From Octopus sinensis (lineage: Eukaryota), in assembly GCF_006345805.1 (NCBI RefSeq), contig NC_042997.1:190030001-190094000 (forward strand): 64,000 bases of DNA, read 5' to 3'. Numbering within the stretch: position 1 is the stretch's first letter; the number at the start of each line of letters is the position of its first letter. Shown piece after piece: positions 1 through 64,000 of the stretch. Under the pieces are notes generated by a model that worked only from the letters and a program-made list of their open reading frames with translations, did no database searches and had not been told where the DNA came from. Position numbers and translations under genes: made by a program.

Positions 1-680
1 TGATTTCTCCAACAGTTAAATCTGTTGCATCATCGGGAATATCATCTTTCATGCTGGTATGAATCAAACCAGCATTTGATGTGCATTAGAAGTAATATGG
101 CAAATGGTATATGAACTGACTCGAGTCCTAGGATTTACGAGAACAGTTACGCCTTTTTTCATGGCGTATAACCAACTGAGATCACTACGTTCCTTCTGAA
201 CTTATGCCAGTCCGACGCAGGGCTGCTCATTTACAGTGTAAAATTTATTGTGTAAATTGGTGCATCTTCACCATTATATAACAGCCAAAAATAATTTGAA
301 TCATAGTATATGATACTCTATGGTACTATCGATCATGACCCCAAAAATATATCGTATGATTTTCAAATATTACCTGATTCAGGGATAGAAATGACGATCG
401 GAAAAGCGTAAGCGCAAACACCTTACCACTAGGCCTTTTGGCTTCACATATGTTACATGTGTCATCTCTGAACGATCTACATTCACTTCCTCTTTCAGAA
501 TGATGTCAGATTGATTCATAATGATTTTACAGTCTTACCTTTTTTTTTCTTTCGGAAGCGAATTGTGTTAATTTTATTGGGCCATGCTCTCCCAAAGATG
601 ATCACGGCCGTATATTAAATAACGCTTATATTATCACTACCTTTGTTTCTTCATACACTATGCTTGCAGTTACTGTGATT

Positions 681-900
681 ACTACCCACAAGTGGCTAAA
701 CACAGAGAGGACAAACAAGGACAGGCAGACGGATCAAGTCGATTATATCGACCCCAGTGCGTAACTGGTACTTATTTAATCGACCCGAAAAGATGAAAGG
801 CAAAGTCGACCTCGGCGGAATTTGAACTCAGAACGTAACGGCAGACGAAATACCGCTAAGCATTTCGCCCGGCGTGCTAACGTTTCTGCCGCTCGCCGCC
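681..900 (-). mobile_element. tRNA-derived SINE, Nin-like domain family
   Basis: ggcggcgagc..gcagaaacgttagcacgcc head; gaggtcgactttgcctttcatc core. Confidence 0.85.
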
Positions 901-1677
901 TTATTAGTAAAATACGATTACATTTTAAGCACAAATCCAGCTAACGTGAACATGACCTTTTTTTCATCTTCCCTCAAATGGTTTTCTCATGTTTACTCTA
1001 TGATTTCTCCAACAGTTAAATCTGTTGCATCATCGGGAATATCATCTTTCATGCTGGTATGAATCAAACCAGCATTTGATGTGCATTAGAAGTAATATGG
1101 CAAATGGTATATGAACTGACTCGAGTCCTAGGATTTACGAGAACAGTTACGCCTTTTTTCATGGCGTATAACCAACTGAGATCACTAGTTCTTCTGAACT
1201 TATGCCAGTCCGACGCAGGGCTGCTCATTTACAGTGTAAAATTTATTGTGTAAATTGGTGCATCTTCACCATTAATAAAGCCCAAAAATAATTTGAATCA
1301 TAGTATATGATACTCTATGGTACTATCGATCATGACCCCAAAAATATATCGTATGATTTTCAATATTACCTGATTCAGGGATAGAAATGACGATCGGAAA
1401 AGCGTAAGCGCAAACACCTTACCACTAGGCCTTTTGGCTTCACATATGTTACATGTGTCATCTCTGAACGATCTACATTCACTTCCTCTTTCAGAATGAT
1501 GTCAGATTGATTCATAATGATTTTACAAGTCTTACCTTTTTTTTTCTTTCGGAAGCGAATTGTGTTAATTTTATTGGGCCATGCTCTCCCAAAGATGATC
1601 ACGGCCGTATATTAAATAACGCTTATATTATCACTACCTTTGTTTCTTCATACACTATGCTTGCAGTTACTGTGATT

Positions 1678-1900
1678 ACTACCCACAAGTGGCTAAACAC
1701 AGAGAGGACAAACAAGGACAGGCAGACGGATCAAGTCGATTATATCGACCCCAGTGCGTAACTGGTACTTATTTAATCGACCCCGAAAGGATGAACGGCA
1801 AAGTCGACTTCGGCAGAATTTGAACTCAGAACGTAGCGGCAGACGAAAATAAGGCTACGCATTTCGCCCGGCCTGCTAACGATTCTGCAAGCTCGCCGCC
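1678..1900 (-). mobile_element. tRNA-derived SINE, Nin-like family
   Basis: Same family as 681-900. Confidence 0.85.
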
Positions 1901-3296
1901 TCTGTCTAAATAGTAATAATAACACAAATTCTAAAATAGTAATACTAATTGTGATTGGATAATACTCTATTTTTATATTTTACCACGTTCAACAATATAA
2001 TCATTTTTTAATCGGTTTTTAATATCGCACCGAAAACTAACAGTACACTCCTTATTTGCAATCTTATTTCATGAAGCTTCATAACTACCCAAATCTAAGA
2101 TAAATTGTGTTCCACTTTACAGTGAAATGCATTATAGATATTATTGTGCAAACCTTGAATTCTCTGTTCATTTAAAATACACTGTTTCATTGTTTTATTA
2201 TTAAAGTCAAAAAGCCAGATAATCTTATTCTACAGTTTCATTAATGGGTTTTATGCAACTTCAACGTTTCGCTCTTATTGCGTCCGTTTACTTCCAATCT
2301 CGAAATTGATCTTGCCATTCACTGAGAATTCCGGAAAATCCGGAGGTCTTCATTGCTATAATATTCGTTTGAAATCCAGATACATACGCTCTAAATATTC
2401 GTTTCGTGCTGATGAATAAAAATTAGATTGTAGGAGTGTCTACATAGAGAATTGATAATTAAACGGGAAAATTCTTGGTCTGAAACTATAAGTTTCAATT
2501 TAATAAAATCGCAGTGAAGTTAAATATTTTCTCTGATATGCAATCCATTTAAATAATGCATAATTTAGCAGAAGCAGTTAAGATCGGAAGCTAGAGATTA
2601 AACTAGATTAAAACTAAACGAAATTCGTTTGAAATATTTTATTCTGCATCCGAAGAGAAAGAGCAAGTCTATAAATATTCTTCAGATATCTTATCAAGAG
2701 ATGAAAAACTGAAAACTAATTTAATGTTTTAAGTTGAACTATTGAAATATAAAAAAAAATGATAGTTGAAAGACTTACATATATATTTATTTTGTTTCCG
2801 AGTGAATAGTGTGTTGGGAAGAGTTGTGAAGCTTCAAAGATTATGTCAGTTGATTCGCATTTAAAGCGTATTAAATAAAATATGTTTTAAGTTGATGAAT
2901 GGTGGAAAATTATCTCAATACTAGCGATATTAGAAAAATCATAAGATATATTTTTTGGGTCATAATCGATAGTACCATAGTGTATCATATACTATGATTC
3001 AAATTATTTTTTGCTGTTATATAATGGTGAAGATGCACCAATTTACACTGTCCACATATGTAACTGTTCGTTCTGATGATTTGAATAACGCTACAATCCT
3101 CTGTGTAGGTGCACATTTCAAGAGTGTCGTGTTACATACATATGACTTTCTATTAAATGTTTTCTGTCGCATAACTGAGACAGCATTTAATTTAGCCCTA
3201 AAATATTTTGTACCAGTATTGTTAATAATAGTTACTAACATTTTGTGAAGACATTTTAGTAACGCTGGAATTGTCAAGTTTTCGTTTATACTTATA

Positions 3297-3420
3297 CTAG
3301 CAGTATCGCCCGGCGTTGCTCGGGTTTGTTTCGACTCTTTAGAATTGGAATTTTTGAAATGTAAAAATTTTGCATTATGTAGCTTGTTATTCTCTTTAAG
3401 TGAAAATTTTTTATGGTTGA
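3297..3420 (-). mobile_element. Helitron 3' end, same terminus as 22280
   Basis: ctagcagtatcgcccggcgttgctcgggtttgt shared. Confidence 0.7.
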
Positions 3421-3522
3421 AATGCACAGAAAAATGGCGACACAGCAGTCAAAAATACACACACAAATACACATACACAGTATATGGCTTGACTCAAAGG
3501 CATATGACTTAAAGTTTTCTGC

Positions 3523-3810
3523 GCTCGTAGGACGGACCTATCTTATCAGATATCAGAAGTGTAATAGATTTGAAGCAAATTTAAGGTTTCCAAACGTTGG
3601 ACATTTATTGGACAGCTCAGGTCATGTGGTGTTAATGCTATGCAAAGAACATCAGTTACGGTATACAAAAGACCTTGGCCGCTACATCTGCATGCACACC
3701 TCGTGACCTGAGATGTCCAACAGAAGTCTGACATCTAGAAATCTTCTTGGATTTGTCTCAAATCCTTTACACTTCTCTTGATATGTTATGAGATGGGTCC
3801 GTTACTAGGC
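3523..3810. repeat. Diverged inverted repeat, arms 3523-3623 and 3705-3810
   Basis: gacctgag.tgtccaa...caaatc..ttacacttct...gat.ggtccgt aligns with the reverse complement of the left arm. Confidence 0.75.
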
Positions 3811-4016
3811 ATCCATGATTGAGCTGAAGCAAATTGTTAACTAAAATATAACTTTAACCAAATGAGTCGACTCATGTATGTATGTATGTATGTATGTATG
3901 TATGTATGTATGTATGTATGTATGTATGTATGTATGTATATGCATGTATATATGTATGTATGCATGTATATATGTATGTATATGCATCAACATTTAGTTA
4001 CATATATATGTGTATG

Positions 4017-4050
<34 letters not shown>

Positions 4051-4771
4051 GTGTGTGCCAAATCCTTAATATATTTTTACGTTTATGTATTTGTTTTGCA
4101 AAATTCCTGATGTAAAACCGTGTGTTGAAACAAGTATTGTTATATTTCTGGATGATCTTTTTTTTTGGCCATATAAACACGCACTGTATTCTCTTTCTTC
4201 ACTTCAGCTATTATTGTCCTTATTTCAGTGTTTACTTGTGTGAAATCTTTTGTCCTTCATTGGGCGACCTCTTCAACGACTCAGCGAAAGATTTCAAGGT
4301 AAGGGACACCAAAATTAAAACAATGATAAAGCTGCAGTGAGGAACGAGTATATAGCGTATGTGTTTATTTGGCAATAATAATAATAATAATAATATAATA
4401 AATAATAATAATAATAATGAAAACCGAAAGTATCAGGCAGTGGCTCTCGTGGCTTCTGATATGTTGCGCACATATGGTTGTGATGACTGTGCCTGGTGTA
4501 CCCTTATCAGACGGGTAGTCATGATGGGTATACTGGGCTTCGTATATTTTACCCCAGTGTCACTTTGATGGCATGCATTGCTCTCTCACTCGATAATAAT
4601 AATAATATACCGGAAAATAAAAATACGTTAATAAATTATCATGTTCACGTAAAGCAACGAGAATCAAAACAATGACGTAATGATGTGCCGATATTTCAAA
4701 CTATCCAAGAATTTTCTATGCGTTCTTGCTCTATCTGTTTACTACCTGTTAGAAGTCATACACTTGCAAAT

Positions 4772-4783
4772 CACTACTACTGC

Positions 4784-4818
<35 letters not shown>

Positions 4819-5230
4819 TTGCTGCTACTACTACTACTGCTACTGCTGCTACTACTACCACTACTACTACTGATGCTGCTGCTGCTACTACTACCACTAC
4901 TACTACTGATGCTGCTGCTGATGCTGATGCTGCTGCTGATGCACCTACTACTACTACTACCACTACTGCTACTTCTACTACTATTGCTGCTGCTGCTGCT
5001 ACTACTACTACTACTACTACTACTGCTGCTGCTGCTACTACTACCACTACTACTACTGATGCTGCTGCTGATGCACCTACTACTACTACTACCACTACTG
5101 CTACTTCTACTACTATTGCTGCTGCTGCTGCTACTACTACTACTACTACTGCTACTACTCTACTACTCTACTGATGGCTGCTGCACTACTACTACTACCA
5201 CTACTGCTACTTCTACTACTACTGCTGCTG

Positions 5231-5270
<40 letters not shown>
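4772..5270. repeat. Compound (CTA/CTG/GAT)n trinucleotide repeat with internal higher-order duplication
   Basis: Direct inspection. Confidence 0.95.
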
Positions 5271-5272
<2 letters not shown>

Positions 5273-5728
5273 TAACTGTACCGTATATGCATTTGTGCAT
5301 ATTTATAAATGTATATTATACTATTAGCTTTTTTTTAAATATAAAATTATCACATTGCACGATACGTTAACAGTATATGTTTCCTTCATAATCTTATAGA
5401 GCGTTGAAACACCGTTGAAGAATTCGATTACATATAATGCATCTTTGTGGCTGTTTTGCTTAGTTAAAGCTCAAGCCTGATCAAATGCACTTCAGCTGAA
5501 CTTATCCCGTCATTTGATATATACATAAGGTCTACATTATCCAGTGATACCATCCATCGGATAAAATATTTATCGGGGTTTGAAGGGAATTAGCTGCCAT
5601 TATAGCGGATCGACTAATTGCTTGGAGGCTACCGTGTCAGCTTAGCGGCGGTGAACCCTTCCAAATAAGAGTTTACCGTAGGCCATGGTTCTTAAGAAAT
5701 AATCATTAAATATAAATTGCACGCAGAT

Positions 5729-6084
5729 AGGCGTAGGATTGGCTCTGTGGTAATTAGCTTGCTTACCAACATGGTTCCGGGTTCTACTATAGCTTCGGGC
5801 CGACCAAATCCGTGTGAGTGGATTTGGTAGACGGAAACTAAAAGAAGCCCGTCGTATGTATATATATATATATATGTAAGTGTGTGTGTATGTTTGTGTG
5901 TCTGTGTTTGTCCCCCCAACATCGTGTGTTTGCGTTACCGTAACTTAGCTGTTCGGCAAAAGAGACCGATAGAATATATACTAGGCTTACAATGAATAAG
6001 TCCTGGAGTCGATTTGCTCGACTAAATGTGGTTCTCCAGCAAGGCCACAGTCAAATGCCTGAAACAAGTAAAAGAGTAAAAGAG
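5729..6084 (+). mobile_element. tRNA-derived SINE family B (internal TA/TG microsatellite, agtaaaag tail)
   Basis: Shared consensus gtggctgtgtggtaagtagcttgc...cagtcaaatgactgaaacaagtaaaagag. Confidence 0.85.
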
Positions 6085-6710
6085 CTCAGCTGTACTTCCG
6101 AAAAGTCGATAAGAATATGTGAAAAGTCTTCTGAATTTGTTACAAGAATATGTGAGAGGTCACAATTATGTGTCAGAGGTCAAGAATATATGTGAGAGGT
6201 ATAGCAAACTTATAAGGAGTAAGGACAGTGTGTGAGGTTACATTGTCATATTTTTAGCTTTATAGTAACAGTAAAATATTAAAAATTGATCTGCAAAGGA
6301 ACACAATGCTCACTTATTTTTCAAGAACCTTAAATAAATTATATTGATAACAAATAATACATAGGAAACAGAAACGAGTCCTAAAACATGACATTAACAA
6401 GGGTAAATCAATACCTTGGAAATAAATACCATATGTAAATTATAAAGCTTGTATTTGATTGAAAACATATGTGATGCGCAAAGTATCAATATCGTGATGC
6501 GTAATATGTGTTGCAGTATTTTTGAAATAAAAATTACTTATGAAAAATTGTGATTAGTTTATAAAATTACATTCGAAAATTAGAAAGGAGGAATTTAAAG
6601 AACAACAACGTCAATTATTTTTCTTATTATAGATGACATATAATAAACATAGAGTAAAGTATCAACTTAGAATGTAAAATGCTCGTAAATCGCTATATTT
6701 TTATTTGCAT

Positions 6711-7113
6711 ACGAGTGGCTGTGTGGTAAGTAGCTTCCTTACTAACCACATGGTTCCGGGTTCAGTCCCACTGCGTGGTACCTTGGGCAAGTGTCTTCTA
6801 CTATAGCCTCGGGCCGACCAAAGACTTGCGAGTGGATTTGGTAGACAGAAACAGAAAAGGCCCGTCGTATATATGTATATATATGTGTTCGTATATGTTT
6901 GTATGTCTGTGTTTGTCCTCCACTCCAACATCGCTTGACAACCGATGGTGGTATGTTTACGTCCCCGTAACTTAGCGGTTCGGCAAAAGATACCGATAAA
7001 ATAAGTACTAGGCTTACAAAGAATAAGTCCTGGGGTCGACGATTTGCTCGACTAAAGGCGGTGCTCCAGCATGGCCACAGTCAAATGACTGAAACAAGTA
7101 AAAGAGTAAAAGA
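6711..7113 (+). mobile_element. SINE family B
   Basis: Near full length. Confidence 0.9.
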
Positions 7114-7849
7114 AATTTATAAGTAAGAAAATCTCGGAGTTATTTATGAATTTTTGAAAGTTAACATAGACGATGAAGAAGAAACTAAACATGATAGGTA
7201 CAAGGAAATTCTATTTTAAAATCCTTAGCAGGAATAGTAAGAGTCCAAAGGGACATTACTCTATCTTGTGGAAGCACTCCGTCGGTTACGACGACGAGGG
7301 TTCCGGTTGATCCGATCAACGGAACAGTCTGCTCGTGACATTAACGTGTAAGTGGCTGAGCACTCCACAGACACGTGTACCCTTAACGTAATTCTCGGGG
7401 ATATTCAGCGTGACACAGAGAGTGACAAGGCCGGCCCTTTGAAATACAGGTACAACAGAAACAGGAAGTAAGAGTGAGAGAAAGTTGTGGTGAAAGAGTA
7501 CAGGAGGGAACACCACCATCCCCTGCCGGAGCCTCACAAAGAACAAAATAATAATTTAAAGATCTGCATTTGAACAGAATAAGTTTGGACCACAGAAATC
7601 TTGAAGACTGCAGGTGATGAATATTGAAATCGTAGAATTGTGGGGTAAAATATAAAAAGGAATGACTGGTGTAACGCAGACGAATTTAGAGAAATATTTA
7701 CTCGTCAGAAAGGAAGCTAAATTAGTGGCAGTAATCAGGTGGCATCGACTAATTTTATACAAATCAAGATATAATGTATAACATGGACAGATTTTCAATG
7801 CACGAAAAGTATGATGTACGAGGTGCACAAAATACGGCAAAAATATAAT

Positions 7850-8001
7850 TATATATATATATGTATATATATATATAAATATAAGCATATATATATATAT
7901 ATAATGTATAAAATATAACATATATATATATATATATATATAGATATATATATATATATATAAATATAAGAATATAATATTATATATATGTATAAATATA
8001 A

Positions 8002-8044
<43 letters not shown>

Positions 8045-8202
8045 TATATATATATATTATATATATATATAAATAAATATATATATAAATATATATTATA
8101 TTAATATATATACAGATATATATATATATATTATATATAATATATAATAATATATAATATATATACGTATAATAATCTATATATAAGTATTATATATCTA
8201 AG

Positions 8203-8233
<31 letters not shown>

Positions 8234-8235
8234 TC
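7850..8235. repeat. (TA)n-rich microsatellite block (similar blocks at 9405, 22820, 48500-48920, 57585, 58020, 58600)
   Basis: Direct inspection. Confidence 0.95.
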
Positions 8236-8704
8236 CAAATTTGTGTAAATATGTATATAATAATATATCAGTTGAATAAATTTAAAACATTTTCTGGTTT
8301 CCACGTTTTATTATTTATTATATATATATTTTTATAATGCTGAAATGTGTTAAACATTAAACAAATATATTTTTAATGTTCATAAAGTTCAATTAGCGTT
8401 TTCAAACGTTCGTAGTAATCACCAGATCTCAAAATGCATTTAACTGACAGTTGAGTTCTTGACAGCTGAAGTAAAATCACTGACTTCTTCCTTTTTATAC
8501 CTCTTAGAAGGCTCCAACAAGCAGGATTTTTGGAATATGCTTTTGACCAATTCGCATACAGCTTAAACGTCATGGTTTGCCAAGCGTACCGATATTACTG
8601 GCATAGATCCCGCCTTTATTTTAACCTATTAGCTTGCGGTTTACACGGTTTCGATCGTTTTTATTTCAATTGGTGGGAGTCTTCTGTAATTTGTTTATAT
8701 TCAT

Positions 8705-9025
8705 ATGTTAGCAGTTGGGAGGCAGTTGCCGGCAACCGTGGAGACTGGCGACGTATCATAAAAGAGGGAATACAAAGAAGTGACACAGAGAGAGAGGAGA
8801 AATGGAAAGAAAAGAAGAGACGTCAACAAGAGACTATGGCACTACAACCAGCCAGGAACAGCCTTCGCTACATTTGCGGTACCTGCCAGAGGGAGTGTTT
8901 GGCCAGGATAGGACTACACAGCCACAGCAGGAAATGTATCAGGACATGAAATATAAAAGCCGGACTAGACTACTTTATGCGCAACTCCATTGTCTCCCGA
9001 GCCAGAAAGGATGCCAACCAACCAT
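8705..9025 (+). mobile_element. RTE-clade LINE 3' end
   Basis: SWEAVAGNRGDWRRIIKEG...CGTCQRECLARIGLHSHSRKC (C-terminal zinc finger) plus short 3'UTR. Confidence 0.8.
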
Positions 9026-9401
9026 ATGTTAAAGATATTTCTTCATCCACATCATTAACCAGTTGTTATACTATTATTGCTATTTCCGTTCAGAACAGGT
9101 TTGAACATTTTAATAGAACGGTTTTCTTTTATATTTCTTCCAAATTCACTTGTATCATGTAGTTTTGTGGAAAAGAAAAACTAGAAAGACACTTTATTTC
9201 ACGTTGCTCCAGTTGACTCAGCTATAGAAATGAGTGCGACGTCACTGGTGCCAAGCTGTAGTGGTCTTTACCTTTCCCTTGGATAACATCGGTGGCACGG
9301 AGAAAGGAGGCTCATATGCATGCACAACTGTGCCTCGAGTGGGGGGGCATTCTAGGTGCAATCCCAAGGTCGTTCATGACAGAAGGGTGTCTTCATCCTT
9401 A

Positions 9402-9439
<38 letters not shown>

Positions 9440-9665
9440 ATATATAGATATATATATATATATATATAGATATATATATATATATTATTATATATATATA
9501 TATACATACATACATACGTACAATACAATACATACACACACACACACACACACAAACATATATATATATATACATTATATACACACATACATACATACAT
9601 ATATACATATCAGCCTCATCTTCGAAAAACAATATTCCTATTCACAGAAAATATATATAAACGTG

Positions 9666-9696
<31 letters not shown>

Positions 9697-10567
9697 TCGA
9701 AATAGTGGTTGTGTGTCTGCTCTATACGTTTTCATTGGGACAGTTAGACCTTTCTTTATTTTTATAATAAATTATTTCGGAAACGAAGAATGAAGTAGCA
9801 GATTTATCCATCCATAAGTGGGTATATTTATTCATTTATAGTATAATAGGAGAAATGTGCAATAATAACCGGATGTTTTCTCTGTATATGCATATAAGAT
9901 CTATCAAGTCGATGAGTATTTACAACAGAAGTCGATCGATAATAGTTAAGTGTTGAAAATTAGTAGGCGTTTGGGAGGGTTGTGTATTAGCAGTAAAGTG
10001 AAATAAAATATAAGATGCGTGTAGAGTCTGCATCAGAGAATAAAGATGAAAACAGAAAGAAAAAAATATGATGGAGGGTAAGATGATGGTATAATCAAGT
10101 TAACGAAGTTAACGTAATTAGAAAGAAAATCAAATAACAAGGTGGGGAAACTTGCAAAGCGAAAAAAATAACAAACAAAAAGAATACAAATTGAAAACAG
10201 AAAGCGAAAGAACAAATGAATCCAGAAAGTCTATGACATCAGGTGGAAAAGTATAGCAGAAGTTGAAGGTAGAAGATTGCAAAGAATAGAGCTCATATAG
10301 ACTATAAGAATGGAGAGAGAGAGAGGGACAGAGAGATAATATAAGAGCAATGATAGAGTTATATATAGAGAGAAAATACAGTCTGTATAGTTTATTGTAT
10401 TTGTTATTATTGCTCTTTATATTATTAGTGGTTGTAGCCATACTGTAGTTGGGAGTAATACTAGGTGTTTCAACTTTAGGCATTCTTCTCGCATTAGTAA
10501 TGTAGTTATAATACGAATGCCAGTACTGACAACAGCAACAACAACAACAATATCAATAATAATAATA

Positions 10568-11248
<681 letters not shown>

Positions 11249-11292
11249 GAATAATAATAATAATAATAGTAATAATAATAATAATAATGATA

Positions 11293-11323
<31 letters not shown>

Positions 11324-11628
11324 CAACAATAATAATAATAATCAAGAAGAAGAGCGCAATTCGATTGTAATAGATATTTTATTGGTTGAACGATATTTCA
11401 GCAGTAAGTCTGTCTTTGTCAAGTTCAAAATAAGAAGTGATAAAAATTCAAATTTATAGAAATTTAAACGTAAAGTATGAACGAGAGCAAGCAGCGTCCA
11501 CACATTGATGGAAGGATATCATCAGTTTTTAAGTTTCAATTTTATTACAGGCGAAAAGAAAAATCAGAAAAAAACAGAAAAAAGGAGACGACAGAAAAAA
11601 ATAACGAAAGGGAAGAGAAAAAGAATAT

Positions 11629-12225
11629 TTAATCAAACAGTTTTGTATAAATTTGATGATATTCTCCTGTCATCTTATCCATTCCTCTAGGGCGTGATGT
11701 TAATAAGCCGCAAAAATATTTCTCCTCATACATTCTGAGAAGTGAAAGTGAAGCAGATTTAGAATATTTTCTGAGAATATGCACTTTCAAGTCTTCTTCA
11801 AAATTGCAGCCGCTTGAAACGAAATGTTCAGCAATTTCTGTCGAACTACTGATATTGTGTCTGACGTCGAATCTGTGCCCATTAAACCTTTTGTTTAATT
11901 GTTCTGTTGTACAACTAACACAAAACAAGTTGTGTTGTGTGCATTCTGCAGCGTACACCAAATCAAAATCTCTACATATCCCACCTTCTGTATAAATCAT
12001 ATCATTTCTGTTATGATTCCTGATGGAATTAACTTCACTCATGTGAAGGGCTTACTTCTCTTGCGGCTGTTCTTCAAGGTACGGCGTGCAGAAACTCCAA
12101 TGTTCGTTTTCTTGGAGTCAGAAATGAAGGTCAATAATTCTCTTATTTCGTCTAAAGGCGCCTGACGAAATATCTGTTTGAAATGAGAATAATTTTTTTG
12201 CCACATACTTTTGTATATCATTATG
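11629..12225 (-). mobile_element. Penelope-like element fragment: linker plus GIY-YIG endonuclease (degenerate)
   Basis: ORF 11629-12042 has LVYAAEC..H...TTEQLNKRFNGHRFD...TEIAEHF...LLTSRPRGMDK, typical of PLE GIY-YIG. Confidence 0.8.
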
Positions 12226-12498
12226 TCAAACGCGGTTACAGTGAATCACGATTAAACGAAATAGCAAATGAAATAGCTAAGATTAACAAAGATAGTCAAA
12301 CCTTCACGCATAATTTTAGAAAACACAATACAATAGATGACGGAATTCCTTTAGTGATCAAGTGGCTCTGACATTTCGCTGGCACTTCAATAGTGTTGCC
12401 TGAAAGTTACCAGCATGTGGCGAAAAAAATATCTTCGTTTCAAACAGATATTTCTTCAGCCGTCTATTGCAACCTTTAGTCGGAATAAGAATATAAAA

Positions 12499-12500
<2 letters not shown>
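12183..12500 (+). mobile_element. Penelope-like RT thumb/linker fragment, inverted relative to the GIY-YIG copy
   Basis: KRGYSESRL...IPLVIKW...MWRKKYLRFKQIFLQPSIATFSRNKNIKE; homologous to minus-strand MWQKNYSHFKQIFRQAP. Confidence 0.7.
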
Positions 12501-12586
<86 letters not shown>

Positions 12587-12647
12587 CAGAAGAAGAAGAA
12601 GAAGAAGAAGAAGAAGAAGAAGAAGAAGAAGAAGAAGAAGAAGAAGA

Positions 12648-12800
12648 TGTAGAAAACAGCACTGCTTGGAACCGCCCGATTACTCCGGATGGTGCTCGAA
12701 AAATAACGGGTGTCACCTTAGTTCACTGGTAGTGAACAACTGACATCTTAGTACATCTCTAGCGTAAGAAGCTGTGCAAAGACAATAATAATAATGATAA
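12648..12800 (+). mobile_element. R4/Dong-like LINE 3' terminus (second copy at ~60630-60780)
   Basis: gaaaacagcactgcttgga...gaagctgtgcaaag then (TAA)n in both copies. Confidence 0.6.
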
Positions 12801-12804
12801 AAAA

Positions 12805-12865
<61 letters not shown>

Positions 12866-12866
<1 letters not shown>

Positions 12867-13010
12867 GCTGGCAGAATCGTTAGCACGCTGGACGAAATAC
12901 TTAACGGTATTTGGCCCGTCGTTACGTTCTGAGTTCAAATTCCGTCGAGGTCGGCTTTGCCTTTCATCTTTTCGGAATCGGTGAATTAAGTACCAGTGAA
13001 ACACTGGTAC
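12866..13010 (+). mobile_element. SINE, Nin-like family, truncated
   Basis: gagctggcagaatcgttagcacg-like head and ttcaaattcc core. Confidence 0.8.
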
Positions 13011-13329
13011 ATAATCCTTCTTCTTCTTCTTCTTCTTCTTCTTCTTCTTCTTCTTCTTCTTCTTCTTCTTCTTCTTCTTCTTCTTTTTCTTCTTTTTCTT
13101 TTTCTTTTTTCTTCTTCTTTTTCTTCTTTTTTTTTCTTCTTCTATACTCTTAATCTGAGTGCTTGTTACAATCACTTGCTGAGGCACACCCAGCGTTTTA
13201 GGGCGAATGAAGGGATAAGAAGATGTTGCAGCATGGCTGAAAGCTTGGGGAGAGGAAGTGGCTGGGGCAGGAGCGAAATATTTTCATGTAATACATATTT
13301 AAATTGATATGATTTTCCTACGGATGGGG

Positions 13330-13502
13330 GCAGTACTTGTTAGCACAATCTTTCAGATTTCTGTGAGGCATGGTTCTCCTGGGATATTACCTAGATGTTT
13401 TTTGACATCCATTTCTTATCATACCTAAGGCACCCACCATAACAAGAACATTTCTAGCTCTAAAAGGCTGCATCTTTTGAATTTCAATATCCAGGTCCTT
13501 TA
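13330..13502 (-). mobile_element. R4/Dong-like LINE C-terminal fragment
   Basis: KDLDIEIQKMQPFRARNVLVMVGALGMI...HLGNIPGEPCLTEI.KIVL. Confidence 0.65.
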
Positions 13503-13572
13503 ATTAATTTGTCAAATTACTTATTTTCAGGGCCTTATATTTCTTTCCAAGTCTTTATATCTATTATCATTA

Positions 13573-13622
<50 letters not shown>

Positions 13623-13629
13623 GAGTGTG

Positions 13630-13915
13630 AAGGCGCATGGCTCAATGGTTAGAGCGTCGAGCTTACGATCGTGAGGTTGTGAGTTCGATTCCCGGACCGG
13701 GCTGTGTGTTGCGTTCTTGAGCAAGATACTTTATTTCACGTTGCTCCAAGCTGTATCGGCCCCTTTGCCTTTCCCTTGGATAACACCATTGGTGTGGAGA
13801 GGAGAGGCTGGTATTAATGGGCGACTACTGGCCTTCCATATACAACATTGCCCAGACTTCAGACTTGTGCCTCGGAGGGTAACTTTCTAGGTGCAATACC
13901 ATGGTCATTCATGCC
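13630..13915 (+). mobile_element. tRNA-derived SINE, Meta-like domain family (partial copies 9185-9400 + and 21340-21580 -)
   Basis: ggcgcatggctcaatggttagagcgtcg head; ttcttgagcaaga.actttatttcacgttgctcca domain. Confidence 0.8.
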
Positions 13916-13961
13916 ATCAAAGCGACACTGCCGTACAATTATACGAAGCCAAATATACCCA

Positions 13962-14159
13962 TCATGACCTTCCTGATAATCTTCCCTGTCCCCAAGAGAA
14001 AACTTTCTGTAGAAGCTCTACATGGCATTCTGTTTCAATCTCCGTCACCCATTTGCCAATATCTTTGCTTACAGATCTCAATGCACCAGTTATTGTAAGT
14101 ACAATCTTTACAATTTTCATATTCCAAATTCTTGCAATTTCAAATTTTAAGGGACTCAT
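13962..14159 (-). mobile_element. R4/Dong-like LINE C-terminal fragment
   Basis: PLKFEIARIWNMKIVKIVLTITGAL...CHVELLQK. Confidence 0.7.
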
Positions 14160-15136
14160 TATTATTATTATTTTTATTATTATTATTATTATTATTATGA
14201 TTCCTCCTGCAAGCTGCAGGAGGAAACAGTGAGAGTAAGTTGTGGCGAAAGAGTCAGCAGAAGTTCGCCATTACCTTCTGCCGGAGCCGCGTGGAGCTTA
14301 GGTGTTTCGCTCATAAACACACACATCGCCCGGTCTGAGATTCGAACCCGCGATCCCTCGACCGCGAGTCCACTGTTCTAACCGCTAGGCCATGCGCCTC
14401 CACAAATATACACATGGTATATCAGTATAAACGTTATTATAGAGAGCTGTATCTAGTGGTTAAATGTTATACGCAAACATAGCTGAAAACAAGGTTTACG
14501 ACCAAACAAAGACTGTTATAAGAAAATGCAATGGTAAAGAGAACTTAAACCAATGAAAAAGAATCATAGCCAAGAGACATACGAAAACCTATGCATTCTG
14601 GTAGACAGCGCTATTACTTCCGACAAAAGGATGTCAAAAAACTATCAAAACACAAAGACTGCGCTATTGAAATAAGATGATAGTATAATTCAGTATCGAA
14701 ATGTATTTATATACTGGATATTACAAAGGTATCATGAATAAATACATAAGCAACATATCAAATATGGCAGTGTTTCATAAAAATAAATTAAACATCCTAA
14801 GCGTAACATAGTTTTCAGGTCAGTAACACCGATCACAATGTACAGTTCTATACAATTATCTTCAAATACTAATGAAAAAGTTCACAACCAGAACATAAGA
14901 ATCAACATACCATATGAAAGAAATTATATACTCTTTTACTCTTTTACTTGTTTCAGTCATTTGACTGTGGCCATGCTGGAGCACCGCATTTAGTCGAGCA
15001 AGTCGACCCCAGGACTTATTCTTTGTAAGCCTAGTACTTATTCTATCGGTGTCTTTTGCGGAATCACTAAGTTACAAGGGCGTAAACACCCCAGCATCGG
15101 TTGTCAAGAGATGTCGGGGGGACAAACACAGAGACA

Positions 15137-15174
<38 letters not shown>

Positions 15175-15206
15175 CACACACGCATACACACACACACATA
15201 TATATA

Positions 15207-15237
<31 letters not shown>

Positions 15238-15239
<2 letters not shown>

Positions 15240-15900
15240 AACAAGAAGGTAGAAATATTAGTTACTACCAGGTGCCCAGCACAAAAGACGAATCAGTCAT
15301 AAGACAAAAATATTATTCGTATAGAAAAATATTATTCATGTAGTAATACAATTAAAGGCCCCTAAATTAGGATGCCGAGTGCTGGGAACACAAAAAGAAG
15401 ATGAACTTATCGAGAGTGAAAAGCAAAAACATTTACCGATACTTTACACCTCGGACCGATCAGTTTCTGCCTCTTTCTAGTAAACACAAAATATGTTTGC
15501 TAAGGCTGGCTTTATCAACGAGTCGCCTAAATTGAATCGAGGTCTGCAGCGATGTGAGAACATGTGTCGATCTCGACTACTAGCAGATCTTAACTTTTCA
15601 AATCTCTGCGCAGACGCAAATCTACACGGCAGTATAGGGCATGCCGGGAAGAATTTTACGAATAAATTCATCATGTAAATATGCGAATATAAACAAGAAG
15701 GGTAGAAATATTAGTTACTACCAGGTGCCCAGCACAAAAGACGAATCAGTCATAAGACAAAAATATTATTCGTATAGAAAAAATTATTCATGTAGTTATA
15801 CAATTAAAGGCCCCTAAATTAGGATGCCGAGTGCTGGGAACACAAAAAGAAGATGAACTTATCGAGAGTGAAAATCAAAAACATTTACCGATAACTTTTT
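15238..15900 (-). mobile_element. pLTR-like element: ~205-bp direct repeats (~15238-15442, ~15688-15893) around an HHR-bearing core
   Basis: Repeat aaacaagaag(g)gtagaaatattagttactaccagg...catttaccgata occurs twice; inserted in the microsatellite of a minus-strand SINE. Confidence 0.7.
15450..15522 (-). ncRNA. Hammerhead-like motif with U3-A8 core
   Basis: CUCG-UUGAUAA-A-GCC...GGC-A-GAAA-CUGAUCGG-UC-CGAG; long internal stem II hairpin; A/A mismatch at base of stem II. Confidence 0.6.
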
Positions 15901-16007
15901 ACCGATATATTATATACATTTACCGATATATTATATACATATATACGAAGGGCTTCTTTCAGATTCACCCCGGTCTCACTTTGATGGCATGTATTGCTCT
16001 CTCATTC

Positions 16008-16060
<53 letters not shown>

Positions 16061-16114
16061 TAATAACATCGAAAATACGTTAGGACTGAGAATCTAGGTT
16101 CGAAATTTTCCCAA

Positions 16115-16160
16115 GACACCTGATGAAAGCTGGAGGGTATATCAGCCGAAACATTGTATT
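16115..16160 (+). ncRNA. Degenerate minimal hammerhead
   Basis: GACAC-CUGAUGA-A-AGCUG-GAGGGUAUAU-CAGCC-GAAA-CA-UU-GUAUU; mismatches in stems I and II and in helix III. Confidence 0.45.
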
Positions 16161-16254
16161 ACCAACAAACAAGATGAGGACAAATATCCGTCAAATGTAA
16201 ATAATGTAAATAATGAACTCAACGAGGAGTTATTTGTTTCTTCGAATTGCTAGA

Positions 16255-16368
16255 GGTCCCGGGTTCAGTCCCACAGCGTGGCACCTTGGGCAAGTGTCTT
16301 CTACTATAGCCTCGGGTCGATCAAATTCTTGTGAGTGAATTTGGTAGACAGAAACCGAAGAAAATCCG

Positions 16369-16413
<45 letters not shown>

Positions 16414-16850
16414 TAATCCAAACAAGAACGCAAAAAAATCACAACGCGAGGACGTGGAACAAATATAGTATTATTGGACGCTCAGGAAAGAAGGAAAGAA
16501 GGAGGGTTTAACGTTTCGAGCGGAGCTCTTCGTCGGAAACATAGGAGAAGAAAAGATCCAGAGAAGGGAAGACAGAGGAAAAAAATCGCCAACGGTACAC
16601 ACGAAGTCACATATATATATATGTAAATATATGTGTGTGTGTGTGCGTGTGTCTTTGTGTCTGTGTTTCTCTCCCATCACCGCTTCATAACCTGCGTTAG
16701 TGTTTTTAGGCCCCCGTAACTTAGCAGTTCGGCAAAAATAACTGATAAAATAAGTGCCAGTCATGCAAAAATAAGTCTTGGGGTAGATTCGTTCGACTAA
16801 TAGCTTTCAAGGCGGTGCTTCAGCATGGCCGCAGACAAATGACATGCAAC
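16255..16850 (+). mobile_element. SINE family B, interrupted by an HHR unit
   Basis: Head 16255-16370, body 16640-16850. Confidence 0.75.
16506..16540 (-). ncRNA. Ultra-minimal hammerhead motif with U4C core
   Basis: GUUU-CCGACGA-A-GAGC-UCC-GCUC-GAAA-CG-UU-AAAC; in a ~200-bp unit (~16410-16612) inside the (TA)n of a SINE. Confidence 0.65.
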
Positions 16851-18423
16851 AAAAGAAATGGATCCCTAAAATAACGTAAGAAACAAAACAAAACAAAAAT
16901 AAAACAACAGATAGTCGTTCTTCGTAGTGGTAAGTAGTATTAGTAGTAGTAGTAGTAGTGTGAAAACAACAATTATCCTGAATATTGTAATTAGCAAGCA
17001 TAATTTTCTGTTGAATAGTAATAATTAACTGTAAATAACAACAATACTATAAGGTGCAACAAAAATCGCAATAGAAGCAATGCCGTGAATTACAAAAATA
17101 TAAACCAACAACAAAAACAACTGTCATGATAATCATCATCATCATCGTCGCCATCATCGTCGTCGTCGTTGTCGTTGTCGTCACCATCGTCATCATTAGC
17201 AATACGCGTAATGTAGCAACAACAACAACAACCGTATAGAGGCGCAATGGCCCAGTGGTTAGGGCAGCGGACTTGCGGTCGTATGAACGCGGTTTCGATT
17301 CCCAGACCAGGCATTGTGAGTGTTTATTGAGCTAAAACCCCTAAGCTTCACGTGTAATGTAGCAACAACAACACTGTGGAGGCGCAATGGCTCTGTGGTT
17401 AATGAAGCGGACTTGCGGTCGTAAGAACACGGTTTCGATTCTCAGACCAGGCATTGTGAGTGTTTATTGAGCAAAAACACCTAAGCTCCACGCGGCTCCG
17501 AGGGGGATCGTGGTGAGTCCCGCTGTACTCTTTCCCCCTAACTTTCTCTCAACCTTTCTTCCTACTTCTGCCACAAAGCAGAGGAACAATGATGTAACAC
17601 ACTATGGTGTGGTAAACGTTAGACCTAGTCTAGATTGTGAATCCTCTGTACTCCAGGATGGTTCAGCTCTCCACCCGTTAAAAGCTACCGTTTACGGAAT
17701 GAGGATAACAACGTAGCTTTCGCGCCCGTGCAGCCGCCAGTCTATCGCGTGTGGTGGATGGATCTTCAAGTTGCCACACGCATTCTTAGTAGCTTAGAGT
17801 AGGCTCGAATTAGAGATTATTCTTTAGTGGCGAATGACGTGAGTCGTGATTAGAAGAAGAAGAAGAAGAAGAAGAAGAAGAAGAAGAAGAAGAAGAAGAC
17901 AACAATAGAAGCGGCAGCAGCAGCGGTGGTACATTCAGATCAGCATCACCATCGGCTTCAGCAGCAGTAGCAGCAGTAGTAGTAGTAGTTGTGCTAGTAG
18001 TAATTTATGGTACTATTTGTAAAATTTAGCGATCAGTTTGTCCGGAAGGTGTTGGTCAAGCAAGGTATATTAGTTGTGATGTATCTTTATATTTGACACT
18101 GTTGTTTATTCAGCTGGTTTGTTGGTTAGCTACAAACTGTTATAGTGTCATGAAAATGTTGGCGATTTGGCGATTTTAGTCGTACTAATGTTTTCGCCAG
18201 CGTGGGATTGCTGGGTTTTATGACAATACAAAAGCTAATTACACGCAGTAAAAAGAAGCGTTCGACAGATAATGTTTTGGAAATGTGAGATTTAAGCATA
18301 AAAGTAAGAATTGCCAGAAAAGGAATGTTTCTGAGAAATAGTTGAGTGGATTCGAGTTCCTTATGATTGTGGAAAGGACTCAAAATATATTCGTGGATAG
18401 ACTGGGTAATGTAAAGGTTATAT

Positions 18424-18659
18424 CTTTTATTCTTTTATTCTTTTATTTGTTTCAGTCATTTGATTGCCGCCATGATGGAGCGTCGCCTTTAGTCGATAAA
18501 ATCGACCTCAGGACTTACTCTTTGTAAGCCTAGTACTTATTCTATCGGTCTCTCTTGCCGAACCGCTAAGTGACGGGGACGCAAACACACCAGCATCGGT
18601 TGTCAAGCGATGTTGGGGGGACAAACACAGACACACAGACACACAGACACGCACACATG

Positions 18660-18690
<31 letters not shown>

Positions 18691-18852
18691 CGACGGGCTT
18701 CTTTCAGTTTCTCTCTAACAAATCCTCACACAAGGCTTTGGTCGGCCGGAGGCTATAGTAGAAGACATCTACCCAAGGTACCACGCAGTGGGACTGAACC
18801 TAGGACCATGTGGTTGGTAAGCAAGCTACTTGCCACAGAGCCACTCCTGCGC
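18424..18852 (-). mobile_element. SINE family B
   Basis: Full-length reverse-complement match to the family. Confidence 0.88.
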
Positions 18853-19051
18853 CTTAATCGTAAATAAATATAATATATCGTAAATAAATATAATTAGTTT
18901 TGTATGATAATCAATATTTTTCATCCCTGTTTTAAAGTAAGTTTGGGACTTAAACTTCTGTCGAAAACATGCAAACATGACAATCGAAATAACACAGTAT
19001 TGCTCAAACTGCATTTTATTCAGTATCGAATTAGGCCATTCTCACGAGGGA

Positions 19052-19103
19052 TATGTTCATAATATTGTTGCTTCTCATGAGAAGCAACAATATTATGAAC
19101 ATA
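19052..19103. repeat. Perfect 52-bp palindrome without spacer
   Basis: tatgttcataatattgttgcttctca|tgagaagcaacaatattatgaacata. Confidence 0.95.
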
Positions 19104-19926
19104 AAAAAAATAACAAATAATATATTGGTAACGAATTCATTAGTACTATAATTATTGATGTTGTCGATCCCTTTATGATGTCGATCCCTTCAGTTCCCTT
19201 CGATCCCTTCAGTTCCCTTCGATCCCTTCAGTTGTCGATCCCTTTATGGTAACTATTGTTGCTGATGATATGATCAGACAAGGACTGTTAGTAGATAATC
19301 CTAAATAACTCAACATTGCCAACGGAGGTTGACATGTTGGCGAATGGCTTGTAAAGTAATACAGAAATAGACAATCACCGACAATGTATGGTTTTGAAAG
19401 GATCACTCTATATGCTATCCTGATATAATTAAATTGATAAAAATATGTGAGTTTGAAGACAGAATACCGATGCGTCAGTGTAGAATAAATACTATTTATA
19501 AGCTGGTGGTCATTTTCCGGATGAAATCTGTCCTCTCACTGATCACAAGAGATTTTCTAGTATAAATATTTTGTAAAAATTCCATACCTTGATGTTGTTG
19601 AGTCTTAAAAGTTACTCTGAAATAAGGTGCGTGTAAACTCAGTGAAGAAATAACTCTCGCATTAATAAATATTTCCAGAGAAACTAAGAACACAAGTATT
19701 CACGTGGAAGCTTCTGTCGTCAGCAACATAGTGTTAAGTTAGCTTTAATGAAAAGTGGGTGAAAATATTTCAGAATATGTTTCAAAATATTTTCAAGCAA
19801 TAGGGACAATATTTATACCGAAAGGTAATATTTATCCTCACTGAAAAATGGATGTTTTGTTAGGTGTAACTATATCTTGGATTTGGTGAAACTATATCTG
19901 GATTTGGTGTGAACAAACAAATAAGT

Positions 19927-20202
19927 GTACTCTGCTGTGTCTGGGGAGTCATTTTCTTTTTGCGCCTTATAATGTAACACACTCATCGGTAAAACACCCA
20001 CATATTTCTTATTTTTATTTTCCTAAAATTTTCGTTGCCTCTTGCAACCTTTTCAATAGTCTTGACTCCTGAAAAGGTTGCAAGACGCAACGAAAATTTT
20101 GGGAAAATAAAAATATGAAATAAGTGGAAATTTTACCGGTGCGTGTGTTACATTATAAGGCACAAAACTAAAATGACTCTCCTCAGACACAACAGAATAT
20201 GC
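19927..20202. repeat. Foldback element (~130-bp arms) with head-to-head minimal hammerheads at its centre
   Basis: Arms are imperfect reverse complements around atagtcttgactcc. Confidence 0.85.
20023..20059 (-). ncRNA. Minimal hammerhead, U3-A8 core (decayed mirror at 20066-20102, +)
   Basis: CUA-UUGAAAA-G-GUUGC-AAGAG-GCAAC-GAAA-AU-UU-UAG. Confidence 0.65.
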
Positions 20203-20929
20203 TTCAACACACAAAATCACTTAAAGAATCTCGCAAACCAAATCCGAAAACGAAACAAGTGTACATTTATATCAAAAGCTATTATGAGAGTTTCTCTCAT
20301 GGTACTTACCGCAGTATAGTTTGTACTAACAGAATATACACGTTTAAGGGGAGATAAATAGTGCCATTTCAGAATATATTGTCCAAGACACTGCGGCAAC
20401 GTGAATTAAAATCAATGCGCTGCCGATCAAGAAATTGAACCCATAAGTTGCTTGTGAATCAAACACTCTAACCGCCAGGCCACACACCTTCACTCATTGT
20501 TACACAATAAAGTATCTATAATTATTTTGAGATAACTTGAAACGCTACAAATAGCAGCCAATCTTCCTAAAGCCACATTCTATTGACTTAAGATAACTCA
20601 GATTGGAAAATGACGTCTAAATATAAGTCGGAATAATCAAGGAGGGAATCCCTTTGGTTAAAACTCTACAGCACGAGTTTCAGTGAACGAGTCAAGCTCT
20701 AAAGATTTTATAAGTGTTTATTCATTGCTTTTGATTTTATAACATATAATTTAGCGGTCGGCAAAAGATGGTATAGAATAAGTAACACATTTGAAAAGAA
20801 GTAATGGAGTTAATGTGTTCCACTGAAACCTTAAAAAGGTGGTTCCCCAGCATGACAGTACTCCAATGAGTGAAACACGTGAAAGCATAAATGAAAGAAT
20901 AAAAGAAGAGAGAGAAGTGTGAAGAACAA

Positions 20930-21192
20930 GCAGCAAAGAGGAGGAGATGAAGAAGGAGGAAAAGAATAAAAAGCAAACGAAAAATAATAATAAGAAGAAG
21001 GAGGAGGAGGAGAAGAAGAAGAAGATGAAGAAGAAGAAGAGAAGAAGAAGAAGAAGAAGAAGAAAAGAAGAAGAAGAAGAAGAAGAAGAAGAAGAAGAAG
21101 AAGAACATAGAGAAAGAAAGAAAGAAGAGAAGAAGAAGAAGAAAGAAGAAGAAGAAGCAGAAGAAGAAGAAGAAGAAGAAGAAGAAGAAGAA
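20930..21192. repeat. (GAA)n purine tract (also 12496-12647 TAA/GAA, 13015-13140 CTT, 17855-17898)
   Basis: Direct inspection. Confidence 0.95.
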
Positions 21193-22279
21193 TCAACTAC
21201 AGTGCATGATTAGTATACTATTGGTCGACCCCGGATGGAGAAAAGATGAGGTAGACCTTGGTGGAATTTGAACACTTATTGGAAAATATTTGTAAAAAAT
21301 GAAGAAAAAAAAAGAAATGAAAAAAAAAGAAAGAAATGTTCCTTGTCGAGCCATGCCAGGATTATAAGGGCCAGTTTACAGGTTTCAGTGGCGTAGAAAT
21401 TTCCCACCTGGACGCCGGTCCGTCGCAGGATTACTCATTTTTGTCAGGTGAGTGGACTGGAGCAACGTGAAAATGAAGTGTTTTGCTCAAGAACACAACG
21501 CGTCGCCCGGTCCAGGAATCGAAACCACGACCTTACGATCATGATGCTGACACCCTAACCACTAAGCCACGTGCCGCCACAAAAATATGAATAGCGTGAT
21601 TTTAATCAGAGAGAAATAAACATTCAATTTCTTAACACAGTTTAGACATGAATAATTCTATATTTAATGTCACTTTTTTAGATTTGCAAATTCTTCAAAA
21701 GAAATTCTTAATTTCAACTGTTAGTTCGAAACACAGTTTTCTGCTGAACTACATAATCTTAAACTTCAATAAATTCGAAAGTTTCAGTAGTTTATGGAAT
21801 TGAGGCAGTCTTCGTCGATTTAGAAGAATTATTGTCAGATTACGATAAGCTTTATTGTATATGAAATGGATTCTAAGTTATGCATATACAGCCATAATAT
21901 ATGTAATTAATATAACACTTAAATTGTCCAATATTTATGATACTCTATATATCAGATATATACACATATAATGTATTGTCTCAACAGTCGTTAAATTGTA
22001 TTCAAATTCAAATATACTTATTGAACAGAGGTATAGCCATGTCTTTCAAACGTTCGCTTTGGAAGTAATTGCATTCAGATTCGATCCCTGTGCGCAGTCT
22101 TTTGTTCAGAACGCTTCGATGGAACGAGAAAAACTTTACATCGTAATTTAGTAAAGCCCGCATTAGTTATATTATATATATATATATATATATATTATAT
22201 ACATTATATTATTTTTGTAATTTACTTAATCTTTACTTTTTAATTGTTATTTTAATTTTAACTTTTCTGTTATATGTAA

Positions 22280-22656
22280 CTAGCAGTATCGCCCGGCGTT
22301 GCTCGGGTTTGTAAGGGAAATAACTATATAAGCATTTTTAGAGAGTTATAGCCAAAAAATAGCAAAAAAATGATGGTAAATTTTTTTAAGTCGTTGACTC
22401 ATCGTAGACATTTTTAGAGAGTTACTTCCCTTATATAATAGCGAAAAAATGCATTAAAATGGAAAAAAAAAATGAAGGTAATTTTATTTTTAAATCGTAG
22501 ACTCATCGTAGACGCGCGCTAATACCCAGAAGGGCTTGATATGAATCACGACTATAAGATACCCGGTTTTGGTTAAACTGCACCGCAAAATGTGGGAGTA
22601 CTTAGGAATCTAAATCGTAGGAGACAGACACACAACTTGACTTTTATATATAAAGA
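22280..22656 (-). mobile_element. Non-autonomous Helitron (377 bp)
   Basis: Minus strand A|TC...cccgagcaacgccggg hairpin...CTAG|T, no TSD. Confidence 0.8.
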
Positions 22657-22823
22657 TTTTCTAGATGTTGTAATTTAATTATTCATTTTGAATTGATAAA
22701 AGGTGTTTTTTTTCTAATATTTTATATATATATATATATTATATTGTGTGGAATTTGATTTAGTATTTCTAAATTGAATTCTTTTTCCTTGTAAGTTTGA
22801 ATTTTATTCCCTTAAATAATAAT

Positions 22824-22895
<72 letters not shown>

Positions 22896-22952
22896 TTAGT
22901 GAATTGAAGAAATGGAGCTGAACGGAGATTGAACAGAAATCGTTTTATTGCA

Positions 22953-23031
22953 TTCTACACGTGTTTCGAAAGCCACATTTACCAAATTCCGATTGCATAA
23001 GGAGACCATATTGTGTCTTTCTCTTCAGGAA
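22953..23031 (-). ncRNA. Type I hammerhead ribozyme in left palindrome arm
   Basis: Mirror copy of 23555-23634, core intact. Confidence 0.8.
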
Positions 23032-23554
23032 GAAATAGGAAATCCGTTGGCAAAAACAAAAACAGAACAGAGGCGGAGCAAAACAAATCGAACGAGGCTC
23101 CTAAGAGCCCATGGCCAAACTGTTTATCAATGTATGTTGAAATCGGGTGGTGGGTGCGTTGAAGATTTTAACAGGTCAGGCAGCGGTCATTCCGGTGGGT
23201 GAGAGCACGGGGTGCGTAGATGTTCTTTGTGACCGAGACTAAAGTTCTGACTATTTAAAGAATATTAGGTGTATTATATGGGGCGGGACAGATTTTGACT
23301 CGCCCCATATAATACACCTAATATTCTTTAAATAGTCAGAACTTTAGTCTCGGTCACAAAGAACATCTACGCACCCCGTGCTCTCACCCACCGGAATGAC
23401 CGCTGCCTGACCTGTTAAAATCTTCAACGCACCCACCACCCGATTTCAACATACGTTGATAAACAGTTTGGCCATGGGCTCTTAGGAGCCTCGTTCGATT
23501 TGTTTTGCTCCGCCTCTGTTCTGTTTTTGTTTTTGCCAACGGATTTCCTATTTC

Positions 23555-23634
23555 TTCCTGAAGAGAAAGACACAATATGGTCTCCTTATTCAATCGGAAT
23601 TTGGTAAATTGTGGCTTTCGAAACACGTGTAGAA
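23555..23634 (+). ncRNA. Type I hammerhead ribozyme in right palindrome arm
   Basis: UUC-CUGAAGA-GAAAG...CUUUC-GAAA-CACGUG-UA-GAA; stem II extended by CACAAU/AUUGUG. Confidence 0.82.
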
Positions 23635-23854
23635 TGCAATAAAACGATTTCTGTTCAATCTCCGTTCAACTCCATTTCTTCAATTCACTAATAATATTAA
23701 AATTCAATTATCCGCACCAACGCATGGTTGCAACACCATATGGTTGTACCTCCAACCGTGCTGTCTTCTGCTGTGATTTTTGCTACCAAGGTATCGGTTA
23801 AACTTTTGATTAATCTGCAACAAGATTATTCATCTTTCTATTTCACAATATATA

Positions 23855-23901
<47 letters not shown>

Positions 23902-24046
23902 ATATATATGTATATTAGATAATAGATCGTAAGGTATACACCTGGTAAAAGCCAGTTATTAATTAGACTTGCACAATTAGTGGATAGTGTCATTTGTACA
24001 GATGTACTTTTGACGGCTCGTCCATAAATCAAGCAATATAGATTTA

Positions 24047-24240
24047 CGCCACGCCGGGCAAAATGCTTAGCTGTATTTCGTCTGCCGCTATGTTCTGAGG
24101 TCGACTTTGCCTTTCATCCTTTCGGGGTCGATTAAATAAGTACCAGTTACGCACTGGGGTTGATATAATCGACTTAATCCGTTTGTCTGTCCTTGTTTGT
24201 CTTCTCTGTGTTTAGCCCCTTTTGGGTAGTAAAGAAGTAG
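24047..24240 (+). mobile_element. SINE, Nin-like family
   Basis: Same core and ccccttgtgggtagtaaag-like tail. Confidence 0.8.
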
Positions 24241-24899
24241 GTTTACGGACAAAACAACGCAAATCAAACCTGAAATGTATTTAACTATTAGGAAACATCG
24301 CTCTGCTATTGATTGGGAGGGGAAATTATTTACAGAAGGAAGCACAGTAGGTCTTCTCTGAGGAGCAATCAACGTATTGTAAAACGGTCGTCTAGAAACT
24401 CCCTCCTTCATTTTCCCACACTTTGGTGGCAAAGAAAAAGCGTATTCATAAAAAGAAATATTATATATTGATCACTATTGTCATGAGTTTTAACAATCAT
24501 TTTTAGAATTAATCTACTCGTATGAATCGAAGACTAGGAACTGTGAGTTCAAGCTACGTTAAACGAATGTGAAACGCAGCATACTAAACAGAAAATTGAA
24601 AGTGAATTTTATAATGTAGACGATATGACAATATTTGTTTCAGCATTTGTTTTTATTATACTTCAGTATTTCTATTGAAATTGCTTTGCAATACAATTTA
24701 TATGTGTAAACTAAAAACTCAAAAGATAATTTGTTCTGGAATTTTTATTAAAATTTTTATCATAATTGTCATGGCTTCAAATTTTTTATAGTTTTCCTAG
24801 GAAAATTGATTTCTCCTTTAAACTAGTAAATTCTAATCATTTTTCTATATGATACTTGAATTTATCACGTGATATTCTTACGTGTGGTCTTGATTACCT

Positions 24900-25210
24900 T
24901 TTGGCCTTTTTGCCTGTCGCTTCCTTATGATTCCGCGCGAGGTGAAGGAATTCTCTCTAATTCACATTCTATCAATGCAGGTATGTCCTAGGGTGTCGCT
25001 TTGTCGCTCAAACTCTGTCTTCTGTACAACAATGCTGTATTTACTATCATCACGAAGAAAATCCGTTCTTACACAGATGATTCCTCATATCATTTTTTAA
25101 CCTTCTGCATTTCAGATTCAATTATATGTAACCTTTTCAATCCTAACTTCAAACTGAGGATGTTTAAATATTGTTCAATGGAATCTTGAAAATCTTCCTA
25201 TTTACGACTC
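24900..25210 (+). mobile_element. Degenerate CR1/Jockey-type reverse transcriptase fragment
   Basis: SINAGMS*GVALSLKLCLLYNN...IRSYTDDS resembles INAGVPQGS.L.P.LF..Y.ND...YADD. Confidence 0.6.
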
Positions 25211-25507
25211 AATAAAATTAGAGAAACTAAACACAGTAAACAAAATATAAACGATCATCTGCTCAAAATACAGAGCACATAACTAAAACATTTAAGGTTA
25301 TTGCACAGGTGAAGTCTTGCCACCACTGAGGTTCTTTCCAAGTGAATATATACATCATCAACATAAGGATTGCATAATGATGTTGAATGTGGATCTGCAT
25401 TGCGTGTGTATGCAATTGAGTTCTGTGTGAATGAATGTGGAGCACGCGTGTGCATGAGCATGTATGTGTTTGCACATTCTCGCTGTATGTGCAGTTGTAT
25501 ATTTATA

Positions 25508-26077
25508 TTGGGTTGTCCGGAAAGTTCGTGCCGATTTTTAAAGGAAAGAAAAAGGTCAATAAATACTTGCCACTACGTTTTTAATCAACCAAATATGAAC
25601 CATTTTGTTGCACAATGCGTCTCCATCTTTCCTTTTACTTCAAAATACTCTCTTCCCAGAATCGAGGTGCTTTCATAGCAAAGAATTCATCAAGGTATCT
25701 TTTTACGTCATCCAAGGAATTGAAATTTTTACCATTAAGACTATTCTGTAGAAACCTGAATAAGTGGAAATCCGAAGGAGCAATATCTGGTGAATATGGA
25801 GGGTGGGGTAACACATCCCAGCCGAGCTGCAGCAATTTTTGTCTGATTCTCAAAGCATCAAATGCCGAAGATGAATTTTCTTATCTTCCATTTTAAAGGG
25901 TTATAGAATTAACACAGGTTATAGGAACATAAACCTTCTTCCACGAAAAGATAGCTTAAACTGTGTTCTAAATGGAGGGAGGTGTAGTCAAATCCTATTT
26001 TATGGACTCAACCATGTTCTAAAATAAGTCGAAAGATAAGCTGCTATAAATCGGCACGAACTTTCCGGACAACCCAA
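25508..26077 (-). mobile_element. Internally deleted mariner element with ~30-bp TIRs and TA target duplication
   Basis: TIR ttgggttgtccggaaagttcgtgccgattt at both ends, TA flanks; LGWDVLPHPPYSPDIAPSDFHLF motif. Confidence 0.93.
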
Positions 26078-26846
26078 TATTTAGGAATTCGGTTTAACGA
26101 TGACGCAAATACATCGCTTATGATGGAAACGATAAGGAGAGTTCCTTTGTATTGATAGAGTTACAATATATTCTGGGAGCAACGCAATATATATTCGTAC
26201 ATATAAAATTAACATTGCTCCAGATTCTAACCCTAACGTTTCACGTGCTTAGCACGATCATGTGTGGTGAAGAGAGAATTTTTAAAATTGCGTTCATCAT
26301 ACATAGTATTTTAGTTTGTTACATATATCTCGTAGGAGACGAAATATGATATCATTTTTTATTTACAAAGAAAGAAATGAAATTGCAGTTGACCGAAAAA
26401 AATAAACAGGCTAAATGTGTACTTACAAAATCTCTCGGAGGAATGACTGTTAATGATAATTCTCGAAAACATAAAAAATATTTCTCATTAAAATTAATTC
26501 CTATGAGACATTTTGCTAGTGCAAACTGAACATGTTTATTTTTTCTATCAACCGCAGTTCCATTTCTTCAGTTTATAGGGGGAAAAAACCTCGTTTTTTG
26601 TAAGATATTCATAGTTCTTCTATAATTATAAATAAAGGACGCATGCTTGAAAATTTACCTTTCACCACCCATGTTTGAGGCAGCAGGTGAAAAATTAACC
26701 CACAAGTTTGAACTAATAGAATTTGTGTTGTTATTCGGTATATATAACTGAATAACAGTACACATGACTGTTGCCATAATATTGTTATACACTGTGACAA
26801 TTTTGTTTAATTACCGGAAAATATCGCAGTTATATATTACAACAAT

Positions 26847-26886
<40 letters not shown>

Positions 26887-28074
26887 GCCGCCGTATATTA
26901 CAAACATAGTTCGCAGAAACTTAAACTATTTTACAGTGAACAGTTTCGCCAACAAGCATCTCGCTTTCGAAAAAAAAAAAAATAATAAATAGAAATAACG
27001 AAATAATGGCGATCACAGTTAGCAATTGTTATTCCGGGACGTTTGAAGCTGATCGCCTTTCTGAAAACAGTAAGAATCGGCTAAAATATGCCATAAGGGA
27101 GAACGAAAATTATTTAAAGAAACCGCCGATGCTATTGTTGAATTCTCGTATATCTCCACATGTATCTGATTCAACAGAGATGACTCTGAAACACAGAGCT
27201 TAATAAGATTTCGAAACCAGAGTTCTTAAAAGATGTTTCGATCTTTTTTTGCTTTTGTTCAGCGACAGGTCTTTCTTAATGATATTAAAAAAAGTAGCTA
27301 AATGCTCCGACGTTAAAAGTTATCGATGTTGTTGGATATCACATAAAATTATGTGATGTTAATTATTGGATAATTAGTCGTTTTCTGTCCACAGCTTCTA
27401 TTATCATTAAAGAACATATAGGAGAATAGTTCAGTGCTCAATGGAAGCAATCCAGTTGGCAAACAAAACTTGACGAAAACTTTCATAATCTGCTCGTCAT
27501 ACTGGATGATTAACCACAATAATAAAATGGAAATAGAATAATGATTTCATGCCCCACTAATTCCATTTTATACAAAATAATCACAAAACTCTTAGGGCGA
27601 TTCTTGATCTCAGGATCTTGAGGGAAATCTAATTACTTTCAAGCAGAACTCAGGGCGTTGAACGAAAACCTTCGCTATCGTTGAACAATTTTTGAACGAA
27701 CCAGTATTAATGTTGGCTTCTAATCCTTTTCTCCATGGTCACAAAACTCAAGTCTACAATCCTCACAATTACAACCTATAGCGGAAAGATCGGATCCGGT
27801 TTTATAAATATCTCAAAGGGAATAATTCTAGGAGTTAGTTATTCTGTACTATGCAAACCGAAAAGTGTATATTGTATTGATTGTTTAGGAAAGGGGAAAG
27901 GGAAACAAGGAAGGAAAGGAGAAGAGGAGGAGAGAGTGGAAGACACAGAGACAGGGAAGAGAAAGGAAATTAGAAGAAAACACGTATCTTGGGATGACTT
28001 TTGACTAACACGTGGTTGATGCTAAATGTCATTTCAAGAGGTAAATTTTGTTTTTTGGAGAAAAATACACAGCT

Positions 28075-28230
28075 TTGCCTTGCGATTAGAAGATTGCTTC
28101 CCAACCACATGGTTACGGGTTCAGTCCCACCGCGTGGCACCTTGGGCAATTGTCTTATATTATAACCTCGGGCCGACCAAAGTTTTGTGAGTGGATTTGT
28201 GACGGAAAATGAAAGTAACACGTCGTATAT

Positions 28231-28289
<59 letters not shown>

Positions 28290-28480
28290 TGTGTGTGTGT
28301 GTGTTTGTCTGTGTGTCTGTGCTTGTCTCCTACCATCACTTAACAACCAATGTTGGATTGTTTACGTCCACGTAACTTAGCGGTTCAGCAAAAGAGACCG
28401 ATAGAATAAATACAAGTCCTGGGGTCGACTTTTTGAACTATAGGCGGTGCTCCAGCATGGTTGCAGTCAAAGAACTGAAA
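28075..28480 (+). mobile_element. SINE family B
   Basis: Family match. Confidence 0.85.
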
Positions 28481-28556
28481 GAAGTAAATGAATATATATA
28501 TATACATACACACATACATATATATATTTATATACACACATACATACATACATACA

Positions 28557-28589
<33 letters not shown>

Positions 28590-28917
28590 GTATGTGGCAT
28601 ATTTACATGTTTGTGTGTATAGTACTAATACTTTATTCTTCACTTGGTTACTTCATATTGCATGATACTAGTTATAATCCTAACATCACTCGTCATTTTA
28701 TAGGAATCTTAAAACGGATGCTATAAAACTTTAAGTTGCCAGATGGATCTACAGTTTATTTTATAATTTTCATATATAATTTAACTCTATAACTCCATAA
28801 AAATTTAAAACATTTGCCTTTTTCTTTGAAGCATGCAACTTACTAAATCTGTCGTATACGTATAAACACACAACTATATATACATATATACATACACACA
28901 CGCACGCACACTGACAC

Positions 28918-28965
<48 letters not shown>

Positions 28966-29254
28966 CTTTTGGACTAATGGATATATGTCGATTAGTATGT
29001 TAATGTGTTGAGTAAGGCACTAACACGTGACGCAGACTGCAAAATGGATGCAGCACAACATGGTGCACGGAGTCCCCCTACAAGGGACAGTAGCAGGATG
29101 GGTCGAAACGATTGTACAACATAAAGACTAATACGATATCCATGTTCCTGTTACTTAATCAATTATGTCAAAAGTAAATAGACACTCTTATATTCATTAA
29201 AATTAATTTCAATCTGAAATTATACATTCAAATTATTTATTAAATGTTATCAAT

Positions 29255-30235
29255 TAATATTTAATAGTAAGTAGACATGCCCATTACGTTTTTCAATGCA
29301 AGGACCCTACTAGGCATGTTACTAATCAGATGACTAATATTCTCTTGCGTAATTTCTTGCCAAGTGTCATGCGGTAATCTCAAAAGACCGGGATTTGAAG
29401 ATGCTTTCTTCTTCTTCTTATGACGTGTCTTCTCCATTATACCCCAGAGGTGTTCAATATGGTTCATATCTGGTGACTGGCTTGACCATGGAAGCTTTTT
29501 AATACCATTCTCATCCAACAAATCCTTTGTTATTTTAGCCGTGTGACAAGGCGTCTTCTTTAAACATTTCACTACTTGAGAAGATCGGAAAGAGTCCTTC
29601 CTGCAATACAGACACATACGTATCTGAATTAAATTTTCTCTCACACTCCACCAGTTCTGCTCAACCAGTGCTCCAAATTGGTGCCCATACCATTAGAGAA
29701 TAGCTGCCGCCTTTCATTGTTGACTGCAATCTTTTCACATTAAATTCTTGATGTCTCTAGACCCACATTCGACGACTGTCAGGAAATTCGGCAAATCTGA
29801 ACACATCAGAAAATATGGCTGTGTCCCAAAATACTAGCGTCCTCTCCACCATGTCACCGACCCAATAATCTCTCCTCTTGATGTTGTCTAGTCGAAGAAG
29901 TGGCTTCCTTGTTGTTAGTCTGCCATAGCAAACAAGTTTGCGGAGATACCTGAAGGCTGCTCTGGGACTGACATCAACTGGTCATGCTATGTCAGAGGCC
30001 TTGCAACGAGGGTTATTCTCCACACTTCTATCAGAAAAAGGAAGGATCATGTCATAAAGCCCTGGTCAACCTGGGCGAAGTGATGTGGAAACCTCCCCGT
30101 CTCTGGTGAATTGAACAATCACCCTTTTAACTGTAGAAAGTGAGATCCCAAGGTTTTCTGTGACTTTACGCTATGTCCACATTCAGAATGAGCCACAATA
30201 CAACCTCCTTTGAAATTCCAAGGCTTCTTTTGTAC
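29255..30235 (-). mobile_element. Degenerate Tc1-like transposase
   Basis: LGISLSTVKR...RKPLL...IFSD...MKGGSYSLMVW...LPWSSQSPDMNHIEHLW, with stops and frameshifts. Confidence 0.85.
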
Positions 30236-30875
30236 ATGGCATGATTAAGTAGTCACATATCACGGTTAATAATTATACCATCTTAAATAGTGGAACTTCA
30301 TCACAATGGAAAAATAAAGAAAAAGAAAAAGAAAAAGGAGAAAAGAGAAAATAAGTATATACCAATTGATGCTGCATGTTATCCTTCTGAAAACCACTCG
30401 ACCGACTGAAAAATTTAGTTATACAATTAGAAGAGTTATAATAATTAGTGGTACATGCCTATCTACAGCGGTGGAGAAATGTTACTACGGCGTAAGTTGA
30501 ATATATAATACTGTTGGAGTATTCTCGTTCGGTGATAAAGTAAAAAGTAAAATTACCGGGACTTACAAAATATAATACGATAACAGGTAACCATAATTTA
30601 TTTCACGATAATTTTCCAATCGATTAGCATAATTAAATTAAATGAGGAGCATTTCAGAACCGTTAAAATAAATTATTTAAACTGGGAGACAAAATATTTC
30701 TATTTTGTGCACGTCATAATAGGAACAGTTAAGACTTAGACAATTCTACAAAACACAAGCATAGAAATTGTATTACTATATTACTATATTACTATATTCA
30801 TTGTTAAATTTAAGATATAAGTTTTAATTATGCTATCATCTTTAAATGAAATGATTATAAGTATATACATTAAAT

Positions 30876-30953
<78 letters not shown>

Positions 30954-32339
30954 TTAATAATAGTAATAATAATAACAATAATATATAAATATATATAAAT
31001 TTTATTAAAAACGTGATTAAAACATTTCTATTTTATGTACGTATTTCCGGTTATTTTTCCGTAAGCAATGAATATATAAACATTGATTTACAGTGGTATT
31101 TTCCTCTCATAAACTCAGTAAATTTGTATTTATTTTTATATTTACTAAGAATAATGTTTATATAAGCGCGCATGAATTGATTAGAATAATTATTAAAAAT
31201 AATTATATATCTTTTTGAATAATTATGCATGTATGAATATTTCTTGTAGACCCTATAATATTTAGTATATATCATCATATTACGTTCGTTCGAACTTGTA
31301 TGCATATAAATATTATAGAATAATAAAACTATTGGGCTTAGTCTAATGTATTTCCTTCTGTAAAACTAAGCAAAATTCTGATAATTTACTTATATATTAT
31401 TATCCTTTTTATGCAAGAAATAGCATAGTTTATAATAATCGTAACTTTATTCATTTCTTTAACATCGGTGTATTTAGTAGAAACTTTTGAATTAATGAAT
31501 CGTTGATTAAAAGTTTTTTTAATGCATTTAGAGTCTGAATAAAATATATTCTTATTCATTTTTTCATAATAGTATATAGAAATTTTAAATGAAATATATT
31601 TCCTACTCCAACATAAATTTAGTATTATGAATATATTCTTATTATAATATTCTTATTAATATATTCTTATTATATTATATTGTTCTTAGTAATATATTCT
31701 TAAAATGAATATATTCTTATTCATTTTTTCATAATAGTATATAGAAATTTTAAATAAAACATATTTCCTACTCCAACATAAATTCTTTACATATTATATA
31801 GATTTTATTATATATTAAAAATGGGTAGTGATTATTTTAGATTAAAATATCTTTAGATTAATATTATTAAAGATGCATAAGAACATTTTATGACAGTTGT
31901 AATTGTCTTGTTTATTTAAATAATTTTATCTATTTGAATTTTGTTTTTTGTTTTTATGGTATTTATTATTTTTAAATCAGTCTATTTTATGATTTACCAG
32001 TCGCATGAAATGTTAGTTATTAGACAAATATTACCTTGACGAGACTCCTACATAAATGTGAATTTGATAAATTCGCTAGTGGATATGAATCGAAACAAAT
32101 AGTAGGATATATATTTTTTAGTTATTTGTTATATTATATTATATATTTTCATAATAAAATTATATTATATTATAATGTTAATAAATTTTTAATATGTCAA
32201 TTGTATTTCTCCATTTCTTTTAATATTTACGTATTGAAATTATACCATTTTAAGTTCGGATATTTTCTCTACTATGTTGTGGTATTTAACTGAAGAACGG
32301 GGAAAATGGGATGTTTTCCATCCCTCTGAGGGATATTGT

Positions 32340-32525
32340 TTTTATGTTGGATTCCTTGACTGCGGCCAAGCTGGAACACCGGCTTTAGTCGAACAAATTA
32401 AACCCAGGATTTATTCTTTGTAATCCTAGTATTTATTCTCTTGCTTCTCTTTTGTTCACCCGCTATGTCACGGGGACGTAAACACCAGCATCGGTTGTCA
32501 AACGATGGTGGAGGGACAAACACAG
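32340..32525 (-). mobile_element. SINE family B, 3' half
   Basis: Family match. Confidence 0.8.
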
Positions 32526-32574
32526 ACACACAAATACATACATACATACACATATATACATATACATACATACA

Positions 32575-32685
<111 letters not shown>

Positions 32686-32783
32686 TATATATATGTAGAA
32701 GGTCGAAAAGGAACAGACATGGTGATATATATGGAAAAAAGTCATGGTAGAAAATGCTAAAATAATTTTATAAGAAAACATTC

Positions 32784-32819
32784 CAGTACCAGTTTAAGTC
32801 ATTGAAACTTTTTCAACTG
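32784..32819 (-). ncRNA. Decayed paralogue of the 53556 hammerhead (G12 to U)
   Basis: CAG-UUGAAAA-AGUU-UCAAU-GACU-UAAA-CUGG-UA-CUG; host element ~32745-32940 is homologous to ~53520-53745. Confidence 0.55.
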
Positions 32820-34953
32820 TAAGCATGGAAAAGTTTTTAAAAGAATATTTGCATAGTGTTCAAATACAAGTGGCATTTTCCTTGTTTCTGCCTGTTTTTG
32901 TCTCTTGCCTGTTTACTCTTGTGGGTTCGAGGTCGTTGTGAATTCACAAGATAGAAGAATTAGAGCCCGCATATTCAGTGAAGAATATCCAGACACCAAC
33001 ACAAAACTTTCCAGGACACTTCATATTTAGATGACATTAGCATGTCACAGGTAATTTTCCATGTTCATTCAATGCAACTTTTCTGACTTACTTAACTTAG
33101 ATCCGCATTTATAACATGAAATTATATTGTGGATCTAAGTAGACAAACTTAATATTAAATATTTACAAAGGAATCTGCGATAGCACGTCTCTCAGATTAG
33201 ATCTACGAATGTACACCACATGTATATCTGAATCATATATTACCTAGTCCCATGTCAGTTTCTCTTACAACACCTTTGAATTTTGAAAGTTTCTTTTCCT
33301 TAACAAAGACATTAGCAATTCCAATTTGAATCTTCGTTCATTTCATTCCATGGCAATTCATTCTAAATTGTGACTACTCAATTGCCAAGTTGTGCTTGTG
33401 ATGTATCGAATGATGACTATTGATAGTTTTAATAAATTCGAGGGAAGAAACGATTTACGAGTCCGGTCTTCAGAACAGGACCTGTTTCTGAAACGTGTGT
33501 TTGTTTTATGATTTTTTAGAGTTCCCACCGCTTTCGCATTTTCGATGTACACTAAAACCGTAATTAAAATATTCTAACTTATTTTGAAGTTATTGATTGG
33601 GCAGTCTGCGTCATTCGCCTTCAGGTTTGACTTGTTAGATTGTGTTGCAATCAACACTATATATACACATCTTATATGATTATTTGTGCGTATCTTTTCT
33701 ACGTGTGTGGTGGATATTGTAAACACTTCGCGGAATGATCAAGAAGAGAAGAACCTCAGTTATAAGATATATGCTGAAAGTGGCTTCTTTAGAATAAAAT
33801 TGGGTATCCACAGTCTGTTGAAACCTGTTGGACAGGCTCTATAAATTGAAAAGCGGGTATTTTTCAAGATATGCCTGCAAGAAAAATGCGTTTGAAAAAT
33901 AGGTTTATATAGTAAACTTGGACACTAAGGTTACAATAGAATTCGGAGGTGATTCCATGGACAGAACACGAACACCAGATCCATTCGCTTGTATATACAT
34001 ACATGAAGAATAGTGATTCGCAGACAGATATATATCACCTGCTTCTATCCATTCACACATGCACACAATAAGTTTGCTTGTTTGTGTGCGAGTATGTGTG
34101 TGTGTGTATGTGTGCGCGTATGTTTCTGTGCGTGCGCATGTATCGGTTTAAATTTGTTAGTATATATGTAGCAGTAAGATGGTTGCGTATAAGTGGAAAG
34201 GTATGTGGAGGGAAACACTTTCTTATAAGTAAATTATTAAGCAGAACACGCATGTAATATGTGAAGAATAGAAGAATGCTTCTTGTACTTATAAATCAAA
34301 ATCCTATTAAGGGTTTGTTATAGTAAACAAATTAAAAGCCTATTAAGTCAATGTAAACAGAAAGAAAATAAATTAGATTTGTGTTTTGTGTTTTCTGTGT
34401 TTTCCTTCATCTTGCTTTTAAAAGTTGCCGAAGCATATGATATCGTTGCGTAATAAGTCCATTGTTAATGAAGGAGAATAAAAAAAATCAATATCAAAAT
34501 CTAAACAAACAAAACATTACATTTGTTTATTCACTTTTTTAATGCGTTTGAAGATAAACAAAATGAGTGAATTTTAATCACTGGATGCTAGTACATAAAT
34601 AATTTTCTTTTTGTCTCTAAAATACATTTTATGTGAGTGTATATATAAATATACGTTCATAGATATACATATATATATACATACATACATACACATATAC
34701 ATAGATTACATGCGTATACACGTACATAAGTAGCTGTATCTGCCTATATGTGTGTACACACAAAGACACACACATACGCGTGCACGCACAAAGACACACA
34801 CATACGCGTGCATGCACATATAGACATTTATTATTTACTCTGACACGCAAACAATACAGGCTAAACGATTAATATAAAGTAATATAATTAATATATGATA
34901 TGTGATATAATTTATTTGTCTGGCTGTCTGGCTGTCAGGCTATACATGTGCAT

Positions 34954-35006
<53 letters not shown>

Positions 35007-35735
35007 TATGTATATATATACGCATAAATATATACATATGTGTATATATATAAATACATACATATATATATATACATATACATATAATATATATAGGTAT
35101 GCAGGTATGTATATACTACGTATATATGCTTATTATATTTGAATTTTATTTCCTTTTCATATTACTGTTTACGTTCATACGTATGTATGTTTTCATGTGT
35201 GTGAGTACGTTGGTTTAAATAGCTATCTCATCTACATTTTATGCCATTATATAGGATTGAACTTGAAAACTTCTCATTTCTTCTTCTCAATAATTATCAG
35301 GCTTCAAGTATATATCTCATAATATTGATAAATGTATACAATCTAAACAGAACCTCTTAAGAATACCTAGTCAACAAAAGCAATGCTATTATTACCTAAT
35401 TATATTAATGTACAAATGTGCACATATTTCGATTGTTGTAAAACTTTCTCTCATTAAAACATGTATACAGAAACATTGTATTATACATTTACTCTAATTA
35501 TATTAACATATTTCTCCACATTCGTGTACAACGATGATCTATCTCTATTCTCCCTGCGCGCATATAATGCACGTCCATAAATATGTATACTTCTATATCT
35601 TTGTGTAATCATGTAATTAAATGAATGAATCTCAAAGAAAAAAAAAAGAAAGAAATAATGGAAAATATTTACAACAAAAGACGAATAAGAATTTAAAATA
35701 TTAAAAGATTTGTTGGATTTTTGAAAGAAGATTAT

Positions 35736-35809
35736 TTAAGCCTCCTTTTGAAGTTCAGCAAGTTCTGCAGATTTTTCATAGTAAAATCTCTTTGAATGCA
35801 ATAGGCAAT
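35736..35809 (-). CDS. Candidate terminal coding exon
   Basis: Acceptor ttttccgtctttcag, frame CLLHSKRFYYEKSAELAELQKEA*. Confidence 0.3.
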
Positions 35810-36595
35810 CTGAAAGACGGAAAATGAAGACTTTGGTAATTTTGCAACTGAATTCCATGACATAAACTGCATTTCGAAAACAAAAACACATCACAAAATA
35901 AAGAGAAATTTGTAAAATATAAGTCTATTTTTATCTTACTCAAGGATCACCATTCTATCTAAAATTAATTCATCATGGATAAAGTATGTAAGCGGTTGAA
36001 GAAAATATAATTACAATGAAAACACAACCAGTACATTACAGCTACATGTTTTCAGACATTTTCGGAGCAAAGCCTTTTATACTATTTTTCTAATATTTCA
36101 ATGTGTGTGTGCGTGTGTGTGTCCGTGCGGTATAGTTGATGAGTCAGGGAGTTACAAGAAACTGTTCTACATTGATTATACCATAAACGGGATAGTATGA
36201 GAACGATGAAATCTTTTCGTTTGTTTCTCACGGTTGATTTTTTACAATTAACATCGCCCTGTTCTTGCCTAGTTGAACTGATACTGTACACAGGAACATG
36301 ATTCAATACTTCTCTTCCCCAATCTAGTAATTAGATCCTTAGTGGATATTATTTTCTGGGTGAAAGTACGTTGGAGACCTTCTGCTTAATAGCAATCTGT
36401 TCAGCACAAGGATTAATTTATTCTTGACAGTCTATTAGGGAAGATTAAAATTTACAGTATATAATGCATATGCAACAAAGAAGCAGTTAACAAGAAATAT
36501 GCATTACGGAGCCAAGCGATTCCATAGTCTCGGATTCACTCCTTACCATATCGCTCAGAAGAAAAAAGAATAAATCGAACTCTCTCTTTTATCTC

Positions 36596-36852
36596 TCTTT
36601 TGCTAGTTTCAGTCATTTGACTGCGGCTAAGCTGGAGCATCGCCTTTAGTCGAGCAAATCGACCCCAGAGCTTATTCTGTGTAAGCCTAGTACTTATTCT
36701 ATCGGTCTCTTTTGCCGAACCGCTAAGTTACGGGGACGTAAACACACCTGCATCGGTAGAAGACACTTGCCCAAGGTGCCACGCAGTGGGACTGAACCTA
36801 TGACCATGTAGTTGGTAAGCAAGCTACTTACCATACAGCCACTCTTGCGCCT
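36596..36852 (-). mobile_element. SINE family B with internal deletion
   Basis: gcatcggt joined directly to agaagacacttgcc. Confidence 0.8.
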
Positions 36853-37925
36853 GATGATTTTAAATTCAAAAGCTTCGAAAGATTTTACAAATTTAAGTAA
36901 ATGAGTTTCTGCGACTTGATATTATTTCATGGCACTACAGGAAATATAGCAAAGAGCTATGTCAAGTACGAAAATTGTGAAAATACCACTTACAAAATTA
37001 CAGTTTTCTGTCTTAGATAAGCATTTTCATGAGGAGGATTTCATTTAACATTTTCCGTATTAGTGATGAGGAAAATAATTGAAAAATATGGGAAATATAT
37101 TCATTTACCGGTAAATGAAAGCTTCTTCCTTTTTTTAATCCCATTTTTGAAGGAACACGCTTAATATCTGTTTCAAATACATATTGTACGTATTTTACAT
37201 ATTCTGTACTCGGAATGTGTAAAGAAATAGGAATAGAAATCTTCATTAGTTTATCAGTTTTATATTAAATAAGAATACTTCGTCCTATAAAGTGGAGGCA
37301 CAATGGCCCAGTGGTTAGGGCAGCAGACTCACGGTCGGAGGATCATGGTTTCGATTCCCAGACCGAGCGTTGTGTGTGTTTATATGGCGAAAACACCTAA
37401 AGCTCCACAAGGCTCCGGCATTGGGGTGATGGCGACCCCTATTGTATTCTTTCACCCCAACTTTCTCTCAGTCTTTCTTCCTGTTTCTTGGGTAACGCTG
37501 CGATGGACTGGCGTCCCGTTCAGCTGGTGGGAACACATACGCCACTGAAATCATGCCCATGGTCCCGGCTAGGCTTGAAAAGTGCGCATAAGTAAATAAA
37601 AATCGTCCTATAGAAGTGCTTGCCATTAGACGTCATGTGTATTACAAAATACATTGGGAATTTTCATCGTCCGACATATTTTGGGTGTTTCTTCACAGCC
37701 AGCAAAAAACTGATGGGATCACTGCCTCAGAAAGCTGGTCGGTCATGTTTAACTTTCTGATTGATGACACGAAATCACAAATAAACTTTTGAAACAGACG
37801 TGTCGAATTGCAATGAGGTTGTGTTTATCTCAAATATCTTCAAACATAGAAAACGTCACCTCCAAAAACCAAGCACATGCATCTCATCAATGATTATAAC
37901 ACACACGCACACACACACATACATG

Positions 37926-37974
<49 letters not shown>

Positions 37975-37976
<2 letters not shown>

Positions 37977-40900
37977 TATAAAATTAATTAAGGGTAGAAA
38001 TTGATATTTATCAATTAAGACCAGTGGTCTAGCATATTAAAAAAGAATCCGAAGATTAAAATATTTATATATACCAATTAAGGACTGAACACGAAAAGTG
38101 GACAGTCAACATGCTAGATATAGACGTCAAATCGCCATTCACCACAAAAGATTATGTTCTCAGATCAAACTCAGCACAAAACCATAGCAATAAACAAGTG
38201 AAAAATATACGAAATAAAATAATTACCCATGTACTAATTAGTTTCGACTGTTATTTTCCGCAAGGAAAACTGCAGCCATCATCGGCATGGTCCGTTATAA
38301 ATGCAATTTGCTGGACTAGATGCAAACACGATACCGAAATATCGCGTACATGGAGTTCAGCCTATTACATTTGAATATATCTTTCAAATGCCTTTACTTT
38401 GGCGCGTTGAGGCCCGAGAAAACTAGCCTGCAGCTAATAATTAGCAGCAATCAATTTATCGGTTAGAGAACATATTTATTTATATAAAATTAATTAAGGG
38501 TAGAAATTGATATTTATCAATTAAGACCAGTGGTCTAGCATATTAAAAAAGAATCCGAAGATTAAAATATTTATATATACCAATAAGGACTGAACGAAAA
38601 GTGGACAGTCAACATGCTAGATATAGACGTCAAATCGCCATTCACCACAAAAGATTATGTTCTCAGATCAAACTCAGCACAAAACCATAGCAATAAACAA
38701 GTGAAAAATATACGAAATAAAATAATTACCCATGTACTAATTAGTTTCGACTGTTATTTTCCGCAAGGAAAACTGCAGCAAGCATCTCAGCATGGTCCGT
38801 TATAAATGCAATTTGCTGGACTAGATGCAAACACGATACCGAAATATCGCGTGCATGGAGTTCAGCCTATTACATTTGAATATATCTTTCAAATGCCTTT
38901 ACTTTGGCGCGTTGAGGTCCGAGAAAACTAGCCAGCACTAATATTAGCAGCAGTCAATTTATCGGTTAGAGAACATATTTATTTATATAAAATTGATTAA
39001 GGGTAGAAATTGATATTTATCAATTAAGACCAGTGGTCTAGCATATTAAAAAAGAATCCGAAGATTAAAATATTTATATATACCAATTAAGGACTGAGCA
39101 CGAAAAGTGGACAGTCAACATGCTAGATATAGACGTCAAATCGCCATTCACCACAAAAGATTATGTTCTCAGATCAAACTCAGCACAAAACCATAGCAAT
39201 AAACAAGTGAAAAATATACGAAAAAAATAATTACCCATGTACTAATTAGTTTCGACTGTTATTTTCCGCAAGGAAAACTGCAGCCATCATCAGCATGGTC
39301 CGTTATAAATGCAATTTGCTGGACTAGATGCAAACACGATACCGAAATATCGCGTGCATGGAGTTCAGCCTATTACATTTGAATATATCTTTCAAATGCC
39401 TTTACTTTGGCGCGTTGAGGCCCGAGAAAACTAGCCTGCAGCTAATAATTAGCAGCAGTCAATTTATCGGTTAGAGAACATATTTATTTATATAAAATTG
39501 ATTAAGGGTAGAAATTGATATTTATCAATTAAGACCAATGGTCTAGCATATTAAAAAAGAATCCGAAGATTAAAATATTTATATATACCAATTAAGGACT
39601 GAGCACGAAAAGTGGACAGTCAACATGCTAGATATAGACGTCAAATCGCCATTCACCACAAAAGATTATGTTCTCAGATCAAACTCAGCACAAAACCATA
39701 GCAATAAACAAGTGAAAAATATACGAAATAAAATAATTACCCATGTACTAATTAGTTTCGACTGTTATTTTCCGCAAGGAAAACTGCAGCCATCATCAGC
39801 ATGGTCCGTTATAATGCAATTTGCTGGACTAGATGCAAACACGATACCGAAATATCGCGTGCATGGAGTTCAGCCTATTACATTTGAATATATCTTTCAA
39901 ATGCCTTTACTTTGGCGCGTTGAGGCCCGAGAAAACTAGCCTGCAGCTAATAATTAGCAGCAATCAATTTATCGGTTAGAGAACATATTTATTTATATAA
40001 AATAAATTAAGGGTAGAAATTGATATTTATCAATTAAGACCAGTGGTCTAGCATATTAAAAAAGAATCCGAAGATTAAAATATTTATATATACCAATTAA
40101 GGACTGAACACGAAAAGTGGACAGTCAACATGCTAGATATAGACGTCAAATCGCCATTCACCACAAAAGATTATGTTCTCAGATCAAACTCAGCACAAAA
40201 CCATAGCAATAAACAAGTGAAAAATATACGAAATAAAATAATTACCCATGTACTAATTAGTTTCGACTGTTATTTTCCGCAAGGAAAACTGCAGCCATCA
40301 TCGGCATGGTCCGTTATAAATGCAATTTGCTGGACTAGATGCAAACACGATACCGAAATATCGCGTACATGGAGTTCAGCCTATTACATTTGAATATATC
40401 TTTCAAATGCCTTTACTTTGGCGCGTTGAGGCCCGAGAAAACTAGCCTGCAGCTAATAATTAGCAGCAGTCAATTTATCGGTTAGAGAACATATTTATTT
40501 ATATAAAATTGATTAAGGGTAGAAATTGATATTTATCAATTAAGACCAGTGGTCTAGCATATTAAAAAAGAATCCGAAGATTAAAATATTTATATATACC
40601 AATTAAGGACTGAGCACGAAAAGTGGACAGTCAACATGCTAGATATAGACGTCAAATCGCCATTCACCACAAAAGATTATGTTCTCAGATCAAACTCAGC
40701 ACAAAACCATAGCAATAAACAAGTGAAAAATATACGAAATAAAATAATTACCCATGTACTAATTAGTTTCGACTGTTATTTTCCGCAAGGAAAACTGCAG
40801 CCATCATCAGCATGGTCCGTTATAAATGCAATTTGCTGGACTAGATGCAAACACGATACCGAAATATCGCGTGCATGGTGTTCAGCCTATTACATTTGAA

Positions 40901-43900
40901 TATATCTTTCAAATGCCTTTTCTTTGGCGCGTTGAGGCCCGAGAAAACTAGCCTGCAGCTAATAATTAGCAGCAATCAATTTATCGGTTAGAGAACATAT
41001 TTATTTATATAAAATTAATTAAGGGTAGAAATTGATATTTATCAATTAAGACCAGTGGTCTAGCATATTAAAAAAGAATCCGAAGATTAAAATATTATAT
41101 ATACCAATTAAGGACTGAACACGAAAAGTGGACAGTCAACATGCTAGATATAGACGTCAAATCGCCATTCACCACAAAAGATTATGTTCTCAGATCAAAC
41201 TCAGCACAAAACCATAGCAATAAACAAGTGAAAAATATACGAAATAAAATAATTACCCATGTACTAATTAGTTTCGACTGTTATTTTCCGCAAGGAAAAC
41301 TGCAGCCATCATCGGCATGGTCCGTTATAAATGCAATTTGCTGGACTAGATGCAAACACGATACCGAAATATCGCGTACATGGAGTTCAGCCTATTACAT
41401 TTGAATATATCTTTCAAATGCCTTTACTTTGGCGCGTTGAGGCCCGAGAAAACTAGCCTGCAGCTAATAATTAGCAGCAATCAATTTATCGGTTAGAGAA
41501 CATATTTATTTATATAAAATTAATTAAGGGTAGAAATTGATATTTATCAATTAAGACCAGTGGTCTAGCATATTAAAAAAGAATCCGAAGATTAAAATAT
41601 TTATATATACCAATTAAGGACTGAACACGAAAAGTGGACAGTCAACATGCTAGATATAGACGTCAAATCGCCATTCACCACAAAAGATTATGTTCTCAGA
41701 TCAAACTCAGCACAAAACCATAGCAATAAACAAGTGAAAAATATACGAAATAAAATAATTACCCATGTACTAATTAGTTTCGACTGTTATTTTCCGCAAG
41801 GAAAACTGCAGCCATCATCAGCATGGTCCGTTATAAATGCAATTTGCTGGACTAGATGCAAACACGATACCGAAATATCGCGTGCATGGAGTTCAGCCTA
41901 TTACATTTGAATATATCTTTCAAATGCCTTTACTTTGGCGCGTTGAGGCCCGGAAAACTAGCCTGCAGCTAATAATTAGCAGCAGTCAATTTATCGGTTA
42001 GAGAACATATTTATTTATATAAAATTGATTAAGGGTAGAAATTGATATTTATCAATTAAGACCAGTGGTCTAGCATATTAAAAAAAGATCCGAAGATTAA
42101 AATATTTATATATACCAATTAAGGACTGAGCACGAAAAGTGGACAGTCAACATGCTAGATATAGACGTCAAATCGCCATTCACCACAAAAGATTATGTTC
42201 TCAGATCAAACTCAGCACAAAACCATAGCAATAAACAAGTGAAAAATATACGAAATAAAATAATTACCCATGTACTAATTAGTTTCGACTGTTATTTTCC
42301 GCAAGGAAAACTGCAGCCATCAGCATGGTCCGTTATAAATGCAATTTGCTGGACTAGATGCAAACACGATACCGAAATATCGCGTGCATGGAGTTCAGCC
42401 TATTACATTTGAATATATCTTTCAAATGCCTTTACTTTGGCGCGTTGAGGTCCGAGAAAACTAGCCTGCAGCTAATAATTAGCAGCAGTCAATTTATCGG
42501 TTAGAGAACATATTTATTATATAAAATTGATTAGGGGTAGAAATTGATATTTATCAATTAAGACCAGTGGTCTAGCATATTAAAAAAGAATCCGAAGATT
42601 AAAATATTTATATATACCAATTAAGGACTGAGCACGAAAAGTGGACAGTCAACATGCTAGATATAGACGTCAAATCGCCATTCACCACAAAAGATTATGT
42701 TCTCAGATCAAACTCAGCACAAAACCATAGCAATAAACAAGTGAAAAATATACGAAATAAAATAATTACCCATGTACTAATTAGTTTCGACTGTTATTTT
42801 CCGCAAGGAAAACTGCAGCCATCATCAGCATGGTCCGTTATAAATGCAATTTGCTGGACTAGATGCAAACACGATACCGAAATATCGCGTGCATGGAGTT
42901 CAGCCTATTACATTTGAATATATTTCAATGCCTTTACTTTGGCGCGTTGAGGCCCGAGAAAACTAGCCTGCAGCTAATAATTAGCAGAGCAGCAGTCAAT
43001 TATCGGTTAGAGAACATATTTATTTATATAAAATTGATTAAGGGTAGAAATTGATATTTATCATTAAGACCAGTGGTCTAGCATATTAAAAAAGAATCCG
43101 AAGATTAAAATATTATATATACAATTAAGGACTGAGCACGAAAAGTGGACAGTCAACATGCTAGATATAGACGTCAAATCGCCATTCACCACAAAAGATT
43201 ATGTTCTCAGATCAAACTCAGCACAAAACCATAGCAATAAACAAGTGAAAAATATACGAAATAAAATAATTACCCATGTACTAATTAGTTTCGACTGTTA
43301 TTTTCCGCAAGGAAAACTGCAGCCATCATCAGCATGGTCCGTTATAAATGCATTTGCTGGACTAGATGCAAACACGATACCGAAATATCGCGTGCATGGA
43401 GTTCAGCCTATTACATTTGAATATATCTTTCAAATGCCTTTCTTTTGGCGCGTTGAGGCCCGAGAAAACTAGCCTGCAGCTAATAATTAGCAGCAATCAA
43501 TTATCGGTTAGAGAACATATTTATTTATATAAAATTAATTAAGGGAATAGAAATGATATTATCAATTAAGACCAGTGGTCTAGCATATTAAAAAAGAATC
43601 CGAAGATTAAAATATTTTATATACCAATTAAGGACTGAACACGAAAAGTGGACAGTCAACATGCTAGATATAGACGTCAAATCGCCATTCACCACAAAAG
43701 ATTATGTTCTCAGATCAAACTCAGCACAAAACCATAGCAATAAACAAGTGAAAAATATACGAAATAAAATAATTCCATGTACTAATTAGTTTCGACTGTT
43801 ATTTTCCGCAAGGAAAACTGCAGCCATCATCGGCATGGTCCGTTATAAATGCAATTTGCTGGACTAGATGCAAACACGATACCGAAATATCGCGTACATG

Positions 43901-46630
43901 GAGTTCAGCCTATTACATTTGAATATATCTTTCAAATGCCTTTACTTTGGCGCGTTGAGGCCCGAGAAAACTAGCCTGCAGCTAATAATTAGCAGCAATC
44001 AATTTATCGGTTAGAGAACATATTTATTTATATAAAATTAATTAAGGGTAGAAATTGATATTTATCAATTAAGACCAGTGGTCTAGCATATTAAAAAAGA
44101 ATCCGAAGATAAAATATTTATATATACCAATTAAGGACTGAACACGAAAAGTGGACAGTCAACATGCTAGATATAGACGTCAAATCGCCATTCACCACAA
44201 AAGATTATGTTCTCAGATCAAACTCAGCACAAAACCATAGCAATAAACAAGTGAAAAATATACGAAAAATAAAATAATTACCCATGTACTAATTAGTTTC
44301 GACTGTTATTTTCCGCAAGGAAAACTGCAGCCATCATCAGCATGGTCCGTTATAAATGCAATTTGCTGGACTAGATGCAAACACGATACCGAAATATCGC
44401 GTGCATGGAGTTCAGCCTATTACATTTGAATATATCTTTCAAATGCCTTACTTTGGCGCGTGAGGCCCGAGAAAACTAGCCTGCAGCTAATAATTAGCAG
44501 CAGTCAATTTATCGGTTAGAGAACATATTTATTTATATAAAATTGATTAGGGGTAGAAATTGATATTATCAATTAAGACCAGTGGTCTAGCATATTAAAA
44601 AAGAATCCGAAGATTAAAATATTTATATATACCAATTAAGGACTGAGCACGAAAAGTGGACAGTCACATGCTAGATATAGACGTCAATCGCCATTCACCA
44701 CAAAAGATTATGTTCTCAGATCAAACTCAGCACAAAACCATAGCAATAAACAAGTGAAAAATATACGAAATAAAATAATTACCCATGTACTAATTAGTTT
44801 CGACTGTTATTTTCCGCAAGGAAAACTGCAGCCATCATCAGCATGGTCCGTTATAATGCAATTTGCTGGACTAGATGCAAACACGATACCGAAATATCGC
44901 GTGCATGGAGTTCAGCCTATTACATTTGAATATATCTTTCAAATGCCTTTACTTTGGCGCGTTGAGGTCCGAGAAAAACTAGCTGCAGCTAATAATTAGC
45001 AGCAGTCAATTATCGGTTAGAGAAATATTTATTTATATAAAATTGATTAAGGGTAGAAATTGATATTTATCAATTAAGACCAGTGGTCTAGCATATTAAA
45101 AAAGAATCCGAAGATTAAAATATTATATATACCAATTAAGGACTGAGCACGAAAAGTGGACAGTCAACATGCTAGATATAGACGTCAAATCGCCATTCAC
45201 CACAAAAGATTATGTTCTCAGATCATCAAACTCAGCACAAAACCATAGCAATAAACAAGTGAAAAATATACGAAATAAAATAATTACCCATGTACTAATT
45301 AGTTTCGACTGTTATTTTCCGCAAGGAAGGAAAAACTGCAGCCATCATCAGCATGGTCCGTTATAAATGCAATTTGCTGGACTAGATGCAAACACGATAC
45401 CGAAATATCGCGTGCATGGAGTTCAGCCTATTACATTTGAATATATCTTTCAAATGCCTTTACTTTGGCGCGTTGAGGCCCGAGAGAAAACTAGCCTGCA
45501 GCTAATAATTAGCAGCAGTCAATTTATCGGTTAGAGAACATATTTATTTATATAAAATAATTAAGGGTAGAAATTGATATTTATCAATTAAGGACAGTGG
45601 TCTAGCATATTAAAAAAGAATCCGAAGATTAAAATATTTATTATATACCAATTAAGGACTGAGCACGAAAAGTGGACAGTCAACATGCTAGATATAGACG
45701 TCAAATCGCCATTCACCACAAAAGATTATGTTCTCAGATCAAACTCAGCACAAAACCATAGCAATAAACAAGTGAAAAATATACGAATAAACTAATTACC
45801 CATGTACTAATTAGTTTCGACTGTTATTTTCCGCAAGGAAAACTGCAGCCATCATCAGCATGGTCCGTTATAAATGCAATTTGCTGGACTAGATGCAAAC
45901 ACGATACCGAAATATCGCGTGCATGGGTTCAGCCTATTACATTTGAATATATCTTTCAAATGCCTTACTTTGGCGCGTTGAGGCCCGAGAAAACTAGCCT
46001 GCAGCTAATAATTAGCAGCAGTCATTTTATCGGTTAGAGAACATATTTATTTATATAAAATTAATTAAGGGTAGAAATTGATATTTATCAATTAAGACCA
46101 GTGGTCTAGCATATTAAAAAAGAATCCGAAGATTAAAATATTTATATATACCAATTAAGGACTGAACACGAAAAGTGGACAGTCAACATGCTAGATATAG
46201 ACGTCAAATCGCCATTCACCACAAAAGATTATGTTCTCAGATCAAACTCAGCACAAAACCATAGCAATAAACAAGTGAAAAATATACGAATAAAATAATT
46301 ACCCATGTACTAATTAGTTTCGACTGTTATTTTCCGCAAGGAAAACTGCAGCCATCATCAGCATGGTCCGTTATAAATGCAATTTGCTGGACTAGATGCA
46401 AACACGATACCGAAATATCGCGTGCATGGAGTTCAGCCTATTACATTTGAATATATCTTTCAAATGCCTTTACTTTGGCGCGTTGAGGCCCGAGAAAACT
46501 AGCCTGCAGCTAATAATTAGCAGCAGTCAATTTATCGGTTAGAGAACATATTTATTTATATAAAATTGATTAAGGGTAGAAATTGATATTTATCAATTAA
46601 GACCAGTGGTCTAGCATATTAAAAAAGAAT
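37975..46630 (-). repeat. Tandem array, 17 full units of ~505-506 bp plus a partial unit; each unit carries a hammerhead ribozyme motif (retrozyme/PLE pLTR-like)
   Basis: Unit begins aaattaattaagggtagaaattgatattt. HHR stem I (ccatg) positions: 38227, 38730, 39235, 39741, 40246, 40752, 41257, 41763, 42268, 42770, 43274, 43775, 44282, 44783, 45288, 45800, 46303. The array begins in a (TA)n tract and ends in a TA/TG tract. Confidence 0.97.
39235..39298 (-). ncRNA. Type I minimal hammerhead ribozyme (representative array copy 3)
   Basis: Minus strand: CCAUG-CUGAUGA-U-GGCUG-CA-GUUUUCC-UUGC-GGAAAAU-AA-CAGUC-GAAA-CUAAUUAG-UA-CAUGG. Complete core, stems I and II pair, palindromic helix III, GUA cleavage triplet. 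Confidence 0.9.
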
Positions 46631-46647
46631 ATATATGTGTGTGTGTG

Positions 46648-46689
<42 letters not shown>

Positions 46690-47089
46690 CACATCATGTG
46701 ACCGACCAGGCTATCAGATGTTGCTACACATCGCTGGTCATTGTTTTAACCTTCAAATGACGCCACCCCGCTGGCTAAGCGAGCAGACTAATAGAAGAAA
46801 GAGTGAGAGAAAGTTGCGGCGAAAGAGTACAGCAGGGATCGCTACTCCACCCCCCTTACTGGAGCCTCGTGGAGCTTTTTGTGTTTTCGCTCAATAAACA
46901 CTCACAACGCCCGGTCTGGGAATCGAAACCGCGATGTTACGACTTTGAGTCCGCTACCCTAACGACTGGGCCATTACGGCTCCACATATGTATATATATA
47001 TTTATAAATGTAAGGATAAGCGAGTCAGGTAGGTCGGTATACAAACAATATTAAGTATGTTACATACAATAAAGTATATATGTTTACAT

Positions 47090-48320
47090 AACAAAATGTC
47101 CGACTTACACAGAATAGAAATGATATCAAAGATCAAAGGATTGAAGAAGTGTATTACAAATCCAACGGCTGTTTCTGGGGGCTCATTGGTCCAAAATAGT
47201 GATTGTAAATTGATTCCATCATCGGATGATAGGAGCCTCCACTTTCAGTGAAGAAATCCTACATTCAGGGTGTTAGAAAGTAGATTAAAAATGCAATGAT
47301 TTTATGGAGAGTTAAGTGTATTAGAGGGGGAATTGGGGAGGTAATCAGAAAAAGAATAGTGAGGGGAGAAAATAATTTGAAGGGTTAGGGGGTTAACAAA
47401 GAGGTTAGTGGGGTGTTATCGTAGAAGAGGGAAGGATTGTTTAGGTAGTTTGTGAATGGTGACCTTTTTGTTAGAGCGTATGAAGGCTATAGAATTAATG
47501 GTTGAGATGGATAGAAGCACTCCGTCAGTTACGACGACGAGGGTTCCGGTTGATTCGAATCAACGGAACAGCCTGCTCGTGAAATTAACGTGTAAGTGGC
47601 TGAGCACTCCACAGACACGTGTACCCTTAACGTAGTTCTCGAGGATATTCAGCGTGACACAGGGAGTGACAAGGCCGGCCCTTTGAAATACAGGTACAAC
47701 AGAAACAGGAAGTAAGAGTGAGAGAAAGTTGTGGTGAAAGAGTACAGCAGGGATCACCACCATCCCCTGCCGGAGCCTCCCTGGAGCTTTAGGTGTTTTC
47801 GCTCAATAAACACTCACAACGCCCGGTCTGGGAATCGAAACCGCGATCCTATGACTGCGAGTCCGCTGCCCTAACCACTGGGTTGAGATAGCGACAAAGG
47901 GAATGACCATTATTTGAGGGTAATAAGTTGACTGGTTCAGTGGTTGAGGGAGATTACTAAGGTATGTAGCGAAGTATGAGAGAAGGTGGGGATAAATTTG
48001 GGAGGCGGCGTGTTGGTGGTCAGTATAGCAGTTATTGGTGGTGCAAAGGAATTGGCTTGGTATTGGAAGGGGAGCGCTATAGCATGCAGGGGTGTATGAA
48101 AGGGAATGCAGGGATTCCATCATTAATCTACTTTCTGCCAACACCTCAGATGTCAAGTTTCTTTCCTGAAGACACAGGCCCGTATCATCCGACGATGGAA
48201 TCAATTTACAATCATCATTTTGAACCACCGAGCCCCCAGAAACAGTTACTGGATTTGAAATACTCTTCTTCAACCCTGTAATTCTTTATATCATTTCTAT
48301 TCTGTGTATGTCGGACCTTT
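47090..48320. mobile_element. Old inverted pair of a PLE-like repeat (~47090-47510 and ~47890-48320) split by a SINE, with relic hammerheads
   Basis: cgacttacacagaatagaaatgatatc at ~47100 matches the reverse complement near 48290-48315; relic HHRs at 47161-47251 (-) and 48163-48253 (+). Confidence 0.65.
47513..47885 (-). mobile_element. tRNA-derived SINE family A (3' part also at 7271-7535; related copies at 17238-17575, 37293-37590, 46780-46985, 52105-52203)
   Basis: cagtggttagggcagcggactcgc...gtttcgattcccagaccgggcg head with A/B boxes; ccggaaccctcgtcgtcgtaac tail. Confidence 0.85.
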
Positions 48321-48499
48321 TTTGTATGTGAACATATATATATATATATATTGTATATAATGTATTTAATATTCTTCGTATATCGGCCTGCTTGGCCTTA
48401 CATTAACTCGTATACACACACACGCACCCACACACACATACACACACACACACACTTATACTGACAAGGACTGTATGCGCTCGAAATCACTGATCGAGA

Positions 48500-48562
<63 letters not shown>

Positions 48563-48774
48563 TAGATATGTTTCGACCAAAGATTGGTCCAGGCCATGTC
48601 TAACTTAATAGCACCACCTGATATGATTATCTAAATCCTGTTTAAGTCAAGTTTTGTTTGTGGTCCATTCAAGTAGTGAGTTTTTGTTGGGTGAGTTGTA
48701 TCCAATTATGGGTGGCTTATCTGGTATTCCTTGAAGGAATCTATCCAGAATCCGTTTAAAGTTGATGGGATCCT

Positions 48775-48914
<140 letters not shown>

Positions 48915-49502
48915 TATATATACTGTGCATATATACTTCTGTTCTTTTTGGAAGATATTCTTTCGTGATGGGTGACATTCTTGTTCAGCGTCATCATTTC
49001 TTCTATTGAATAGAAGGTCGTATTATCAGAAAGATATCATAGAAGAAAATAGCATTCTCAGACGCACCGAACGGTTGCTTTCTATTTGATACGTTACTGT
49101 CGTGTTTATAAAAAAAAATTTATCAACTAAAACACAAAGACTATTCATGTCAACAGTTGAATTCCAACACACTTGTGACGCTTAAATTCCTGGTTTCCAC
49201 GAGGGAGCGCCTTCGATGTGAAAACATATTTGCGCTTGAATGAAAATTGCTCCACGAAAATTTCCCACATGATAGTCATTATAATTAAGTTTTCCCGACA
49301 AGTTTCAATGTCAAGTAAATTCGAGTTGAAATCAATCTGTTATTTCACCTTAAATTGCATCATTGAACTACTAAATAAAACGCAGCATCAAAGGAATAAT
49401 TACTTTGTTTTTGTAGATAAATAAATAAATGAATAAATGAATACACAATAAAATTCAAAGGAAGACTGAATATTTGGAAAAATTCGCCAGAACAAAACGA
49501 AA

Positions 49503-49540
<38 letters not shown>

Positions 49541-49611
49541 TTTCGCACTATATATTTGGCGTTAATTTGCTTCAGCTTAATTTATTTTTACATTAATCTT
49601 AATCTTATTTT

Positions 49612-49656
49612 GGTCAGAGTTCTTTCGTCACACTTCTGTGACCTCATCAGTGGTCC
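49612..49656 (-). ncRNA. Hammerhead motif with partly decayed stem I
   Basis: GGACCA-CUGAUGA-G-GUCAC-AGAAGU-GUGAC-GAAA-GAAC-UC-UGACC; in a short unit between (TA)n tracts. Confidence 0.55.
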
Positions 49657-49719
49657 TTTGCTTTCTTCTTTCTCATTTGTGTGTCTCTCCTTACTAACGA
49701 TCAGCCATTTTGTCCATAT

Positions 49720-49768
<49 letters not shown>

Positions 49769-50099
49769 GTATGTATGGACACAGATACACATGCATATAT
49801 GTATATGGGCGTATGTGTTTGTGTGTGCATGTGTACGTGTGCATGTGTATGTATGTGTGCTTGTATGTATATATTTATTTACTGATTCATTCAATCTATA
49901 GATTTCTGGCATACATCTTCCCACGAACATATATGCTCATTTACGTACACGTCCATTTACACACATATATATACGTACTTAATCAACCCTACATGCATAT
50001 ATCTAGGTTTAGGTGTACGGACGGAGGAGTAATTAATTATATATTTGGTTGTGTTAATTTTTTTTGTTTGTTTTTGTTCATTCTACGCTGGACACTCAC

Positions 50100-50196
50100 T
50101 CATGCAGTCATTACTCCAAATTCTCCACTTTATAATGTTCGAATGATCGCATAAGACTGGGAGTTTCGGAGATGCAAACGAGTGAACACAAGCCAC
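50100..50196 (-). CDS. Candidate internal exon (97 nt)
   Basis: Acceptor tatttattctaag, donor TGA|gtgagt, frame VACVHSFASPKLPVLCDHSNIIKWRIWSNDCM; phase-compatible with neighbouring candidates. Confidence 0.35.
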
Positions 50197-50449
50197 CTTA
50201 GAATAAATATAGACACAAATGCATACAGTTATGCACACGCATATGTACATATCACAAGTGCACACGCATACACATACACCCCTCCATAGACATAGAGATA
50301 ATCATATATATGTATGTATATATATGTACAAATATGTGTGTGTATACATATGTATATATATACGTATGCACACACGCATATGTTATATATATATGTATAT
50401 ACATATATAACATATATATATATACATATATATATATATTAACATATAT

Positions 50450-50482
<33 letters not shown>

Positions 50483-50705
50483 GTACGTTATACATTAGTG
50501 TATTAAATTCCCGTCTGGCATAATAAATTCGAATAATCTATCTTTTGGGTGATTAGCATGTTTCCATTATTGTATACATTTAGAATCACCATAATGTTGA
50601 TCGATAGTGAGTGAATATGATGACGACTGCAACGATATTTGTTGTAGTCGTTATTGTTGTAGTTGTTTTTGTTGTTGTTGTTACTGTTGTTATTTGTGTT
50701 GCTTT

Positions 50706-50745
50706 AGATGATGATGGTGATCATGATGATGATGATGATGATGAC

Positions 50746-50789
<44 letters not shown>

Positions 50790-51010
50790 CGATGATGTCG
50801 ACGGTGGTGATGATGGTGATGATGGTGATGATGGCAACGATGACGACGACAAAAGTAACCATGATGATAATAATGATGATGATGATGATGATGATGATGA
50901 CGACGACAGTGATGATGATGATGATGACGGTGGTGATGATGGCAACGACGACGACGGCGACGTCAAAAGTAACCATGATGATAGTAATGATGATGATGAT
51001 GATGTTGATG

Positions 51011-51047
<37 letters not shown>

Positions 51048-51150
51048 CAACGACGACGACGGTTGTGATGATGGTGATGACGACAAAAGTAACCATGATG
51101 ATAGTAATGATGATGACGATGTTGATGAGGATGCTCACGATGATGATGAT
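50706..51150. repeat. (GAT/GAC)n repeat with three aaaagtaaccatgatgat-anchored subunits
   Basis: Direct inspection. Confidence 0.95.
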
Positions 51151-51954
51151 GGGCAAATGATGACGATTAACTGCGGAACATTATGTAAAGTACGGAACTT
51201 AAAGCCATAAGTAAATTAGATAACATATTTATTAGTTGAAAACTGTTTAAAGCTGCAGATGATATAAAGTAATAGCTTTGCAATAAAGGGGATATATTTC
51301 CCCCAAGTTACTTAATTAGAGAGGGATTAATGAGCCACATAACGAGTTTAATAGTATTGTAATTGAGAATTTTACAAAGTGCATTACAAAATTACATTAA
51401 ACCTCCTGTATAGATCTATCACACAAAGCAGCACTTTGGACAGTGTCTCCAAGTGAAACCATAAATTATGAAAGTTTTTGCATTCTAATGAATTTACGGT
51501 CTTTCGAAAAAAGTCTCGATAATTTCCATTCGATTATGAATCACGGTGAAAATATCTAAGTTCTACATGCCGCGCTTCCATGATTCCATTTGTCGTTTAT
51601 CATGATATAAAGTAGAAATATATCTAATGGTTAGCAGAAACCCAGAAAAAACAAACCATGGTCGTTATTACTTAATAACACAGTTTCCACCATGCCAAAA
51701 TATGACACCGCTGTCGTGCCATTCAGCTTGGAGATTTGAAAATATTTGGCTACTAATAGTGTTTCTAATAGGCACAAGGCCTGGAGATTTGAGGAGCGGG
51801 GTTAGTCGATTACATATACGCTAGTTCTCAATAGGCAATTATTTGATCGGTAAAAAGTCAAAGCTGACCTCAGTGATGAAATTTGAACTTGGAACTTAAA
51901 ACCGGAACAAATCCAGCTAAGCGTTTTTCTTCGGCGTGCATGCTCGCCATTTTA

Positions 51955-52097
51955 TTAGGTTGTCCGGAAAGTTCGTGCCGATTTTTAAAGGAAAGAAAAA
52001 GGTCAATAAATACTTGCCATTACATTTTTAATCAACTAAATATAAACCATTTTTTGCACAATGCGTTTCCATCTTTCCTTTAACTTGAAAAGACCCT
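51955..52097 (-). mobile_element. Mariner terminal fragment, same family as 25508
   Basis: One TIR and ~110 bp of adjacent homologous sequence. Confidence 0.85.
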
Positions 52098-52829
52098 CTT
52101 CCCTCTTCAATAAACACACACAACGCCCGGTCTGGGAATCGAAACCGCAATCCTCCGACCGCGAGTCTGCTTCCATAACCATTGGGCCATTGCGCCTCCG
52201 CACTCGATAATTACTGTTTATATTATATTGCATAATTGACGCGTGTGCTACACAGTGTGTGACCACCTCTCTTCCGCTTGAAGGCTTACAAATTGGATAT
52301 AATAGTTCCCCCCTAAGAATATGGATGGATTTGAGAAGAAAGTAATAATTAAATATTAAGATTATAACACTGCTTATTGCAATCTAAAACGTTCTAAAGT
52401 TAAATCCAACTGGTTTTCAACGCTTCACATATATATTGTAGTGTAGAACCCATTTACCAAAAAGAAGACTTTAGTATCAGTGCTGCTACCGGAGCTCAAT
52501 CCAGCAAGTTGATTCGAATTCAGCTCTGTGCTTTTACTTAATCCTCGTCAATTTCACTGGACTTTGCTACACACTTATTGCTAGAGGGACTTAACAGCTG
52601 AGAATGAATTAATATCGCTCTGACAGATTGACAGCTTTCGCCCAAAGCAATATAAGGATACGGATATTTCTAATTTAAAATACACAAATATAAAGACTAC
52701 ATAACATACATAGGATATAAAACTGCTGGACAAAGCAATGTCTTGTGTACATTCTATGTGTAATGTGGTGGTGGTTTCATATCATTCATGTCTAATACGC
52801 TGTTAAGAAACAGCAGCAGTAATATATTG

Positions 52830-53135
52830 TTTGTTCCTTCTCGAGCCATGCCTGGCTCATAAGGGCCAGTTTCCCGGTTTTCTTGGCGTATAGGTTCCCC
52901 ACCTGGACGGGACGTCGGTCCGTCGCAGGTGAGCTGCAAGATGCAGGAGGAACGAGTGAGAGAAAGTTGTGGCGAAAGAGTCAGCAGAAGAGTTCGCCAT
53001 TACCTTCTGCCGGAGCCGCCTGGAGCTTAGGTGTTTCGCTCATAAACACACACATCACCCGGTCTGAGATTCGAACCCCCGATCCCGCGACTGCAAGTCA
53101 GCTGTTCTAACCACTAGGCCATGTACTTCCACAGC
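52830..53135 (-). mobile_element. tRNA-derived SINE, family A variant (also 14207-14403)
   Basis: atggcctagtggttagaacag head; aagctcca.gcggctccggcagaaggtaatggcgaa body. Confidence 0.82.
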
Positions 53136-53372
53136 AGTAATATATACATTTATCAAATTTTATTGACATTAATACCACACTCTTAATAAATGATTGCATC
53201 TCGAGGAAAAGTTATTTAATTTTATTACATTATGATATCAAAACAAATCACTTTACATCCATGGATAATCGCTCGTGAATTACACTAAGTCATAATAGGT
53301 TATGCCTCTTACCTCAAATCTCAGGCATAAAAAATATATATAACAGCATATAACAAAAGTATCATCAAGCTC

Positions 53373-53509
<137 letters not shown>

Positions 53510-53555
53510 AAAAACAAGTCAAGATAGAAAATGCTAAAATAATTTTTAAAGAACA

Positions 53556-53599
53556 TTTCAGTACCGGTTTCAGTCATTTTGAGACTTTTTCAACTGTAA
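53556..53599 (-). ncRNA. Minimal hammerhead with U3-A8 compensated core
   Basis: UUACAG-UUGAAAA-AGUC-UCAAAAU-GACU-GAAA-CCGG-UA-CUGAAA. Confidence 0.75.
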
Positions 53600-54309
53600 C
53601 GATTAAATAATTAAATTTAGAAAAATTAAAAGAAAAGTTTTTTTAAAGGAATATTTGTATAGTGTTCAAATATAAGTTGGATTTTCCCTTGTTTCTGCCT
53701 TTCTCTGTCTCTCTTGTTTACACTTGTGGGTTCGAGGTCGTTGTATATATATATATATATATATATTATCTGCAAATAGGAAAAATTAAGAAGTCATAAT
53801 TAACACTTTCCCCTTCTAACTCCACTGGATTAGCGCTTTAATACACACTTTGGCAAGACTGTGCTAGAAACTATTAATGTCACTTATTTCAATTACTCTT
53901 ATGCATTGAACGATGATATCGTTTTTGTTTATTACAAATTAATTTTCGTGTTAACAAATTTTTTTATTATAGTAAGTATTTAACTAATGGGGTCTGGTTT
54001 TGTCTTGTGTTTTCACCAATCGTTAGGTCATGAAGGCAAGTGTTCCTAATGAGAAACATTAACGACAGAATAACCAATAAGTGTTGTAAAACACTCTTTC
54101 TGCTACCATAAGCTAATTTGTCAAGATGTCAATATTGATTAACGATAGCAGTAAGGAAAAATAGTAAAAACTGCTGACTAAAGCGTAATGCAATGTAATA
54201 CTAAATAATTTCTGCAATCATCCGTATTCGCCAGAATGGTATATTAACTATATGTATGAGTTATAGACTTTCAATAAACTCTGGAGTATAATTTTCTATT
54301 CTCTTGTAG

Positions 54310-54380
54310 CTTATATCACTTATGTTATTCACAAAGTTCAGGAAGATACGGGCATCGCGAAAACCATTTCCATGCAATTG
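54310..54380 (+). CDS. Candidate plus-strand exon (71 nt), frame undetermined
   Basis: Strong acceptor ttttctattctcttgtag and donor TTG|gtatga; all three frames open. Confidence 0.3.
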
Positions 54381-55368
54381 GTATGATGTTTATGTGTGAA
54401 AATGAATCAGAGTTTGAAGCGGTGATTCAGTTCAGTAAGTTGTAACCCTTTCATTTCACTGACATTCCTTAGAAAGCAACAATTGTCTCTCATTTTATAT
54501 ACACTTTTTTGAAAGCTTTTGGAAATGTTCTGCTTCATTAAAAAAATTTTCTGTTTGATGTGAATTTGCTAAAAATATGTGAAAACTGTATTAAAACATT
54601 TTACATCCCTCAACAGTATTGAATTGAATTTTTATTGTTGTTTGTCGTTTTTATTCAAAACGATCTATAAGCATCACATATGTTTCATTATACTGGAAAT
54701 GTATTCCATTTATTGTATTACAAAAGTGTAACAAAACATTTGGAAGAAAAACTGCCCATTTAGAAAAAAAATGGTAGCAAATGAAATTTTAATTTTTTAA
54801 ATATTTTATTTCATCAGTTAAGTCACCATAATTGAAAGGAATATCGTCTATTATAATTACATGAGGATTATATAAAACCTTTTAAATATTTAATCAAGCT
54901 TTTAATTTAAAAAAAATATTTTTTGACATCGTAAATAAATTGAAAGTGCTTGAACTAGTTTCAATTCTTTGCAATACTTTATGTGTACTTATATCTTCGG
55001 TTTACGCTGATATTTTCTTTACTTATGGGAATTTCTAATTATTAGGACATTTTTCATAGCTTTTTATTACTTCGAAATTTATTACGAAGTAACTTATTTT
55101 GTATAAAACCCAAATCCTAGTATCAAATATAGTGGAAATAAAGATTTATTTACTGCGAATAAATGTGTTTCAGAGACATTATCAGGACAAAAAAAACTAC
55201 TGTAGTATTTGACAAAGATTGGAAAAATATTTCGAGAGAATAAAGCAATCGGAGATTTTTGTATAATTAAAATAGCATTAGTCAACATTAGTCATTGAAA
55301 TCACAAGTTACCCCATGGCTAATTTGGAACACATCATCTTTGATTTTTATAATTAGACATAGCTATGG

Positions 55369-55399
<31 letters not shown>

Positions 55400-55401
<2 letters not shown>

Positions 55402-55810
55402 CTGTGTGGTAAGTAGCTTGCTTACCAACTACATGGTTCTAGGTTCAGTCCCACTGCGTGGCTTCTTGGGCAAGTGTCTTCTATTATAGCCTCGGGCCGA
55501 TCATATCCTTGTGAGTGGATTTGGTAGACGGAAACTGAAACAAATCCGTCATATATATGTATATATATGTGTGTGTGTGTGTGTGTATTTGTATGTCAGT
55601 GTTTGTCCCCCGCCCCCCGCCAACATCGCTTGACAACCGATGCTGATGTGTTTATGCCCCCTAAATTTAGCGGTTCGGCAAAAGAGTCGAATAGAATAAA
55701 GTACTAGGCTTACAAAGAATAAGTCCTGGGGGCGATTTGCTCGACTAAAGGCGGTGCTCCAGCATGGCCATACTCAAATGACTGAAACAAGTAAATGAAT
55801 AAAAGAATAA
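55400..55810 (+). mobile_element. SINE family B
   Basis: Family match. Confidence 0.88.
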
Positions 55811-55814
55811 AGGA

Positions 55815-55854
<40 letters not shown>

Positions 55855-55857
55855 TAT

Positions 55858-55926
<69 letters not shown>

Positions 55927-56004
55927 AAAAGCTAAGCAGAGTTAGCGGTTATAGTTAGTGACTAAGGGATAAAAATATCCGTATTTACTATCGGTATCAG
56001 TTAC

Positions 56005-56104
56005 CTGTGCTATTCCTGGGCTTGGGTATGCAGGCACACTATGCTGGTTTGGTACAGGTAACAACAGAATAAACAGAAGTTTATCAGGAATAAAATTTAA
56101 ATAA
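56005..56104 (-). CDS. Candidate internal exon (100 nt)
   Basis: Acceptor ccattttctag, donor CAG|gtaact, frame YLNFIPDKLLFILLLPVPNQHSVPAYPSPGIAQ. Confidence 0.3.
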
Positions 56105-57654
56105 CTAGAAAATGGAGAAAACTTTTGATCAACAAACAAACAAACAAATAAGACCACATCTGTAGATTTTATTTTAATATAAAACATGACATAACATTTC
56201 TATGACAACAATTCTTACGGCCGTTTCTGCTTCCAATGCCTCTCGGTACTTACAAAAGAATTATGAAAATAATATTCGTCATCTTCTTAGGATATTAGAT
56301 CTAGTACATGAAGCTTCATCAGAGTGAATACAAATGCGTAAAATAAAATATACGAAAGGAAGAGAGAATAGGAAAGAAAATGGCCTTGAGAAGAGGCCAG
56401 GAGGTTCAATAGATAAAAATCATGCCTTCTTCCAGCGTAGAGCTTCGAAGTCGATAGGCAAAATAGTGATCTAACAATGGTCTAGGAAAATATTTACGGG
56501 TTATTTCTATATAAAGTGGGAACCAGGATGTTTGAAGAGTAGTGAAATGAAGTTAGCACTAAATTATGGCAAGAAATTACTAACATGTCTAGAAAAAGAA
56601 TAGCACTTATGTAATAGTAAATAGGGTTAGTCAATATTTATCCAAAAGCAAAACCGTAGGGTTCTTATAATAGTGTACTTACTGAAATATTGTAGAGACC
56701 ACTACCTGTTGCCCGCAATGGAATTGACCAAAGTCAACTGGTCAATTACATTTGAACTAAGGGCAAAAGTTAAAACCGTTTCAAGGGATATGTAAATAAA
56801 GAAGAAAGTGAACCAGTAAAAAAAGGGTGCTGGAAAGAAGACTATGATATAAGCGACTATGGTTTAAGCGATTAATTTGGAATTAGACGCTGAAAATCCA
56901 CCAGAGTACACGGTCGCATTTTCGCAGAATCCCGGACTTTCGTGAAATACAAAAAGCGTTCATAGCAAAATGTATGTAATCTTTATATAATTCATGCTAA
57001 ATCAATAACGAAAACTTGTAGCAACAATGTTTAAGAGATATCTTACGAATTATGTAAATTTAATAGTAGTTTACTTATTTACGGGACAGTTAAAATACGA
57101 CAACTCTCTTTATATTCTTTATGCTTGAGAATCACCTGAGACTGGCAGTCAGTCATAACTTTATTAAATGGGTGAAACAGCGAAATCTCTTGTTATATAT
57201 TACATCAATATGTTGTGGTAATAGCAAGTTTTGATGTGGTATTAAATGAAATAGTTGTTAGTCATTAGGAGTTAAATGTAAAAGTTTGTTCAAAATTTCA
57301 TACAGTTATATTTCAGTTTTAATGTAGTGTAAAATTCGTTGCATAATCTTGCGTTTAGTTAACGAAATCGATGAACCATGAAAGAAGGAAAAAAAAAAGA
57401 GAAATTCTGAAAAATGTGTATATGTTTCTTCCTGTACCGCATAAGTTTTTACTTAATCGATTATTTATGGCTTGATTTCATGTTAATTATATGTACAGCT
57501 CGTGTCTACGTTTTACTTCAGGACGCACGAAAATGTTAGTAGACTCCAGTAGTTTCGTTAAAAAGCGATGAGCAATATAAAAACATGCATATATATATAT
57601 GCATTATCTATCTATCTATCTATCATCATATATATATATATATATATAATATAT

Positions 57655-57723
<69 letters not shown>

Positions 57724-57795
57724 ATATCTATCTATATATATATATATATATATATATATGCATATAATCAAAATAAGCAACAAGAATGACACCGG

Positions 57796-57888
57796 TAATT
57801 TGGTACGATCGTTTCGTACTACATCATTTTATTAAATGTTCTAAGTATTACGACAGATTTAAGATGCTGAGTACTCATCAGCCAATTA
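57796..57888 (-). ncRNA. Type I hammerhead ribozyme in a solo element between (TA)n tracts
   Basis: UAAUUGG-CUGAUGA-GUAC...GUAC-GAAA-CGAUCG-UA-CCAAAUUA. Confidence 0.85.
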
Positions 57889-58397
57889 TAGAGGTTTTCC
57901 ATTAATACAAAAATTTTCAAATTAAGTAGCAACATTATAGAGAAGGTAGATATATAGACAAAGATGCAGATTTAAATGTTAAGAACATATGAGGTAGTAG
58001 AGTCCACTGAATGACTAAAAAATATATATACATATATATACATATACATATATATATACATATACATATACATATATACACATATACATATATACATATA
58101 CATATATATACATATACATATACATATATTTATACACATATATATACACATATATATACACATATATATATATACACATATATATACACATATATATACA
58201 TATATATACACATATATATATATATACACATATATATATATACATATATATATATAGAAGTAAAAATATGGCACAACGAAGTACCGATATTTACTGGAAA
58301 ATAGCGAACGTAATAAATACGACGCTAATGTATAGCTTCACCGCGTATGTACTAGCGAAAATGCTTGTGTGCAACAAAATTGAAAAAATTGTCTTAC

Positions 58398-58561
58398 CTC
58401 CAGGGAGAACATCTGAAAGACGAAATACATAGAAAGGGATAATGTACCGGTTTCAGATTTTTCAAGATATGTCTGCACACATATACTTGATTTATCTTCA
58501 TCAGCCAACATATACCTCGACAACATTTCAGATGTTGCCACATCAATGCCAATACACTCGA
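58398..58561 (-). CDS. Candidate internal exon (164 nt), product unknown
   Basis: Acceptor ttttcag, donor GAG|gtaaga, open frame [23 protein letters not shown]...QMFSLE; overlaps an HHR-like motif, so ambiguous. Confidence 0.35.
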
Positions 58562-58608
58562 CTGAAAACGCCAAATATATATATATATATATAAACGCCA
58601 TATTATAT

Positions 58609-58651
<43 letters not shown>

Positions 58652-58762
58652 TAATTAATAATTTTTTGCCCCATATTTATAATATATATATATAAGTGCA
58701 TGCCTAAACATACACATATACGTATATATACACACACCACACAGATATATATATATTTATAT

Positions 58763-58817
<55 letters not shown>

Positions 58818-59574
58818 ATATATATAATGGATGGATGTATATTATCCACAATACGTATAAACGTCTATAATCATTTTCTTCATCATTCGGTGTTAAAGAA
58901 GTTAAAACGAAGATAACAGAGGAAAGATGATTAAACTGAGAATTCTAATTGCGCTACATTGTTGAGAAAGAACATTATTACGTCAATATGATCTCTACGA
59001 TGAAAAATTGATAAGAATACGTGAGAAGCATTCCTATATAAAATTGATTACATTGAAATAAATAAGAAAAAGAATTCTTCTGGTTTAAAGAAGTTGTGGA
59101 TGATGTTCAGGGCATTTTCGCCAAGATTGTTGGTGATTCTTAGTTCATGTGTTATTATATATCCTGCCTCCTCTTTTAATATCATTGCGTTCTTGTTCAT
59201 TCTTGAAAGCGTTCTGTCCAAGATAAGCCTTAAGCAAACAGACTGTGTAAGTCGGTCACGTTGTATTTGTGCAGAGAAATAGAATATCGAACAGTCATAT
59301 TATTCTCTTTATTAATCGTATGAGTCTACGATCAATATTTGTATAATTAAAATGACCGACACATACACTACGTGTGTATGTGTGCGTGTGTGAAAGCGTG
59401 TGGTTCAGTAGTTCGTGTATCGTGCTCATTTTGTAAGATTGTGGTTTCGAATCGTGAACCAGGTGAAGTGTAATGTTTGAGGAGAACACTCTTTTCACTT
59501 TGCTCCCGTGCACTCAGCTGGCAAATCGAACATTCATGCGACGGACCAGCGTCACATCCAAGGCTGGAGTGATT

Positions 59575-59640
<66 letters not shown>

Positions 59641-59729
59641 ATATATATATATGCGAACAGCATCCCGGAAGCCGGCCCTTGAAACGTATGGCTCTGGAAT
59701 GTTATTTGATCCTCTTGAGTGGCACAGTC

Positions 59730-60032
59730 GGCAAGTGCCTTCTACTCGGGCCGACCAAAGCCTGGTGAATGGATTTGGTAGGCGGAAACTGAAAGAAGTC
59801 CGTCGTATATATATATATATATATACTTCATTTAAAAGCAGCAGAAAATTCAACAAAACTGTTACTCTGAGTATCACGTTCCTGTTCGTCGACAGTTTTT
59901 TTTCTAGCAAAATCTGTCCGACGAACGGGAACGTTGAATTTACTGCTGCTTTTAAATATAGCATATTACTCTACCCCTGGTAATTGAGTACTCTTTTTCC
60001 ACCTTGTTTCACATTTATGTGTTTACTCCGGT

Positions 60033-60082
<50 letters not shown>

Positions 60083-60335
60083 TGTGTGTGTGTTGTGTGT
60101 GCATATATGTATGTGTTGTGTATGTGTGTGTATATGTTTGTGTGTCTGTGTTTGTCTCTCAATATCGCTTGACATCGATGCTGGTGTGTTTACGTCCCCG
60201 TAACTTAGTGGTTCAGCAAATAGACCGATCGAATAAGTACTAGGCTTAGAAAGAATAAGTCCTGGGGTCGATTTCTTCGACTAATGGCGGTGCTCCAGCA
60301 TGGCCGCAGTCAAATGACTGAAACAAATAAAAGAG
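59730..60335 (+). mobile_element. SINE family B, interrupted by the 59820-60035 foldback element
   Basis: SINE halves flank the (TA)n containing the insert. Confidence 0.75.
59830..59957. repeat. Foldback with relic hammerhead halves
   Basis: atttaaaagcagcag/ctgctgcttttaaat and acgttcctgttcgtcg/cgacgaacgggaacgt inverted pairs. Confidence 0.75.
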
Positions 60336-61077
60336 TGATTGGAAGTGTTACCACATATTTGCTTGTCAGTTGTTTGACCTTAAGCAGTTGAGCATGGCCC
60401 TTAGTGGCTGCTGATATGTGCATCTCTGATCATGAGCAGAAATAGTGGGGGAGCATCATAGCCATATATTCAGAGAAATTCTATGGGGTTTGGATAATTC
60501 ACCGTTGAAAACACATCCTTAAACAACCTTTATTCAGGGACCTTTTTGAGCAGGATGGGAAAAGTGCGCAAAAATCTCGAGAAGTACGTGGAAAAAAATA
60601 GGGGCTGCAGTAAGGGTGGAGCACTTGCAGAAAACAGCACTGCTTGGAGCCGCTCGAATACTCCGGAAGGTGCTTGAAAAATAAGAGGTGTTACCTGAGT
60701 TAACAAGTAGTGAACTGTCAACACCAGTGTAGTAATTTCCAGCGTTAGAAGCTGTGCAAAGGCAATAATAATATTAATAATTAATAATAATAATAATATT
60801 AATCAAATAATAATAATAATGCTTCGTATATTTTACAATTGTCAATTATATTATGGTCCGGCCTACGTATCAATAACAGTGTCAAATAATATAGATAATA
60901 ACATAATACAACAATAATAATGATGATAATAATAACAATAATTAATAACTAACAATAATAATAACTAATACGACGAACGACGACGACGACGACGACGACG
61001 CGACGATGATGATGATATGATAATGAATATAATATAAGAATAATAATAATATATAATAATATATAATAATAATAATA

Positions 61078-61392
61078 TATAAACCTAACTCAGATACCAG
61101 GAACCCAAAATGGCAGAAATTCAAAAGATAGTGCTCATGGGAACTGCTCATATCCTACGCAAAATACTTTCTATGTAACCTCAAGTTTTAAAACAAACAT
61201 AACTTTCGTTTTTCTTTAGGCATTCACTAGTACAACACTAAATACAAAACCAAATATATGGCACAGTAGGCATAACAACAATACGAACTTCCAACCTGTT
61301 GCCTCTTGAGGTCTCTGGGTGAGACTTGGAGCCAACTTGTACAAATATAAAGCAAAATCAAACATAGAATAATAATAATAATAATAATAATG

Positions 61393-61448
<56 letters not shown>
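61078..61448 (+). mobile_element. R4/Dong-like LINE 3' end with 3'UTR and (TAA)n tail
   Basis: NLTQIPGNPKMAEIQKIVLMGTAHILRKILSM* followed by UTR and (TAA)n. Confidence 0.75.
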
Positions 61449-61449
<1 letters not shown>

Positions 61450-61689
61450 TGATTAAAATAACGAACTCTAAAGAACCAATATAACCCCAGTGAAGTACGA
61501 TAACACGAAGCCATATAACTTAAGAAAACCGTACAGAAGTAACCCCAATAAAGCTGACACCAACAATAATAAAAAATAAAAATAACTATGGAAAGAAATA
61601 TAATAACCGTATTAGCAACTTTACACTCTACACGAACACTGAGGATAGCATCTACAGCAAAAATAATAATATTAAAAATAAACGAAATA

Positions 61690-62030
61690 GCGATATGATC
61701 AGGTTAATAATCCCTTTTGCGATGCAGCTTAAATCTAACAGAGTTCACTCCATAATGAGACTTATAGTTAAGCCCTTGAACTTAAATAACAAATACTCAG
61801 GAATCTTTAAGAATAAAATTAGAGTAGTCCAAAACCTAACTAGTGACCTAGCTACCATCATAGCCACGATCAACAATAATAAGCTACACGTCTTCTACGA
61901 AAGTAGGAAAAATACCAGTATAAAATATAACTGCCTGCAGGCAAATGGAATAAATCTCATCCCTAATAACTCGCCCTTGAACAATACGGACAACGACCTG
62001 ATAAATTATAAACCTCGCCTCACAACATAA
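61690..62030 (+). mobile_element. Possible degenerate PLE linker-region fragment
   Basis: IIPFAMQLKSNRVHSIMR loosely resembles the PLE linker; weak. Confidence 0.3.
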
Positions 62031-62094
62031 CACAAGCATAAATAAACTGAATAATTCATGTGGCTGCAGAGACAGAAATAAGTGTCAATTTTAA

Positions 62095-62697
62095 GGCGGC
62101 GAGCTGGCAGAAACGTTAGTACGTCGGGCGGAATGCTTAGCGGTATTTGGTCTGTCATTACGTTCTGAGTTCAAATTCCGCCGAGGTTGACTTTGCCTTT
62201 CATCCTTTTGGGGTCGATTAAAAAGTACCAGTTACACACTGGGGTCGATATAATCAACTTAATCCGTTTGTCTGTCCTTGTTTGTCCCCTCTGTATTTAG
62301 CCCCTTGTGGGTAGGAAAGAAATAGGTATTTCGTCTGTCGCTACGTTCTGAGTTCAAATTCTGCCGAAGTCGACTTTGCCTTTCATCCTTTCGGGGTCGA
62401 TAAATTAAGTACCAGTTACGCACTGGGGTCGATGTAATCGACTTAATACCTATGTCTGTCCTTGTTTGTCCTTTCTATGTTTAGCCCCTTGTGGGTAGTA
62501 AAGAAATCGGTATTTCGTCTGTCTATACGTTCTGAGTTCAAATTCCGCTGTGGTTGACTTTGCCTTTCATCCTTTTGGGGTTGATTAAATAAGTAGCAGT
62601 TACGCACTGGGGTCGATATAATCGACTTAATCCGTTTGTCTGTTCTTGTTTGTCCCCTTTGTGTTTAGCCCCTTGTGGGCAATAAAGAAATAAGAAA
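62095..62697 (+). mobile_element. SINE, Nin-like family: one head plus three tandem ~183-bp bodies
   Basis: ggtattt.gtctgtc..tacgttctgagttcaaatt recurs at ~62140, ~62325, ~62510. Confidence 0.85.
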
Positions 62698-63362
62698 TAA
62701 GTGTCAATTTTCCAATAGGTGTCAAACAAAAAACGTAACATACCACTGTAATGTACTCGCAAATAACCATACACAACGAACGCACACGCACATACTACAT
62801 ACATACATACATACATACATACATACATACATACATACATACATACATACATGCATATATATATATATGCATACACACATACATACATGTGTATACACAT
62901 GCACGCTGACGCACACACATGCGCACAAACAACAAACAAACACATCTCCGATAACGGACAGAGTCAAAAATTTTGAAGAGGTTGAAAGAAGCAACGAAAA
63001 TTATATTAGAAAAAAAAGTAAATGAGTGGAAATCGAACCGGTGTGTGTATTAACAAGGCATTCAAACGGAATGACTCGCCTCAGGCACAACAAAATATGA
63101 TTCAACACACGAATTCACATAAAGAATCTTGCAAACGAAATACAAAAACGAAATACAATAAGCTTTGGTGAAGCTAGCAAGACACTGAATGATACTGTGT
63201 TCTGCTGTCTAAAAATCAAAGTAGCTACTCGACAGCTCCACATCATTAAAGCATGTATCTTATCCAGACTATACTCGGAATCTCTAAATCTGGCTTTCAA
63301 GCGGATAGGACTCACAGAACATCAAGTAATACGATTTTACAAAACATGAAAAAGAAAATATA

Positions 63363-63760
63363 AGTGGCTGTGTGGTAAGTAGCTTACTTACCAACCACAT
63401 GGTTCCGGGTTCAGTCCCACTGCGTGGCACTTTGGGAAACTGTCTTCTACTATAGCCTCGGGCCGACCAAAGCCTGGTGAGTGGATTTGGTAGACGGAAA
63501 CTGAAAGAAGCCCGTCGTATATATGTATACATATGTATGTATGTGCATATGTTTGTGTGTCTGTGTTTGTCTCCCCAACATCGCTTGACAACCGATGCTG
63601 GTGTGCTTACGTCCCCGTAAGTTAGCGGTTTTGCAAAAGAGACCGATAGAATAAGTACTAGGCTTACAAAGAATAAGTCCTGGGGTCGATTTGCTCGACT
63701 AAAGGCAGTGCTCCAGCATAGCCGCAGTCAAATGACTGAAACAAGTAAAAGAGTAAAAGC
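63363..63760 (+). mobile_element. SINE family B
   Basis: Full length. Confidence 0.9.
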
Positions 63761-64000
63761 GTATATATTTATTTACTTGTTCGAACGTAGTGAGTGTGTG
63801 TGTGAGTGTGTAAATATATTTCATACTAAGGGAAAATTATGATTTTCAAATCCTTCCTGAGTACCTTCCCGATAAATCTAAGATATAGTTTTTCCGGCGA
63901 GAATCGAAATCTCGCCATGTCCCCCACGGACTGAAAGCCTGTCGTTTTATTCTACAACATTCACTTTTTCATAAACAGAACAAATATTGACTTATTGCAT

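What the first reader, a model, noticed from the sequence alone, without database searches (positions are those of the whole stretch)
37975..46630. 505-bp tandem array is a 17-copy hammerhead ribozyme array (retrozyme-like)
Seen: every unit has, on the minus strand, CCAUG-CUGAUGA-U-[GGCUG..UUUUCC-UUGC-GGAAAA..CAGUC]-GAAA-CUAAUUAG-UA-CAUGG. That is a full type I hammerhead core with a 3-bp helix III built from the palindrome CUAAUUAG and a GUA site (copy 3 would cut between 39240 and 39239). Eleven copies have an intact core. Established: minimal type I HHRs with palindromic helix III occur in Penelope-like pLTRs, metazoan retrozymes and ribozyme satellites (newt satellite 2, Schistosoma Sm-alpha, cricket pDo500), can cleave as dimers, and release monomers that circularise. 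Inference: a minus-strand transcript would be cut into ~505-nt monomers or circRNAs, which a PLE reverse transcriptase could reinsert as multimers. The repeated 87-aa plus-strand ORF is a decoy.
Basis: partly seen in the sequence, partly recalled or inferred. Interest (0 to 1): 0.95.

Follow-up and report, generated by a model that had tools for sequence, protein, structure and literature searches.

The report
Tandem array of hammerhead ribozyme repeats
An 8.65-kb stretch of an animal-type genome is 17 head-to-tail copies of a 505-bp non-coding repeat that each carry a Penelope-type minimal hammerhead self-cleaving RNA motif, which makes it an ordinary, partly decayed member of the known "retrozyme" class of ribozyme-bearing repeats.

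Summary
Window 37981-46630 is a 505-bp tandem array, about 97% identical between units. It has 17 hammerhead (HHR) motifs on the minus strand, and 11 of them have an intact CUGAUGA/GAAA/GUA core.

The motif is the minimal type I HHR of Penelope-like elements (PLEs). It has one unpaired U between A9 and G10.1, a G10.1-C11.1 pair and a long helix II. Helix I is 5 bp and open. Helix III lies inside a 10-nt palindrome.

Folding predicts an inactive monomer and an active double hammerhead. In the minimum-energy fold of a two-unit transcript, the two palindromes pair with each other 505 nt apart.

The array sits in a (TA)n tract, which is a known PLE target. Three further PLE-type HHR loci lie in the same window, each with (TA)n on its 3' side.

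Against this, Rfam Hammerhead_1 gives no hit to the array motif, even at E<=10. No homologues could be retrieved, so covariation is untested. Six of 17 cores are mutated. The window holds no reverse transcriptase. Cleavage, circularisation and mobility remain inference.

Verdict: a new member of a known kind (animal non-LTR retrozyme, PLE-derived).

The parts
37981..46630 (-). Tandem array of the 505-bp unit. Read on the minus (ribozyme-sense) strand it is a 323-nt partial unit, 16 full units and a 251-nt partial unit. GC is 34%.
37926..37980 (.). (TA)28 microsatellite that directly abuts the 3' end (minus sense) of the array. It is the likely target tract. The junction lies in the unit's UUAUAUA stretch, giving microhomology with the tract.
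46631..46687 (.). ATATAT followed by a (GT)n microsatellite, abutting the 5' end (minus sense) of the array.
38227..38290 (-). HHR copy 1. The core is defective: U4->C (CCGAUGA).
38730..38795 (-). HHR copy 2. The core is defective: the CUGAUGA box is scrambled (CUGAGAUGCUUG).
39235..39298 (-). HHR copy 3, intact. Predicted cut between 39240 and 39239.
39741..39804 (-). HHR copy 4, intact. Predicted cut between 39746 and 39745.
40246..40309 (-). HHR copy 5. Defective: U4->C.
40752..40815 (-). HHR copy 6, intact. Predicted cut between 40757 and 40756.
41257..41320 (-). HHR copy 7. Defective: U4->C.
41763..41826 (-). HHR copy 8, intact. Predicted cut between 41768 and 41767.
42268..42328 (-). HHR copy 9. 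Defective: 3-nt deletion in the CUGAUGA-U box (CUGAUGGCUG).
42770..42833 (-). HHR copy 10, intact. Predicted cut between 42775 and 42774.
43274..43337 (-). HHR copy 11, intact. Predicted cut between 43279 and 43278.
43775..43838 (-). HHR copy 12. Defective: U4->C. There is also a 2-nt deletion just 3' of helix I.
44282..44345 (-). HHR copy 13, intact. Predicted cut between 44287 and 44286.
44783..44846 (-). HHR copy 14, intact. Predicted cut between 44788 and 44787.
45288..45356 (-). HHR copy 15. The core is intact, with a 5-nt insertion in the distal part of helix II/loop 2. Predicted cut between 45293 and 45292.
45800..45863 (-). HHR copy 16, intact. Predicted cut between 45805 and 45804.
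46303..46366 (-). HHR copy 17, intact. Predicted cut between 46308 and 46307.
40130..40393 (+). Example of the repeated 87-aa plus-strand ORF, antisense to the ribozyme. It is judged non-coding: frameshifted between units, no Pfam match and no homologue.

Best explanation
The array is a genomic copy of a non-autonomous, PLE-derived ribozyme repeat, that is, an animal non-LTR retrozyme. Each 505-nt unit carries one minimal type I hammerhead of the Penelope kind on the minus strand.

Shown by the sequence and by folding calculations:
- The motif has the complete catalytic core, three helices in type I order, the PLE-typical bulged nucleotide after A9, and a 10-nt palindrome (ACUAAUUAGU) spanning helix III.
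- On its own, one motif is predicted to misfold, with the CUGAU of the core paired to AUUAG of helix III.
- Two motifs in one multimeric transcript are predicted to pair their palindromes into a 10-bp helix III and form a double hammerhead with both cores free.

Inferred from the literature on newt satellite 2, PLE HHRs and metazoan retrozymes:
- A minus-strand transcript of the array would be cut after GUA into roughly 505-nt monomers with 5'-OH and 2',3'-cyclic phosphate ends.
- A host tRNA-type ligase could close these into highly self-paired circles in which the ribozyme is switched off.
- A PLE reverse transcriptase/GIY-YIG endonuclease encoded elsewhere could copy circles or multimers into (TA)n tracts, giving multi-unit insertions whose ends do not coincide with the cut site.

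This particular locus is an aged copy. Units differ by about 3%, 6 of 17 cores are broken, and two unit haplotypes are interspersed, which points to later DNA-level turnover.
For: - Anatomy.
- Chance level: 0.017 hits per shuffled window and 0 hits in 20 Mb of random sequence.
- Monomer predicted off, dimer predicted on. The helix III hairpin is +0.5 kcal/mol with pair probability 0.003, and core nucleotides C3-U7 are 93-99% paired in the monomer ensemble. The dimer minimum-energy structure is the double hammerhead at -48.0 kcal/mol, against 2 x -21.5 for two monomers. The unconstrained minimum-energy fold of a 616-nt two-HHR transcript pairs the two palindromes 505 nt apart.
- Retrozyme-like RNA. 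The circular consensus monomer folds to -138.4 kcal/mol (z = -7.0, 66% paired, 34% GC). There is no coding capacity.
- Unit size and copy number fall within published ranges: 150-450 bp in PMC7229834, and 51-972 bp with up to 300 units in the 2026 preprint.
- Insertion signature. The array ends do not coincide with the cut site (323-nt and 251-nt partial units), and both ends lie in TA repeats.
- All five HHR loci in the window have a (TA)n tract 41-262 nt to their 3' side. Only 10-18% of random positions do. PLEs favour (TA)n and other microsatellites (PMC8557442).
- Other PLE-type HHRs in the window include an inverted pair at the outer ends of a 405-nt-arm inverted repeat.
Against: - Rfam 15 Hammerhead_1 and its clan give no match to the array motif at the gathering score, at E<=10 on 13 kb, or at E<=10 on 111 nt.
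- No homologous repeat could be retrieved from any collection. Covariation in stems I and II is therefore untested. Within the array the stems do not vary at all, which says nothing either way.
- The HHR segment is not clearly better conserved than the rest of the unit, and the CUGAUGA box is hit in 6 of 17 copies.
- There is no closed loop 1, so the loop 1-loop 2 contacts that make natural HHRs fast are absent. PLE minimal HHRs showed only low activity in vitro (PMC4209133).
- No reverse transcriptase or GIY-YIG ORF was seen in the 64-kb window.
- Shared variants in a mosaic of two haplotypes are not what a single rolling-circle copy of one circle would leave.
- There are no expression data.
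Confidence: 0.8

Rival explanations
1. The unit is simply the pseudo-LTR (terminal repeat) of an autonomous Penelope-like element that lives elsewhere in the genome. On this view the array is a run of solo pLTRs left by tandem PLE insertion and internal deletion, not a separate non-autonomous retrozyme family.
For: - The HHR is of the PLE minimal type, not the canonical invertebrate retrozyme type.
- PLEs insert as partial tandems and into (TA)n tracts.
- Retrozyme families are sister to pLTRs in Xenopus.
- PLE-type footprints occur elsewhere in the window.
Against: - There is no reverse transcriptase/endonuclease remnant between or next to the 17 units, or anywhere in the window.
- Seventeen uninterrupted units with a regular 505-bp period are easier to obtain from a short multimeric or circular template than from 17 deletions.
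- The boundary between this reading and the best explanation is partly semantic, since retrozymes are proposed to derive from pLTRs.
Confidence: 0.2
2. The array is an ordinary satellite DNA that expanded only by DNA-level mechanisms (unequal crossing-over, replication slippage). On this view the hammerhead is a dead relic, is never used, and the array is not transcribed or mobile.
For: - Six of 17 cores are mutated, and there is no excess conservation of the HHR segment.
- Two haplotypes defined by three linked sites are interspersed, with recombinant units. This is typical of satellite turnover.
- There is no evidence of expression.
Against: - This reading does not explain why the unit carries a complete PLE-type HHR with a dimer-forming palindrome.
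- It does not explain why the array and the other HHR loci sit against (TA)n tracts.
- DNA-level turnover after an RNA-mediated insertion is compatible with the best explanation, so this rival concerns present activity rather than origin.
Confidence: 0.15
3. The hammerhead-like motif is a chance match in an AT-rich repeat, or the array is an assembly artefact.
For: - Rfam finds nothing.
- All 17 copies descend from one sequence, so the motif counts as one event.
- In a Gb-sized genome, the relaxed descriptor would give hundreds of chance hits at the rate measured.
Against: - The stricter descriptor gives 0 hits in 20 Mb of random sequence.
- The motif has features not demanded by any descriptor: the bulged nucleotide after A9 and the 10-nt perfect palindrome.
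- It lies in a tandem repeat, the genomic setting in which such HHRs are known.
- Three unrelated PLE-type HHR families lie in the same 64 kb.
- Unit-to-unit differences (3%, two haplotypes, indels) do not look like an assembler duplicating one unit.
Confidence: 0.04

Closest known systems
Minimal type I hammerheads of Penelope-like elements (Cervera & de la Pena 2014, PMC4209133; variants with a small palindromic helix III as in Drosophila, rotifer, shrimp and mosquito PLEs)
   Same: - One unpaired nucleotide between A9 and G10.1.
- A conserved G10.1-C11.1 pair.
- A helix II longer than the canonical 4 bp.
- A helix I of 4-5 bp without a defined loop 1.
- A palindromic 15.2-16.2/loop 3 that allows a dimeric active form.
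- Association with (TA)n targets.
   Different: - Here the motif sits in a regular 505-bp, 17-unit tandem array with no reverse transcriptase/GIY-YIG ORF nearby, not in the two pLTRs of a coding element.
- Helix III here is 3 bp plus an AAUU loop. That is longer than the zero-helix-III minimal HHR, but still unstable on its own (+0.5 kcal/mol).
Metazoan non-LTR retrozymes (Cervera & de la Pena 2020, PMC7229834; Li, Clavereau & Pollet 2026 preprint 10.64898/2026.07.22.740005)
   Same: - Head-to-tail repeats of a few hundred bp, each with one type I HHR.
- Non-coding, low GC, and predicted highly self-paired RNA.
- No LTR, primer-binding site or polypurine tract.
- Proposed dependence on PLEs.
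   Different: - The unit (505 bp) is above the 170-400 nt first described, though inside the 51-972 bp range of the 2026 survey.
- The HHR is the PLE minimal type, without loop 1-loop 2 contacts, unlike the canonical fast-cleaving HHRs of coral and mussel retrozymes.
- Only 11 of 17 units keep the core, so the array fails the 2026 preprint's operational definition of an active retrozyme (HHR in all units).
- Expression and circles have not been shown.
Newt satellite 2 / axolotl HHR_Amex1 repeats and the ASBVd-type double hammerhead
   Same: A weak helix III capped by a palindromic loop. A single motif is poorly active, and two motifs in a multimer form an extended helix III and cleave as a dimer.
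   Different: - The amphibian motifs have a 1-bp helix III and keep the loop 1-loop 2 tertiary contacts.
- Their unit sizes (about 330 bp) and sequences are unrelated to this one.
pDo500 satellite of Dolichopoda cave crickets (PMC2837043)
   Same: A roughly 500-bp satellite unit with one hammerhead, proposed to act as a double hammerhead.
   Different: - The pDo500 stems differ: G1.2-C2.2 in stem I and a G-U or U-U pair in stem III.
- In the pDo500 dimer it is stems I and II, not stem III, that form between molecules.
- No sequence relationship could be shown.

Membership tests
Hammerhead ribozyme, type I | Conserved core C3-U4-G5-A6-N7-G8-A9 ... G12-A13-A14, A15.1-U16.1 and H17 (not G) at the cut site | tested here: met
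   CUGAUGA ... GAAA ... U-A|C is present in 11 of 17 copies. The other 6 carry U4->C, a scrambled box or a 3-nt deletion.
Hammerhead ribozyme, type I | Three helices around the core, with helix I open-ended and helices II and III closed by loops | tested here: met
   - Helix I: CCAUG/CAUGG, 5 bp, open.
- Helix II: GGCUG/CAGUC plus GUUUUCC/GGAAAAU, closed by a UUGC loop.
- Helix III: ACU/AGU, closed by an AAUU loop.
Sources.
Hammerhead ribozyme, type I | Match to Rfam covariance model RF00163 (or clan CL00010) at the gathering score | tested here: not met
   - There is no hammerhead hit at the gathering score on the whole window, at E<=10 on 13 kb, or at E<=10 on 111 nt.
- The same model gives sub-threshold full-length hits to the two other HHR families in the window: 19.6 bits with E=0.014, and 11 bits.
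- The 45-position model therefore misses PLE-type variants in general. The likely reasons for the array motif are the bulged U, the 34-nt helix II and the A/U helix III, but this was not tested.
Hammerhead ribozyme, type I | Loop 1-loop 2 tertiary contacts that give fast cleavage at physiological Mg2+ | tested here: not met
   Helix I is 5 bp followed by mismatches, and it is closed only by the remaining ~440 nt of the unit. There is no defined loop 1.
Hammerhead ribozyme, type I | Site-specific self-cleavage | not testable with these tools
   This needs transcription and cleavage assays.
Hammerhead ribozyme, type I | Covariation that supports the helices among homologues | not testable with these tools
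   - No homologue was found in the metagenome, viral, prokaryotic-genome or protein collections.
- The helices are invariant within the array.
- The three HHR families in the window have different helix sequences that all pair. They were found with a descriptor that demands pairing, so this is circular evidence.
PLE-type minimal hammerhead (PMC4209133) | Unpaired nucleotide between A9 and 10.1 | tested here: met
   CUGAUGA-U-GGCUG.
PLE-type minimal hammerhead (PMC4209133) | G10.1-C11.1 pair and a helix II larger than usual | tested here: met
   The G-C pair sits at the base of helix II. The helix has 5 bp, a 2x2 internal loop and then 7 bp.
PLE-type minimal hammerhead (PMC4209133) | [quoted passage not shown] | tested here: met
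   5 bp.
PLE-type minimal hammerhead (PMC4209133) | Palindromic 15.2-16.2 and loop 3, allowing a dimeric active form | tested here: met
   - ACUAAUUAGU is a perfect 10-nt palindrome.
- The minimum-energy cofold is the double hammerhead.
- The fold of a two-unit transcript pairs the two palindromes.
PLE-type minimal hammerhead (PMC4209133) | Location in the pseudo-LTR of an element that encodes RT and a GIY-YIG endonuclease | tested here: not met
   - No RT or endonuclease ORF was seen in the 64-kb window.
- A GIY-YIG-like impression of ORF 11629-12042 was not supported by Pfam or by homology search.
- The rest of the genome could not be searched.
Animal non-LTR retrozyme (PMC7229834; 10.64898/2026.07.22.740005) | Tandem repeats of a short unit, each with one type I HHR, and no LTR/PBS/PPT | tested here: met
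   17 units of 505 bp. This lies within the 51-972 bp range.
Animal non-LTR retrozyme (PMC7229834; 10.64898/2026.07.22.740005) | Non-coding, GC below 50%, and a stable, highly self-paired predicted RNA | tested here: met
   - 34% GC.
- Circular minimum free energy -138.4 kcal/mol, z = -7.0, 66% paired.
- The ORF has no family or homologue.
Animal non-LTR retrozyme (PMC7229834; 10.64898/2026.07.22.740005) | HHR present in all units (the 2026 preprint's definition of an active retrozyme) | tested here: not met
   11 of 17 units have an intact core.
Animal non-LTR retrozyme (PMC7229834; 10.64898/2026.07.22.740005) | [quoted passage not shown] | not testable with these tools
   No transcriptome of the source organism is available here, and the organism was not identified.
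Animal non-LTR retrozyme (PMC7229834; 10.64898/2026.07.22.740005) | Dispersed copies with target-site duplications | tested here: inconclusive
   - There is no second copy of the unit in the window.
- Both flanks are TA repeats, so a target-site duplication cannot be read.

The most novel reading that the evidence does not exclude
The 505-nt unit may define a retrozyme lineage that uses an obligately dimeric, Rfam-invisible PLE-type hammerhead and is still active in the source animal. If so, it would produce abundant ~505-nt circular RNAs, larger than the first-described animal retrozyme circles. Its ribozyme would be on in multimers and off in circles, through the CUGAU/AUUAG alternative pairing. 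Because three further PLE-type HHR families lie in the same 64 kb, standard Rfam annotation of this genome may be missing a large ribozyme population.
Probability: 0.15. Interest if true: 0.5.

Novelty: new member of a known kind. Interest (0 to 1): 0.3.

Why it matters
If this family is transcribed, it would add an example of small ribozyme-made circular RNAs in animals. It would also link a regular tandem array directly to the Penelope-type minimal hammerhead, which fits the recent proposal that animal retrozymes descend from PLE terminal repeats.

On the practical side, the Rfam Hammerhead_1 model misses this motif completely and scores the two other HHR families in the window below threshold. 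Ribozyme counts from routine annotation of such genomes are therefore underestimates.

Beyond that it is an expected kind of repeat. Thousands of such motifs are already described across invertebrates and lower vertebrates.

Tried and rejected
- Rfam search at the gathering score and at E<=10, on the window, on 13 kb and on 111 nt. There was no hammerhead hit for the array. The listed miRNA hits fall on microsatellites.
- The plus-strand ORF as a gene. It has no Pfam family, no homologue in the 5.8-billion-protein collection, and its exact products are not on record. It is frameshifted between units. Rejected.
- Homologous repeats elsewhere. HHR-specific DNA patterns found nothing in metagenome contigs (two scans), viral contigs or prokaryotic genome contigs. 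These collections are largely prokaryotic, viral and metagenomic, so absence there says little.
- Other copies of the unit in the window. There are none outside the array, only AT-rich noise.
- Identifying the organism or a partner PLE from window ORFs. Exact look-ups were empty. Homology searches with the GIY-YIG-like ORF 11629-12042 and the LINE-like ORF 10728-11153 were empty. My impression from memory that the dispersed repeats resemble cephalopod SINEs could not be tested and is not used.
- Six-frame Pfam scan of the flanks. Inspection of all stop-free segments of at least 75 aa showed no convincing RT motif.
- Identity with the cricket pDo500 satellite, which has a similar unit length. 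The stem features differ. Rejected.
- A higher-order repeat. Identity does not depend on unit spacing from 1 to 8 units. Two haplotypes are interspersed without a clean period.
- Selection on the HHR within the array. There are about 4-6 mutation events in the 64-nt motif. My rough expectation from the array-wide rate is about 12, which I did not compute with a tool. This is not informative.

Full report
**1. The observation**

The window is eukaryotic in character. It is 24-41% GC per 2-kb bin and dense with microsatellites and dispersed short repeats.

Between 37981 and 46630 the sequence repeats with a period of 505 bp (autocorrelation). Tandem Repeats Finder did not list the array only because its longest period is 500.

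The plus-strand word CCATGTACTAATTAGTTTCGAC, which is the 3' half of the proposed ribozyme, occurs 17 times without a mismatch.

Read on the minus strand, 11 of the 17 copies have the full 64-nt motif CCAUG-CUGAUGA-U-GGCUG-CA-GUUUUCC-UUGC-GGAAAAU-AA-CAGUC-GAAA-CUAAUUAG-UA|CAUGG. The other six are damaged:
- Copies 1, 5, 7 and 12 have U4->C.
- Copy 2 has a scrambled box.
- Copy 9 lacks three nucleotides of the box.

Copy 15 has an intact core but a 5-nt insertion in the distal part of helix II.

Monomers between cut sites are 501-512 nt and 97% identical on average.

**2. Is it more than chance?**

The 17 copies descend from one sequence, so the motif counts as one event.

- A relaxed type I descriptor was run on dinucleotide shuffles of the window with the array collapsed. 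It requires helix I >=4 bp, CUGANGA, an optional extra nucleotide, helix II >=4 bp, GAAA, helix III >=2 bp and a UH site. It gave 0.017 loci per 112 kb.
- A second descriptor also asks for G10.1-C11.1 and a perfectly palindromic A15.1..U16.1 segment. It gave no hit in 20 Mb of Markov-1 random sequence.

For one 505-bp unit on both strands this is roughly a 1e-4 event.

More telling, the same descriptors find three further, unrelated loci in this one window:
- A solo motif on the minus strand at 57796-57886.
- A pair in opposite orientation at 23552-23637 (+) and about 22950-23031 (-).

A genome region this rich in such motifs is what PLE-bearing animal genomes look like (PMC4209133).

**3. What kind of hammerhead**

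Rfam 15 does not recognise the array motif. There is no hit at the gathering score, at E<=10 on 13 kb, or at E<=10 on 111 nt.

The same model does align full-length, below threshold, to the two other HHR families in the window: 19.6 bits with E=0.014, and 11 bits. So the 45-position model is simply too narrow for this class.

Cervera & de la Pena (2014, PMC4209133) describe what sets the PLE minimal hammerheads apart:
- a conserved G10.1-C11.1 pair;
- a helix II larger than usual;
- palindromic positions 15.2-16.2 and loop 3.

The array motif has every one of these. The 'extra U' that breaks the textbook consensus is therefore a family trait, not a defect.

The canonical, fast-cleaving HHRs of coral and mussel retrozymes have loop 1-loop 2 contacts (PMC7229834). 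This motif has no closed loop 1.

**4. How it would work (computed)**

In isolation:
- The 3-bp AAUU-capped helix III is unstable, at +0.5 kcal/mol with pair probability 0.003.
- Core nucleotides C3-U7 are 93-99% paired with the AUUAG of helix III in an alternative fold.
- The active monomer fold is 3.5 kcal/mol above the minimum free energy.

With two copies:
- The minimum-energy structure is the double hammerhead. The two ACUAAUUAGU palindromes form a 10-bp helix III, helix I forms in trans, and both cores are free. The energy is -48.0 kcal/mol against 2 x -21.5 for two monomers.
- The same inter-motif helix III appears in the unconstrained minimum-energy fold of a 616-nt transcript spanning two consecutive units, 505 nt apart.

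The unit as a circle is predicted to fold to -138.4 kcal/mol (z = -7.0 against shuffles, 66% paired), with the ribozyme in its 'off' fold. This is the switch described for newt satellite 2, avsunviroids and PLE HHRs: cleavage in multimers, protection in the monomeric circle (PMC4209133; PMC7229834).

**5. How it would work (inferred from the literature)**

These steps are not shown here:
- transcription of the minus strand;
- cleavage after GUA;
- circularisation by a host tRNA-type ligase (PMC7229834);
- reverse transcription and insertion by a PLE enzyme encoded elsewhere.

The sequence offers indirect support for an RNA-mediated, PLE-type insertion.

First, the array ends do not coincide with the cut site. 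Read in ribozyme sense, the array is a 323-nt partial unit, 16 full units and a 251-nt partial unit.

Second, its 3' end joins (TA)28 exactly where the unit reads UUAUAUA, and its 5' end joins ATATAT(GT)n. PLEs have a documented bias for microsatellites, with (TA)n reported for Naiads and discussed for Neptune (PMC8557442).

Third, all five HHR loci in the window have a (TA)n tract 41-262 nt on their 3' side, whereas only 10-18% of random positions do.

Fourth, the pair at 22.9-23.7 kb sits at the outer ends of a 98-99% inverted repeat with 405-nt arms. This is the 'inverted 5'-truncated copy' arrangement described for PLEs.

**6. What argues for caution**

- Within the array the helices never vary, which is uninformative.
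- The motif is not clearly better conserved than the rest of the unit, and six cores are broken.
- Twelve shared variant sites define two haplotypes that are interspersed without a clean higher-order period, with recombinant units. This indicates DNA-level turnover after insertion, or a heterogeneous multimeric template.
- No RT or GIY-YIG ORF is present in the window. My GIY-YIG-like reading of ORF 11629-12042 found no support.
- PLE minimal HHRs cleaved only weakly in vitro (PMC4209133).
- The organism could not be identified.

**7. The ORF**

The plus-strand ORF is 87 aa in 7 units. It is frameshifted to other lengths or lost in the rest. It has no Pfam family and no homologue.

**8. Comparison and verdict**

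By function and by structure this is a PLE-type minimal hammerhead in a tandem non-coding repeat. That makes it an animal non-LTR retrozyme in the sense of PMC7229834 and the 2026 preprint (10.64898/2026.07.22.740005). The preprint reports unit lengths of 51-972 bp and arrays of up to 300 units, and it places retrozymes as sisters of PLE pseudo-LTRs.

The locus fails three membership features:
- the Rfam score;
- 'HHR in every unit';
- location in a coding PLE.

None of these contradicts the mechanism.

It is not the cricket pDo500 satellite, despite the similar unit length.

It is a new member of a well-described class, and this particular locus is partly decayed. Interest is modest at 0.3. 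The most useful by-products are the demonstration that Rfam misses this HHR class here and the consistent (TA)n association of four HHR-bearing insertions within 64 kb.

Noticed in passing
window 22888-23699: A near-perfect inverted repeat: arms 22888-23290 and 23296-23699, 98-99% complementary, with a 5-nt spacer. Each arm carries a PLE-type hammerhead near its outer end: UUC-CUGAAGA-GAAAG..CUUUC-GAAA-CACGUG-UA|GAA at 23552-23637 (+) and about 22950-23031 (-). The left end abuts (TA)35 at 22824-22893. Rfam Hammerhead_1 gives 11 bits, below threshold. It looks like two 5'-truncated PLE 3' ends arranged head to head.
   Followed up: partly
window 57796-57886, minus strand: A solo PLE-type hammerhead: UUGG-CUGAUGA-GUACU..(46 nt)..AGUAC-GAAA-CGAUCG-UA|CCAA, with the 8-nt palindrome ACGAUCGU. 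Rfam Hammerhead_1 gives 19.6 bits, E=0.014, full model length, against a gathering score of 34. A long (TA)n tract (57589-57759) begins 41 nt to its 3' side.
   Followed up: partly
window ~49590-49660, minus strand: A decayed hammerhead-like motif: CUGAUGA-G-GUCAC-AGAAGU-GUGAC-GAAA-GAACUC. It has the PLE-type extra nucleotide, but helix I no longer closes. An (AT)17 tract lies 68 nt to its 3' side.
   Followed up: partly
window 62141-62774; also 24091-24471, 55400-55800, 60218-60336, 63287-63754 and others: A very abundant dispersed short repeat that looks like a SINE. It includes a 184-bp unit repeated three times in tandem at 62141-62774. Its stop-free translations recur all over the window. 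ARAGORN and Rfam call no tRNA in it.
   Followed up: no
window 17223-17492: A 140-bp unit repeated 1.9 times, containing a tRNA-like stretch (GGCGCAATGGCCCAGTGGTTAAGG ... GGTTTCGATTCCCAGACC). It is probably a tRNA-derived SINE duplicated in tandem. ARAGORN does not call it as a tRNA.
   Followed up: no
window 29261-29692, minus strand: A remnant of a Tc1/mariner-type transposase. The Pfam DDE_3 match is below threshold (E=1.3e-4, 22.3 bits against a cut-off of 28.6).
   Followed up: partly
window 8470-8946 (+), 10710-11150 (+), 11632-12051 (-): Stop-free segments that look, from memory of their motifs, like LINE C-terminal or RT-tail remnants. One also gave a GIY-YIG-like impression. None has a Pfam hit of note, and the two that were searched have no homologue in the protein collection, so they remain unclassified.
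   Followed up: partly
window 4773-5271 and 50639-51151: Long imperfect trinucleotide arrays (CTG/CTA about 150 copies; GAT about 148 copies). They create long low-complexity ORFs on several frames and should not be taken for genes.
   Followed up: no
window 48400-50500, 37900-37975: Many sub-threshold Rfam microRNA hits (mir-297, mir-466, mir-3149 and others) fall on TA/CA microsatellites. They are artefacts of self-complementary simple repeats.
   Followed up: yes
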